Below, piece after piece: positions 1-64,000 of a stretch of DNA of 64,000 bases. The stretch covers positions 4,488,944 to 4,552,943 of the forward strand of contig OZ316894.1 in assembly GCA_973895155.1 (NCBI GenBank). Reading direction: 5' to 3'. Source of the stretch: Marsupella aquatica (lineage: Eukaryota; Plantae; Marchantiophyta). Below the pieces are notes generated by a model. That model saw only the letters and a program-made list of their open reading frames with translations. It did no database searches and was not told where the DNA came from. Position numbers and translations under genes: made by a program. Numbering within the stretch: the first letter of the stretch is position 1; each line of letters begins with the position of its first letter.

Positions 1-108
1 GCCCCTGGTGGAGGCTACTGGCTGTGATTGCTGGTGGACTGTTGCTCCTTCTGGTACATCAATGCCTGCCCCTAATTTTTGAAGGTAATTTTGCAGATCT
101 TGTTCAGC

Positions 109-804
109 ATGGCACACATTGCTTGTCAGCTGCTGGATCCAAGATTTGGGCATAGGGAGCACCTCCGTATGGATCCCCCTTGTTGTTTTCACTGTGACGA
201 GGGAGGAACTGTTTTGTTCTGTGATGGCCCTTGTGGTCGCCATTTTCATTATGTAGTTGATGGCCACAACCCTGATGAAGAAGATGGCCATGGACCTACA
301 TGTCAGCGGATTGTCATTTCCAGAGGTCATGATTGGGCTGCAGCTTGGCTTTGTGACCTCTATCAGCAAAATAGAGGAAGATGTTTTGGTTGTGGACTCC
401 TTGGTAGAACCTTGAGACCCACCACAGATGAGCCCCTTGTGATACAATGTTCTCATGATGGCTGCTACTCATTTTACCATGTGGGCTGTCTCCGGACACT
501 TCTGCGATTGGGGGAAATGCCTTTCACCCGCCATCCAGATAACCCTGATGCACATCCCGATGCTCTTATATGCCCACGACATTACTGTGAGGTCTGTAAG
601 GAGTATCGAGAGGGCATTTGGGATTTTGTCCAATGTCGTAGATGCCCTCGTGCATGGTGTCGTGATGAAGGACCAACAACAGACAGGCACTTGAGGAGAA
701 GGGTGAGGGGCCGAGACACCTGGGACATTGGACAGTGGCGCATGATTTACTATACTCACCATGTCATCCTTGAGGGTTCTGATATCCCTAGTACCCATGA
801 CTAG
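109..804 (+). CDS. EDM2/NSD-type composite PHD-finger module, stand-alone and partly degenerate; probably transposon cargo
   Basis: CFHCDEGGTVLFCDGPCGRHFH...CFGC...QCSHDGCYSFYHVGC...LRLG...ICPRHYCEVC...QCRRCPR follows the Cys/His spacing of the EDM2 2.5-PHD module as I recall it (CDNGGEILCCEGSCLRSFH...CPLHKCSVC...CRRCPK). Some ligands are lost (CDLY, RAWC). Confidence 0.7.
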   Translation: MAHIACQLLDPRFGHREHLRMDPPCCFHCDEGGTVLFCDGPCGRHFHYVVDGHNPDEEDGHGPTCQRIVISRGHDWAAAWLCDLYQQNRGRCFGCGLLGRTLRPTTDEPLVIQCSHDGCYSFYHVGCLRTLLRLGEMPFTRHPDNPDAHPDALICPRHYCEVCKEYREGIWDFVQCRRCPRAWCRDEGPTTDRHLRRRVRGRDTWDIGQWRMIYYTHHVILEGSDIPSTHD

Positions 805-883
805 ACCAGCATGACTGCTATTGATTTCACCATCTTATAACTTGAACCTTTTTTGTACTGGACCCATAAGACAGCCTAAATTA

Positions 884-1031
884 TATGAACTTAAGTATTT
901 GGTTGAAGGCTATGGACTTAAGTATTTGGTTGCATGCTATCGACTTAAGTATTTCGATGAATGAAATGGACTTAAGTATTTGCTTGAACGAAATGGAATT
1001 TTGATCGATGAATTGAAATGGACTTAAGTAA
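884..1031. repeat. Degenerate ~27-bp tandem repeat (core ATGGACTTAAGTATTT)
   Basis: ACTTAAGTA recurs five times between 888 and 1030. Confidence 0.8.
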
Positions 1032-1606
1032 GTCTCATTGACTACAATAGATTGAGTGTTCAGATGACATTGTGAATGGTTGACTTGAGTCCTGATCTTT
1101 TTCCATGTCTGTCCATTGTTGTATGACAGGTTCATCTACCTAATCCTTGTCCCTTACTTTCATAGCCTGTATAACTATCCATCATGGCACACCTAGGCAT
1201 GAGCTCTATCAGATTGGTAGAAAAGAGTGGGGAGGGAGGAAAGCCTGATACTCCAATCTGTGTCATGTCCTTCAAAGAGGCAGACTCTGGCAGATTTCCG
1301 TCTGAAATGTGTAGGTGTAGTAGAGTTTGACTTTGATTTTTGGGATGAGAGGTTGCCTGGTCAAGTCCGGCGCTTTTCAGAGAAGACTGTTGGGGTGACT
1401 GAACTTCAAGGGACAATTTACGTGATTGCACAGTAAGTTACCCTCAGTTGCCTTGCCTACTGAGAGGGTCACAATTGGTTCCTCTCATTCATCTGCTGCC
1501 ACTGTGTCCAATTTGGCAGGCACAATTCCCTTGACTGAAGGACAAACAAAAGGGGTGCCAGTACAGGCTATTGTACTGCCTGTCACAGGCTCCTTTGAGT
1601 CTCACC

Positions 1607-4600
1607 TCATGTCTGAGGCTGCATCAAAGACCTGGAATGATGAGTGGTTGAAGCTATGATCCTGGGTAAACCAGAAGGGCTTCGGTGAGCACAAGTGGAG
1701 AGTGCGGACGTGGGATGAGGGAGGGGAGTGTCGAGGTCATCTAGAATGCTTAGTGTAGGGAGACTTATGGGAATGCAGCCAATTCACAGGTGCTCAAGTC
1801 CATCGCAAATTGCTTTAGCAATTTCAAGACAAAGCACCTGACCAACCCTAAACACAAGGAGAACGTACTGGTGTAAGCAAAGGGGTATACCTGGAGCTTT
1901 GGTGACGGCTGCTGACACTATACAGCAACCATTGTTTGATCATAGTATGCAAATAGGGGCTGGTGTGGAAATAGTGGGAAAGTTGAATGAAGAGGTAGGT
2001 GGGGTGGTAGAAGTGTTCTCTATCACACCATCTCCCACTGATCCAACATTTGCACGGAGGTCATTCCTATTTAAGGTCAGATGTATAGTCTGTGGCAAGC
2101 TACATACTGACATGTGCCCTAAGAAATCCAATTTGGAACACAATTTAAGGCAACACCTTGTCAGTCGGGATCATATGGATGCACTTGAGAACGTTGTCAC
2201 CAGTACCCAGGCTGCACTGAGGGCAGGGAAGAAGGGGAGACCAAGGAAGCCTGATGCTCGTGATCTGTTTCCATCTCAAAATTCTATTCTGAATTTCTTT
2301 AGAGAGGACAGCTCTGCTGCAGGGAGCAGTTCAGGCAGAGGTGGGTTGTATTCCTCCATTGAGCCAAGTTTAAGTTTGCTTTGTTGGGGCCTATGGGAGT
2401 CAGAGGTGAAGTGGACAGGGGATTCTATGGCTGTGAAAGGCATACTTGATGATCAAGAGGGAGGAAATGTGTGGGATTGTGACCGTACAACCTGTGCTGA
2501 GGTTTTCAATGTAACTAGTCAGTCAGTTGTTGGTATACATGGTTGTTTTAGGCACAAGCAATGTCACGGGGTGTCCATTAATGGAGGTGGTTTTCAAAAC
2601 CTCACTTGCACTCTATGTGATTCTATAAAACGTGAAGATGATTTTCGTGGCAGAGTGCACAGGGAAGCGGAAGCATTAGTGCAGAGAGGAGATAGGACTA
2701 CACAGTGTGGGATGAGGTTGGCATACTTGACCAAAACTGAACTGAGGGAACATGTTGGTAACCTCACCACTCGCTTTAGGAAACAGCGTTGGCTGTTGGC
2801 ACAACAGGCTCAGAAAATTTGTGCCCTGAGTGTTAGGCGAAAGAAGCTAGAAGATTTATTAGGAGTAGCCCATGATAGGAAAGATTTAAGACTGTTTCTG
2901 AGAAATATTGTGAATGGACATAGATGTGGTGCTTTTGGTGGCAAGGAAGGGTTGTGGGATTCCTGACAAATGTAGCTAAGAACTTGCAAAGAGTTGCTAA
3001 GGGTTATCGATACAGTAAGAGAACCAGGGCTTTCTCCCAAGCCATGTTTCAATTTGGAGGCAGACAAGTGGCTCATTGTTTCCAGGCTAACCTAGGTGGT
3101 CCAGGTCTGAAGACCTTGAAACGTGATAGAGCAAAACTCCCACCCTTTAGAGCTGGCATTCAAAAAGAGATATTCCAGGAGGTGTGCAGAGTACTGTGTG
3201 CATCAAAGCGGTCACTTGGAATTGCAGGAGATGTACCAGTAATGTTTGTTGAGGATGAAACAAGGATCAAAGAGAGACCCAGGTTTGTGTTTTTGTCTCT
3301 ATAGTAAATTAGCTTGTTTTTTTGAATGTGTTGGGTGAGTTTGCATGTCATGAGCTGATGTCTGTATTCTATTGTGTGTGACAGATGGGAAGCTAAATAT
3401 GACACCCTCATTGGTTTCTGTGGCCCCTTAGAAGAGCACTGTACATGTTCTTCTGGCTTGGAAGTACTGGTTGGAGCAGGTACTGAAGGGTATGACAAGA
3501 TTGTAAGTACTTTTGAGCAATATGCCAAAGGCATGTATGCTAGAGTAATCATTGTCAATCCTCTGCATGCAAAGATGCCTAAATTGGCATTGTGTGTTCT
3601 ACCAACATGTAACAAGTTTCGAGCTCCCTGGGTAAGAGAGCATTGGGTGCAGCTGAAGTCCATGTGGGACACACATTGCAGAGACAGTGTTGGTCCTTTG
3701 TTGGGCCATGCTAGTGATGGTGATGCTCGTCGTAGGAAATTGATGATGGAAGATTATACTGCTGTGAATGGTTCCTTTCCTAGGTACAGTGTCGGATGGG
3801 TTGGGTGGCAATACTCAGTGTCCATACTTCCGAATGGAGATCTATATGGTTTTGGAGACCAAGACCCACCTCACAATGGCAAGAAGGCAATTAACCCATT
3901 GGACCGAGTGTCTGCTATGTTAGTTCTTGGTGATCAGCATGCATCTTTGTCATATGTCACATCTGTTTATAACCATTATGCAATTCATGAGCATGGTTTG
4001 CATTGGGATGATGTGAATAGGACAGATAGACAAAACTGGGCTGGCCCACAACGAATAGCTTCCAGGAGAGTGCAGGCCTGCCTGCAGCATATGTATGAGT
4101 GACGAGATGTTCATCATGACAGAAGCCTTGGGACCATGATATACTTGGAGGTTTATGCAGACTACATAGATATTTTCTTCTCTGTTAAGCATGACCTAAG
4201 AACCCGTGTTGTCTTGGCATCAAAGGTATCTTGGTTCTTCCGATTGTGGAGGCTATGGTTGAGGTATGGTGATCATTCTGTGACAGGGAATGCTGGATCT
4301 ATCACAGAGAAGAACATGATTTCTGTGCAGGCTTTCCATGATATCAACATGTCTTGTCATTTTGTAGTATTGTTAATCTGTGCCTTTCGGGACAAGTTCC
4401 CATATCTGCAAGTTCCATTTCACTTGCTGGGATCAGATTGTTGTGATATATTTTCAGCAAGGTAGGTGGCATGAGTGGCCATGAGAGAAATTATGACTTT
4501 GGATCTCTACTGGACAGTGCAGTGGGACTGAATCGACTAGCTGGATTAGAGTATGGACCAGAGGGATTGAAGATACGTCGATCACATGATAAACAGGATC

Positions 4601-5783
4601 ATGTTTGGGCAACTTTACATCCTCTGGATGAAGGAGAACAAGCTTCAAATTTATTGATTACTCTGCAGTTCAGACTAATGAGCTGGTTGTTGATGCTCTA
4701 AAGGAAGGTTTGCAGGAAGCAAAAGATTTGTTGTGCAAGCTGAACATGTCACCAAGGAGTTCTTTGCCAGCAGCGAAAAGATGATGGTGGGTTCATCCTT
4801 GGGAGGCGGAGGTAGAGACTTGGCCGGATACAAGTGTCATGAAAGAGGCTGTGTTATGTGATGATGCTGAAGACACAGTTGAGCATCGATCTACTGTAGG
4901 CCCTAGACCTAAGCCCCCAATTGGAGAGTTTCTAGAGTTTGAAGATCCTGAAGAAGATCTCAATCGGATTGATTCATGGGACACTCTGGACAATCAGGAT
5001 TGTATTGAGTCACTAACAGTTGATGATTGTTCGATTGAGGTGGACACTAACCCATTTTGTGAGATGGAGACACTAGGACATGAAGTAAGGCATGTCTTGG
5101 CTAGAGTTCAAGCAGACTTAACTGATGTGCAGACACCCCAGTCAGTAGTGTCTACTGTAACTTATGAGGGAAGGACTATCTACAAGTCCACTCTTGTGAG
5201 TCAATTGTGCTGCAATCCTTTCATGTCAAAGGATAGGCTAACTAGGATAGCCCAGAAGACCTATTACACTACTGGTAAGGAGAAGGAAAATGATGACTCT
5301 GTGACTTGATTGGTTGACCTTGGTACTGATATAGCAGTTTTGTTTGAGTCTGCTGCAGAGGTTGGTCCTTCTACCAGATCATCCAAGTCAAAGAAGAGGA
5401 AGGGAATAGATAAAGGGCCTGTTGTTGACGCAACATCTGCAAAGAAGGAATATTGGTTGGGTAGGATTGAGTTTATGATACAGAAGAATGGCTCCCATTG
5501 GGTCAAACGTCGGAAAGCAATAGATCTATTGGACAGGCCTGTACCTGCAGTTGGACAAAGTGGAAGTGTGTGTCGCTTGCAGTGTAATTGGTACAAATCT
5601 ACTGGTAACAACAAAACTTTGTTCACTTATGATGCAACAGATGGACAATGGATTGATATTGAGATGGTAATTTCAAATGTGAACTTGACAATGAAGTCTG
5701 GGATAGTTGACAGAGTGTATGTACTAGATGCAAGTGACTTGCAGGCTTTGACTACATACATTCAAAGTGTGAGTAAATTGTGA
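1607..5783 (+). pseudogene. Degenerate DDE transposase, P-element-like, with N-terminal C2H2 finger and AT-hook
   Basis: ORF pieces 1899-2966, ~2960-3282, 3386-4102, 4136-4465, 4471-4701 and 4839-5783 join across frameshifts, stops and a GT-AG intron (~3283-3385). Motifs: CIVCGK..H..H finger, KKGRPRKP AT-hook, MFVEDET, GHASDGD, QDPPHNGKK (DxxH), DRQN, GSDCCDIF(F)SKVGG. Confidence 0.65.
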
Positions 5784-5871
5784 TATATAATTTACTATTG
5801 TTTATTAAAAGTAGTTTGTTATGTGTGTATGTGATGCATTTGTAGGGTTAGTGGGAGGGAGTAGAGTAGGG

Positions 5872-5931
5872 GATGGCGGATTGGCAAATTGAGATTTATG
5901 CTCAATCAGGGGTTCAATTCCCCTCCGTCAT
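5872..5931 (+). other. tRNA-derived fragment (Pol III A/B boxes), not a complete tRNA
   Basis: TGGCGGATTGG (A box), TTGAG-7nt-CTCAA stem-loop and AGGGG-TTCAATT-CCCCT (T arm/B box). There is no proper acceptor stem. Confidence 0.4.
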
Positions 5932-6379
5932 GTGTACATCATCATGCATGAGTCTGTGAAGGAAGGTAGAGATGTGGACATCATCATGCGGGAGTTTGTG
6001 AAACAAGGTAGAGTACCGATGCCTTGAATAGGCAACCTATGTTGTTCGGTTACCTATCTATAGTATCTGGCACCCACCATGCTTCACTATTCAAGAGTGA
6101 AAACTACAAGTTGTTGGATGATATTTACAAGATATTCAGCTTCATGATGTAAATTCATTGAATGTATCAATTTGCATCAATTGGCTCTACACTATTGAGG
6201 TACTTAACTTCCTTAATAGGCATTTTTTAAATCATCATAAAACTTTCCATAAAGTTTTATAGGGGTAAACAATTCAAAAAATGGTCGCTTTTCAGAAAGT
6301 AAGGGAGTGGGGAAAAAAAAATTCACTTAAAAGTTAGGGGGTCCAGACCCTAAAACGTTGCACGAGATGTAGAGCCCTT

Positions 6380-7530
6380 ACATACAGTGACCCCCCCAAG
6401 GGCAACCCTGGCCAAGGAGAAGGATTTACCAAGGGGAGGATGGCCAGAAGATATTCGGTGGCCTGCCGAAGAACAAGCCAGCCCCCTACCCACGTTTGAT
6501 GAGGTTTGAAAGGCGACGTGGGAACAAAGGCCGTGTTGGGAGATGCCGGATCCTAACCACTCCACACATGCACGTTGCAGAGCGTTGGAGTATGGGAAGA
6601 TGTGCGGATTACTTGCCCTTGGCATCTTTGGGGAAGAGTTGGAGACGGGGCCTTTTATCCAAAGGGAGATGTTGGATAAAAGTCGGTTGGAAGAAGCAGT
6701 AGCCTTGGAGAGGATGAAGAAGGAAGAGGGCATCCGACGAGTTAGAGAGAGGGAAGCCAAGGCCGGAGATCTAAAAGCAGCCAAGCAGGCTCAAGACAAG
6801 CTTCGTGTTAGGAAGCATGAGCTTAGCATCATGCAGGGGCAGCTAGATACAACCATGGCTGATAACCAGTTATTCAAGAGCATGAACTAAAGGAGGCAAA
6901 GTTGGCTCACATAACGATCTGCAACAAGGCCATGGTAGAGGCGCAGAGGAAGGAGAGGGCACTAAAGGGGGAGCTCAAAGATCTCCGCGAAGCCTTTCAG
7001 CAAAAGAATGTCGAATTGGATAAAACCTACAGGGGCATTGATAATTGAAGGTGGACCTCGCACCTTGTTGGCCAACTTTGAAGCCAACCTGCGTAGGAAG
7101 GACAACATGCCCAATCAAACCTACGAGAAGATGAACAACATGGAGTATGATGTCATCCACAAGCTCAATGCGGAGCTGAGAGCAACTTAGGAGGAGAGGG
7201 CGGCCTTACGGACGAAGTTGGACGAGAACCAAAAGGAGTTAGAGGAAGCTCGTGGGGATTTGGACGAGACCCAGGAGGAGTTGGAGGACACAGTGCGCGG
7301 AAGATGGAAAACTTGCAGAGGTGGGTGGACAACCAAATGGAGCGATTGAAGAAACTAGCCAAGGAGTTGAAGCGCTCGGCTACATTAAGTGGACCCCCGG
7401 TGGCGGCAACAAGGTTGCAAGGCGTGGTATTGGCCAAAGGACAAGCCGAGGCACCCTTACACGTATCGAAAGTAATTGGCAAGGGGAAGGCACCGGTTGC
7501 CTGGGAAGGGAAGGACAAGAAGAAGTGAAA
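6380..7530 (+). pseudogene. Disrupted coiled-coil ORF of unknown family, probably internal to a transposon
   Basis: Consecutive E/K/R-rich heptad-like segments (LEEAVALERMKKEEG, LRTKLDENQKELEEARGDLDE) are interrupted by stops and frameshifts. Confidence 0.35.
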
Positions 7531-8919
7531 ACCTTCTGGGTCAGGAAGCAACATGGTTCCTCAGGCCACCGTGACTGAGGTAGAGGACATGGCACCGGCC
7601 TTGTGCGAGGTCACGACAGTTAAGTTGGCAGTCTTGGAGGTCAACCAAGAAGATCAGCTCGGTGCAGCCATGACAAGGACGGACTCAAGGTTGCCAATTA
7701 TTGAGAGGCATCAACCGCAACCTTGGGAGGAGGAAACAACCTGCCTCGTAGGACGAGCTTATGGAAGACCACTACGGTAATGAGACCGAAGCCGGGCGTG
7801 CCAGAATAGAAGCCGTAGCAGTGGACCCACCACTTTTGCATGTCGGGAAGGTAGCAAAAGCCGAGGCTGGAGTGGGACCCGATCATGCCAAGGGCGGGTT
7901 GACCCAGTCAGGAGCAGGTAACCTGTTAGAGGACGAACCTACAACATTGGCCACCGAGGAAGGATTGGGGGCATCCATTGGGCACCAACCACCATTGTTA
8001 TGACAGTGGTGGAGGGCCGTCCGTTTTAGGGAGGGCGGATGTGGAGGAAGAGGCGTGAGTGGGCAAAGCAGGCACGGACCTCCAGATTTAGGATTAGGGC
8101 CAAGAGGCGGCCCTAACACTTAGTTTAGTGGGATTGCGGATCCACTGGTAAGAGCAGCACTTGTGCTCTTGCCCCGTTGTACATAAGTAGGTTACAGTTA
8201 AATAGATTAGGCTTACGCATCAAGGAAATAAGTAGATACGCTGCCACGATAGATACTTATGCAACGGGGAGTTCAGGGTTTTTCTTGGCAAGTGTTTATT
8301 GCTCCAGCAAGGTTGGGATCAAGTAGTAAAAGAAGCTCTCGGTTAGTTATGCAGTGACCCTTGTGTATATTCATGTTTCCTCATGCCTAAGAGCTGAATA
8401 GAGTTGGCCTTCCAGCTTAGTTCGCAAATCTTGCATATGAGAAGTACAGTTTGTATGGCAGTTGCACGATATAACTTAATCAATATGAGTCATTTTTCTA
8501 TTTGTGTGTCACATCAACTTGTGTGAAGATTGTCCACATCAACTACAGGAGAGAAAGGAAGTAAGTGAAGTTGCAAGAAGCAGTATGAGTTGGATGTGTC
8601 AAGCTGAGAGAGATCTTAGCGACTACCCAAGCCAATTGGGCATTATTCCGGGGGGGGGGGGGAGGAATCCAAACATACCTAAAGGGAGACTGATAGAAGA
8701 GGAAGGGAGCTGCTTAGAAGTAGGTCATCTACATATCTCATGACCCGATGAAGGATCTGTCCAATGTATGTGAGTAAGAAGTTAGTAAAGAGATTAGCAG
8801 CGTCCCATGCCGATAAGCCGCTGAACCGGCCTTGGCAAGAGCGAAACCAATTGGAATCGGCTTGTTCAGGGGAGGTTCTTGGGTTTAGAGAGCCATGGGA
8901 CGCACCACAGTCTCCTTGT

Positions 8920-9410
8920 CCCAACCCCTTTCTATTTCAACACTATACATGCCCTCCATGTTTTTCCTCATTCCTGGCCCTATCCCCAACTCTTACCTAT
9001 ACAACCTAGCTTCTCTCCTCACTCCTTTCCTTGTCCCCCTCCTAAACCTATACCTTTAAACCTCCCTCATTTCCTTGTCCCTCTCTAAACCAATACCCTC
9101 CCTCCTAATAAAACCTATATCCTTAAACTATCTCATTTCCTTGTCCCTCTCTAAACCAATACCCCCCCTCCTCCCTCCCTAAATCAACACCCTCCCTAAA
9201 ACTATACGTACATACCCTTCCTCCTCCTTGTTTTTCTTTGTGCCTCCTAAACCTATATCCTACCTCCTGGATCGCTCCTTTCCTTGTCCCTGCTAGCCCC
9301 ATTCCCTTCCTCCTCCTCCTTTTCATTGTCTCTCCCTAAAACTACACGTATCCTCCCTCCTTTACCCTCCCTCCCCAACCCCATTCCTTGTCTACCCTTT
9401 TCTACCTCTT
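8920..9410. repeat. Pyrimidine-rich degenerate repeats (CCTAAACCTATA / TTCCTTGTCCC)
   Basis: Strong C/T strand bias. CTCATTTCCTTGTCCCTCTCTAAACCAATACCC is present twice. Confidence 0.6.
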
Positions 9411-9429
9411 TGAAGCACTCATAATATTT

Positions 9430-9957
9430 TGCAAAACCACTTGCGAAACCCCGAACAACGCACATTCATCGCTGTATTTGCGATAGCTTTATGCTTGCTA
9501 CTTCCCATCTCTGCGTCGTCGCAACTTTCCGAACAAACACGTTTCTCACATTTGCGAAACTATTTTCATCACAAATTGTGACCCTCGACAAACCACGTAT
9601 TTGCGAGACTACGTGCATCGCAACGTAGCCAGACAATCAACATCGTTCATTTGTGATTTAGTGCTTATGGCAAGATCCGTTGTGATGTTGTGGGCGTCGC
9701 AAACTTTGCCAGCCAGATTTGCGAAGCAATATGTGTCACTAAATGTTTAAATGATAAGGGCTTCAGAAATGTTTTGCGGTGAGTTTAGTATCGGAAGGGT
9801 TTGCGAAAGGTTTGAGATCGCAATATTTGGTTGCGATGTGTATTGCTTCGCGAGGTGCGATGCGGATTGTATCGTAATTATAGCGATAATTTTCATTTTG
9901 CAAGGCTTTCATCCGCTTGTAAAATGCCTTCGCAAAATCGACAAATATGTAGTAGTG
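9430..9957. mobile_element. Right end of a CACTA (EnSpm) element: TIR plus subterminal repeats
   Basis: Ends ...AATATGTAGTAGTG at 9957 (reverse complement CACTACTACATATT), preceded by many TTGCGA/TCGCAA motifs in both orientations. Homology to the HNL copy-2 3' flank starts immediately after it. The left TIR was not found in the window. Confidence 0.8.
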
Positions 9958-9999
9958 AAAGCTGTTCGTTCATGGACCTTGATTATCTAAAATCATCGG

Positions 10000-12900
10000 T
10001 CATGAGGTCGTCGTCGGTATTCTTACAAATGAGCTAACATTGTCTGCAGAGTCCGTGTCGGTTTCCTCACACTCGTCCTTATTTCCATCTCGTTCACTAT
10101 AACATGCAACTCCAATCCAATCCGGAAGAGTCGCTGAATACCTCTCCCAAATCAGACACAACGATTGATCTCCAATACTGAAGGGATGACATCCAGAGGT
10201 CGCACAGGCTCCACAAGCACGAACACACATTTCTGGGAACAGCACTGTGGCCAACTTGCTGTTCAGCACATCCCTGATTTCTCCTCCTGTTCCTCTATGA
10301 AACGCTATCTTCCTTGCCTCCTCCCAGTCCTCCCACTTGACAAGGTATTTTATCTGCCCTGCAGAGTATTTCCCGCAACACTCCAAGAAGCATTCCACTA
10401 TGCTCCATGAATCCGTCGATACTAAATCAAGTTTGGGAGACTCCAGTGGTGTGGATGCCTGGCCTTCAGACGTGGAGCACCCTCCCTCCACTGACGACAC
10501 CTCGCCCACCGGGTGCGGCATTAGTTGCAGGCTCCCACACCTATATATAAAGAGATCACGCAAGGAAGGTGGCAAGGGACTCCAAGATTCTGGCAACCGA
10601 GCCAACTGAGGAAGGTCATCTAGAGTTAAGTGACAGAGCTTGCATAGCTTGTCCAAGCTCTCGGGTAGCTTTCGAAGTCTCTTACACCCTCTTATGAGGA
10701 GTGCTTCTAGACTTGTCAAGTTCCCCAAGTCAGAAGGGATCACCAATGGGAGATCAAAGTCTGCCAATTCCAAGGTATTGAGCGATGACAAGTCCTGCAA
10801 TGCACTGAACAGAGTCGGAAGAGAACATTGCGCGTAACCTCTGCCATTCAAGCATAGGGTAGTGATTGCCTGAAAAGCAGGTGATTGAGATGGAAACATG
10901 TGAACTCCTGATTGTGGTCGCCCATCTCCCGGATCCAGAGCGCTCTCATCTCCTCGGTCTCCAACCTCCTCTGATTCCAGGAAAAACGCAGAAGCGTCGG
11001 ATGGTACCACTGGCAGGACAAGATGGTCGAGACTTGACAACCTTCCAAAGGACCGTGGGAATCCCCGCCACTTGGTCGAAGTGACAAGAAAAGTACTTAA
11101 TGCAACCAGATCTCCGATATTTCTTGGAACGGTCGTTAGTTTCGTTTCCTGCAAAGACAAGTGGCGTAGAGAATGAAGCCTACAGATGGAATCTGGGAGT
11201 TTCTCCATAGGAGTGACGTTCAGGTGCAGGCGAACTAAACTTTGGAGTTGACCTATGCTTTCCGGCAACGAGCACAACTGCGTTGCGCTAAGATCGAGGA
11301 CTTCCAAACTTTTGAGATCACTGAATGACTCTGGCAGGGTAGTCACTTTTGTGCCCTGAAGCTCAAGCTTCCGTAACATCTGAAGGCGACATAGCCCTAG
11401 AGGAACTTGCTTCAGCAGAGTGCCGCCAAGTTGCAAGGACGTGAGTCTCTTCAACTTCCCAAGCTCCATTGGTAGCCTACTCATCCCTGTCCCGTTCAAC
11501 CCCAAGTACTCCAGACGGTTGGATAGTCCGAATGGCAGCTCCGCCAACAATTTGCAACCTTCAAGCTCTAACCACGTGAGCTTTCGTGCTTGCACAACAT
11601 CAGGCGGGAGGGACCTCATCGATTTACAACATATAAACTCCAGAGCTACTAGATTCTCCAAATGGGTGAAATCCACAGGGCAAGCAACAAACAGGCCATT
11701 TTTCCACCTCATATACACCAAAGATCTCGGCAATTCCAGTCTCACCCCTTGTGTACTCACGTCTTGGAGTATCAAGTATTCAAGACGAATATAGTTCCGG
11801 AAGGTGTTCCTTCGAAGTGTAACCAATTCATTCTGCAAGGGATGAAGGAAAAGAGCCGAAGTCTCCACAATCCCCTGCACGACCCATGCGGTTTACGCTT
11901 GAGCGATTGTACCATCGAGTATCGTCTAGAGCAGAGGAAGGTCTACTAGCATTACCATGTTTTTCAAATTTCCAAGGGAGTGGACTTGTAAAGTTCTACA
12001 TTGTCACAAACGGGCCCATTTGGTTAGTAGAGTCCAATTACCTCATGATTAGTTACCAACTTGCTCGCAGTAGACGACTCAGATATCCTTAGCCATTTGT
12101 CGATGCCAACGCCATCCGGACATGCAATCCTCTTCCCAAGATTTATCAGATGTTGGTGCATCCATACGTGACCACTGTCCTCATATACGAAAAATTGCTC
12201 CTCCAGATTCTGCAATGCTAAGTGGGACGTTCTTCGACACGCCTTCCAGATGCATTTCAACAAGGACAATGGAAACCCATGAAAAATTGTGGCAATGTCC
12301 AGAAAAATCTGTCTCTCAGAAGCTTGGAGACCTTCATAGCAAAGCCTCAACTTGGCCCAGAGTTTCTCATCATGACCAGCATTAATTTCTTCAGCTTCGT
12401 CTAGCCTGGTCACTAGATCGTCCCAGAGTTCCCTGTCAGAAAAGTCCCGCTTACTAATGCAAGCCCCCAAGATCTTGAGAAAAAGAGGGTAATTACCACA
12501 CTTCAATATGGCTTGCTGGATATACTCCTTCAAATCCTCTGGTCCATCTCTATCCCCAAAAGCATAATGACAAAACAAATCTTTTGATTCATCAGCACTC
12601 AAGAATGGCACCTTGAAAGTATTCTGTGGGCTCCTCAGCCAGGGAGTTGTCGTTGCTATACTGGAGGGATTTGTTGTCGTCACAATTATTTTACTAGAAT
12701 TCTTTTGTAGCCAGGTTGAAAGGCACAAGGCATCTAGCTGGTCCTGTGAGTCCACGTTATCCAGGACCATTAGAACCTTTGTATTGCAAAAACGATGAAT
12801 CATGTGCGACCTATTTATTGTGGACCCTCTGTCGGCTTCTCCTAGTTCTTCTCGAATCGTTTTCCATATATATTGTCCTGGGCTTGCAGTTGCTTCAATA

Positions 12901-14739
12901 CTGTCCAGCGATACAAAGCAACTAACTTCGTAGTTGTGCCGTATCTTGTGGAAGACGTGTTGAGCTAACGCTGTTTTCCCAGAACCACTTAAACCAGCTA
13001 TGAAGATTGTTCTTGTCTCTCCTTGGGCCAACATCCTTTGCACATCTTCCGCACGACCTTCTCTGTCAACATAATACGGTAATTGAGCATTGATGTCATC
13101 CCCGGCTCCTCTCTGAAGTAACCCATCGTCTTGTATCTGGACTCTCCAATTTTAGGACCAGCCAATGAAATATTACTTACAGCTCAACAAGATAGAGAAC
13201 ATAATTCCTTTCATCAAAGGAAAGTATTTAGTCCATGGCTGGTTCAGAAGGGATCACAACCAAAGTAACCTTATGTACTGTTTGCTACAAGCATGCATGT
13301 GCTACACATTTTTATTCAGGAACGTTGACATAATCTTACCTTTCTCAAAAACTCACAGAGACGTTGGAATGCACTGTCAGTTTTCCCCTTTGGTTTGCAG
13401 ATGTCATGATGATCTCCCGGAGCAGAATAGTATCCATCCATGTATGCCCTTGTGGAGGCTTCACAACCCACATGGATATACTTTCCTATGCATTGCTGCG
13501 CGAGAAAACACATCATGACAATGGACAATAAGCAGACACTAAAAACGTGTGTCTGAGTGATATTTTGGCACATCCCGAGGGTAAGAGCTGGGGGATCCCG
13601 ATGTCCTCTCGAGGATAATAAGCATAACACTAAGTACAAATCATATCAGCACCTCAAAATCCACAACCATGACCATGACCGCACAGTACTGTCTGATGAA
13701 GATATCTTTACATCAAATATAGCAGACAATATATGAATCACCGCTCAAAATACGACGACAAACAGTAATTGGAGCAACCGATAAAACGGTAAATAGATAG
13801 AGCTTACCACATATGTTTCTCTTGATTCACCTATTCCATAAGTCAACCATTTCTTCTCCGACTTTAATTCCATGAACGACTCATTTCTTCTTGTGCTAGA
13901 CGCCTTGAGACTCTCTATCTCTTCTGACAGTGCACCGACACCTTTAAAACAATCGTGTAACATGTCGCCAAGCACTGACCCAGTGTGGGGAGTCCCGTAG
14001 AAGAACATTCCTTTCAGATTTGAAAAGAAAGCTTCAGCACGGTGTGCTCTAGGCTTTCCTGTGTTTCTACGACAAGCGTTCTCCGCAAGCAAACAAATTT
14101 CTTTCAACACCAAACCTCCTAGGCAATGGCCCACGAGTACCACTGGGCATCCTGCCTGTCCAAGACCAACCTCATCCGCAGTCAGGTCAGCTACCAAATT
14201 CTCCCCTGTTTGGTACATGTCCATCCTCCCAGAGGCCACAGTTTTTGTGGCAGAAGAATCATACGAGACTGTGAAAATGCGAGCTTTGGGGAAGAATTCC
14301 ACCAGCCATGTTTGCAGCCAACATTCAGAGTAATCTCTGGTCATCCACGTTGTAGCGTAAGGCTGTGTGCAATGGTCGAATTGAAGACCATGAAAGAAAA
14401 CGACTTCTAGTTCTGGCGTTTCTTCCGGAGGAGGTTGGTACACACGGTACACCATGTCGTTGAGCTGCAGAAAGCACACATGCGAAAATTAGTCTTACGA
14501 TGAAGATAGTTCATCCACGAGACACTAAACAGGAACTTCAATGGCAACTTCGACAGACCCTGCTTGCTTGTGAATGCTACAAATTCAATCCAAGACCTGT
14601 CTACATAGCATCAGGATGTTTAACAAACCTTGGTGAGCTTGGGCATAACAAATTGGGGACTCGGAGGTTCCACAACGGACGATTTCTCTTGGACCTTGTT
14701 CCATACACTGAAGAGGGAAGATAACGGAGATTCAGCCAT
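10000..14739 (-). CDS. alpha/beta-hydrolase-NB-ARC-LRR immune receptor (HNL copy 1), ~1297 aa
   Basis: Exons 14629-14739, 13808-14464, 13340-13495, 12042-13136 and 10000-11874, all GT-AG and phase 0. Hydrolase motifs VFFHG, GHCLGG, FYGTPHTG, DHHDICKP; P-loop GLSGSGKT, Walker B VLDNV, FLDIA, MHQ; plant-type LRRs. Confidence 0.9.
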
Positions 14740-15879
14740 GTTTGAAGTAGAACGAAGAAAATAGTCCCGAACAACTCCACCCGGCAGTGGTTCACGAAGC
14801 AACAAATTGCTGCAATCGCAAGGGTGCAGGACCCTCGAATTAGGGACCCTGTAATTGGCTACGAAGCAGCACCTGAAGCTTTGCAAACGAAGGGGCTCTT
14901 CAGCAGGACTCTCAAAGGCTCTGATATTGATTAAGCCCTTGTTACAGACAACAGAGCATATCAGAATGGGAAGCAGCGTCTGGGATCCAGGTACTCATGT
15001 CTTTGATTGGAAGAAGTTCTGCGATCCTGGAATACGGTCCATGTACGTCCATTCAGTGTCGTGATCAGATTTGATTGAAGAAAGGTTGGAGGGTTGTCAA
15101 CAGTGGGCACACTTAGTTGTGGGGCAGGAGGCTGCCACATGCTGTAGTGCAGGCATGGAGACTGTTTGTGGGTTCTGTGAACTTGGAGATTATCTAGAAG
15201 AGGATCTTCTGCTACTATTGATTCTACTCAAAGTCCGGGAGTAGATGAAACACAAATAAGACTCGATCTGCCGTATGCCTTGCGACACGTAGACTATTTT
15301 AGCTTGTACGAGAATCAGGTCAGCAAATTGTATTGATATGAGGCGGTACAAAGAAAAGCTACAGCCAGAATGCAAGCAATGAAATAGGGCTATCTCCGAA
15401 GCTGGTTTCTCACGAGGGTACCTTGAACTCAGAGAGCTTCAGTGTGGCAGACTACACAGGAATCTCGATGAAAAGGAAAGCCAAATTTTCCAATTGAATC
15501 CATTTGGTGAAGGTGCCCACCCCCAGCTGAGTCGCACTGTCGCAGAGATGGAAATCGTGACACGACCTCGAGGCTGATTTTCGCGCAGTACTGTTTCGTT
15601 TGCAACACGTTTTTGCCTTTTCCTTCCCCTTTGCAAAACTGAAAAGAAGTAGAAAGCTGGTCCTCGGACTCGGGCAGAACGGCACCCTCATGAGGGTGCG
15701 GAGCAGTAGGGTATGAAAAACTCTTCTGAGCTTGTGAGCGATAGACTGGAAGGGGCTTTGGGGATTCCATTTTGGACCACCTGCTTGCTTTTTTTCGTAA
15801 GGTTTCCGGTGTTGCCTGCCACGCGTTTCGTTAGTCTTTGTGTGCCCCACCGCCAAGGACTTGGTTCTTGCCTGCTCTC

Positions 15880-15935
15880 AGTCGGTCATTTAAATATCAA
15901 GAGGCTGGACCAAGTCAGTGGAACGCGTTGACACC
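15880..15935 (-). promoter_or_regulatory. Putative core promoter of HNL copy 1 (TATTTAA box, ACGCGT element)
   Basis: GGTCATTTAAATATC is conserved upstream of all three copies (~15884, ~29621, ~48844). ACGCGT is present in copies 1 and 2. Confidence 0.4.
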
Positions 15936-16399
15936 TTTGATGATTTATGGCTGGATACACATGTAATCCTGCTGTGATGCTGACTCATATTTATGTACAT
16001 TCTTGTGGGAACTGTTCGTAAGAACATACTACAGAGTGCTACGTCCACGACTTCGCTCTGAAGTAATTGATCGAGAACTGGGGAAAGAGTAAAGACGCAG
16101 CTCCTGATATTCTTCCATGAGTACCCTTTTGTAGCAACATCTGTGGGATGACATGTCTACAATTTGTGTGGTAACCGTTACCACAGAGCTGATCATATTG
16201 TCTCACGTGGATTGTCGTGCTTCCAGTGTGACACGCTGTAGATGTGGATGCGAGTATGATTTTCTGCTCATGTTCCAATTCTCCAGACCGCATTCTTCCA
16301 AGGCTTCTTAGACGAGACTTCTGTCAGTTTGGGATTGAAAACCTTAGCTGTTTATGCTCCTAGATTGTATTCAGCTCTGCTAGCCTGAATGACTTGGCT

Positions 16400-18020
16400 G
16401 CGCGGCTTACGTTATGGTAGGTATCTTCTAATTCAAAATTTGGATATCTCTCTATGGCCCTTCCTGGGAGCTTTTCTGCAGGGTCCCCCAAGGAAGTGAC
16501 AGTCGCAGGAGATAAAGGCGCCAAAGCAAAGTACTGTCCAGATGATGCGTATCAGTTGTACGTGAGCTTCAAACGGCTGAAATCATAGCTGTCGGCATGT
16601 CCCGAATGGCTGCGTTTTGTGACTGTGAATCGTGTTATTTTGGTGCAGCACCATGGCCAGGATAGATTCGCCATATTTGCGAAGCCATAGCTGAGATAGA
16701 GAAGGGACGCGGTTTGGAGGGGCAATTGCCTTCTTGAATTAACTTTAGATCCCGCCACACCATAGACGAGAAGAAACGAGAGGCGCAGAGATTGTGTTGA
16801 TTGAAGGGACCTTACAGGACAAATTAACCCTTATGAAAGGATGATACGACCATCTCCATACGGAACCTTCAGTTCTATAACCAGTTGACTGGCAAGCTTT
16901 CCGAAGTGGATTCCATGAAAGAGCTGAGGATACTTAAACCGAACATCAAAAGCCGGTGCTCCCGAGAATAAATCTACAACGGATCGTTGGAGAGGTTAGA
17001 AGAAGAGTGAATATCAAAGCCGAGACACCCAAAATGTCCAAGAGCCCCGGCTTGTCATGAAAAACAATTGCCTAGAAGGGGAGATGTGCCCTCGTTCCGC
17101 ATGGATTCTCTGCGAGCCTTGCGTGCCTCCAAATTTTGTGAAGCTAATACCAAAGTGTCGTTGAAGGATTGACGATGCCAATTTGTATTGGGAAACAACG
17201 CAGTAATAATACGTAACAAGGAAGTGGACGACAGACAAAGAAATTAGAAACTTTCTGCGAAGACAGGAGGTGAGAAACGTCTGACTGCATCATGTTTTTA
17301 AACAGCGCCAGGAATGAGGAGGCGAGTCGTGGCTGGGCAAAACTCGCTGTAAAGTCAAGATGCAGAGTATGCTGAAGTGAAGATGCAAGTCAAGATGGAG
17401 AGTGTGCTGAAATGAAGATGCAGAGCTGAGTTGTGATTGAATAATGCGAGGCCCGATGATGATGAATGCAGCCATTAGGTAAGGTGATGTATGATAGGCG
17501 AAATCGCCGAAGAATTCCAAACTAAGTCTCAAATTCCAATCCCGTACGGAGTGCTGTCTGAAAAGAGTTGTAAAGTCAAGGTACGTCCGACTGATTTGTT
17601 GATGAAGAACCAATTGCTGCCAAAGCGTTGAAATGGTGTGCCTGGGACTATGATTTGTACAAAGTTGACGATGGCAGTGAAGTATCGTCATAGAAGGAAA
17701 CAACCAACTTAAAAAAACCTTGCAAATAAACTCTCGGCCAAGGAGGCATACTGTAATTCGAGAATTTGTTTTGTGAAACCAAGTGAGTAATATATAGCTG
17801 ACTACCATGGAGCAGAAAACCTAATTGAGACTGAACAATCCTTGTCGCAGCTTCAGGTAGATAACTAGCATTCATATGGCGTAATACCGCTGTCAATTTT
17901 GTATTTACAATCTCAGAGGTACTACTAAGGAGGATGAGTTCCCTTGGCAGAAGGGAAGTTGGAGCTAAACGAACCGTTACATCAAATCTCTCGGCAGTAT
18001 GTAGTCTGCTCAAACTGCAG
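16400..18020 (-). pseudogene. Heavily degraded alpha/beta-hydrolase relic, apparently two successive domains
   Basis: FLLHG...WPRVYLQGFF..VVSFYD (17830-17680) and LEFFGDFAYHTSP (~17500), then a second LFHGIHFG (~16910) and QTASLLYLSYG (~16700). These echo the HNL motifs VFFHG / WLQTWL / IFTVSYD / GMFFYGTPH. Confidence 0.5.
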
Positions 18021-21000
18021 GCTGAGAACCTAGATAATGGTGAAGGGACACGAAGAGCATCCCGACTGTCCTAAGAATCAGCTGCAGAAGCTGACGGGTA
18101 CCTGAATGAAGTAGCCGGTATCGATGTAGTCAGCCGTGCAGAATGATGATGAAGCTCTGAGGTGAACGACGATGAGAGGGAAGACAACACAGGAAAAGAA
18201 GACCTGAAGCAAAGGCCAAAGCAGGATGAACAGGTGAACGTAATAACACAGAAGAGGAGGAATGAGAGTCAATGAAATAACCAATGAAATAGTGAAGTAT
18301 GACGACACATAAAGGTAGGAAGATAATAAACTGGAGGAAACTTAGTGCCCTGCCCATATTTTTAGTTTTGTATTTAAAACTGAAGTTGTGTGACATGATG
18401 TTTTGGGGAATATGCAGATCACTAGCTCATCACATGGATCATTGGCTCATCACACTAGTGGAATGGTACCTATTTATTTTTTCTCTTTCTAGGATTGTGG
18501 GGTTTGCATTTGTCCCCTTCTTTTGAGTTAACTTGGAATTTGTCTTCTCTGAGCCTCTTATGCTTTTATGCCATTGTACTTTGTTTGGCCCTTTTCAATA
18601 AATTGGTCCTTTTCCTCTTCCTGGGCAGATGTGCAAACAAGCAAACTTTGAGATGTATGACCCAGCACTTTGCCAAAATTTTACCTCATTGAAAAGTCTT
18701 TGCCACTTTTGGAGAGAATTTGCCAGGTTTTTCGTTTTTGATTGAGCAATTTCTCACTAGCCACAAACGTCATCAGCCACAGTCCAATTGTTATCCCTAA
18801 ATCCAAGGAGATGTAAAGGTCTCAAATTAATCTAGGAAAATCAAATAAGGAAGTCTTAGCACCTTTTCCTCTGCACAACTCACATTTGCTGCTATGCAAA
18901 AAAGGGGAAAATGTTAAAACTTACCCTCGTATGAGTCTGTAACCTTCCAATCAAAATAAAAAGAACCCGAGCTGGGCACCGAGCACCCTCATGTCCTCTC
19001 ACTAGGATAATGTCCCCTGGAAACCACCTCTAGCAGCCCTGCCCTCCGGATTTCCCAACCCAAAAGTGGCCTCTTGAATGACCTATTCTAGCTTTTGTCA
19101 AATCAAATGAGTATATTCGAGGAAAACCGAGGGCTGAGAAAGCCCAAGGAGCCTACTCCTCCTTATGTAAATCCCCCTTTAACCCTAGGGGTGGTTTGGT
19201 GTGAAGGATATTAAGTTTAGATGTTGTGAGTGTTTCATTCCAGGGAACCTTTTCTCTGTAAATCCTACACATAGATGCCCAGATGGACCCAGCTCATGAA
19301 CTGTCCAACCCCCATAGACCTTGACACCTTCAGTTGCTGACACCCTTCCCTTTTATGTACTTTACCACCAAGTTCCTACCTTGAATTTCTCCAATGCTAT
19401 GCAGCCAAATCAGTTGTTCTCGCCTGGCCTAGTTCCAAGCCATTCGGAAAGAGCTTTCCAACACTCAGGTCTAATATTGCCAACTTTCTCTCTTGTTTCC
19501 ATGTTACATCTCATCATTAAAGTAGAGGAGAGTCTTGGCATTGGAATCAACAAGTTTAGAAAGGGCCTCGCCTCGTGTTGGTTCATATACTTAGTTTCTT
19601 ATCCAAAATCCCGGTCTACAAATTGCATTCATTCTTAGGGTTTGACTTCTGGCAATGTCCAGATCTAGAGCTGCCTATGAATCCATGTGGGAATGGATAA
19701 TCCCTTGCCCGATAATTTATGTATGCAATCTCAAGAGCTGAATTTTTGCAAATGATTGTCACTGGCAACCCAAACAGCCAGGAATTAGAAAATCCATCTG
19801 AACAACTCGCTACTAGATGTTATCATTACTAGCTCAATACCCGTGTGTTGCACAAAAGATGCCATGTCGGCCAAGAGGTTGTTGAGAAAAAAAATGTTGT
19901 GTCGGCCAAGAGAGCGTTAAGAAAAAGGATGTTGTGCCAGCCAAGATGTCGCTGAGAAAAAAGATGTTGTGTCTGCCAGGAAGTCGTTGAGAAAAGGTGT
20001 GGCCAAGATGTCCTTCAGGAAAAAGATATTGTGTCGGCCAATATGTCGTTGAAAACAAGATATCGTGTTGCCCAAGACATCATTGAGAAAAAAAATATTG
20101 TGTTGCCCAAGGTTTTCTTAAGAAAAAATGTTGTGAAGAAAACCCGTGCGTTGCACAAAAGATGTCGTTATAAAAGTCGAGTTGCCAAAGATGTCGTGAA
20201 GTAAAAAGATTTTGTGTCGCCAATGATGACGCAAAGTAAAAAGATGGCGTTAAAAAAAAAACCGTGGAGTAAAAAGATGTTGTTCAGAAAAAACCGGGGT
20301 CGTGTCTCCAAAGATGTCATGGAGTAATTAATTCGTGGACCCCCATGTTATTTTAGAGGCGGTTATCTAGAAACTGAAGCCTAGATAGATCTCCAAATCT
20401 GAAAAAAAAGATTCAAAAATGAACAAGTCAATGTTTGACACTTGAAACAGTTGTCAAACTTACCAAGGCAATCACAATTAACATCAATCACAAAACCAAA
20501 TGCAATGTGAACTACTAATCACTTTTCAATTCCTACACGCAAATAGACTAAGAGAGAGAAGTTTATCGGTGTCATCAAATTACTAACCTTGCATAATTGT
20601 TTAAGACAAAAAGTTTCATGGAAACAAATCTTCAATTGTGGGATTCGGAATGGATCTAAAGCTAGAGAAATTTAGAAACTCATGACCACTTCAGTACTTG
20701 ATAAAATTTTCCAATGTCACACTCATTGGAAAGGTAGAGAACATTGGAAACTTAGAATCTCCTCAGAACTCAACTAAATCTATCAATGTTAACTTCATTA
20801 AAAAGTTAAAGAAATTCTAAAATTCATGATCTCCTTAGTACTTGATAAAATCTGTTAACTTTAGGTTCATTCTCATGGAAAGGGTCAACATTTCAGGTGT
20901 TGTGCAACAAAAATTTCTATTCGCGTTAGAGATTACGAAATCACGGGAAAAATCTATTTTTCAAATTACTTACTCAATTGTTATCGAATGGTGACAATGC

Positions 21001-21981
21001 TAAGCTCATCAGGACCGTCTCTTCAAGATCTTTCCAACGCCATATGATACGTGAGTTTTCATTATGATTTGACTCAACAATGTCAAATTGAAGGTTGTTG
21101 TCAGGAAAATTTTATGTTTTGAATAAAATCAAAATGGAAATAAAACTGTTATTGGGAGCAACTTTACCTCAATTTTTTGTCTTTTGATTTGCATGTCAGG
21201 TTATTTTTACATTCTTTTTTACGGCATGGCGTCCCAGTTTTTACAGCAAAGTTGTCACAAACACGAATGTAGAAGTTAATTTTATCCAAAAACAAGTCCC
21301 TTCCTGTTTGTGGCATGCCATGATGATGTGGCGCGCTGTGGAGCCAGGAATTTTGGAAAGGACCTCTAATGGGGGTCCGTAAAAAAATATTTTCAAGTAA
21401 AAAGATGTCATTATGTGAAAGATATTGCCAAGTAAAAAGATGTTGGGGTGCCAAAGATGTTGTTATGTCAAAGATATCGTCAAGTAAAACAAAATCGTGT
21501 TGCCAAAGCTGTCGTCAAGTAAAAAATGTCATTAGTCATAGATATTGTGAAGTAAAACATGTTGTTGCATTAAATATCGCTAAGGAAAAGATGTGCAAAA
21601 AATATCAATAAATTTCTTGCTCAAAAGATGTCATTAAGTAAAAAATATTATTGCCCAAAACATGTCTAAGTAATAAAAGATATAATTGTCCAAAAAATGT
21701 TATCTAGTAAAAGATGTCATGGAGCAACAAATGAGTGACAACAACCACAAAGTATCACTAGTTAAAAATTATTTTTGTCTTTGTATTTTTCATTTTTTTG
21801 ATCCCACACCCCACCCCCACTCTTTTACCGCTTTTGTATTATTTTTTGGTTTTGATGTTTTCTATTAGAGTATGTAATATTTGTAATCAATTAAACTCTT
21901 CTTATGACATAGATTATCATGGGGTATAATACTATATGTAGATGATACATAAAGTACTATACATAGATGGTCCATAAAGTA

Positions 21982-23500
21982 GAGATATATACTTAGTGGA
22001 CCTCCAAATGCAACTTTTTCTCTTAATGGACCAAAAGTTGCACACGCCCTCCCAGTGGACCCCAACATTTAGATTCTCTCCCAATGGACCCCGGGGCCCA
22101 CTCCGTACAAGCATGTTCTTCTGAAACACCTTACCACACGATTCAGGTCCACTACGTACCCTGTGGACATTGTGGTTGGTCATGTGTAGTAGGCCATCGA
22201 TAACGTCGCAGTCCACAAGCGTCGTAGCCCTGGCCGCAATCGAGCTCTGCAACATCATGATTCCTAGTTTTTGTGAATACAATATGGCTATTGTATTCAA
22301 ACTACAATAGCCGCAATCTAGAACAATACAACATGGTCAATGTATTCACGTACTCTACGCATGCAATGACACGTACGTCGCGATTCTAGGTGGCGTCTAC
22401 TTTGGATACATAGTGGACATTGTATTCAAAGATCGCACTTAAACAAAGTCAGGACTCCCCTGCCTTACATACAGGCAGCAAGGCTTGCTATAATGAACAG
22501 AACCAAAACCTGTTCAACATAGAACAATATATTTGTGTCTTGCATACAATATGCATGTTGTATGCACATTTCCCCTGACTTTACGATGAAGACACCCCCC
22601 TGTCGAAGCCTTCCCAAAATTAATGGACAAAACTTATCATATTACAACACAAAAATATGATTTGTCATGTATACACTTTGCACGTTGTATTCGGATTTTC
22701 ACACTTAGGAAAAAAATTGTCCCTCCGACTTTACGAAGACGCCCCCCGCCGAAGCTTGCTCAAATGGACAAAACCTATTGTATTTCAACATAGAAATATG
22801 ATTTGTCATGTATACACTTTGCACGCTGTATTTAGATTTCACACTTAGAAAAAAACTTTGTCCCTCTGACTTTACGAAGACGCCCCCCTCCGAAGCCTGC
22901 CCAAATGGACAAAACCTATTGTATTACAACACACATATATGATTTTTCATGTATACACTTTGCACGTTGCATTTGGATTTCACAATTAGAATTCTATTTT
23001 GTCCCTCGGACTTTACGTACGAAGACGCCCCCCACCAAAGCCTGCCCAAATAATCAAAACCTTTTGTATTACAACACACAGATATGATTTGTCATGTATA
23101 CACTTCAAAAGTTGTATTCAGATTTCACACTTAGAAAAAAAATTTGTCCCTCAACTTTACAAAACGCCCTCCCCCCCCTTCCGCCCCCCCCCGGCCAAAG
23201 TGACGGTTCATGTTTGTATGCATTGTGGTCAATGTATACATTGTGGGATACATTGATTCACTCGGAACTGCAATCGTAGTCGACTGCGTTCGGCGATGCG
23301 GTCGGACACTGAAGAACATTAGAACATGCTGCGTTTTACGGTGACAATCTCGCGCTATAAGAACTGCACAATGTGTTAGAAGAACATCTCACACGAAATG
23401 GCACCTCTGGTGGGCCCGGAGGTCCATTGGGAGGGCGTGTGCAACTTTTGGTCCATTAAGAGAAAAAGTTGCATTTGGAGGTCCACTAAGTATATCTCTC
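21982..23500. mobile_element. Non-autonomous Mutator-like element (MULE), ~80-bp TIRs, 10-bp TSD
   Basis: Left end GAGATATATACTTAGTGGACCTCCAAATGCAAC... is the inverted match of ...GTTGCATTTGGAGGTCCACTAAGTATATCTCTC. TSD CCATAAAGTA at 21972-21981 and 23501-23510. Confidence 0.92.
22575..23170. repeat. ~140-bp tandem repeat, about 4 copies, inside the MULE
   Basis: ACTTTACGAAGACGCCCC...ATGATTTGTCATGTATACACTTTGCACG recurs at ~22577, 22728, 22868, 23009 and 23153. Confidence 0.9.
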
Positions 23501-24440
23501 CCATAAAGTACTTATTATTGTGCATTGTCATTCCTGGCAATCCCCTTTATTTATTGCTTGGAAAACGTGTCACTCTTTACTTCACACCAAATATAATATA
23601 ATTTTGGTTCATTTCTTCTCTTATCAGATTCTTTGATTTTTGTGCCCTTCAAATTCAAATGACGACCACTATAAAAAGGCGCAATAAAAAAGCGCAACTG
23701 TTTATTATAGAAGTTAATGTTCAAATTTAAAACTAGGGTGACATTTTAGTTCTAGCCATCCAGTACAATTCAAGTCTTTTATGGAAAATCAAACATTACA
23801 ACACTTCAACATCTGGGGCCAGGGACCAGCCAATTAACCAGGGTAGAATGTTCCTTGCTTGTTGATATTGCATGACACTTCATAATTGGTGGCTGCCTCA
23901 ACCAAGACAGTGAGGTCGTGGTAGTGGTACCTAAGATTTGAATGTGAAAAATAAAAGTGAAATCTGAAAAGTTTAACTTATGTTTGAGAGTACTAGGGTA
24001 AACAGAAATAAAACTATCATTCTTTCCAAATATAGAGAAAAATACCAACCTAGAGTTTTTCTGGTTTTGATCAGGTTCAACACATGACTAAATATAATGA
24101 ATTTGGTATTAAAAACTATTTTGGAGGAACTTCAAATTAGTGATTTCTTGCTACAGAGTCAGTTTTTTCCCAATCTTCCGAGCTACATTTATCTATTTCA
24201 TTTTATCTTCTTGATACACATGCCTGCCGAGCCTGCTTCAACTCGACCGAGCTTCCCAGAGCCGGAGAATCGGATAGCCGCCGCCAAGTAAAACATTTAT
24301 ATATCACAGAGCTAAAGCTAAGGGGAAAATTCTTTCACCAAAAGCTTTTCGTTCATGGATCGTGACTCTCTAAAATCATAGGTCATGAGGTCGTTGTTGG
24401 TTTCCCTCGAAATCCTCTTCATTTTGATCATGTTCTCTAT

Positions 24441-27400
24441 CTAGGCACACAATGTACTTATGATCTGCACTACTTTTTGCATAATTCTTGCAAATGAGCT
24501 AACATTGTCTGCAGAGTCCGTGTCCGTTTCCTCACACTCCTCTTCATTTCCATCACGTTCATTATGTAGATACGTGACTACAATACAATTAGAAAGAGTC
24601 CTTGAATTCCCCTCCCAAATCAGAAAAAGCAATTGTTCTCCAGTACTGAAGGGATGACATCCAGAGCTCGCACAGGCTCCACAAGCACGAACACACATTT
24701 CTGGGAACAGCTCTGTGGCCAACTTGCTCCCCAGCACATACCTGATTTCTCCTCCTGTTCCTGTATGAAACGCTATCGTCCTTGCCTCCTCCCATTCCTC
24801 CCACTTCACAAGGTAATTTATCCACCTTGCATAGTGTTTCCCGCAACACTCCAAGAAGCATTCTACTATGCTCCATGAATCCGTTGATACGGAACGAAGT
24901 TTGAGAGACTCCAGTGGTGTGGATGTCTGGCCTTCAGACGTGCAGCACCCTCCCTCCACTGACGACACCTCGCCCACCGGGTGCGGCATTAGTTGCAGGC
25001 TCCCACACCCATATATAGAGAGATGACTCAAGGAAGGTGCCAAGGCACTCCAAGATTCTGGCAACCGAGCCAACTGAGCAAGGCCATCTAGAGCTAAATG
25101 CCGGAGCTTGCATAGCTTGCCCAAGCACTCGGGTAGCTTTCGAAGTCTCTTCCACCCCCTTATGCAGAGTGTTTCTAGACTTGTCAAGTTCCCCAAGTCA
25201 GAAGGGATCACCTCTGGGAGATCAAATTGTACCAATTGCAAAGTATTGAGCGATGACAAGTCCTGCAATGCACTGAACAGAGTCGGAAGAGAAGATTGCG
25301 CGTAACCTGTGCCATCCAAGCTAAGGGTAGTGATCGCTTGAAAAGCAGGTGATTGAGATGGAAACATATGAACTCCTGATTGTGGTCGCCAGTCTCCCGG
25401 ATCCAGAGCGCTCTCATCTCCTCGGTCTCCAACCTCTGATTCCAGGAAAAACGCAGAAGTGTTTGATGAAATCGCTGGCAGGATAACTCTGTCGAGACTT
25501 GACAACCTTCCAAAGGACCGTGGAAATCCCCGCCACTTGGTCGAAGTGACATGAAAAGAACGCAAAGCAACCAGATCTCCGATATTTCTTGGAACGGTCG
25601 TTAGATTCGTGTACTGCAAAGACAAACGACGTAGAGAATGAAGCCTACAGATGGAATCTGGGAGTTTCTCCATAGGAGTGACGTCCAGGTTCAGGCTAAC
25701 TAAATTTTGGAGTTGACCTATGCTTTCCGGCAACGAGCACAACTGCGTTGCGCTAAGATCGAGGACTTCCAAACTTTTGAGATCACTGAATGACTCTGGC
25801 AGGGTAGTCACTTCCGTGCCCTGAAGCTCAAGCTTCCGTAACATCTCAAGGTGACATACCCCTCGAGGAACTTGCTTCAGCAGAGTGTCGCCAAGTTGCA
25901 AGGACGTGAGTCTCTTCAACTTCCCAAGGTCCCTTGGTAGCCTACTCAAGCCTGTCCTGTTCAACCCCAAGTACTCCAGATGGTTGGATAGTCCGAACGG
26001 CAGCTCCGTTAACAATTTGCAACCTTCAAGCTCTAACCAAGTGAGCTTTCGTGCTTGCACAACATCAGGCGGGAGGGACCTCATCGATTTACAACATATA
26101 AACTCCAGAGCTACTAGATTCTCCAAATGGGTGAAATCCACAGGGCAAGCAACAAACAGGCCATTTTTCCACCGCAAATAGACCAAAGATCTCGGCAATT
26201 CCAGCCTCCTCCCTTGCGTACTCACGTCTTCGAGGATCAAGTATTCAAGATGAATATAATTCTGGAAGGTGGTCCGTCGAAGCGTAACGAATTCATTCTC
26301 CAAGGGATGAAGCAAAAGAGCCGAAGTTTCCACAATCCCCTGCACAAGCCATGCGGCTCAAACTTCAGCGATTATACCATGAAGCATCGTCTCGAGCAGA
26401 GTAAGGTCTACTAGAATTACCAAGTTTGTCAAATCTCCAAGAGAGTGGAGTTTAAGACTTTTACACAAATACATTGTCACAAACGGGCCTATTTGGTTAG
26501 CAGAGTCCAATTACCTCATGATTAGTTACCAACTGCCTCGCAGTAGATGACTCAGATATCCTTAGCCATTTGTCAATGCCAAGGCCCGCCGGACATGCAA
26601 TGCTCTTCCCAAGATCTCTCAGGTGTTGGTGCATCTGAATATTACCCTTGTCCTGGTAGGCAAAAAATTGCTCCTCCAGATTCTGCAATGCTAAGTGAGA
26701 CGTTCTTCGGCACCCCTTCCAGATGCATTTCAACAAGGAACATGGAAACCCATGAAAAATTGTGGCAATGTCCAGAAACATCTGTCTCTCAGAAGCTTGG
26801 AGACCTTCGTAGCAAAGCCTCAACTTGGCCCAGAGTTTCTCATCACGACCAGCATTAATTTCTTCAGCTTCGTCTAGCCTGGTCACTAGATCGTCCCAGA
26901 GTTGCCTGTCACAAAAGTCCCGCTTACTAATGCAAGCCCCCAAGATCTTGAGAAAAAGAGGGTAATTGCCACACTTCAATATGGCTTGCTGGATATACTC
27001 CTTCAAATCCTCAGGTCCATCTCTATCCCCAAAAGCATAATGACAAAACAAATCTTTTGATTCATCAGCACTCAAGAACGGCACCTTGAAAGTATTCTGT
27101 GGGCTCCTCAGCCAGGGAGTTGTCGTTGCTATACTGGAGGGATTTGTTGTCGTCACAATTATTTTACTAGACTTCTTTTGTAGCCAGGTTGAAAGGCACA
27201 AAGCATCTAGCTGGTCCTGTGAGTCCACATTGTCTAGGACCATCAGAACCTTTGTATTGCAAAAACGATGAATCATGTGCGACCTATTTATTGTGGACCC
27301 TCTGTCGGCTTCTCCTAGTTCTTCTCGAATCTTTTTCCATATATATTGTCCTGGGCTTGCAGTTGCTTCAATACTGTCCAGCGATACAAAGCAACTAACT

Positions 27401-28577
27401 TCGTAGTTGTGCCGTATCTTGTGGAAGACGTGTTGGGCTAACGCTGTTTTCCCAGAACCACTTAAACCAGCTATGAAGATTGTTCTTGTCTCTCCTCGGG
27501 CCAACATCCTTTGCACATCTTCCGCACGACCTTCTCTGTCAACATAATACTGTAATTGAGCATTGACGTCATCCCCGGCTCCTCTCTGAAGTAACCCATC
27601 GTCTTTTATCTGGACTCTCCAATTTTAGGAGCAATCAATTGAATATTACTCACAGCTCAACAAGATAGAGAACAAAATTCCTTTGATCAAAGGAAAACAT
27701 TTAGTCCATGGCTGGTTCAGAAGGGCTCACAACCACAGTAACCTTATGTTCTGAGAACAATTCGTCTGCTGTTTGCCACAACCATGCATGTGCTACACGT
27801 TGAGATAATCTTACCTTTCTCAAAAACTCACAGAGACGTCGGAATACACTGTCATTTCTCCCCTTTGGTTTGCAGATCTCATAATGATCTCCTGGAGCAG
27901 AATAGTATCCATCCATGTATGCCCTTGTGGAGGCTTCACAACCCACATGGATATACTTTCCTATGCATTGCTGCGCGAGAAAACACATCATGACAATGGA
28001 CTATAAGCAGACACTAAAAACGTGTATCTGAGTGCAATTTTGGCACATCCAGAGGGTAAGAGCTGGGGGATCCCGATGTCCTCTCGAGGATAATAAGCAT
28101 AACACTAAGTACAAATCATATCAGCACCTCAAAATCCACAACCATGACCATGACCGCACAGTACTGTCTGATGAAGATATCCTTACATCAAATATAGCAG
28201 ACAATATATAAATCACCGCTCAAAATATGACGACAAACAGTAATTGGAGCAACCGATAAAACGGTAAATAGATAGAGCTTACCACATATGTTTCTCTTGA
28301 TTCACCTATTCCATAAGTTGACCATTTCTTCTCCGACTTTAATTCAATGAACGACTCATTTCTTCTTGTGCTAGACGCCTTGAGACTCTCTATCTCTTCT
28401 GACAGTGCACCGACACCTTTAAAACAATCGTGTAACATGTCGCCAAGCACTGACCCAGTGTGGGGAGTCCCGTAGAAGAACATTCCTTTCAGATTTGAAA
28501 ACAAAGCTTCAGCACGGTGTGCTCTAGGCTTTCCTGTTTTTCTACGACAAGCGTTCTCCGCAAGCAAACAAATTTCT
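24441..28577 (-). CDS. HNL copy 2, 5'-truncated (hydrolase N-half and exon 1 missing); intact NB-ARC and LRR; possible pseudogene
   Basis: Exons 28283-28577 (partial), 27815-27970, 26515-27609 and 24441-26339 are open and in frame. Homology to copy 1 stops at 28577, just after the GHCLGG position in coding order, so that motif is absent. Confidence 0.8.
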
Positions 28578-29614
28578 CAAGCGGAATTCATAAGCCTTCG
28601 ATGTTGATTTTGCCCTCTGCTATTGACAATAGAACCTGCAGATAGTACTTGCTCGATGGAATCGCTCTGTTTATGTGGAACACTACCTGGAACGACCATA
28701 TTAAAATGATTACGAGCGTATCAAAGTAGGAACTAGCCTCTGGGATCCAGGAACTCTCGTCTTCGATTGGGAGAAGGTCGGCGATCCGGGAATGCGATAC
28801 TGGTCCGCGTATCCCTACTCAGCGTGAGTGGTGATGAGATTTGAGAGAGGAAACGTTGGCGGTTGGGCAAACTCAAGTTTTGCCGAGGAGCCTGCAACAT
28901 GCTTACCTCCGGGCAAGGATGTTGTTTCCGGGTTCCCTCAAATCTAGAAGTTGAAGATACTCTACAAGAGAATGTTCTCCTTTCTACTGATTCAACTTGA
29001 AATCTGGGAATAAGTGAAACACAAATAACTCTCGATCTGCCGTAGGCCTTGGAATCTGTCACTTGCTTCGTCATTGCTGACTTCAATACAATGTGCCGAT
29101 GCGATTCTATTTCAACCTAGTCTTTGTGTCGGACTGTAGCAATGGAATATAGCGATGTCGAAACCGAACTTTAAAGTCAGAGAACTCTGCGTCAGGCTAT
29201 GCCTGCTAGAACTACAAAGGAATGTCCACGAAAGGAAGGCTCAATCTTGCAATTGAATCGATCTGGTCAAGATGCTCACCCCTAGATCAGTGGTAGTGCC
29301 GAGCAGAGGTTTAAATGAGACACGACACGAAGCTCAATTTCCCGATGGAGTGTTTCCTTAGGAAAACATTTCCTTTTTCTCATAGTGAGGAGCAGGTCAA
29401 AGTTTGTGCTATAACTCCGGCAGAACGGCACCCTCCTGCTGCTCCGGAGCAACATGGCAACAAGGTAACTCTCTTCTGAGTACGTGAGGACAGACTCGAA
29501 GGGGCTTATGGCGCACCGGGTCACATTGTCCTTGGAAGCTTCCCGGTGCGTGCTGCCACACGTACCGTGAGCCTCTGTGTGCCCCACCGCCAAGGACTCA
29601 CGTCTTCCCTCCTG

Positions 29615-29675
29615 TCAGTGGGTCATTTTAATATCCAATTTGGTGGACCAATTCAATGCGTTCGAACGCGTTGAG
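29615..29675 (-). promoter_or_regulatory. Putative core promoter of HNL copy 2
   Basis: GGTCATTTTAATATCC and AACGCGTTGA are homologous to 15884-15932. Confidence 0.35.
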
Positions 29676-30169
29676 ACTTTTTTTAAGATTTGTTCATTGA
29701 GAAAAGATGTAATCTTGCTGTTGTGCTGACTCGGGTGCTGACTTTTCGTAAGAACATGCGACAGACAAAGTCCATCCCGAGGGTGTGAAGAACTGATGAG
29801 TACTGCAGAAGAGTAAAGATGCTGCTCCGGATTTTAATTCTTCCATGAGTACAATTTAGTAGCAACATATGCGGATGATGACCGTTATCATCCACTTTGT
29901 CACTAGAGACAGTTGAGACGATTCCTTTCCAACCAAAAAGTCTCAATCTCATACTTTGAGCTAGATTTGTATCTGCAGACTTGACAGGCTCTTCGCATGC
30001 TGATCTAAATCTTCAAAGTGTAAGCAAGGGTAATTGCACAAAATAAATCAAATCAGGTAACTCCTTTACTGAACGAGCAGAGCATCCCCGTGCATGATCT
30101 GGTAGCAAGTTCAACCTTTAATCGATCAAATGATTGTCAGACTTCATGCGATAGACCAATTCTGTGTTA

Positions 30170-30800
30170 CTAAGCATTAAGAAATATAGAAATTCTAGAA
30201 ATATCAGATAACATGGGAATTGCATTTGTACCGATTTTACTGGATTTTCTGCTAGTTGTTTGATTAGCGAGTTCCAATTTCGAATAAACTAAGGACTGAA
30301 ATTGTAATTTAGCCCGCTCTGCCTGAGTAGTCAGGGTGTGAAAGTACTTGAACAAACGGCTATCAAGGAGGTCTGCTCCTTAACTATTTGAAGAATGCCA
30401 TGATGAGGTGTTGTGTAGTAAAATATCCCTCTAATTCTATTCAGAAAATTCTCAAGCTGAACCATGTCGTTCCTGGACTCACTTCTCAGACTGAGTGTCT
30501 CATGTGCGTCCGAGCATAATTGTTTGACTATCAGGCACCCAACAGAGCAACCTTGCACCTGACCAACCTTTCCTTGCATCAGATCTGATAGCAGGTTTAC
30601 CCAATCATATATGTCAAAGGTCTTCAGAGAACCTTTGCTCGGGTCATGGCCGTACCGAATGAGCCATGAACGTATCTGGAAAGGAACGTTGTGTACTCCC
30701 CATAAAACTATGGAATGAAGTTTGTGTTCTGGTGCTAACTTGAATGAAAACTGGAAAGTCTGCAGAACGGGTTTGAATGGATTGGAGCACTCTCCAGTTT
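30170..30800 (-). pseudogene. alpha/beta-hydrolase (SERAC1/PGAP1-like, HNL-type) pseudogene fragment
   Basis: NLLSDLMQGKVGQ..GCSVGCLIVKQLC...FLNRIRGIFYYTTPHHG, with internal deletions and a frameshift near 30350. Confidence 0.75.
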
Positions 30801-32271
30801 CCATTTCGTTAGGTTGCTCAGTATCACACACGTTCTGTGCTTGATATCTTTGGAGAACAACGGAACTGCGAAAAGTGACCGAGAACGAGGTCAAACTTGG
30901 GGTCGGACGGATTGGGGATGCCTATTTCGCTTAGATTTCAGGCATATCAAGCACAGCACTCTCAAAGATTCACTTCAATCTTCTTACATATAGCCAGCAA
31001 ACACCATATTGTCCAAGTCGAATCTTGTTCCCATCTACACCAGTGTGTTCACTTCCACTAGCACAACTTCCTGGTGCTTGAAATTTCCGCAGAAACGGAT
31101 TCAACACTAGGGCATCGCAAAGTTTGCTTCTCCAGACGCTATACAAATAGACAGAACCAATTCGGCAAAGTTTGACAATGGCCCACACTAAACAGGGGGG
31201 ATTATGCTGTCTAGAGAAAGTACCTGAATCCTCATTGACTCCTGAGTGCCGAGAATTGTTTCGACGACCTCGTACTACGAACCGAAACAAAGCACTGCTG
31301 ACCAGAAAACAGGAGACAACAACTGGGACATCGCGTGCTTTCTCTATGGCCACCACGGTCCAAACTACCAGAGTAGGTCCATCGCTAGCTTAAGGGGGAG
31401 GAGGAACTCTTGTAAGATGCTTGCCTTTACGATCTAGTGCTTTCTGTCTAAACCTTGCCAATGACCCTAGAATTTAAGTATCAACGGTTCGATTGAATCC
31501 TCCATATGACGGCTGCTCAGAGGAACCAACTACCTTCAAAATTAAATGGTGGACGCTTCAAAATGACATCATCCACCGTTCTCTATTCTTTCGTTCCGAT
31601 CTCATATAGTGCGCAAGTCATAGCTTAGCGGTGCGGCAAACAAAGGCCCTCGTAGGATTCGCACCAGAATAGGTCATCAGGCACCGCTACTCTTATGACG
31701 AATTGCACGATGAGCGCCATGTCATCATTGACATGTTTCGTGTGTCTTGAGGATTGATCAGGAAACTGAAATAACAGTCCAATTGTTGAAATTCCAACTG
31801 CCCTTGAAACTTTAATGGTAATCAATCATCTCTTTCATGTAGTTCGTTAAATTTACTGTGGTGCTTTCACAACTGTATGACATAATTCATTGTTCATCCG
31901 TGTAGCAAACAAAGGTATTCCTAGTGCATCGCTACTCTATCAAAATTGCATGATTTAGAGCGATGTGTCATTTGAAAGATTGACAAGTTCAGCTCCTTCG
32001 TGTGTCATGATCTCTCTCACTAAACCGAACAACAGTCCAACTGTTGAACTCTAAAACGCTTGCTAGCTAAGAATACACCTATCTGTTGAACTCTAAAACG
32101 CTTGCTAGCTAAGAAATCACGGATCTGGAAACCTTTGACAACCATTAACTCGTCCCGACTGACGCACCGAAATGTTCAATACACCAGTAACATTTCGTGA
32201 AGGGGGCACGTATCTACTGTTCACCGCCTACCGTGAATTCCAGTCAACCTCCTGAAGATGGAAGCATTACC

Positions 32272-33369
32272 AGGAAGCCATTTGAATAACGTTGGCGCAA
32301 CCAAAGTCCCATAAGGGCCAAGGTGACCTGGAGTGGAGCATCATGGTCGGTTTCAAGAGGTTAATCATAATACCGCTTAGCCAAGTTGAGATCCATAGGC
32401 AGGCTAAAGCCATGGTCATGCATTTAACCAAGGTTGAACATTGCTTGCGAATTCAGTCGCACTCGTGCCCTGTGATAAGCTTCTGCGGCGCGCTCTAAAT
32501 CTTTCTCTGTTCCCTGTGCATAGAAGTTACCATCTGTGTCAGCTTCTTACGACACAGACGAGGATAGCGTATTTCGTAAAATCGACTTATAGAACAACTG
32601 AATTGTTTGGACTCTTACGGAGCCTGGACTAATTGACCTTAATGCACCAACAGAATGGGAGGACGCGGAAGATCATGCGGCTTTTTGCGAGATGACAAAT
32701 TGACAAGAACGTCAGAATTTCCAGCACCATAATAGTTTGATAGGTTTGGTGTAAGCCATACCCTCCCATATAGTAAGCATCTCCCATCTGAGGCATGACG
32801 CCAATGATCATGTGCGCGCTCGTGACGTTCTTTATCAGTGCAGACGCCTGAGTTTCCAATGCTTATATCCTCACTGTAATATTTGTCAAGAATCCATGCC
32901 GCGTTGCTCTGTGAAACTTCGTATCCGAGTTCTGCTTCCCTTCAACTCTACTAATGTAGGCCCCACACCAATAACGATCCCCATAGTCCTCTCTCAGCCA
33001 CCATCTTGAACAGCTTCACAGCCTATATTCGAACGAGAGAGTCAGAATACAAATCGAAATGCTTTCGAGCTTCTTCCACATCTCTTTTCAATCCCGCGCC
33101 TTTCAAATAGAGAACTCCTAAATTGTAATGACCATTGGGGTAAATAATTAGCATCTGCCGCTTTTGTAAATAATTCTCTTGCCTGTGTAATGACAAGGAA
33201 CCAAATCATCATCATCCACTGCCCGGAACTTCTTGAATGCTTTGCTCTCTTCTGATCTATCACTCAGTCGCACTGGCTCGAGTATGGGACCATCCTTAGA
33301 ACTCATAACTCTTGCCATTGGAGTAGCAAGCTCAGCATACAGTTTGACATCCTTGTCGTTTAAGTGCAA
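32272..33369 (-). pseudogene. HRD3: HRD3/SEL1L (ERAD component) pseudogene, internally deleted, retains introns
   Basis: Manual translation gives DKDVKLYAELA..SKDGPILEPVRL; AVKLFKMVAERGLW; [30 protein letters not shown]; GDAYY; QAMFNLG*MHDHG..DLNLAKRYYD*; VTLALMGLWLR. These match plant HRD3 motifs but contain several stops. Confidence 0.88.
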
Positions 33370-34979
33370 ACACGACTATACAATGTTCATGTGTTTCACA
33401 ACGACCTAGCTAATCCGGCTGACATATTGAACGATTGCTGAATCCAAATAACGTACAGTGTAATTCTCACATGAGGCTATCGTATTCACTTTGTCACACT
33501 TGATTGCCAGAAGATATCATTCAATTCAAAATCCACCTCAAACACCTAACTTATTCGGAGCAGTGTTGGCTCCTGTCGTGAACGCAATTTTAAAATAACA
33601 TTAGAGAGCACGTTTCCGGATCATAATCCTGCAAGGTAGCAGAAGGTTAACGTCATCAACTTCTCAGGAACATGGGCAAGCGGGATGACCATTCCGACTC
33701 CTCATTTCTGACCCGTTTGGAAGCATCTAATCGAAAATCAATCAATCCTCTTTCCCCTGTTAAGGTGGATTCTTTCTCACCGATCCCGAATGATCGAGCC
33801 CAATTCCATAACTCCGCTCTTCCACAGAACACAATAGCGGAGGCACATTTCTGCTCTCGGGCAAGAACACTCAAAGAAGTCCACAATTTCGGCCGCTTCG
33901 GCAGCACCAAACACTCGAGAGACTATTCCCACGAATTCTTCCGACGAATAAACCGTACTCCATCGATTCTTCCGTTTCTTTCGATGGATAAACGGAATCC
34001 AATCGACGCTTCCACAGAATAGAATGGCGGAGGGAAAAAGTCCGCTGCTCAAAACAACACCAGAAGTCTAGGATCTGATCGCACACCTGAATCTGCTGAC
34101 ATTGGAGTTGAGATGAACAGAGAAGAGGGCAAACAAGACGTCACCGATAAGGTTCCACAATCATGGAGTAAAGCCTGGATGGACCACCATGTGGAGCAAA
34201 TGACCTCGATGGACCACTGCAACATGGATGTGCTATCCAGAATTGCTACCATAGACCACTTCAATATGGCCTAGTTGGGTGGGCTAAGAGGGTGTTTCAA
34301 AGTTCCAAGGTTAACTACAGTAGTGAGTTATGGGTTAGAGACACAATCCTATGGATTTCTAAATCAGAGTTCCCTAACATTCTCTTCTTAATAGACATCT
34401 ATAAGATGCCCACTCTTTGAATGTTAATAAAAAGGAATCATCATTTTCATATACATAATATCTCATTTTTCTTTCCATTCACATAAAACTTGGTGTGCCC
34501 TAGAGTCACAATCTAGATGTTTCACTCTGGAAACCTAGACCCCAACTCTAGTTTCTCATCACTATTAGTTGAACAGATGCCATAGGGCTGGGCACACAAA
34601 AATTCAAATTAAATGATTTACTTGACGACGAGAATAATTATAGTCAGATGTTATGATCAAATCCTCTTTGCTGTATTGCCCTAGGATTGAGAGGTCCTAA
34701 TATTTAGTTTCATTTGCTTGTGGGTTATGACTTATTTTAGTCAAATGTTTCTCTACATTTAGTGCAACTCATGAAAGTACTTGGTAAAAGCTGTTAGACC
34801 AATGTTTAGGCCACTAAATCAAGGAGCATTCTAAGCTTATTTTATATCTGTTGGCCACTAAAATTCTTCCAGGATTCCCCATCATGGGTCTCAAGTCTTG
34901 TCACAAGAGTGAGTTTCTTTTAGATTTAATTAGTAAATGAGTGATATGGAAACCAACTGCAGTACTTTGAACTCCCGTC

Positions 34980-35230
34980 ACTGGATGGAACACCACTTTG
35001 ACAAATGATTGTGATGGACCACTCTGACACTGGATGGACTTTCCAAAGATAATACTTTGGACTCAGAGAGTATTTGGACAGACCACCAGGTTTGGCACTC
35101 ATTGGACCACCTGACCTCAACTAGATTGTCCTGAAATATTATATTGGACTTAGACAGCATTGGATGGATCACCATATTTGACAAAACACGAGATGGACCA
35201 CCACAACTCAGTGGACTGTCCCAAAATGAT
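34980..35230. repeat. Degenerate tandem repeat (TGGACCACCAC / TGGACT motifs)
   Basis: GATGGACCAC-like and TTTGACAAA motifs recur. Related motifs occur at 34170-34260. Confidence 0.5.
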
Positions 35231-36040
35231 ACTGTGTAAATGCTCTCACTTTGGTGCCAAAAGTGACTTGGTCAATTAGGGTTCTTAATCCCTAAACCTT
35301 GTGGTCCATCTGCACATCAACTTCTTCCTTTCTACAAGAAAAAGAAAACTAAAAGAAAATGAAATAGACAAATAAGAGTGTATGACTTGACTTCTGGTGT
35401 GTCTGTCAAAACGATCACCATTGCCCAGCTCTTCATTGTCATTTGCCAATCTCAGAACGCTTACTCGCTTTCAGCACCTCTTTTTGCCCCTATGTATTTG
35501 TTGAGTTGGAACCACCGGTCCACTAATCTGCGTCCATCTGAGTATGCCATAACTCTATGTTCAGTGAGACTAAAACCTTGCTGTGCTTAACTCACCCAGT
35601 GCCAGGCCCTCAAATTGACTCTCTCCACACCATTGCCAAATGACCAATCGCCCCCTTTCATGTAAACTTAATCGACATAGACCAGTATACCAAAATCTGT
35701 GTGAGGTGTGATATTTGACTATGAAAGGAAAAAACAAATGACCCTACCCCCTCCTCGTGTAAAGCGCCCCCGCCCCCCCCCCCCCCCCCCCCCCCCCTTA
35801 AGCCATGCATGGATGGACAAACTGTTACGGATGCTCCAACCTGAACGACAAGTTCCAACTTGAGAGTGTTTCATGGACAAATGATGATTTCTTGGTGAGT
35901 CCCTTGGTGAGTCCTATGACAGAGCGAAGGACGAACAAGATAAATTTTACCAAATTGTTTCTTCTTGAGATACAATACAAATGTTGCAATTTAATTAGTG
36001 TCTTCATGGTGAATGTTGAGGAGTGTCTTGGCATTGGAAT

Positions 36041-36385
36041 TGTTAAGCATAGACAACGATTGCAACGGCAAGCCCATGAACCATCCAACGCACAATAGTC
36101 GACACAGAGAGATACGTGGTTCACCTCCACATGAGGCTACGTCCACGGGAACACACAAGAGCTTTACTACACTCTAGGCCGACCGGCCATACCAAGCATC
36201 CACAGCACAAGCTCTCCCTATCTCTCAACTGGCTTCGTAACAATGAGCCTGAGTTCCACCTCTCCAAGCAAACACCGCTTGGTTATAGAGTGTGCACAGC
36301 ATGACTAACCTAACCAAGTCTGTGACTAAGGTTAGTCTTAACTACGGTACATTCGTAACTCTAGACCTAAGAGTAAATCCTAACA
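36041..36385 (-). repeat. copia 3' LTR
   Basis: TGTTAAG...CCTAACA, adjacent to the PPT at 36386-36396. Confidence 0.95.
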
Positions 36386-36576
36386 ATCTCCCCCTTGACT
36401 CTGGTCTAGGGGAGGGTAAAGACTGCTACCAATATGACTGCTCAGCGGGAAGTTCTGGAAAGAAAAACCAAACCGGTTTTTCCCTCTTTATACGAGAGTA
36501 GACCAAAACTAAGCCGTAGCCTATACAAGGAATGAGCAAGAGCATATCTCAGTATCTACACAAATGTTAAGTAACC

Positions 36577-39500
36577 CTACTTGTGAGGCAATTGCAAAAC
36601 CTGCAACGCATCACGGTGTCTAGAAAAACTCTCCAAAGGAATCACTTTGGTAAAAGCATCAGCCGGGTTGAGTTTACCATCAATCTTGACTAGCTCAAAC
36701 ATATTATCAGACACAGCCTGCCTGATAAAATGGTACCTAACGTCGATGTGCTTCACTCTGCTGTCCATCACCTGGTTCACAGTAAGGTGGAGTGCACTCT
36801 GACTATCACAATGGAGCTTCACATTCCCCTGTGGCAATCCCATCTCAGTGATAAGTCTATCCAACCAAATCGCTTCCTTTGCTGCTTCCGTTGCTACAAC
36901 ATACTCCGCTTCTGTAGTAGACTGAGCAATACACTTCTGCAAAGTAGACCTCCAACTTATGCATCCACCTCCAAGTGTGAACACATAACCTGTTGTTGAC
37001 CTCCTCTGATCCAGATCCTGTGCATAGTCAACATCTACATAGCCCATCAATGATCTAGCATTATCAGCATGTGCATCAAACAATAGACCATGATCCACGG
37101 TACCCTTCAAATACCGAATAATCCACTTCACTGCTTCCCAGTGTACCTTCCCTGGATTCGACATGTACCTGCTCACCTTGCCCATAGCCATGGCAAGATC
37201 AGGTCTAGTGCAAGTCATCAAATACATGAGACTCCCCACTGCCTTGTCATACGGAACCTTTGACATCAACCCCTTCTCTGTGTCATCCGTAGGACAGAAC
37301 GCTGATGATAACTTGAAGTGTGGAGCCAACGGGGTACTTACTGGCTTGCTATTTCCCATGTTGAACCTTGCAATTACCTTCCTCGCATAACTGCTCTGCG
37401 TCAACCATAGCTTGCCAGCCTCCAAGTCCCTAGTGATCTCCATACCCAAAATCCTCTTAGCTGGCCCTAAGTCCTTCATCTTAAACTTTGCACTAAGCAG
37501 TGCCTTGAGCTTAACAATCTCAGACCTATCCTTGGCTGCAATTAGCATGTCATCCACATAAAGTACTAAAACAATGAACCCAAAGACAACATTCTTCACC
37601 GGTTTAAGATACACACATGGGTCAAACACACTCCTGTGAAAGCCTTGTGCACGAATATAATCATCAAACCGTTTATTCCACTGTCTTGGTGACTGCTTCA
37701 ACCCGTACAAGGATCTCAGCAATCTGGAAACCAAATCCTCTTGCCCTTTCTTCACAAAACTTAGCGGCTATCTCATGAAGATCACCTCTTCCAAGGTGCC
37801 ATAGAGGAAAGCTATGACAACATCCATCTGATCTAGCAGCAGACCAAACATAACAACAAGCACACACAATAGCCGTATTGTTGAGTACTTAGCAACTGGT
37901 GAGAAGACCTCATTGTAATCCACACCTTTTTTTTGTGTGAACCCTTGGCTACCAACCTAGCCTTATAGACCTTCGATCCACCTCCTGTGGATTGATCCTT
38001 CAACTTGTATATCCACTTGTTGTCCACCACTTGTTGTCCCTTAGGCAGCTTGACAAGCTCCCAAGTTTTATTGTCCTTCAGTGACTGCATCTCCGTTTGC
38101 ATTGCTGCAGTCCACTCCTGCTTCTCCTTTGAAGCACTTGCTTCATGAAATGAAGAAGGTTCACCTTCTTCCAAAATCAACGCATCACCCTCATCGTCAG
38201 TAACAAAATCCTCCTCTTGCAACTGAGATGAATCAACCCACTGTCCATACCTTGGTGGAGCGCGTACAATGCGACCAGATGCTCTTCTAGCCGATGACTC
38301 TGGTTGATCTGCGTGTGTTGGTACAATTTGAAGCTCAACAACATCCACTTGCTGCTCACCAGCATCAACAAACTCCTCTGGTTCCTCTGGCACAGGAACC
38401 AGCTCCATAATTGGAGCAACTCATTCTCTTCGGTCATGCACCTCATAACCAATCTCCCCCTCAAAGAGATCCGGGATAGGAGATTTTCCTTTGTCAGTAC
38501 GGGAGACCTGAGTATTCTCCCCCTCCTTCAATAATCTGGATTCATTGAAGGAAACATCCCTACTAACAACGAGCTTACAGGCAATAGGATCCCATAGCCT
38601 ATAGGCTTTCACACCACTCTGGTACCCAAGAAAAACACATTTCTTGGAGGTAGGATCCAACTTGGTCCTATTCTACTTTGGTGTGAGAGCATATGCATCA
38701 CTGCCAAAAACTACCAAGCCATGATAGTCTGCTTGCCGCTTATAGCGCATCTCAAACGGCGTTTTGAAATTGATAGCACTAGAAGGAGAAAGATTTACCA
38801 AATAAGCTGCAGTATTGACAGCTTTTGCCCAAAATTCTTGTGGTAAACCTGATTGGCTCAACATACTCCATGACCGCTCCAACAGTGTCCGATTGAGCCT
38901 CTCAGCGACACCATTCTGCTGCGGAGTATAAACTGTGGTGAGATGGCGAGTTATCCCCTATTCTGAACAGTACTCTTCAAATTCCATTGAAGTGTACTCC
39001 CCGCCGTTGTCTGACCTAAGACTCTTCACCCTTGTATCCAAACACTTGACCGTGTTTCCAGTCTGACTCTCCACCTGAGCCTTCCACTTCTTAAAAATGG
39101 ACAAGACATCAGACTTATGCGTCATGAAATAAATCCACACAAATCTTGAGTAATCGTCAATAAATGATACATAGTACAACTTTCCAGAGTGTGAAGGAGT
39201 CGGGGATGGACCCCACACGTTACTATGTATGTACTCAAGAATCGCTTTGGAACGATGAGTTCCAACACCAAAAGCTTAACGATGCTGCTTTCCAAGAATG
39301 CAATGCTCACAGAACTCTAATTTACAAGATTGCAAATCAGAAATGAGTCCATTCTTCCGTAAGATAGCCAAACCCTTCTCACTCATGTGGCCTAGCCGTG
39401 AATGCCATAGTTGAGTCATCTCCTCGTGAGACTTGGTTACATTGGCCTCTCCACATACAGTATTGCCCTGTAACACATACAAATTATTTTGTCTGCTCCC

Positions 39501-40789
39501 CTTCAAAATAACTGTCTCTCCCGACCTGACTTGAAGTTCACCATCAATAATGCTCCATTGATGACCATTTGAATCCAACACACCGAGTGAAATCAGATTC
39601 TTACGCATGCCAGGTACATACCTGACTCCCGACACTGTGCGCACAGCGCCATCAAATATTTGAATCTTCACAGATCCAATTCCCTCAATTTGACAGGAGT
39701 GATCATTTCCCATCAGAACTGAACCGTTTGAAACAGAGTAAGAACTGAAAACTCACGAATGTAACAAATATGAAAAGAGTAAGCACAACCAAGAATCCAC
39801 ACATCATCTGCTCTCCTAGATGACGTGCATAGGGCATACCCCCGACTTCATAAAACATACTCATCATTGAGTAAATCAGTTTCTCCATCAGCCCTAGCCA
39901 CATTTGCCGATGAAGTTTCCGTTGCCTTTCTCTTACAGTCTCGCTTGAAGTGTCCAACTTGGTTGCACTTCCAACATGTCACCTACCTTCTCTGAGGGGA
40001 TTTACCCCTGGACTTAGATCTGGATTTAGATCTAAACTGGGTTCTACGGTCCTCAGTTGGTCGCTGCATACTCCTCCCACGGTTAACATTGAGGGCAGCA
40101 CCACATGATGAAGGTTGTGACGTGATGTGCATCTTCTGCTGAAGATCATCACTAAGCAGAGAACTTACCACGTCATTGTATGAAATGGTATCCCTATCAC
40201 GATGCAACAACACTCGTGATAGGGACTGGTAAGATGGAGGCAATGAACTAAGAAGCTGCAGAGCCTTCGTCTCATCATTCAAAGTCTCTCCAAGGTTTTC
40301 CAAGTCAACGACCATGTCGTTGAAAGCATCCACATGGTCTTGCAACTTCGTACCGGATTCCTTCATCCTGAAACTCATCAGTTTGTAGAAAGTGTAGAAC
40401 CGGTTCGACAACTCCTTGCGGTGATACTTGCTCTGCAATTCCGCAAACAAGGACATGCAATCCTTATGTGCACCCAACTGCTTGATAATGGGAGGCATGA
40501 GATAGAGTGTAACACACCACACTCCCTGCTCCTGCATGCGGTCCCATTGTTTCTCATCAACATCGTCTTCACGAGGGCTCAGCAGTTGGCCCATCCCTGA
40601 CGCATAGAGCACTCCCTTCACCTGCTTCTCCCATAGCAAGTAGTCAGAGCGCCCATCATACTTTGTCACTTCATACTTTGGTCCCCCAAGCTTGAAAGTC
40701 CCCATCTTCTTCTTTGGCACTACCGTGAGCTCCGGTAGTAGTACTGCTTCCTCCACCACACGCCGCACCGGTGATGGTATCGGTGTCAC
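36577..40789 (-). pseudogene. copia gag-pol polyprotein with stops and frameshifts
   Basis: gag (YDGRSDYLLW, LLSSLPPSY), zinc knuckle CWKCNQVGHFKRDC, WHSRLGHMSEKGL, integrase IDDYSR / LRSDNGGEY, RT YVDDML, RNase H STTEAEY / KHIDVRYHF. Confidence 0.95.
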
Positions 40790-42275
40790 GTGCTCTTCCT
40801 CCTACTCCTCTCTCTGCCCCTCAAACCGCCGCGGTGATCCTCGTGCTTCAAGTTCCACATCTTCGAAAAACTCCTCCAAATCACTCATATGAGAAAATCA
40901 CAAAAAAGTTGTTTTTCACAACTTCTCAAAAAACTCAAAACTCAACACCATCGCGTAGCCCACGAAGCTAGGAGTCCAATACTGAAAACCGAAATCAAAA
41001 TCAAAATTTGACGGAAAAGTTATTCAAATTTCGGTCGAGGTGGGTAAAACCTTGGGAAACTTCCCCGTTTTGACCACCTCAGGGAATAACCAAAATACCA
41101 AGTACAACCCATCGTCGGAATTGCGATGTGATCGGTGCGCCACGTTGCCAACTTCAATGGCTACGACCTTGCCGAAAAAGAACCAAAAAAATTACCGTTC
41201 GGCGGACGGAATCTTTGTCGGACGGTCAAAAAATAGCTCTCTGGTTTTTTGGAATATTCTATGACCCTTGTACAGGCCCTGTGGGAATTTTGGAAGAACA
41301 ATCGAGGGGCTGACACGTGTACTCGAACCCCCAAAACCCCCTACCACCCTTCGTCGTCGAAATCTGGTCGCGCGCGCAGAAAATATACACGACAGAATGT
41401 ACCCCTCGACACCAAACGCAAGATATCTCACTCGGGTTTTGACGAAATCAAGATCTGATTTCAGATTTGGAAACTAGACTCCGAGGCGGTGAAGATCGAT
41501 ATAAGAAGCACCCAAAACGAGGAAAGAACGAGGGAGAAAAAAATTGGTAAAGATGACAGATTTCTCTCAATTGCCATAGCCAATTTCGAATAAGTTTTTC
41601 AAAGAGAAAAACTGGTACCTTGTCAACAACGAATGTTGATGAATTGCACTTGGTGCCGTCACCAAGTCCAACAAGGTAATTGATTCCGCTTAGCTTTCCT
41701 CTTTGCATCAAAGAGCCAATCCCGGACTCAAAACAATCGTCTTGCCTCAATCTCTCCGTTGAGTCAAAACACTTGACGCTTCTCCCTCCGAGTCGATTGC
41801 CACGACAAGAAACCCCACTCAGGCAAAAAAGAGGACTCCATAACCGGTCAGAAAATCAGAATGCTTATTTTGCTCGTCCCGTCGCACACGGTACTCACTT
41901 GGTAACAAATCAGCTACCAAAACAAACAGCTCATCCCGATCTACAAGCAGAGCTACAGCATGCGATGCCTCCTTTGCCGGTAGAGCTCACACCGTCGAGA
42001 AAACAAACTCTGGTCCCTCCTCCGAAAAACCGTCGAACACGAATGTTGCCAACTTTCTTCACAAAATCCATAACGACAAAAACTTAGATCTCTCTGCACC
42101 ACGAGCTCCGTTCAACGATTTCTTCACACCGTTAGAAAGCTTTTGCCCCGATCTATCCGTTGAGCCCATAAACTCCAAGTTCCATGCGACGGAACTCCGG
42201 GAAATCCACCGACACTCAACACTGGAAAAAACCGTCACGAAATCCTGTCACAAACACACGTCACCTCCCAGACAT

Positions 42276-42287
42276 GCTCTGATACCA
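42276..42287 (-). other. Primer-binding site (tRNA-iMet)
   Basis: GCTCTGATACCA is the reverse complement of TGGTATCAGAGC and lies next to the 5' LTR. Confidence 0.95.
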
Positions 42288-42289
42288 AT

Positions 42290-42634
42290 TGTTGAGCATA
42301 GACGACGATCACAACGGCAAGCCCATGAACCATCCAACGCACAATAGTCGACACAGAGAGATACGTGGTTCACCTCCACATGAGGCTACGTCCACGGGAA
42401 CACACAAGAGCTTTACTGCACTCTAGGCCGACCGGCCATACCAAGCATCCACAGCACAAGCTCTCCCTATCTCTCAACTGGCTTCGTAACAATGAGCCTG
42501 AGTTCCACCTCTCCAAGCAAACACCGCTTGGTTATAGAGTGTGCACAGCATGACTAACCTAACCAAGTCTGCGACTAAGGTTAGTCTTAACTACGGTACA
42601 TTCGTAACTCTAGACCTAAGAATAAATCCTAACA
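42290..42634 (-). repeat. copia 5' LTR
   Basis: TGTTGAG...CCTAACA; about 7 substitutions versus the 3' LTR by eye. Confidence 0.95.
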
Positions 42635-43397
42635 GGAATCAACAAGTTTAGAGAGGCCAAGGCAACATTTTGATTACTATACTTTCTTTTCAGCCTGACA
42701 GCATAATATTCCCCAATCTACAGATTGCACGCTTTTCTAGGATTGGCCTTCTGGCATTTTCCAGATCTAGAGCTGGCTATGAATGCCTATGGGGATATAA
42801 TCCCTTTGCAATAATCTATGGATGCAATTGCATGAGCTTGAAGTTTTGCAAATGTTTGTTAACTGAACACCCAAACAGCCAGGGATTAGAAAATCCATCT
42901 GAACAGCTCACTACTGCATCTTATCATCTCAAGATTCAAATCTGAAAACAAGGGTGACATTTTTATTCCAGCTGTCCCAAGAAATCATGGACTCCACAGA
43001 AAACCAAACATTATAATACCACAACATCGTACACCAGCCAATTAACCTGGGGAAAAGGTTTCCTTGCTTGTTGATATTGGATGATATTTTACTATGGCTG
43101 TTGCCTGAACCGAATGAAGAAGTAGTAGTGGGACCTAAAAAGTCCTTGATTGAACAGAGTGAAAAGTAGAAGTGGAATGTGAAAACTCTATCCGGTATGT
43201 GACAATGGGATCATTATTCCCAAACAAATAGAAAAGGACCAACCTGGGAGGAGTAAAACCTATAGGGTTCAAGGAGAGAAAGCTAAGGCGAAGATTCTTT
43301 CACTAAAAGCTTTTTAATCACCAATCTCCATTACCTCAAGTTGTCACGGAATGGTCCTCGGGTTCCCTCTCAATCCATCTCATTTCCATCATGTTCT

Positions 43398-46300
43398 CTA
43401 CCTAGTTCCACAACTTATGAACCGCATTAGCTTTTGCAAAATTCTTGCAAATGATGTAGCATTGTCTTCAGATTCCGTCCAGGTTTCCTCACAATCCTCG
43501 TCATTTCCATAACATTCTCTATGCAGGTCCACGACTTCAATGTAATCCGAGGTAGAGTCCACATACTGCTTGCAAAATAGATACAATCGTTGATCTTGGG
43601 CACTGATGCCCTCATTGAAGAGATGGCTTCCCGAGCTCACGCATGCTCCAGGCAGGCCCATGTCGCGTCCACGAGCACGAAAAGACATTTCCGGGAACAG
43701 CTCTGTGGCCAGCTTCCTGTCCAGCACGTACTGAGCGTGCTCTGCTCCTGCTCCTGCTCCTCTGTTGGTGGCTACCTTCCTTGCTTTCTCCCATTCCTCG
43801 CACTTGACAAGGTAGTCTACACGAATTGCATAGTGCTTCCCCCCGCACTCCAGGAAGGATTCCAACGTGCTCCATAAGTCCGATGATACGTAAGACAAAT
43901 GGAGCCGAGAAGGAAAGGCTACCTTGAGTGACTCCAATAATGTTCTGCCTGTGTGACCTTCAGACGTGGAGCACCCTTCCCCCACTGAGGACCCCGGGCG
44001 CACGGAGTGCGACATGAACTGCAGGTTCCCACACTCGTATGCATCGAGATGCGTCAAGGACAATGGCAAGGCACCCAAAGCTTCTGGCAACCTAGACAAC
44101 CTCGGAAGGCCAGTTAATTCTAAAATCCAGAGCTTGCATAGCTTGCCCAAGCATTCGGGTAGCTCTCGCAGTCTCTCCCACCGATTTATTCGGAGTGTTT
44201 GTAGACTCGTTAAGTTCCCCAATTCAGGAGGGATTATCTCCGGGAGATCAAATTCTTCCAAGTGCAAACTAGCGAGCAATGGCAAGTGCTGCAATGCGCT
44301 AAACAGAGTCGGAAGATATGCTTGCGAGTAACCTCTGCCGTGCCCGCTGCCATGCAAGGTTAGGAAAGTGACGGCTTGAAAGGCAGGTGATTGAGATGGC
44401 AACAAGTGAAGTCCCGATTGTCGTCGCCAAACTCCCGGATCCACATCGCTCTCATATACTCGGTCGCCAACTTCCTCGGATTCTACGAAAAACTCAGAAG
44501 CCTCTAATGGGACAGCTGGCAGTATAAGCCACTGGAGACTTGACAACATTCCAAAGGATCGTGGGAATCCCCTCCATTTGGCGGAAGAGACGTATAAATC
44601 CCTCAATCCAACCAGATCTCCGATATTACTTGGAACAGTCGTTAGTTGTGTGTTCAGCAAAAACAAGCGACGTAGAGAATGAAGTCTACAAATGGAATCT
44701 GGTAGTTTCTCCAACGGAGTGTTGTCCAAATGGAGGCTAACCAAGTTCTGGAGTTGACCAATGTCTTCCGGCAACGAGCACAACTTCGTTCCCCCAAGAT
44801 TGAGGACTTCCAAACTTTTGAGATCAGTGAAAGACTCTGGCAGGGTAGTCACTTTTGTGCCCCGCAGCTCAAGCTTCCGTAACATCGCAAGGCGACATAC
44901 CCCTCGAGGAATTTGCTGCAGCTGTGTGCGGTCAAGTTGCAAGTACGCGAGTCTCTGGAACTTCCCTACGTCCCTTGGTAGCCTATTTAAGCCTGTCCCG
45001 TTCAACCCCAGGTACTCCAGACAGTTGGATAGTCCGAATGGCAGCCCCGTTAGCAATTCGCAACCTTCGAGCTCCAACCACGAGAGCTTTCGTGCTTGAA
45101 TTACATCAGGCGGGAGGGACCTCATGGATTTACAACATATAAACTCTAGAGCTGCGAGATTTTCCAAATGGGTGAAATACACAGGGCAAACAACAAAAAG
45201 GCCATTTCTCCACCTCAAATACACCAAAGATCTCGGCAATTCCAGTTTCATCCCTTGTGTACTCACGTTTTCAAGTATCAAGTATTCCAGACGAATAAAG
45301 TTCTGGAAGGTGCTCCTTCGAAGCGTAACAAATTCATTTTCCAAGGGATGAAGCAAAAGAGCCAAAGCTTCCACAATCCCCTGCACCAGCCATGCGCTTA
45401 AACTTGAGCGCTTGTACCATGAAGCATTGTCTAGAGCAGAGTAAGGTCTATTAGAACTACCAACTTTGTCAAATTTCCAAGAGAATGGAGTTTTTGTTCA
45501 CTGTTACATTGTACATTATCAGATGACCGGCTCATTGAGGTCTTAGAGCGTAATTACCTCATGATTAGTTATCAACCTGCTCGCAGTAGGCGAATCAGAT
45601 ATCCTTTGCCATTTGTCGATGCCAACGCCATCCGGACATGCAATCCGCTTCCCAAGATTTATCAGATGTTGGTGCATCCATACGTGACCATTGTCCTCAT
45701 AGACGAAAAATTGCTCCTCCAAATTCTGCAATGCTAAGTGAGACGTTCTTCGACTCGCCTTCCAGATGCATTTTGCCAAGGACAATGGAAACCCATGAAA
45801 AATTGTGGCAATGTCCAGAAAAATCTGTCTCTCAGAAGCTTGGAGACCTTCGTAGCAGAGCCTCAACTTGGCCCAGAGTTTCTCATCATGACCAGCATTA
45901 ATTTCTTCAGCTTCGTCTAGCCTGGTCACTAGATCGACCCAGAGTTGGATGTCATGGAACTCCCGCTTACTGATGCAAGCCCCTAAGATCTTGAGAAAAA
46001 GAGGGTAATTACCACACTTCAATATGGCTTGCTGGATGTACTCCTTCAAATCCTCAGGTCCATCTCCGTCCCCAAAAGCATAATGACAAAACAAATCTTT
46101 TGATTCATCAGCACTCAAGAATGGCACTTTGAAAGTATTCTGTGGGCTCCTGAGCCAGGGAATTGTCGTTGCTATACTTGAAGGATTGGTTGTCGTCACA
46201 ATTATTTTACTAGAGTTCTTCTGTAGCCAGGCTGAAATGCACAAAGCATCTAGCTGGTCCTGTGAGTCCACATTATCCAAGACCATCAGAACCTTTGTAT

Positions 46301-48315
46301 TGTAAAAACGATGAACCATGTCCGACCGATTTATTCTTGACCCTCTGTCGGCTTGTCCCATTTCTTCTCGAATCTTTCTCAAGATATATGGTCCTGGGCT
46401 TGCAGTTGCTTCAATACTGTCCAGAGATACAAAGCAAGCAACTTCATACTCGTGACATATCTTGTGGAAGACGTGCTGGGCTAACGCTGTTTTCCCAGAA
46501 CCACTCAAACCAACTATGAAAATGTTTGCTGTCTCTGGTTGGGCAAGCATCCTTTGCACATCTTCCGCACGACCTTCTCGGTCGACATAATACTGTAATT
46601 GAGCATTGACGTCAACCGTGGCTCCTCTCTGAACTAACCCATCTTCTTGGATCTGGAATTTCCAATTTTAGAAACAACGAATGAGATTTTAGTCACAGTT
46701 CATGATCTCTAATTCGTGTGGAGTGGAACCAGAAGTTTCCAGAATCACAACAAGCAATCAGACCTAAAAACGCATAAAGCTGATCGAGAAATTAATTGCT
46801 TTGATCACAAGAAAGCATTTAGTAAGAAAATTTTCAAAATGAAAACATCTATCGCATGCTTGGTTGAGAAGGGCTCACAACCAGACTAATCTTATATTGC
46901 TAAGATAATTTAACCTTTCTCAAAAACCCACAGAGATGTTGGAATGAACTGTCATTTATCCCCTCTGGTTTGCAGATCTCATAATGATTTCCCGGAGCAG
47001 AATAGTATCCATCCATGTATGACCTTGTGGAGGCTTCAGAACCCACATGGATATATTTTCCGATGTATTGCTGCGCAAGAAACCACATCGGAGAATGGTC
47101 ATAAGCAGAGACTAGAGACGTGTGTCTCAGTGCAATTTTGACACATCCAAAGGGTACGAGCTGGGGGATGCCGATGTCCTCTACAGGATAAGCATAACAC
47201 TAAGTACAAATCATATCAGCAACTCAGCACCTCACAATCCACAACCATGACCATGACCGCACAGTACTGTCTGAGGAAAGTATCCTGACATCCAATGTAA
47301 CACACAGATATAAAAACACTCCTCCAAAATCCAACGACAAACACCAATTAAAGGAACCCGAAAAAAGGTCAATAGATAGAGCTTACCACATATGTTTCTC
47401 TTAATTCACCTATTCCATAAGTTGACCATTTCTTCTCCGACTTTAATTCCATGAACGACTCATTTCTTCTTGTGCTAGACGCCCTGAGACTCTCTATCTC
47501 TTCTGACAGTGCACCAACACCTTTGAAACAATCGTGTAGCATGTCGCCAAGCACTGAGCCAGTGTGGGGAGTCCCGTAGAAGAACATCCCTTTCAGATTT
47601 GAAAAAAAAGCTTCAGCACGTTGGGCACGAGGCTTTCCTGTTTTTCTACGACAAGCGGTCTCCGCAAGCAAACAAACTTCTTTCAACACCAAACCTCCTA
47701 GGCAATGGCCCACGAGTACCACTGGGCATCCTGCCTGTCCTAGACCAACCTCATCCGCAGTGAGGTCAGCCACCAAATTCTCCCCTGTTTGGTACATGTC
47801 CATCCTCCCAAACTCCGCAGTTTTTGTGGCAGAAGAGTTATACGAGACTGTGAAAATGCGAGCTTTGGGGAAGGATTCCACCAGCCATGTTTGCAGCCAA
47901 CATTCAGAGTTATCTCTCGTCATCCAGGTTGTAGCGTAAGGCTTTCTGCAATGGTCGAATTGAAGACCATGAAAGAAAACGACTTCTAGTTCTGGCGTTT
48001 CTTCCGGAGGAGGTTGGTACACACGGTACACCATGTCGTTGAGCTGCAGAAAGCACATGTGAACACTAGTCTGACGATCAAGATAGTTTATCCAAGAAAT
48101 ACTAAACAGAAACTTTTATAGCACCTGCGACAGACCCAGCAGCTTTTGAACGCTTCAAATCCAATCCGAGACCTGCCTAACTAGCGTAAGGGCGTATAAC
48201 ATACCTCGGTGAGCTCGGGCACAACAAATTGGGGACTCGGAGTTTCAACAAAGGAAGATTTCTCTTGGACCTTGTTCCAAAGACTGAAGAGGGAAGATAA
48301 TGGAGATTCAGCCAT
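43398..48315 (-). CDS. alpha/beta-hydrolase-NB-ARC-LRR immune receptor (HNL copy 3), ~1333 aa
   Basis: Exons 48205-48315, 47387-48043, 46915-47070, 45558-46652 and 43398-45380. The first four have the same lengths as in copy 1 (111, 657, 156, 1095 nt) and the same motifs. Confidence 0.9.
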
Positions 48316-48840
48316 GTTTGAAGTAGACCCGGAAAATAAGTCCTGTAGTGCTACTCCACACGGCTGCAATTATTGTTCAACAAGCAAGAAATTGCTGTAT
48401 TCGTTAAGTACACTCCAATTGGGGACCCCCTAATTAGGTACCAGGCAGCACCTGAAGCTTGCAAATGAAGGATATCTCAAGCAGAGAGAGATGCACACCT
48501 CGAGATCAGTGGCATGGTCGCAGCGTTGTAAACTAGACACAACACGAAGCTCAATTTTATGCAGTACTGTTTCCTAAGCAAACTGTTTCCTTTTTCTGAT
48601 TCTGAGGAGCATGTGAAAACTGGTGCTCGAACTCCTGCAGAGCGGCACCCACTCGACGCTCCGGAGAGTTCGCCATGAAACTCTCTTCTAAAGATGTGAG
48701 GATAGACTCCAAGGGGCTGTGGAGACTCATTTTTAGACGACCTCCTTACTCCTCTTCCGAAGCTTCCAGGTCCTTGATTCCACACGTTTCGTGAGTCGTA
48801 GTGTGCCCCACCACCAAGGACTCGCATCTTCATCGTGCCT

Positions 48841-49110
48841 GTCGGTCATTTAAATATCAATTTGGTCGACCAAGAGAATTCGATGAAACACTTTTGACAC
48901 TTTGTATGATTTGTAGATTTCTGTAACTATGCTGTTGTGCTGACTCTTCCTCAGGCTACGCCTGCTAGAACTACACAGGAATCTCCGTGAAAGGAAGGCT
49001 CAATCTTGCAATTGAATCGATCTGGTCAAGATACTCACCGCTATATCAGTGGTATCGTCGCAGTCGTTTAAATATCAGTTTGGCAGACCAATGAAACGCA
49101 ATGAAATGCA
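48841..49110 (-). promoter_or_regulatory. Putative core promoter of HNL copy 3, present as two tandem copies
   Basis: GGTCATTTAAATATCAATTTGG at ~48844 and GTCGTTTAAATATCAGTTTGG at ~49063, each followed by GCTGTTGTGCTGACT. Confidence 0.4.
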
Positions 49111-50713
49111 GTGATCGATTTTATGATTTACAGGTATATGTAATTATGGTGCTGTTGTGCTGACTTGGACCTAGTCCATGACCCCATGTGAAGTAATTGA
49201 TCTACAACTGGACAAGAGGGAAGACGCTGCTCCTGATGTTCTTCCATGAGAACAATTTAGCAGCAATATAGGTGAGTGACATGTCTACACCAACCGTTCG
49301 TACAGTACTCTTCATATCGTCTTGGACGTGACTTATCGTGCTTTCCAGTGTGACATCTACACTCACCGCATATATGGATGTGAGCATAATCATCTGCTTA
49401 TTCCAACTCTCAGGAGCAGCGTCATCCCTTTACATTCAGAACTTACCTTTCCATGCTCCGAGTCGGTATTAGCTCGATATGCTGGCTGAATGACTTGGCT
49501 ACGTGGTTTCTACGATACGGGATATCTGTCGGTTGGAAATTCGGATGTCTGATGCTGTTTGAACAAAGCTTTCACTTTCAGACTTTCTATGCCAAAATGC
49601 CAGAGGGCTTGAAGACGAGAAAACTCAACAGTGGAACTCACTGCGTGTGGAGCCAGGGAAGAGTTTTTCCAAAGATCACTGTCCATCGCCTTGCCCTTAA
49701 TTTCACTTCCTCGGTCAATCTAGAGTGATTGTGATCCGCACGTATGGCAGCTCGAAAGTTTCCCCTTAGACGATTCTGTGGTGGTTCTTGGGGGAGGGGG
49801 GCTCTTTCAGCTTGCCTGTAACTTCGAAGTGTGCCATTGCGATACGTGTATGGAAATGTACGTCTCGATAGGTGTCAATTGTGATTGCAACTGCTCTGTT
49901 CATGAACTTCAAGATTTACATCATGCCAAGGTGAATAATGTTAAAGAGTTGATTAATTGATGTCGACTGATTCATTGAGCATCCAACAAACATCAAGCTG
50001 ATCATTTCCATCCTGTTCACCACCCAGCTACCCTCTTGCTCACCACAAGACAGACGGGAGCAAAAATAGTGATGGACCTGAAGTACTAAGCAGGCCAGAT
50101 GCTGTACAACTGCCTGATACACAATTCTACAATATTTTAAACTGCCAGAGAATGATTGGTATAGATTGTGGTTCTGGGAATGGCGCATGCTCACGGACAG
50201 AGCGTCAATGATGTACAGAAGATGTAAATGAAAACTGAGTTCCCTCCTCCATGAGGACAGCATGAAGCTCCAGCTAAATACATGGAACTCTTAGAAGCTT
50301 GGCAATCTACCTTCCAAGTGCTTTACAGAGGAGCATGTGACTCACTCCTACTCGCCCCTCTGCAAACCTTGGTTCATATCAATACACTGAATTCAAAAGA
50401 ATGAGTATAGAACGTGTAACGAGCCGTAAGTACCCTTCGGTGGGGTTGACCGCCTGTTCAGTGGAGGACTGAGTTGGATTGAGAGAATTGCAACTCTTCT
50501 GGCAACAGAGGATCCTCTGCGTTCCCCTGGCGTACCCTGTCTCTTATGGAGCCTTCTCCAATCTGTTCACATATGGCCAGACGTTTCACAAGGCTAGCAG
50601 ATGCTGTAAACAACCTTAAGCTCCATCCTAGCCACACACAAGATCGGACAACGATGAGAGAATCTCATCCCTTGACAGTTACGGGAGTGGTATCCACTCA
50701 ACAAGAAAAGGCT

Positions 50714-53700
50714 TCAAGGCACGCTGTATTGCGCTCGGAACCTTTCCCACTGCTGAAGGACGGCAGCTTGCAGTGCTTTGTGCTCTATCTCCTCTGCCGT
50801 TTGATTTAATGACAAAGTTGAAGGTTCTTTAGGTGGCTTCATTCCGGAAATCAGTTCACCATCGTCCTCCTCTGCTTCTGGTTCTGGTTCCGGGGAAGCG
50901 ACCACAACCTTTGGAATGGCCAATAACTCCAAGGATTTCTTCAATTTATTGGCGGCAGCAACTTCCATTTCTTCATCGGACACAACACGGACTTCTCCAT
51001 CTGTCAAACTATCCAGCCACTCTTGCAACGACCCTTGAATTTCCTTCAACAAAGTGGGTGATGATGCTCGCAGCACAAACTTACAGATCACTGTGTTGGT
51101 CTCCTCGCCCAAGTCACCGCTCACCTCACTAGCTCCAAAAATGATCATTCCAACGAAGTCCCCATACCACGACTTGGCAGAATAGCATAGCTGTAACCAC
51201 CCACAAGGCACTTCTAACCATTAGTGACAACACAAGGCTTCCACCACCTGAAGTTCGAACACTAGATGAACAGGAAACTATTTTCCTAGAATGTAAAATC
51301 GATGAAAACAGCTCAGATGCGAGTAGCAACAGCAGAATGTTTCTAGAGATTGAGAATATTTACAGCTTACTGATTAGAAGGGACGCCACCTATTCGAAAC
51401 CATCCGGGTAAGCTTTGTAGATTACAGCCTAGAGAGCGTAAATGACAAACAATAGCTGACGAGCCGAGTCAGCCTTAGGGAGAGTTCTTCACCTGAAAAC
51501 CAGCAACCGTTTGCAGAATATGTGAGCAAACTCTGTGAAATGGTTTTGAAGCAAGGCCCTTGAAACCTGCTAGGAAAGGAGGGATGCCACCGTCCTTGCT
51601 TCCTCCCAGTTTCAGTTCGCCAACTTCATAGGTGTAAGCACCTATGTACTCCACAATAGCAGGCAAGCTGGGCCATATGCGGAAGAACTCAACTGGGGAA
51701 CACAAATGAGGTACCAACAGCTCGATGAGGGGAACCCAGTAGGTTTGGCAGCGGAGTATGACTGGTTCGCCATAATCTGGAGCCAAACTCTTACGAATTC
51801 TGACTCCGTGGATTCCCTCTTCTTCCACGTCTAGTTGCTCATCACCATTCGTATTAGCTGCAACTCCAAACTGAGGATAGTACAACATTTGTACACCAAG
51901 TCCACATCGTTCAAATCTTGATACGCCCACAGTCACACTGCAGCTTACTGGAGCCTGCATACAAGAATCTTGATTCATGTCAACACGATTTTACCACGGG
52001 AATACTTCGTTTTACGAACTACGAGGAATGTGAAAGTAACCCGAAATTATTAATGAAGTCATGCTAAGCATTGTGATATTGAAACCCAAGGTCCCCAAAA
52101 TCAGTCCCCAACAGAATGAACGGGCAATTGTATCCATCTGGGTAGATCTGAACCAACTACACGGCAGCCGAGATATTGTCTCCAACCTGAGAGTTGAGAT
52201 TTTGAAGTTGGCGCACAGCTTGAGGATGATTATCCATAAATTGCAAGGCACCCACTAACCCCACACGGACATCCACTCTCCTCAACTCTTGCTCTGTCAT
52301 ATTTATTACCTGCAAAGTTGGGACCCAGTTTCATAGCAATCATGCACAGGTCTCAAACAAAAGGAAATATAGTTTGATAATTTCCCAAATTTTAATACAC
52401 TGGCTTACTGACAACGAATAGTAGATAAGGTTCGATACCTTCAGGTGAAGTGTCAATCTCTTCTCATGTGCGTCAACCAAATGATATGCTTCCACATAGC
52501 AAGGATCACTGCTACCCGATAGGCATAATGAATTCGGTGGTGGCTTTAAGAAGGCTCCACCAGGACCCTTTGCAGTAAGCACGGCTAATTCACTTGGAGG
52601 GGGCCTCCACAGATCCTGCACGGCTGTATGAACAGCGTCTTCCAGCCTTCTATCTTGTCCGGCGGACTCATCGAAGAACTCAACAGACAGTTTGTGATGC
52701 GTGAACGGGTAATCTCCTGTTGCTTGACCACCTCCTACCCATCTGCATGACCACGACAAACCAACTCAGATATTACTTCCCTTCGTGCATTCTAGCATGG
52801 CTCCGCAACCTACTCCTCCATAGACAGCTGGTGAAAATTGATCGTCCGAGGCCACATTTGTCAAGCCCAGGCATTATAGGGAAACTCAGCAGGTGAAGAT
52901 CACATTTTCTATTTCTTCCGACGACTAATTCAACGTGGAAACGAGATAAAGTATCTTACCTTGATTCAGGATGTTTGTTGAGATACTTAAATACTTGAAG
53001 AATAAGTCTAACTTGGTGTTTATTGACGGAGTCGGACAGATTGCTGGCTCTGAATTCCTCCATCTCTTTCGTCAGCAATTGCCTTGCTCTCACATTTCGA
53101 GAGCCTAGGTGCTGTGAGCATACAAGGATCGCCTGCACATCCTGAAGCCTATTCGTGGCAGCCATTATGAGATTGTCCACATTGAACAGAACAGTGTGAA
53201 TGTGATCCACCATAATGTTCAGGGGATCATCAGGATCGTCAGCCAAGAGTGGATCTAAGCCTTCCAGATCAAAATGCTCCGCCAGGGCCCATATTATGCG
53301 TGACCGAACCCTTACAGTCGTCGCCTACGTTTTCCATAAAATAAAAGTCAGCTAAAATTCATTATGTGATTATTTGGTCCATTTGAATGTAAACAAAGCA
53401 GCCTTATAAAACGGAACAAACAACTCAGTGTCTTAAAACATTCCAGGTGAAGGTCTATGTTCTGCATCAAAGACTCCACTGCGTTTGCATCTAATACCAT
53501 CCGCGACTGTTGTATTTCATCCCCGTAGCTATGTTCATCCCTGTGGCTATGCCTGGTAAACCCTCATTGAAGAGATTGACCAATCACAGAATACTGCGCA
53601 GTAACTACGGGAATCATTGCAAGGTAGCAGAGCAATTCCGTGAAGAAGCTTTGAGTGGATTCTACATGTCTGGCGGATGGGAATATAAAGGAAATCGAGA

Positions 53701-55443
53701 GGTTGAGTGAAGTACCTCGGCAAGATCCCTCACGAGAAGCCTCTGCAAGGCCTGTAATCTAGTCTCGGCCAACACTTGCTCAGGTGAAGCGCCATCCTTG
53801 GCCTTTTTAACACCGCCCCGGGTATCATAGATGTGGCACAACCGCACCAACAGCTTCAAATAGCAATCAATGGCATACAATCGACCGTCGCAATTCCACT
53901 TCACGCATGGTCTGCACACCTCTACCACCTCCAATGCTGACTGGGTCCAATTCAAAACCTCATTTCCTGTTCCATAAGCCAAAGCCCCAATTGCCCTGCT
54001 TTCCACAGCCGCATTTTTCATCCTCGGTAAAGGTAGAGAGAGCTGAAAACAACTCTCCACCAATGTGGCGACCAGTTCTTCCCTGAACTTACTGTTGGAG
54101 GTCAGATTGTGTAGATCGTCCATAGTCATGGGATCCTCAAAGAGAGATGTGACATCCGTCCCTGGTAGCGGTTTCTGACCCCTTCTCACACTCTCTTTCG
54201 AGAAGAGATCCACACACAGTGCCGTCCGGCAAATACAAGCCAAAGCATGCATCCGATCGGATTCCACCCTCAAATTCCTAACCATGACAAGCAACCGCTT
54301 GAAGAGAGCCACCTGCATATGGAGATCCAACAGCTGCAAGTTTTTTACCGCCGCACGCACAATGCTCTCTCTGCCAGCTCTGAATTCCTGCCTGTCCCAC
54401 AAAGTCAGCAATGCCATAACAGGAGCGGAGGCCCATTCAGGCTTACCACCAGGCACATCTGCCAGGGAGAGAAGATTAATCCCCACCTCAAAAATGAGAG
54501 CTGGATCCAGAGAAGAGAGAAAGGGCATGAAATGGGACACTACATCCGAAACTCCAAGGCTTCTCTCCGCATTGACAAATTCTCTGTCCTCCAAAGGACT
54601 CCTGGGGCTCCCTTGATTCCCAGTCAGCGTCTGCATTTCCTCCACAAGCCCAGTCGCCACAGCCTTGACAGCAAACACGAGTGGATATACCGTTGCCCTG
54701 AAGTTCTCCACGGGGAGAATTAGAGATCTAGCCATGAGAAGGTCCCGTTTCTCCCAAACAAACCGGCACATTGTGGAAACCCATGCGGATCTAATAGATA
54801 GAGCTGCTTCACTGGGAATGAGCTTATCACCTGCCAACCTACTCAACCTCTTGGTGGAGAACTCCATGAACAACCTCCCCACCCCCTCGCACGCCACCTT
54901 GCTCACCGCATCAGATGGATCCAGCATGCTGTCCCCTATTTGCTTCCACCAAGTAGAAACCCTCTCGAGGAGAGTCCCATTGGATTCACAAAGCGTGACG
55001 ACGTCGTCTCTCGCGAGGAGACAGCCCAGAGTCTCCACCACATTGTATCGGAGGTTGGGATGGTCGCTACCGATGGCGTTCGAGATGTCTTTACTGCAAT
55101 CGATGATCATTTTGCCCAGGCGCCAGGAGGGGATGGCTGCCAGGATGGAGACGGCTGCGGCGGTGACATCAGGATCGGGGAAATCGAAATCGTTCTTCAC
55201 TCCTCGGCAGACTATCTCCCATTGATCGGCTGTGAGACGAGTGGAGCGGATGAGATCGAACGCCAGCTTCTTGCAAACGGCGCTCGCCGGGCTGGCGATG
55301 ATCTCCTCGCAGGCCGTCCGGGAGAGGGACGAGATGTCCTTCCCTGCCGCACTGAACTGGAGGGCTGCGAGAAGCGCCTGAGCTTGCCGAAGCCCATCGT
55401 TTGACGAGAGATCTGCTCGGATCTGTGCAAACACCTGATCCAT
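50714..55443 (-). CDS. TPLATE: TPLATE, adaptin-like core subunit of the TPLATE/TSET endocytic complex, ~1152 aa
   Basis: Diagnostic N-terminus MDQVFAQIRADLSSNDGLRQ...SPASAVCKKLAFDLIRSTRLT. Exons 53716-55443, 52960-53324, 52439-52742, 52187-52309, 51493-51954 and 50714-51190 splice in frame. Confidence 0.96.
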
Positions 55444-56059
55444 CTCGGGCCCTCCTCCTCCTCCTCCTCGTCACTCTCAAACCTTACTCCTCACTCTTTC
55501 TCTCTCTTCCCTCTCGAAAGAGCGAATCAATCAAATTCCTATAATCAATCAATCAGTCCGACCTAAAAACTACACAATCTCTAAATTTCGACCTCCATTT
55601 CCATTTGACCTGAGCTCCACGCCCATCTGTCAATCATTTGCCGAGCTCTCGGTGATGTAATCAAATCATGGGTCCTTCCTCTTTACTTCACCGGATCGTT
55701 CCTGCGTTCCCACCTTCCTTCCCTAGCTCCTATTTCTCACCGCCTCAGAAGATCTGCTGATGAGGATTTTGCCTTCCTCTTCGTCCAAGCCATCGATTCC
55801 GCGACTCCATCACAGTGGCACCCGACTTCTTAGCTCGGCCTGAATCCATCTCTGTTCTCGATGTTACAGTTCTGCGTTGTGGGTTCAATCCGGATCGGAG
55901 TAAGTCGTTAATTGTGAGTAGAGTTCAGTTGAATCCAGCGATGGTGGCAGTCATTGAGCTTCTTTCTTCCTCCAAATGCGCTGTGTTGAAGTTCACCTGC
56001 ATAGGCTTTTCTTCTTGTGTCATGATAAGGGTCTTGTTCTGCTGGCTGACGGTGTGACA

Positions 56060-56500
56060 GGAGCCGCCTGACATGTAAGTGTAGAACTGGGCCGGAGCCA
56101 CCTGACATGTAAGTGTAGACTGGGCCGGAGCCCCCTGACATGTAATTTGGAACTGGGCCGAAGCAGCCTGACATGTAATTCTGGACCTGGGCTGGAGCTG
56201 TGCTGGCTGATGGTTTGACAGTAAGGGACCAGACTGGGAGCTCTGACATGTAAGTGTGGAACTGGGCCGGAGCTGTCTAATGTGTAAGATTGAACTGAGC
56301 CTACATCACCTGATATCTAAGCTTGGAGCTGGGCCAGAGCCACTTGACATGTTAGTTTGGAACTGGGCTGCAGACACTTGACATGTAAGTTTGAAACTAG
56401 GCCCAAGCGGCCTCACATGTAAGCTTGGAATTGGGCTGAAGTAGCGCCACATGTAAGTGTGGAACTGGGCTGGAGCTACCTCACATGTAAGTTTAGAAGT
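56060..56500. repeat. ~33-bp minisatellite (CTGACATGTAAGTGTGGAACTGGGCCGGAGC), about 12 copies
   Basis: ACATGTAA and ACTGGGC recur at ~33-bp spacing upstream of TPLATE. Confidence 0.9.
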
Positions 56501-56503
56501 AGG

Positions 56504-56847
56504 TGTTAAGTATAGACAACATTCGTAACTGCAAGCCCATGAACTATCCAACGTACAAGAGTCGACACAGAGAGATACGTGGTTCACCTCCACATGAGGC
56601 TACATCCACGGGAACACACAAGAATTTACTGTACTCTAGGCCGAATGGCCATACCAAGTATCCACAGCACAAGCTCTCCCTATCTCTCAACTAGCTCCGT
56701 AACAATGAGCCTTAGTCTCACCCAGGGTCTGGCATCAGCCCTGGCTATATACACAACAACACTATCGCTAACATTAGCTAAGTCCTAACCCAAGTTAGAC
56801 TAATTGTGGTTAGCTCATAAGTCACAAGACTAGAGCAATATCTAACA
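56504..56847 (-). mobile_element. Solo LTR related to the copia element at 36-42 kb
   Basis: TG...CA ends and TSD GTAGG on both sides. Shares ACACAGAGAGATACGTGGTTCACCTCCACATGAGGCTAC with the full element's LTRs. Confidence 0.93.
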
Positions 56848-57290
56848 GTAGGTTGGAACATGGAAACTCAGACCACTGGGGTGTGCCCGAAATGTGTCAG
56901 TTCTACATCTTACACATAGCTTTGATTAAGTTACTACAGAGCATCAAACTTTTTTGTCATTGACATCTAGAGGATGAGGTTGTACACCTTGCGCTGAGCT
57001 TCGATGGGTTTATAGCAATTAGAGCATCCCCACGGATGCATTATTAGCGACTCAATAGGGTGTCTCAAATATTGGAAAAAAACCTACCTCACATGCATCC
57101 CACGATGCACTCAGGCGCACTGGAACTAGGTATAGTCGGGTAGTGATATTTTTGGGCTCTCAAATTTGAGAAAGGTTGCAGCAGTCTGTGAAAATTGCAA
57201 GGTGAGTCAATGAACACACTGAAACTAGGTCCTCTCCTCATAGCAGTCATCCCTCAGTTTTGATCACGACTCCCATGTGTGACTGGTCGG

Positions 57291-57631
57291 TGTTAGGTAT
57301 TTATTCTTAGTTTAGGGTTACTCCTGTGATCGTAGTTAGGGCTTACCTTAGTCGCAGACTATGTTAGGTAACTATGTTGCACACTACATCCCAAACGGTG
57401 CTTGGATAGTAAGAACTTAGGCTCATTGTTATGGAGCTAGTTGAGAGATAGGGAGATCTTGTATTGTGGAGACTCAGTATAGCTGACGGGCCTACAGTGC
57501 AATAAAGCTCTCATGTGTTCCTGTGGACGTAGCCTTAGTTGAGGTTAAACACGTATCTCTCTGTGTTGCCTCTAACTTGTGCGTTGGATGGTTCATGGGC
57601 TTGTCATTGTGAATGTCGTCTTTGCTCAACA
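57291..57631 (+). mobile_element. Second, more diverged solo LTR in opposite orientation
   Basis: TGTTAGG...CTCAACA, TSD GTCGG on both sides, reverse-complement match to the copia LTR. Confidence 0.9.
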
Positions 57632-58800
57632 GTCGGGCCTCACTTTCAATGCTCGACCAATCATTCCCGATGCCTCGGGTTACAACACTCCCGGACAAGG
57701 TCACGCGCTAAAATTCATTGCATTTGATACGCCCTAGTATTGGCCTTGATGGTAAGGCAAGTGGCGTCCATACTTATATTTGGCAAAGAGCGGTTGGAAC
57801 AAAGCCCGCCCAAATCATTACTCCCTATAGATACATTATGTCCATTTCTTTGTTGCTATAGCCATCCAGGTGTCTTGAGAGTGGACTATTGCTCCCGTCC
57901 ACAACATTTAGCAAGAATGGGCAGGCACTGCTACTACATGCCCAAACTCGCCAATTCTGGTGCGTGGGAGGCAACTTCTACTAGATAGGACTCCAAGGTT
58001 TCAATTCTATAGGTCCTAGTATTGTAAAACTGGTTTCCCAAGCCAATCACACTAAAGTTGTCCCTTGGAATCTTTAGTACAAAAAGACATATCAAACCTT
58101 CTCCCGTCATTGACATGTAGAAGTCAGGGGTAGCACATCTTGCACAAACCTTCCATACCTTTGCCAAGGAATAAACCTTCTCCCATCATTGACATGTATT
58201 ATCGGGTTTGAATCTCTTGTGCCTCCTTCCTAGTGGAGTGCACAACCGCCCCTGCTTTTTGTCTTGTACATACATATTATTACACAATATACTTTTTTTG
58301 ACATACACATCCAAGTTTGGGCACAATCCAAGAGTACAAAACATAAGAGAATGAAATACAAGTGGAATCATGTTTATAGTGGGGTTCACACATGCCCAAA
58401 CCCATTTTAATGTAATTTCCAAGCAATCAATACTAACAATGCACATCTAGTCGTGTCCAACACTATCACACACATATGTCAAGCCTAATCCACTTGGCAG
58501 CCACACTACAGCTGCCAAAGCTTTAGCTTGAAAGGCTCAAAATTGAAAGATGGTCTTTCAAGCCAACACAAAAGGATAACTATGCTCAAAACGTACACAC
58601 ACACTCTAAAATACTCAAATAACACACATCCAAAAATCTCAGCCTAGGTAGCACAATACACTATAGCACCACTCATATCTTTCTATCTTTCTCATACTAC
58701 AATTATGGAGGACTTACCAGCACTCCTGCCCTTGGAACACTCTTGTCGATCTTAAAAAAATTCAATAAAATTAAAAATTAAAAATAAATAAAATTAAAAA

Positions 58801-58803
<3 letters not shown>

Positions 58804-58831
<28 letters not shown>
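58804..58831. repeat. (TA)n microsatellite
   Basis: Direct reading. Confidence 0.9.
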
Positions 58832-58835
<4 letters not shown>

Positions 58836-60685
58836 GGAGTTTTGTGATTGCATTTCAATTATAGAATACGAGCCCTATGCCAGTGCTTTGCACTGTGCAA
58901 GGAGGGCAGGCCCATAGGGATTGGTCGGGGCATTATGGGGCAGCGGGAAGCAAATATGTGATAGGGGTGTACATTTTTCTCATCAATGGTCAGCAAAAAC
59001 AACTAATCAAATCCAACGGCTGTGGATTTTTCGCGGCCAAGAACTTTTTTGTATTGGAACGAAGGACGGAAAAAAGCGGGATCTCTTATTATAGTTATAG
59101 ATACTTGCTGATGCTGGTAGGGCTGAGTGGTAGCTCACTTGAGTATTGACTCATAGGTCTTGGGTTTAAATGTTTCTGTTGCCCCTTTGAGTGGGGCTGG
59201 GTTTGACTGATTTCCCCTAAAGTTAGTAATAAATAAATAAATCTTGGCTGGTGGGGTTTGATGTATTTCCCCTTAAATAAATAGTAAATAAATAAATCTT
59301 CGGCTGCTGACTGCTGCTATACCACAAATAATAGGACTTCCCGTTTGGACCCTTTTCCACACTCAGAAAAGACTAGTAGGGGGACAGAAGAAGAGGAGAG
59401 TTGGCATTCCGTGGCCACGAACGAAGAATTCTTCCCAAAAAGCACAGAGGACAGTATTGTTGATCATCGTAAACCCCTCGTGAATTTTTTTCTTTGTATA
59501 TGTGTACTAGATTATGAGGCATTACCCCCAGGTGAAGCCTCGGAACCCTTGGGCCAGCCTGGCATGGGGATTATGAAATTTGAATGAGAAATAGGGTAAG
59601 TGCAACTGGCAGATAATGATGGATCACATTTTTATTGTTTAAAATTGAACTGAATGTTAAATAAAAATTCACTCTGGCTTTACACTCAATAACTCATCCC
59701 CACTTCGGGATAATGGATGTAACCCGCTCGGGCTCAGCGCCCTCTCGGATTACATACCATTACTCCCTCTCGGGGATGGGTTACCCTACACTTCTTCTGG
59801 TTTCCGTGAAGATTCCATGAAGATCGTCCTTCCACATTCCTCAGCAGCGAGAATTGCGTTCCCACAAAGCACTCCAGGAGTGGGCTTGTTGATCGTGGAG
59901 GAGAGCCCACAAGTGAATGCTTTTGAGGCGGAGCCTCTCGTGGCAGAGCAGATCCTTCGAGTATTGGACCTCCCCACCCCTGGCTTCGAATTCTGTGCTC
60001 CAACTTCTGTGAGTAGCAAGGTATTCGTCTCTGATATGAGGTGGGGACCGAAGAAGGTACGCTCATTCTCTCTAGGACCCACCACTGCGAGGTCGAAAAA
60101 CAAAGTGGCACGACATTAATGTATTGGAATGACATGATCCTAATAGTTTGTGACCATGATTACATGATTTCATTTTTGTGGTCTGGAAGAGTACGCGGTG
60201 CATTGTCACCATGAGTGCCTTGTTTGTCTTTGTAATGATTGATGACCCCTGACTGGGTTTGCTTTCAAGCATGCGGCAAACGCAAATCAAAGCAGAGCAG
60301 TGCAGAGGAGAGGAGCGGAGAGGAGCGGAGAGGAGAGGAGAGGAGCAAGTATTCTAACAACCAGTTTTCCTTTCGCAGGCTGTATGCCAACTGTTATCGC
60401 ATGTCTGAAGGACAAGACGACCTGCCTTGGTGATGGAATTCACAGACCACGGCATCACTCAACGTCAATTGCTGGAGGGCACACAGAGGTCTGCCCTCTG
60501 CCCCACCCGTAATGACACAGCATGACGACCAGCTCAGCGAAAGGAACGGCAATTTGAAGAGATTTAGTGGGGCAGGTCAGAATTGAGGATTGCTGCTTCA
60601 GATTCATCCGGAATTATGCACAATTCGTTCGAATTCTGGAATACCTAGACTCACACACGGGGTTGTAGATATTCAGCACAACTGG

Positions 60686-60801
60686 GGGTGACGGCTTCTT
60701 TACTGCAATTCATACTGGGCTCTACATTGCTGAGAAACTGAGGGTGACGGCTTCTTTACTGCAATTCATACTGGGCTCTACATTGCTGAGAAACTGAGGG
60801 T
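60686..60801. repeat. Perfect 56-bp tandem duplication just upstream of the COA1-like start codon
   Basis: GGGTGACGGCTTCTTTACTGCAATTCATACTGGGCTCTACATTGCTGAGAAACTGA occurs twice. Confidence 0.92.
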
Positions 60802-60853
60802 TTATGGTATAGGGTTTTGGAATTTCGTGTAGAGGCTAGACCTCCGAAGCAGT

Positions 60854-62169
60854 ATGCAGAAATGGAGGAAAGCTGCGTCTCTTGTGAGCAGATTACCAGG
60901 GAATGGATCCAAACCCGGCAAGAGGGGCAATTGGGGTTCCTCAAGCCCTCGACAATTCTCATCAGGGTAGGTGAATGTTTACCCTCGGGGTTTTGACTAA
61001 TTTATGCATGCCTTATGATATGGAGGCGGAGCCTGATTGCTTGTTAGCTTAGAAGTTGCCAGTACTACTAAATTCGTTGGGAAAACAGTTATGCGTTGGC
61101 GCAGGAGTGAAAAAAAGTGAGCAGTACGGTCTGGGTGGCACCGGGGACACAAAGTGGACATCAAATTAAGTAATGGTTCTCTTTGGCACAAAATAAGTCA
61201 AAACAGCTCGGGTTGGATCATGGAGTTTTTGTTTTACAATGCGATGGTTGACAGTTGGTCTTTTGCAGGGTGTCCGAAACCGTCAAAATGTCAGAGACAG
61301 GAGGAAGTAAATCACCATCACAATTTGCTCGAAAAGGTGGAGCTCTCGCCCTATTTGTGGGTACGGGACTGGTTGGCTATAATGTTTTTGATGACATGGT
61401 CATCTACGATCGATGTAGCAGGTAACACCTCATTTGAGTTCTCAATTCTCGGATAAAATAGTGCATCTGAGAACAAATGTAATTTTTCCCCAGTGGATCG
61501 TTGCACCGGAGTGTTTGTTGCATCACGTTCCTCTGAGGACCCACCGGTGGATTGTTCCCCAGTGGATTGTTGCACCGGAGTGTTCGTTCCCCTCTGTCCT
61601 CTGAGGGTCATGATAGTGTGGTTTTTTGGGCGGCTGACCTTCTTACTCTCCTTTCCTTTCCAGTAAGGCAATGGAGACTGCATCACAAGATCCTAGACTG
61701 AAAGAAATTCTTGGAGATGAACTTCAGCGTGGGCCATGGCATTGGTACGAGGCATCACTTGCGGTAGCTCACGAGGGGCATTCTGCTTCCTGCAGTTTCC
61801 CAGTGTCTGGCAGTCACGGAACTGGATCTCTTCACCTCAAGGCAGTTCGACTCAATGGTAAGTCAAAGTGTCAAGACATTTGTTTCATGGCGTTGAGTGT
61901 TTACAGAGGCTGGTTTGGAGGTTGGAGCTGTATTCATCTCGTCTTTTCTATTTTCAGGAAGGAGGGATGGTTTTCTTCCCCGCATGATGGATGGAGGTAA
62001 TTGGGAGGTTCTGATGCTCGAGGCTCTTATTCCATGGTCCAGTGGTGAAAATTCAGTTCAAAGGCTTCAGAGGATCAATCTTATGCAGACAAGCGATGAG
62101 TTAAAGACTGGAGATGGGATTAGTGGAGAAGCTAGCCAGTGCATATCATCCTCATTGCAGGAAGTTTAG
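60854..62169 (+). CDS. Mitochondrial COA1/Tim21-like cytochrome oxidase assembly protein, ~223 aa
   Basis: Exons 60854-60966, 61269-61421, 61664-61857 and 61958-62169 splice in frame. Basic presequence ending RQFSS, one TM segment (GGALALFVGTGLVGY), then WYEASLAVAH..SASCSFPVSGSHGTGSLHLKAVR. Confidence 0.8.
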
Positions 62170-64000
62170 CGGTATAGTATTGTCCTGAGAACACGATTTG
62201 GTTCCCTCTCTTTTGTCTCGGAGGCCTTATTCATGGTGCTTTTTCATTCGGTTGCACCCGACTTGGACTGGGAGAACAGGAATACTGCCTAAGTTGAGAA
62301 GCTGAAGATTGGTATTTTAGAGTCAAAACTTCGTATCCAACGGGAAAATTGTGCTATCAACTGACCAGGTTTTGATGTAGAGTTCACTCAAAAAGTCTCA
62401 AGAACCAGACTAGGTTTCAACTATTTACCAACAATAGTTACGGTTGCGCAATGTGTGAGGGTCCCATTTAAGGTGTGGACTGGTAATCTGTTATGGAGCA
62501 GGAAACACGTGCCCTCGCAACCTTGAGCGTCAAATGCAGCCAGTCTGCTAGACAATTGTGCGGACCCAAGAAAGTGACGACCTTGGAAGTTGATTCAGTT
62601 TCAGGCAAAGCCCATCTTCGAAGTTGTTTTAGTTGCAATTTCTTTGATTCAGTCATTCTTTCCTTCCTTCCTTCCTTCCTTCCTCCCCTCAGACTTTAGA
62701 TTCTCTCTCAAAAGAGAATATTGTCAGACATTGTGGATTCTCTCTCAAAAGAAACAGTTGAGATATGAGGAGCAAAAGAATGTGTCATCTGATTGTTGAA
62801 TGGAATGGAATCCATTAAATGGAAGGATCCAGGGCTTCCACTTTTTGCAGCTGGGAAGACAAATGTTCTTCGGTGAAGATCTCATGTCAACGAACTAGGC
62901 TAAGACGACTCTTTCAACGTGAGTTACAAATCGTAACCTACGTGAAGAGACGAAATAAGTTGACTAGTCTAAAACACAATTTTGGTCCCTGTGATTAAAG
63001 TAGTGGTTCTGAATGGTTATTCCACCTTTGATGTAGGAACTGATGTTCAGTGTCGATCGTTCAGATGTACTGCATTCTGTGGATTTATTCACGCTTTTAG
63101 GCCCTGGTGTACGTAATTAACAGTACAAAATTCACCCTCGACGTAGGGGCCGGTTCGACTACTATATCAGTATATCGAAAGATCAAAAACTATGCTTGGA
63201 GAGATGTCTCAGCGATTGCGGAAACTTCACTGCCAAATTCGCTTTTGCCCATCCATCTGTCTTAATCAAGTTTCATCTATCAACTTTCATCTATCATCTT
63301 GTGTGTCAAATCTTCTACATTTGACATTTGTGACATTTGACAGACATCTTATTAGTTCCGTTAAATCTCTACAAGACATCTACACTCTGGCGAGGACATT
63401 CAAGTTGCCGTGCTTCAAGCAAACGCTTGGATTCTCAAGACAGGCAATAAATTGGTGGGCTCAATTTCAATCTCTCAGTAAGCCCAACCCTTTGGACGAA
63501 GAAGCGATCAGTTGGCCAGACGCTTTAAGTTGAACAATTTTTCAATTCACTGTAAAGTTGTCCTGAAATGTCACTATCTTTTTTAAAACCACTACTGATA
63601 AAGTACCTTGGTGAGCGGAACCTGTGATATGCAGAAAGAGCACCCCCAATTAATATAAGATCTTCATTCACTTTTACAGGCATGAGCTTCAAGGTCTGCG
63701 ACGCACTTTATTACTAGTAGTTTTTCAGAAAGGGTAACGAAGAGCATGTCTAGGGAGGCAGGAGGCACCCATCATAGCTGGGACGGTTTCACTTTCCATC
63801 TACTGAGTGAAACCAGACAGAGATCCATCTGAGCATCTATCAAATACCCCAAATTTTCCTTCCAGAGCAGACTCTAGTGTAGGTTTGCATAACCTTGACG
63901 GAATGTGATTTATGACGGAATGTGATTTAGAGTTTGAATCACTGCCTCAAATTACGTCAATGACTATCCTACCACCTAGCGAAGCGAACAGTTACTGCAG

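Follow-up and report, generated by a model that had tools for sequence, protein, structure and literature searches.

Among described transposons, the P superfamily is defined by a DDE triad together with a D(2)H motif (PMC3698922), and the N-terminal THAP domain is restricted to animals (PMC7776569). In the excerpts available, reviews of plant transposons list no P elements (PMC10741241, PMC12973397), and plants yielded no active P element in a survey of 1,007 genomes (PMC12973397). PHD fingers have already been described in CR1 LINEs, Rehavkus, Chlamys Penelope-like elements, and other Chlamydomonas elements, where an action on chromatin was proposed (PMC8557442, PMC6446971); in the cases described, the finger lies within the main protein of the element. 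VANC, from the VANDAL group of MULEs, is encoded by a separate transposon gene that probably arose by capture of a host chromatin regulator (PMC13547354), and VANC/VANDAL elements carry tandem repeats in non-coding DNA (PMC5735166). At transposons, the host protein EDM2 binds H3K9me2 and promotes the production of full-length transcripts (PMC7529245, PMC7472560); it has a C-terminal N6-adenine methyltransferase-like (ELP) domain (PMC7529245), and its known function requires AIPP1 and ASI1 (PMC7472560).

The window analyzed here is a 64,000-nucleotide stretch of Marsupella aquatica DNA, and positions 1–6400 are best explained as the right portion of a multi-copy DNA transposon, decayed in this copy, whose transposase is predicted to be of P type. 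Whereas the known PHD-bearing transposons have the finger in their main protein, this P-like element is accompanied by a separate EDM2-type gene, as VANDAL elements are by VANC, and its non-coding DNA holds a 27-bp tandem array (884–1030) that may be comparable to the VANDAL repeats. No published description of a P-like transposon paired with an EDM2-type PHD gene was found, nor any of land-plant P elements.

Table. Features of the transposon copy, in window positions
Feature	Positions	Strand	Evidence
Stand-alone EDM2/NSD-type PHD module ORF, 231 aa	109..804	+	Pfam PHD_NSD, homologues, structure model, ligand columns
27-bp tandem array, about 5.5 copies, 8-bp palindrome per unit	884..1030	.	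TRF score 143–147
Transposase N-terminal domain, ATG 1184 or 1199, frameshift near 1278	1184..1432	+	Profile match
Zinc-finger-like, coiled-coil, and HTH-like part with first catalytic acidic motif	1591..3282	+	tblastn of P0017
102-bp GT-AG intron	3283..3384	+	Insertion relative to all homologues; splicing restores frame
Catalytic core	3385..4700	+	Alignment A2; homologue model matches P transposase
C-terminal beta-barrel, BAH-like	5310..5783	+	Weak fold match; alignment A5
42-bp tandem duplication, right subterminal region	5930..6013	.	TRF
Right terminal inverted repeat; element end at 6400	6386..6400	-	Match to L003 repeat
Candidate right copy of 8-bp target-site duplication	6401..6408	.	Inferred from L003 duplication

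A preliminary description had placed a decayed transposase on the same strand as the PHD ORF, and the full-length homologue P0017 does align there in six pieces (1591–5765). The gap between the genes, first put at about 1 kb, is actually about 380 bp, from the ORF end at 804 to the transposase start at about 1184. A profile of homologue N-termini matches 1278–1430 (E = 1.3e-10), and the indels at 1278 and 1432 are absent from other copies. The part at 1591–3282, whose domain labels were inferred from the sequence and from the P-element domain order as outlined in PMC7776569, contains stops and frameshifts and includes the first catalytic acidic motif, EDET (3251–3262). The core holds a GHASDGD motif with its Asp at 3716, a D(2)H motif at 3863–3874, and a third acidic site at 4445–4447 that is Asp in the window copy and Glu in homologues; it is interrupted by a stop at 4100 and frameshifts near 4450 and 4653. 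EDET, GHASDGD, DxxH, and D/NxxExxF are all present in alignment A2, where D220 and H223 are invariant.

The structure model of homologue P0009, which is 56% identical to the window core, matched 6p5a in Foldseek (E = 5e-8; next family, 1e-3) and aligned with Drosophila P transposase in VIA with Z 25.5 and rmsd 3.4 over 345 residues (next match, Z 8.7). Residues 674–806 of this model gave weak, whole-model matches to about ten BAH domains (Z 5.8–7.0) and to chromo/Tudor folds (5.9–6.5), and an Atlas search of the transposase C-terminal domain produced no usable match. Among 26 transposase sequences, no Pfam transposase family exceeded its cut-off, TNP-like_RNaseH_N coming closest at E = 0.012; no viral loci matching the transposase were found, and Pfam detected no THAP domain in full-length P0017 or L002. 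Because the THAP domain is missing, the element is named P-like and not a canonical P element. The P-element-like character proposed earlier is nevertheless supported by the fold of the homologue model, by the motifs, and by the 8-bp duplication in relative L003. A predicted RNase H core with helical insertion and the D(2)H motif are held in common with Drosophila P transposase and THAP9 (6p5a, 6pe2), as are, in L003, short terminal repeats and the 8-bp duplication. In contrast to Drosophila P (751 aa), the P-like transposase has about 1,500 aa and no THAP by Pfam; an extra N-terminal domain, a BAH-like C-terminal barrel, and the second gene found here are further differences from Drosophila P and THAP9.

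Terminal inverted repeats measure 26 bp in L003 and 15 bp in L002, and an exact 8-bp duplication flanks L003, with none around L002. Only the right repeat is present in the window; it differs at one position from the L003 repeat's first 15 bases and is the sole match at three or fewer mismatches in 64 kb. The ends of canonical P elements begin 5'-CA, whereas those of the present elements begin CTC (L003), CCC (L002), or CTT (window). No terminal repeat was found in 1–1300, spacer included (best, 5/15 mismatches). With none between or to the left of the two genes, the left end lies outside the window, as had been anticipated. All five window matches to the palindrome of the 27-bp array fall inside the array, in the intergenic spacer. 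Contig depth beyond 6400 indicates that the window copy is inserted in another repeat. An NLR cluster lies at a distance of 3.6 kb; a functional tie to it was rejected, proximity being its sole support.

CpG observed/expected is 0.35 in the PHD ORF and 0.21–0.27 in the rest, compared with 0.58 for the window. Over 109–5783 it is 0.25, below all 52 same-size sliding windows elsewhere (minimum 0.41, median 0.62), and the early remark that both regions are CpG-poor was accurate. CHG depletion was sought in the element and not found (0.96–1.23). Such a strong CpG loss implies that the element family has long been methylated and counts against efficient demethylation of the VANC type. VANC binds DNA motifs and removes methylation, whereas the PHD product is a predicted histone reader without a VANC or PMD match, in a strongly CpG-depleted element.

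The PHD ORF is the stand-alone composite reading frame that the preliminary description had reported. It scores 33.7 bits against Pfam PHD_NSD (E = 4.6e-8), above the cut-off of 23.9; PHD-1st_NSD and PHDvar_NSD also match, in order but more weakly. Its relatives are P0001, with 247 aa and 67% identity, and P0002, with 226 aa and 57% identity, each over 95% of the ORF. The assignment to the EDM2 type also draws on 154 phmmer relatives and on clusters named EDM2. Only PHD families match it in Pfam, with no VANC or plant mobile domain (PMD); sequence searches of solved structures returned nothing for this ORF or for the transposase, and the PHD alignment found no locus in metagenomes. The protein model (pLDDT 79.5) had NSD2 PHDvC5HCH as its top VIA match, over fingers 2–3 (Z 6.5). 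In NSD1, PHDvC5HCH is a protein-binding module.

Relative to the EDM2 module, 20 of 25 Cys/His columns are kept in the window copy and 22 of 25 in both P0001 and P0002. The window ORF is open yet probably damaged, with Tyr at zinc-ligand positions C85 and C215, where P0001 and P0002 keep Cys. All three family members compared show an altered third finger, so ligand specificity may have changed. Among the PHD copy differences listed, 13 of 19 are synonymous, where synonymous sites make up 22% (p = 1.7e-5). The count covers the rows listed, with 69 and 632 further rows beyond them, and transition bias inflates it. Since the differences are mostly synonymous and the relatives, whole ORFs of similar length, keep that length and 22 of the 25 columns, the PHD gene is likely under selection.

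In three sequencing runs, PHD-ORF contigs are as deep as transposase contigs (X1: 200 and 199 vs 238–267; X5: 75 and 54 vs 73–75; X3: 684 and 987 vs 1130). Relative to low-depth contigs, assumed to be single-copy, these depths are 13–29 times for PHD and 18–33 times for the transposase, values that are not themselves copy numbers; a depth 13–29 times the baseline indicates that the PHD gene is multi-copy. Contigs of X1, X3, and X5 cover the spacer bins, and the contigs listed tile the spacer (773–982, 916–1024, 990–1137, and 1112–1361), with none among them joining the PHD ORF to the transposase start. Depth in X1 dips over 501–700, and X6 has no cover over 951–1150. Most lesions of the window copy are absent from other copies, so intact copies likely exist. 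No fused PHD-transposase protein occurred among 34 transposase and 158 PHD matches. L002 and L003, the two complete relatives, carry intact ORFs of 1,500 aa but no PHD, and no PHD was present at any of 80 related loci, which makes the PHD module lineage-specific. Absence from other transposase copies, named in advance as evidence against the pairing, thus applies to distant relatives only, and the PHD gene here is multi-copy.

Equal contig depth, continuous spacer cover, the lack of a terminal repeat between the genes, and their common CpG loss make it very probable that the PHD gene is cargo and that both ORFs form one element, as first suggested; with the left end unseen, this stops short of proof. 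It is correspondingly improbable that the ORF is a separate repeat, or a multi-exon gene running left of the window, that the transposon merely adjoins. The unseen left end would allow this, position 96 is the last base of a canonical splice acceptor whose phase agrees with the ORF, and one X1 contig joins other DNA to 582–739. Against it, PHD and transposase depths agree in three runs, the tiled spacer has no terminal repeat, an AG is missing from the corresponding site of P0001, and P0002 begins close to the equivalent Met.

Phylogenetically, liverwort proteins, e.g., Mp1g03210 and Mp4g03050, form a group with the ORF that is separate from full-length EDM2, with support of 99/98 and 100/99. 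These trees comprised 39 of 145 rows and a second set of 34 rows lacking five long or redundant branches; smaller sets were used because FastTree placed the transposon PHD clade with a long algal branch. The clade has a very long branch, and in an AU test grouping with liverwort full-length EDM2 was not rejected (p = 0.09). The EDM2-like origin proposed at the outset is supported by the trees, more exactly from truncated liverwort paralogues; capture from such a paralogue, then fast divergence and then purifying selection, is the probable course. Full-length EDM2-type P0045 and P0046 match only 172–792 within window positions 1–12000, so the EDM2 effector domain (ELP) is absent here and the read-through function of EDM2 cannot simply be assumed. 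That the ORF might be single-copy or an exon of a host EDM2/NSD gene, which had been raised as a contrary outcome, conflicts with its multi-copy state and with the lack of a full-length-EDM2 exon in the window. EDM2 and the liverwort paralogues (Mp1g03210, Mp4g03050, and full-length Mp2g00350) have the same atypical two-and-a-half PHD module as the ORF. Compared with them, the ORF has 30–39% identity, a remodelled third finger, and many copies, and in the window it is a reader only, without the RFD-like or methyltransferase-like (ELP) domain of EDM2.

We propose that the PHD ORF would be a captured second gene of the P-like element, whose product is predicted, with fair confidence, to bind histone H3 tails and would likely help the element stay expressed in silenced chromatin. 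A precedent for the capture of a host chromatin factor is the anti-silencing gene VANC, probably derived from MAIN-like proteins (PMC13547354). Our leading, still tentative, reading is that the reader-only protein acts in trans and independently of the transposase, occupying H3 tails on the element, where it would either recruit host factors of the EDM2 type or displace them. The H3K9me2 binding and transcript promotion of EDM2 at transposons favour this reading; the dependence of EDM2 on AIPP1 and ASI1 counts against it, as the ORF supplies a reader alone. Independence from the transposase is suggested by the intact PHD-free ORFs of L002 and L003, and by the BAH-like C-terminal domain, which could already serve targeting in the transposase family.

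The same element and the same capture could also have yielded a targeting adaptor that binds both the transposase and a histone mark and steers insertion into particular chromatin. Fingers 2–3 best match NSD2 PHDvC5HCH, the zinc-finger-like and BAH-like transposase parts could dock a PHD protein, Harbinger, CACTA, and MULE elements have known accessory proteins that bind their transposases (PMC12973397), and the window copy sits in another repeat; the absence of the PHD gene from complete relatives argues the other way, and we regard a targeting role as rather unlikely. Less probable still is a passenger, a host fragment captured in Pack-MULE style and amplified with the element to no current benefit. 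Gene-fragment capture is described as common in plant DNA transposons (PMC6446971), L002 holds a different, unclassified cargo ORF, and the window copy has lost two zinc ligands, but relatives at 57–67% identity remain whole ORFs of similar length, synonymous changes are in excess among the copy differences listed, and the long stem branch has retained ligands together with a family-specific remodelled third finger.

Beyond the anti-silencing role in trans, a wider and more doubtful possibility is that liverwort DNA transposons domesticated a reader-only EDM2 offshoot that hijacks or blocks host heterochromatin read-through, the PHD protein and BAH-like transposase echoing the host pair EDM2 (PHD) and ASI1 (BAH) in a histone-mark-guided anti-silencing distinct from DNA-binding VANC. 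The lack of active plant P elements in the survey would be explained by a P-like lineage, present in liverworts and a fern, that escapes detection by Pfam. For plants, VANC, which binds DNA, is the main known case of anti-silencing encoded by transposons; a captured EDM2-type histone reader, if true, would add a second route, one directed at histone marks, and would be a natural minimal probe of what the EDM2 PHD module reads.

The PHD-plus-transposase feature is real and its anatomy is well supported. The PHD ORF, originally described as a stand-alone composite module, indeed has weak Pfam matches to NSD-type fingers flanking the PHD_NSD domain in order. Three close relatives were found in public assemblies, namely P0001 (247 aa, 67% identity), P0002 (226 aa, 57%) and one fragment; the two at 57–67% identity are still whole ORFs. 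A deeper search yielded 154 relatives, with 30–39% identity for the best among 150 listed; the best named were from Riccia, Marchantia and Calypogeia, followed by angiosperm, moss and Selaginella EDM2. The structural model (pLDDT 79.5) had only modest matches, to PHD-C5HCH domains of NSD proteins and to other PHD fingers (Foldseek E > 0.001; VIA Z 6.5). Conserved Cys/His columns are retained at 20 of 25 positions in the window copy, which has Tyr at C85 and C215, and at 22 of 25 in P0001 and P0002; residue 85 (position 362) is Cys in other copies. At residue 184 the three compared proteins all carry Cys instead of His; they also share His193 and are without Cys187, which suggests that the third zinc site of the family was remodeled, probably by ligand substitution. 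The first finger keeps acidic D22, D30 and D39 and has no aromatic cage, a pattern expected of readers of unmethylated H3K4.

Features of the window and their coordinates
Feature	Position	Strand	Details
PHD ORF	109–804	+	231 codons; Pfam PHD_NSD above cut-off, E 4.6e-8
Transposase start	ATG 1184 or 1199	+	frame preceding the N-terminal profile match
Single transposase intron	3283–3384	+	
NB-ARC-LRR gene (one of three related)	10003–14488	-	
NB-ARC-LRR gene	24444–27624	-	
NB-ARC-LRR gene	43401–48115	-	
Copia-type retrotransposon remains	36580–40801	-	gag and reverse transcriptase matches
602-aa HEAT-repeat ORF	53665–55470	-	Pfam HEAT_2 weak

The downstream gene on the same strand proved to be a decayed transposase, as proposed. 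P0017 (1,529 aa), a homologue, aligned over 1591–5765 in six pieces, an N-terminal profile matched 1278–1430, and a query with 3386–4099 returned 33 longer relatives, the named ones from Riccia, Calypogeia and Adiantum. The window copy has several stops and frameshifts, its third catalytic Glu is replaced by Asp, and indels at 1278, 1432, 1751, 4450 and 4653 are absent from other copies in sequencing-run contigs. At the intron, contigs from runs X1 and X6 skip approximately 101 bases (3273–3375) and may thus come from related copies that have no intron there. Pfam did not recognize the transposase family. The model of homologue P0009 nevertheless matched Drosophila P transposase (Foldseek E 5e-8; VIA Z 25.5, rmsd 3.4, 345 residues), with the next VIA match at 8.7 and RAG1, Transib and Hermes far below. 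The D(2)H motif, a P-element feature in the accessible text of PMC3698922, is invariant in the alignment; other features used for comparison came from excerpts of PMC7776569. Model and motif together point to the P-element-like identity first suggested. The modeled C-terminal barrel (equivalent to 5310–5780) matched approximately 10 BAH domains at Z 5.8–7.0, a level that may reflect only a common fold. In P0034, a distant transposase of this P-like family, residues 1288–1323 form a SAP domain; members of the lineage therefore differ in their accessory chromatin domains.

The spacer between the ORFs is approximately 380 bp, not the 1 kb of the preliminary description, and contains a 27-bp tandem array. 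The transposase alignment matched metagenome loci, of which the best 80 of 116 were used. Among them, the complete element L003 is bounded by 26-bp terminal repeats and flanked by an exact 8-bp duplication. The repeats of L002 are 15 bp long and lack a duplication; besides an intact 1,517-aa transposase they enclose an unrelated cargo ORF (7003–7527, 174 codons, no Pfam match). When the window was compared with the initial 15 bases of the L003 repeat, a single match appeared, at 6386–6400 with one mismatch, and nowhere else was there one with three or fewer mismatches; the best match in 1–1300 has five. This sets the right boundary of the element at 6400, and the left boundary is likely located outside the window, past base 1, as anticipated. 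It appears to have inserted into a second, deeper repeat family (6401–8100) with decayed coiled-coil ORFs that have no Pfam match. At 8920–9420 and 9547–9830 there are degenerate repeats rich in pyrimidines and a family of short recurring motifs, possibly the end of another element. Beyond these, the NB-ARC-LRR trio (10003–48115) is a bryophyte-type NLR cluster, two members having an alpha/beta-hydrolase ORF upstream, and the HEAT-repeat ORF presumably is TPLATE-like. These hydrolase-associated NLR genes and the named relatives of the PHD ORF point to a probable liverwort host.

Whether both ORFs belong to one element was assessed from contigs of six runs from three organisms, one possibly the source of the window itself; cover of the PHD ORF is as deep as that of the transposase in X1, X3 and X5. 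Single-contig depths for PHD, transposase and low-depth contigs were 200 and 199, 238–267 and 10–14 in X1; 75 and 54, 73–75 and 3.6–4.4 in X5; and 684 and 987, 1130 and 34 in X3. Relative to low-depth contigs, a baseline presumed single-copy that does not give true copy number, these are ratios of 13–29 for PHD and 18–33 for the transposase, arguing against a single-copy PHD ORF. X1 depth dips at 501–700, and X6 has no cover at 951–1150. One X1 contig (916 bases, depth 45) covers 582–739, in the second half of the PHD ORF, and continues into unrelated sequence for approximately 760 bases; it is perhaps a deletion derivative of the element. The spacer is tiled by the listed contigs once X3 and X5 are combined; none of them covers both genes, which leaves some room for the improbable alternative that the PHD ORF belongs to something other than the element. 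Linkage of the two genes is probable, and equal depth and the tiled spacer make membership of one element very likely.

Within the window the ORF is not an exon of a full-length EDM2 gene, as full-length EDM2 proteins match nothing else in the first 12 kb. In unrooted trees, the transposon PHD clade sits on a long stem and joins EDM2-like proteins of liverworts, which share a DPP motif and are missing the methyltransferase-like domain, apart from full-length EDM2 (support 99/98; 100/99 once long branches were taken out and a mixture model applied). Placement with full-length liverwort EDM2 was not rejected (AU test, p = 0.09). An EDM2-like origin, as proposed, is supported. Distant transposase relatives without the module do exist: it occurs in 0 of the best 80 of 116 metagenome loci, of which 53 have a long core match and only 12 of these have 3.3 kb upstream, all ≤51% identical to the window core. 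By this sequence comparison the PHD gene is lineage-specific cargo, apparently not needed for transposition.

Repbase includes P elements of green algae, and families from plants may therefore be on record there already. No paper joining EDM2, PHD, transposon and Marchantia was found in a search that covered few subscription journals. As here, PHD fingers occur in transposons such as CR1, Rehavkus, Chlamys and other Chlamydomonas elements, according to excerpts of PMC8557442 and PMC6446971. VANC likely derives from a host chromatin regulator (PMC13547354) and targets tandem repeats (PMC5735166). The available text of a review names seven plant TIR superfamilies, P not among them (PMC10741241); that of a 1,007-genome survey reports 17 superfamilies screened including P, with active elements from seven others (PMC12973397); and a few fungi have P elements (PMC5751038).

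At transposons, H3K9me2 is bound by EDM2, which acts together with AIPP1 and the BAH protein ASI1 to favor transcripts of full length (PMC7529245, PMC7472560 and PMC3632883); compared with EDM2, the transposon gene has the reader only. That the ORF is a passenger is quite unlikely: of 19 listed differences between this copy and other copies, synonymous changes make up 13, although only 22% of sites are synonymous (p = 1.7e-5). Because these are the best-supported subset and transition bias favors synonymous sites, the excess supports function of the PHD gene but does not prove it. The protein might instead tether the transposase to a histone mark, which we consider possible but doubtful, since the transposase genes of complete relatives are intact although no PHD gene accompanies them, and a candidate reader is already present in the transposase itself. 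On the same grounds we tentatively favor a predicted PHD protein that would act in trans on the chromatin of the element. The stretch is CpG-poor, as noted at the outset, and strongly so, while CHG is not depleted, a pattern indicating long methylation; any protection of the element would thus be partial, or would operate through read-through instead of demethylation.
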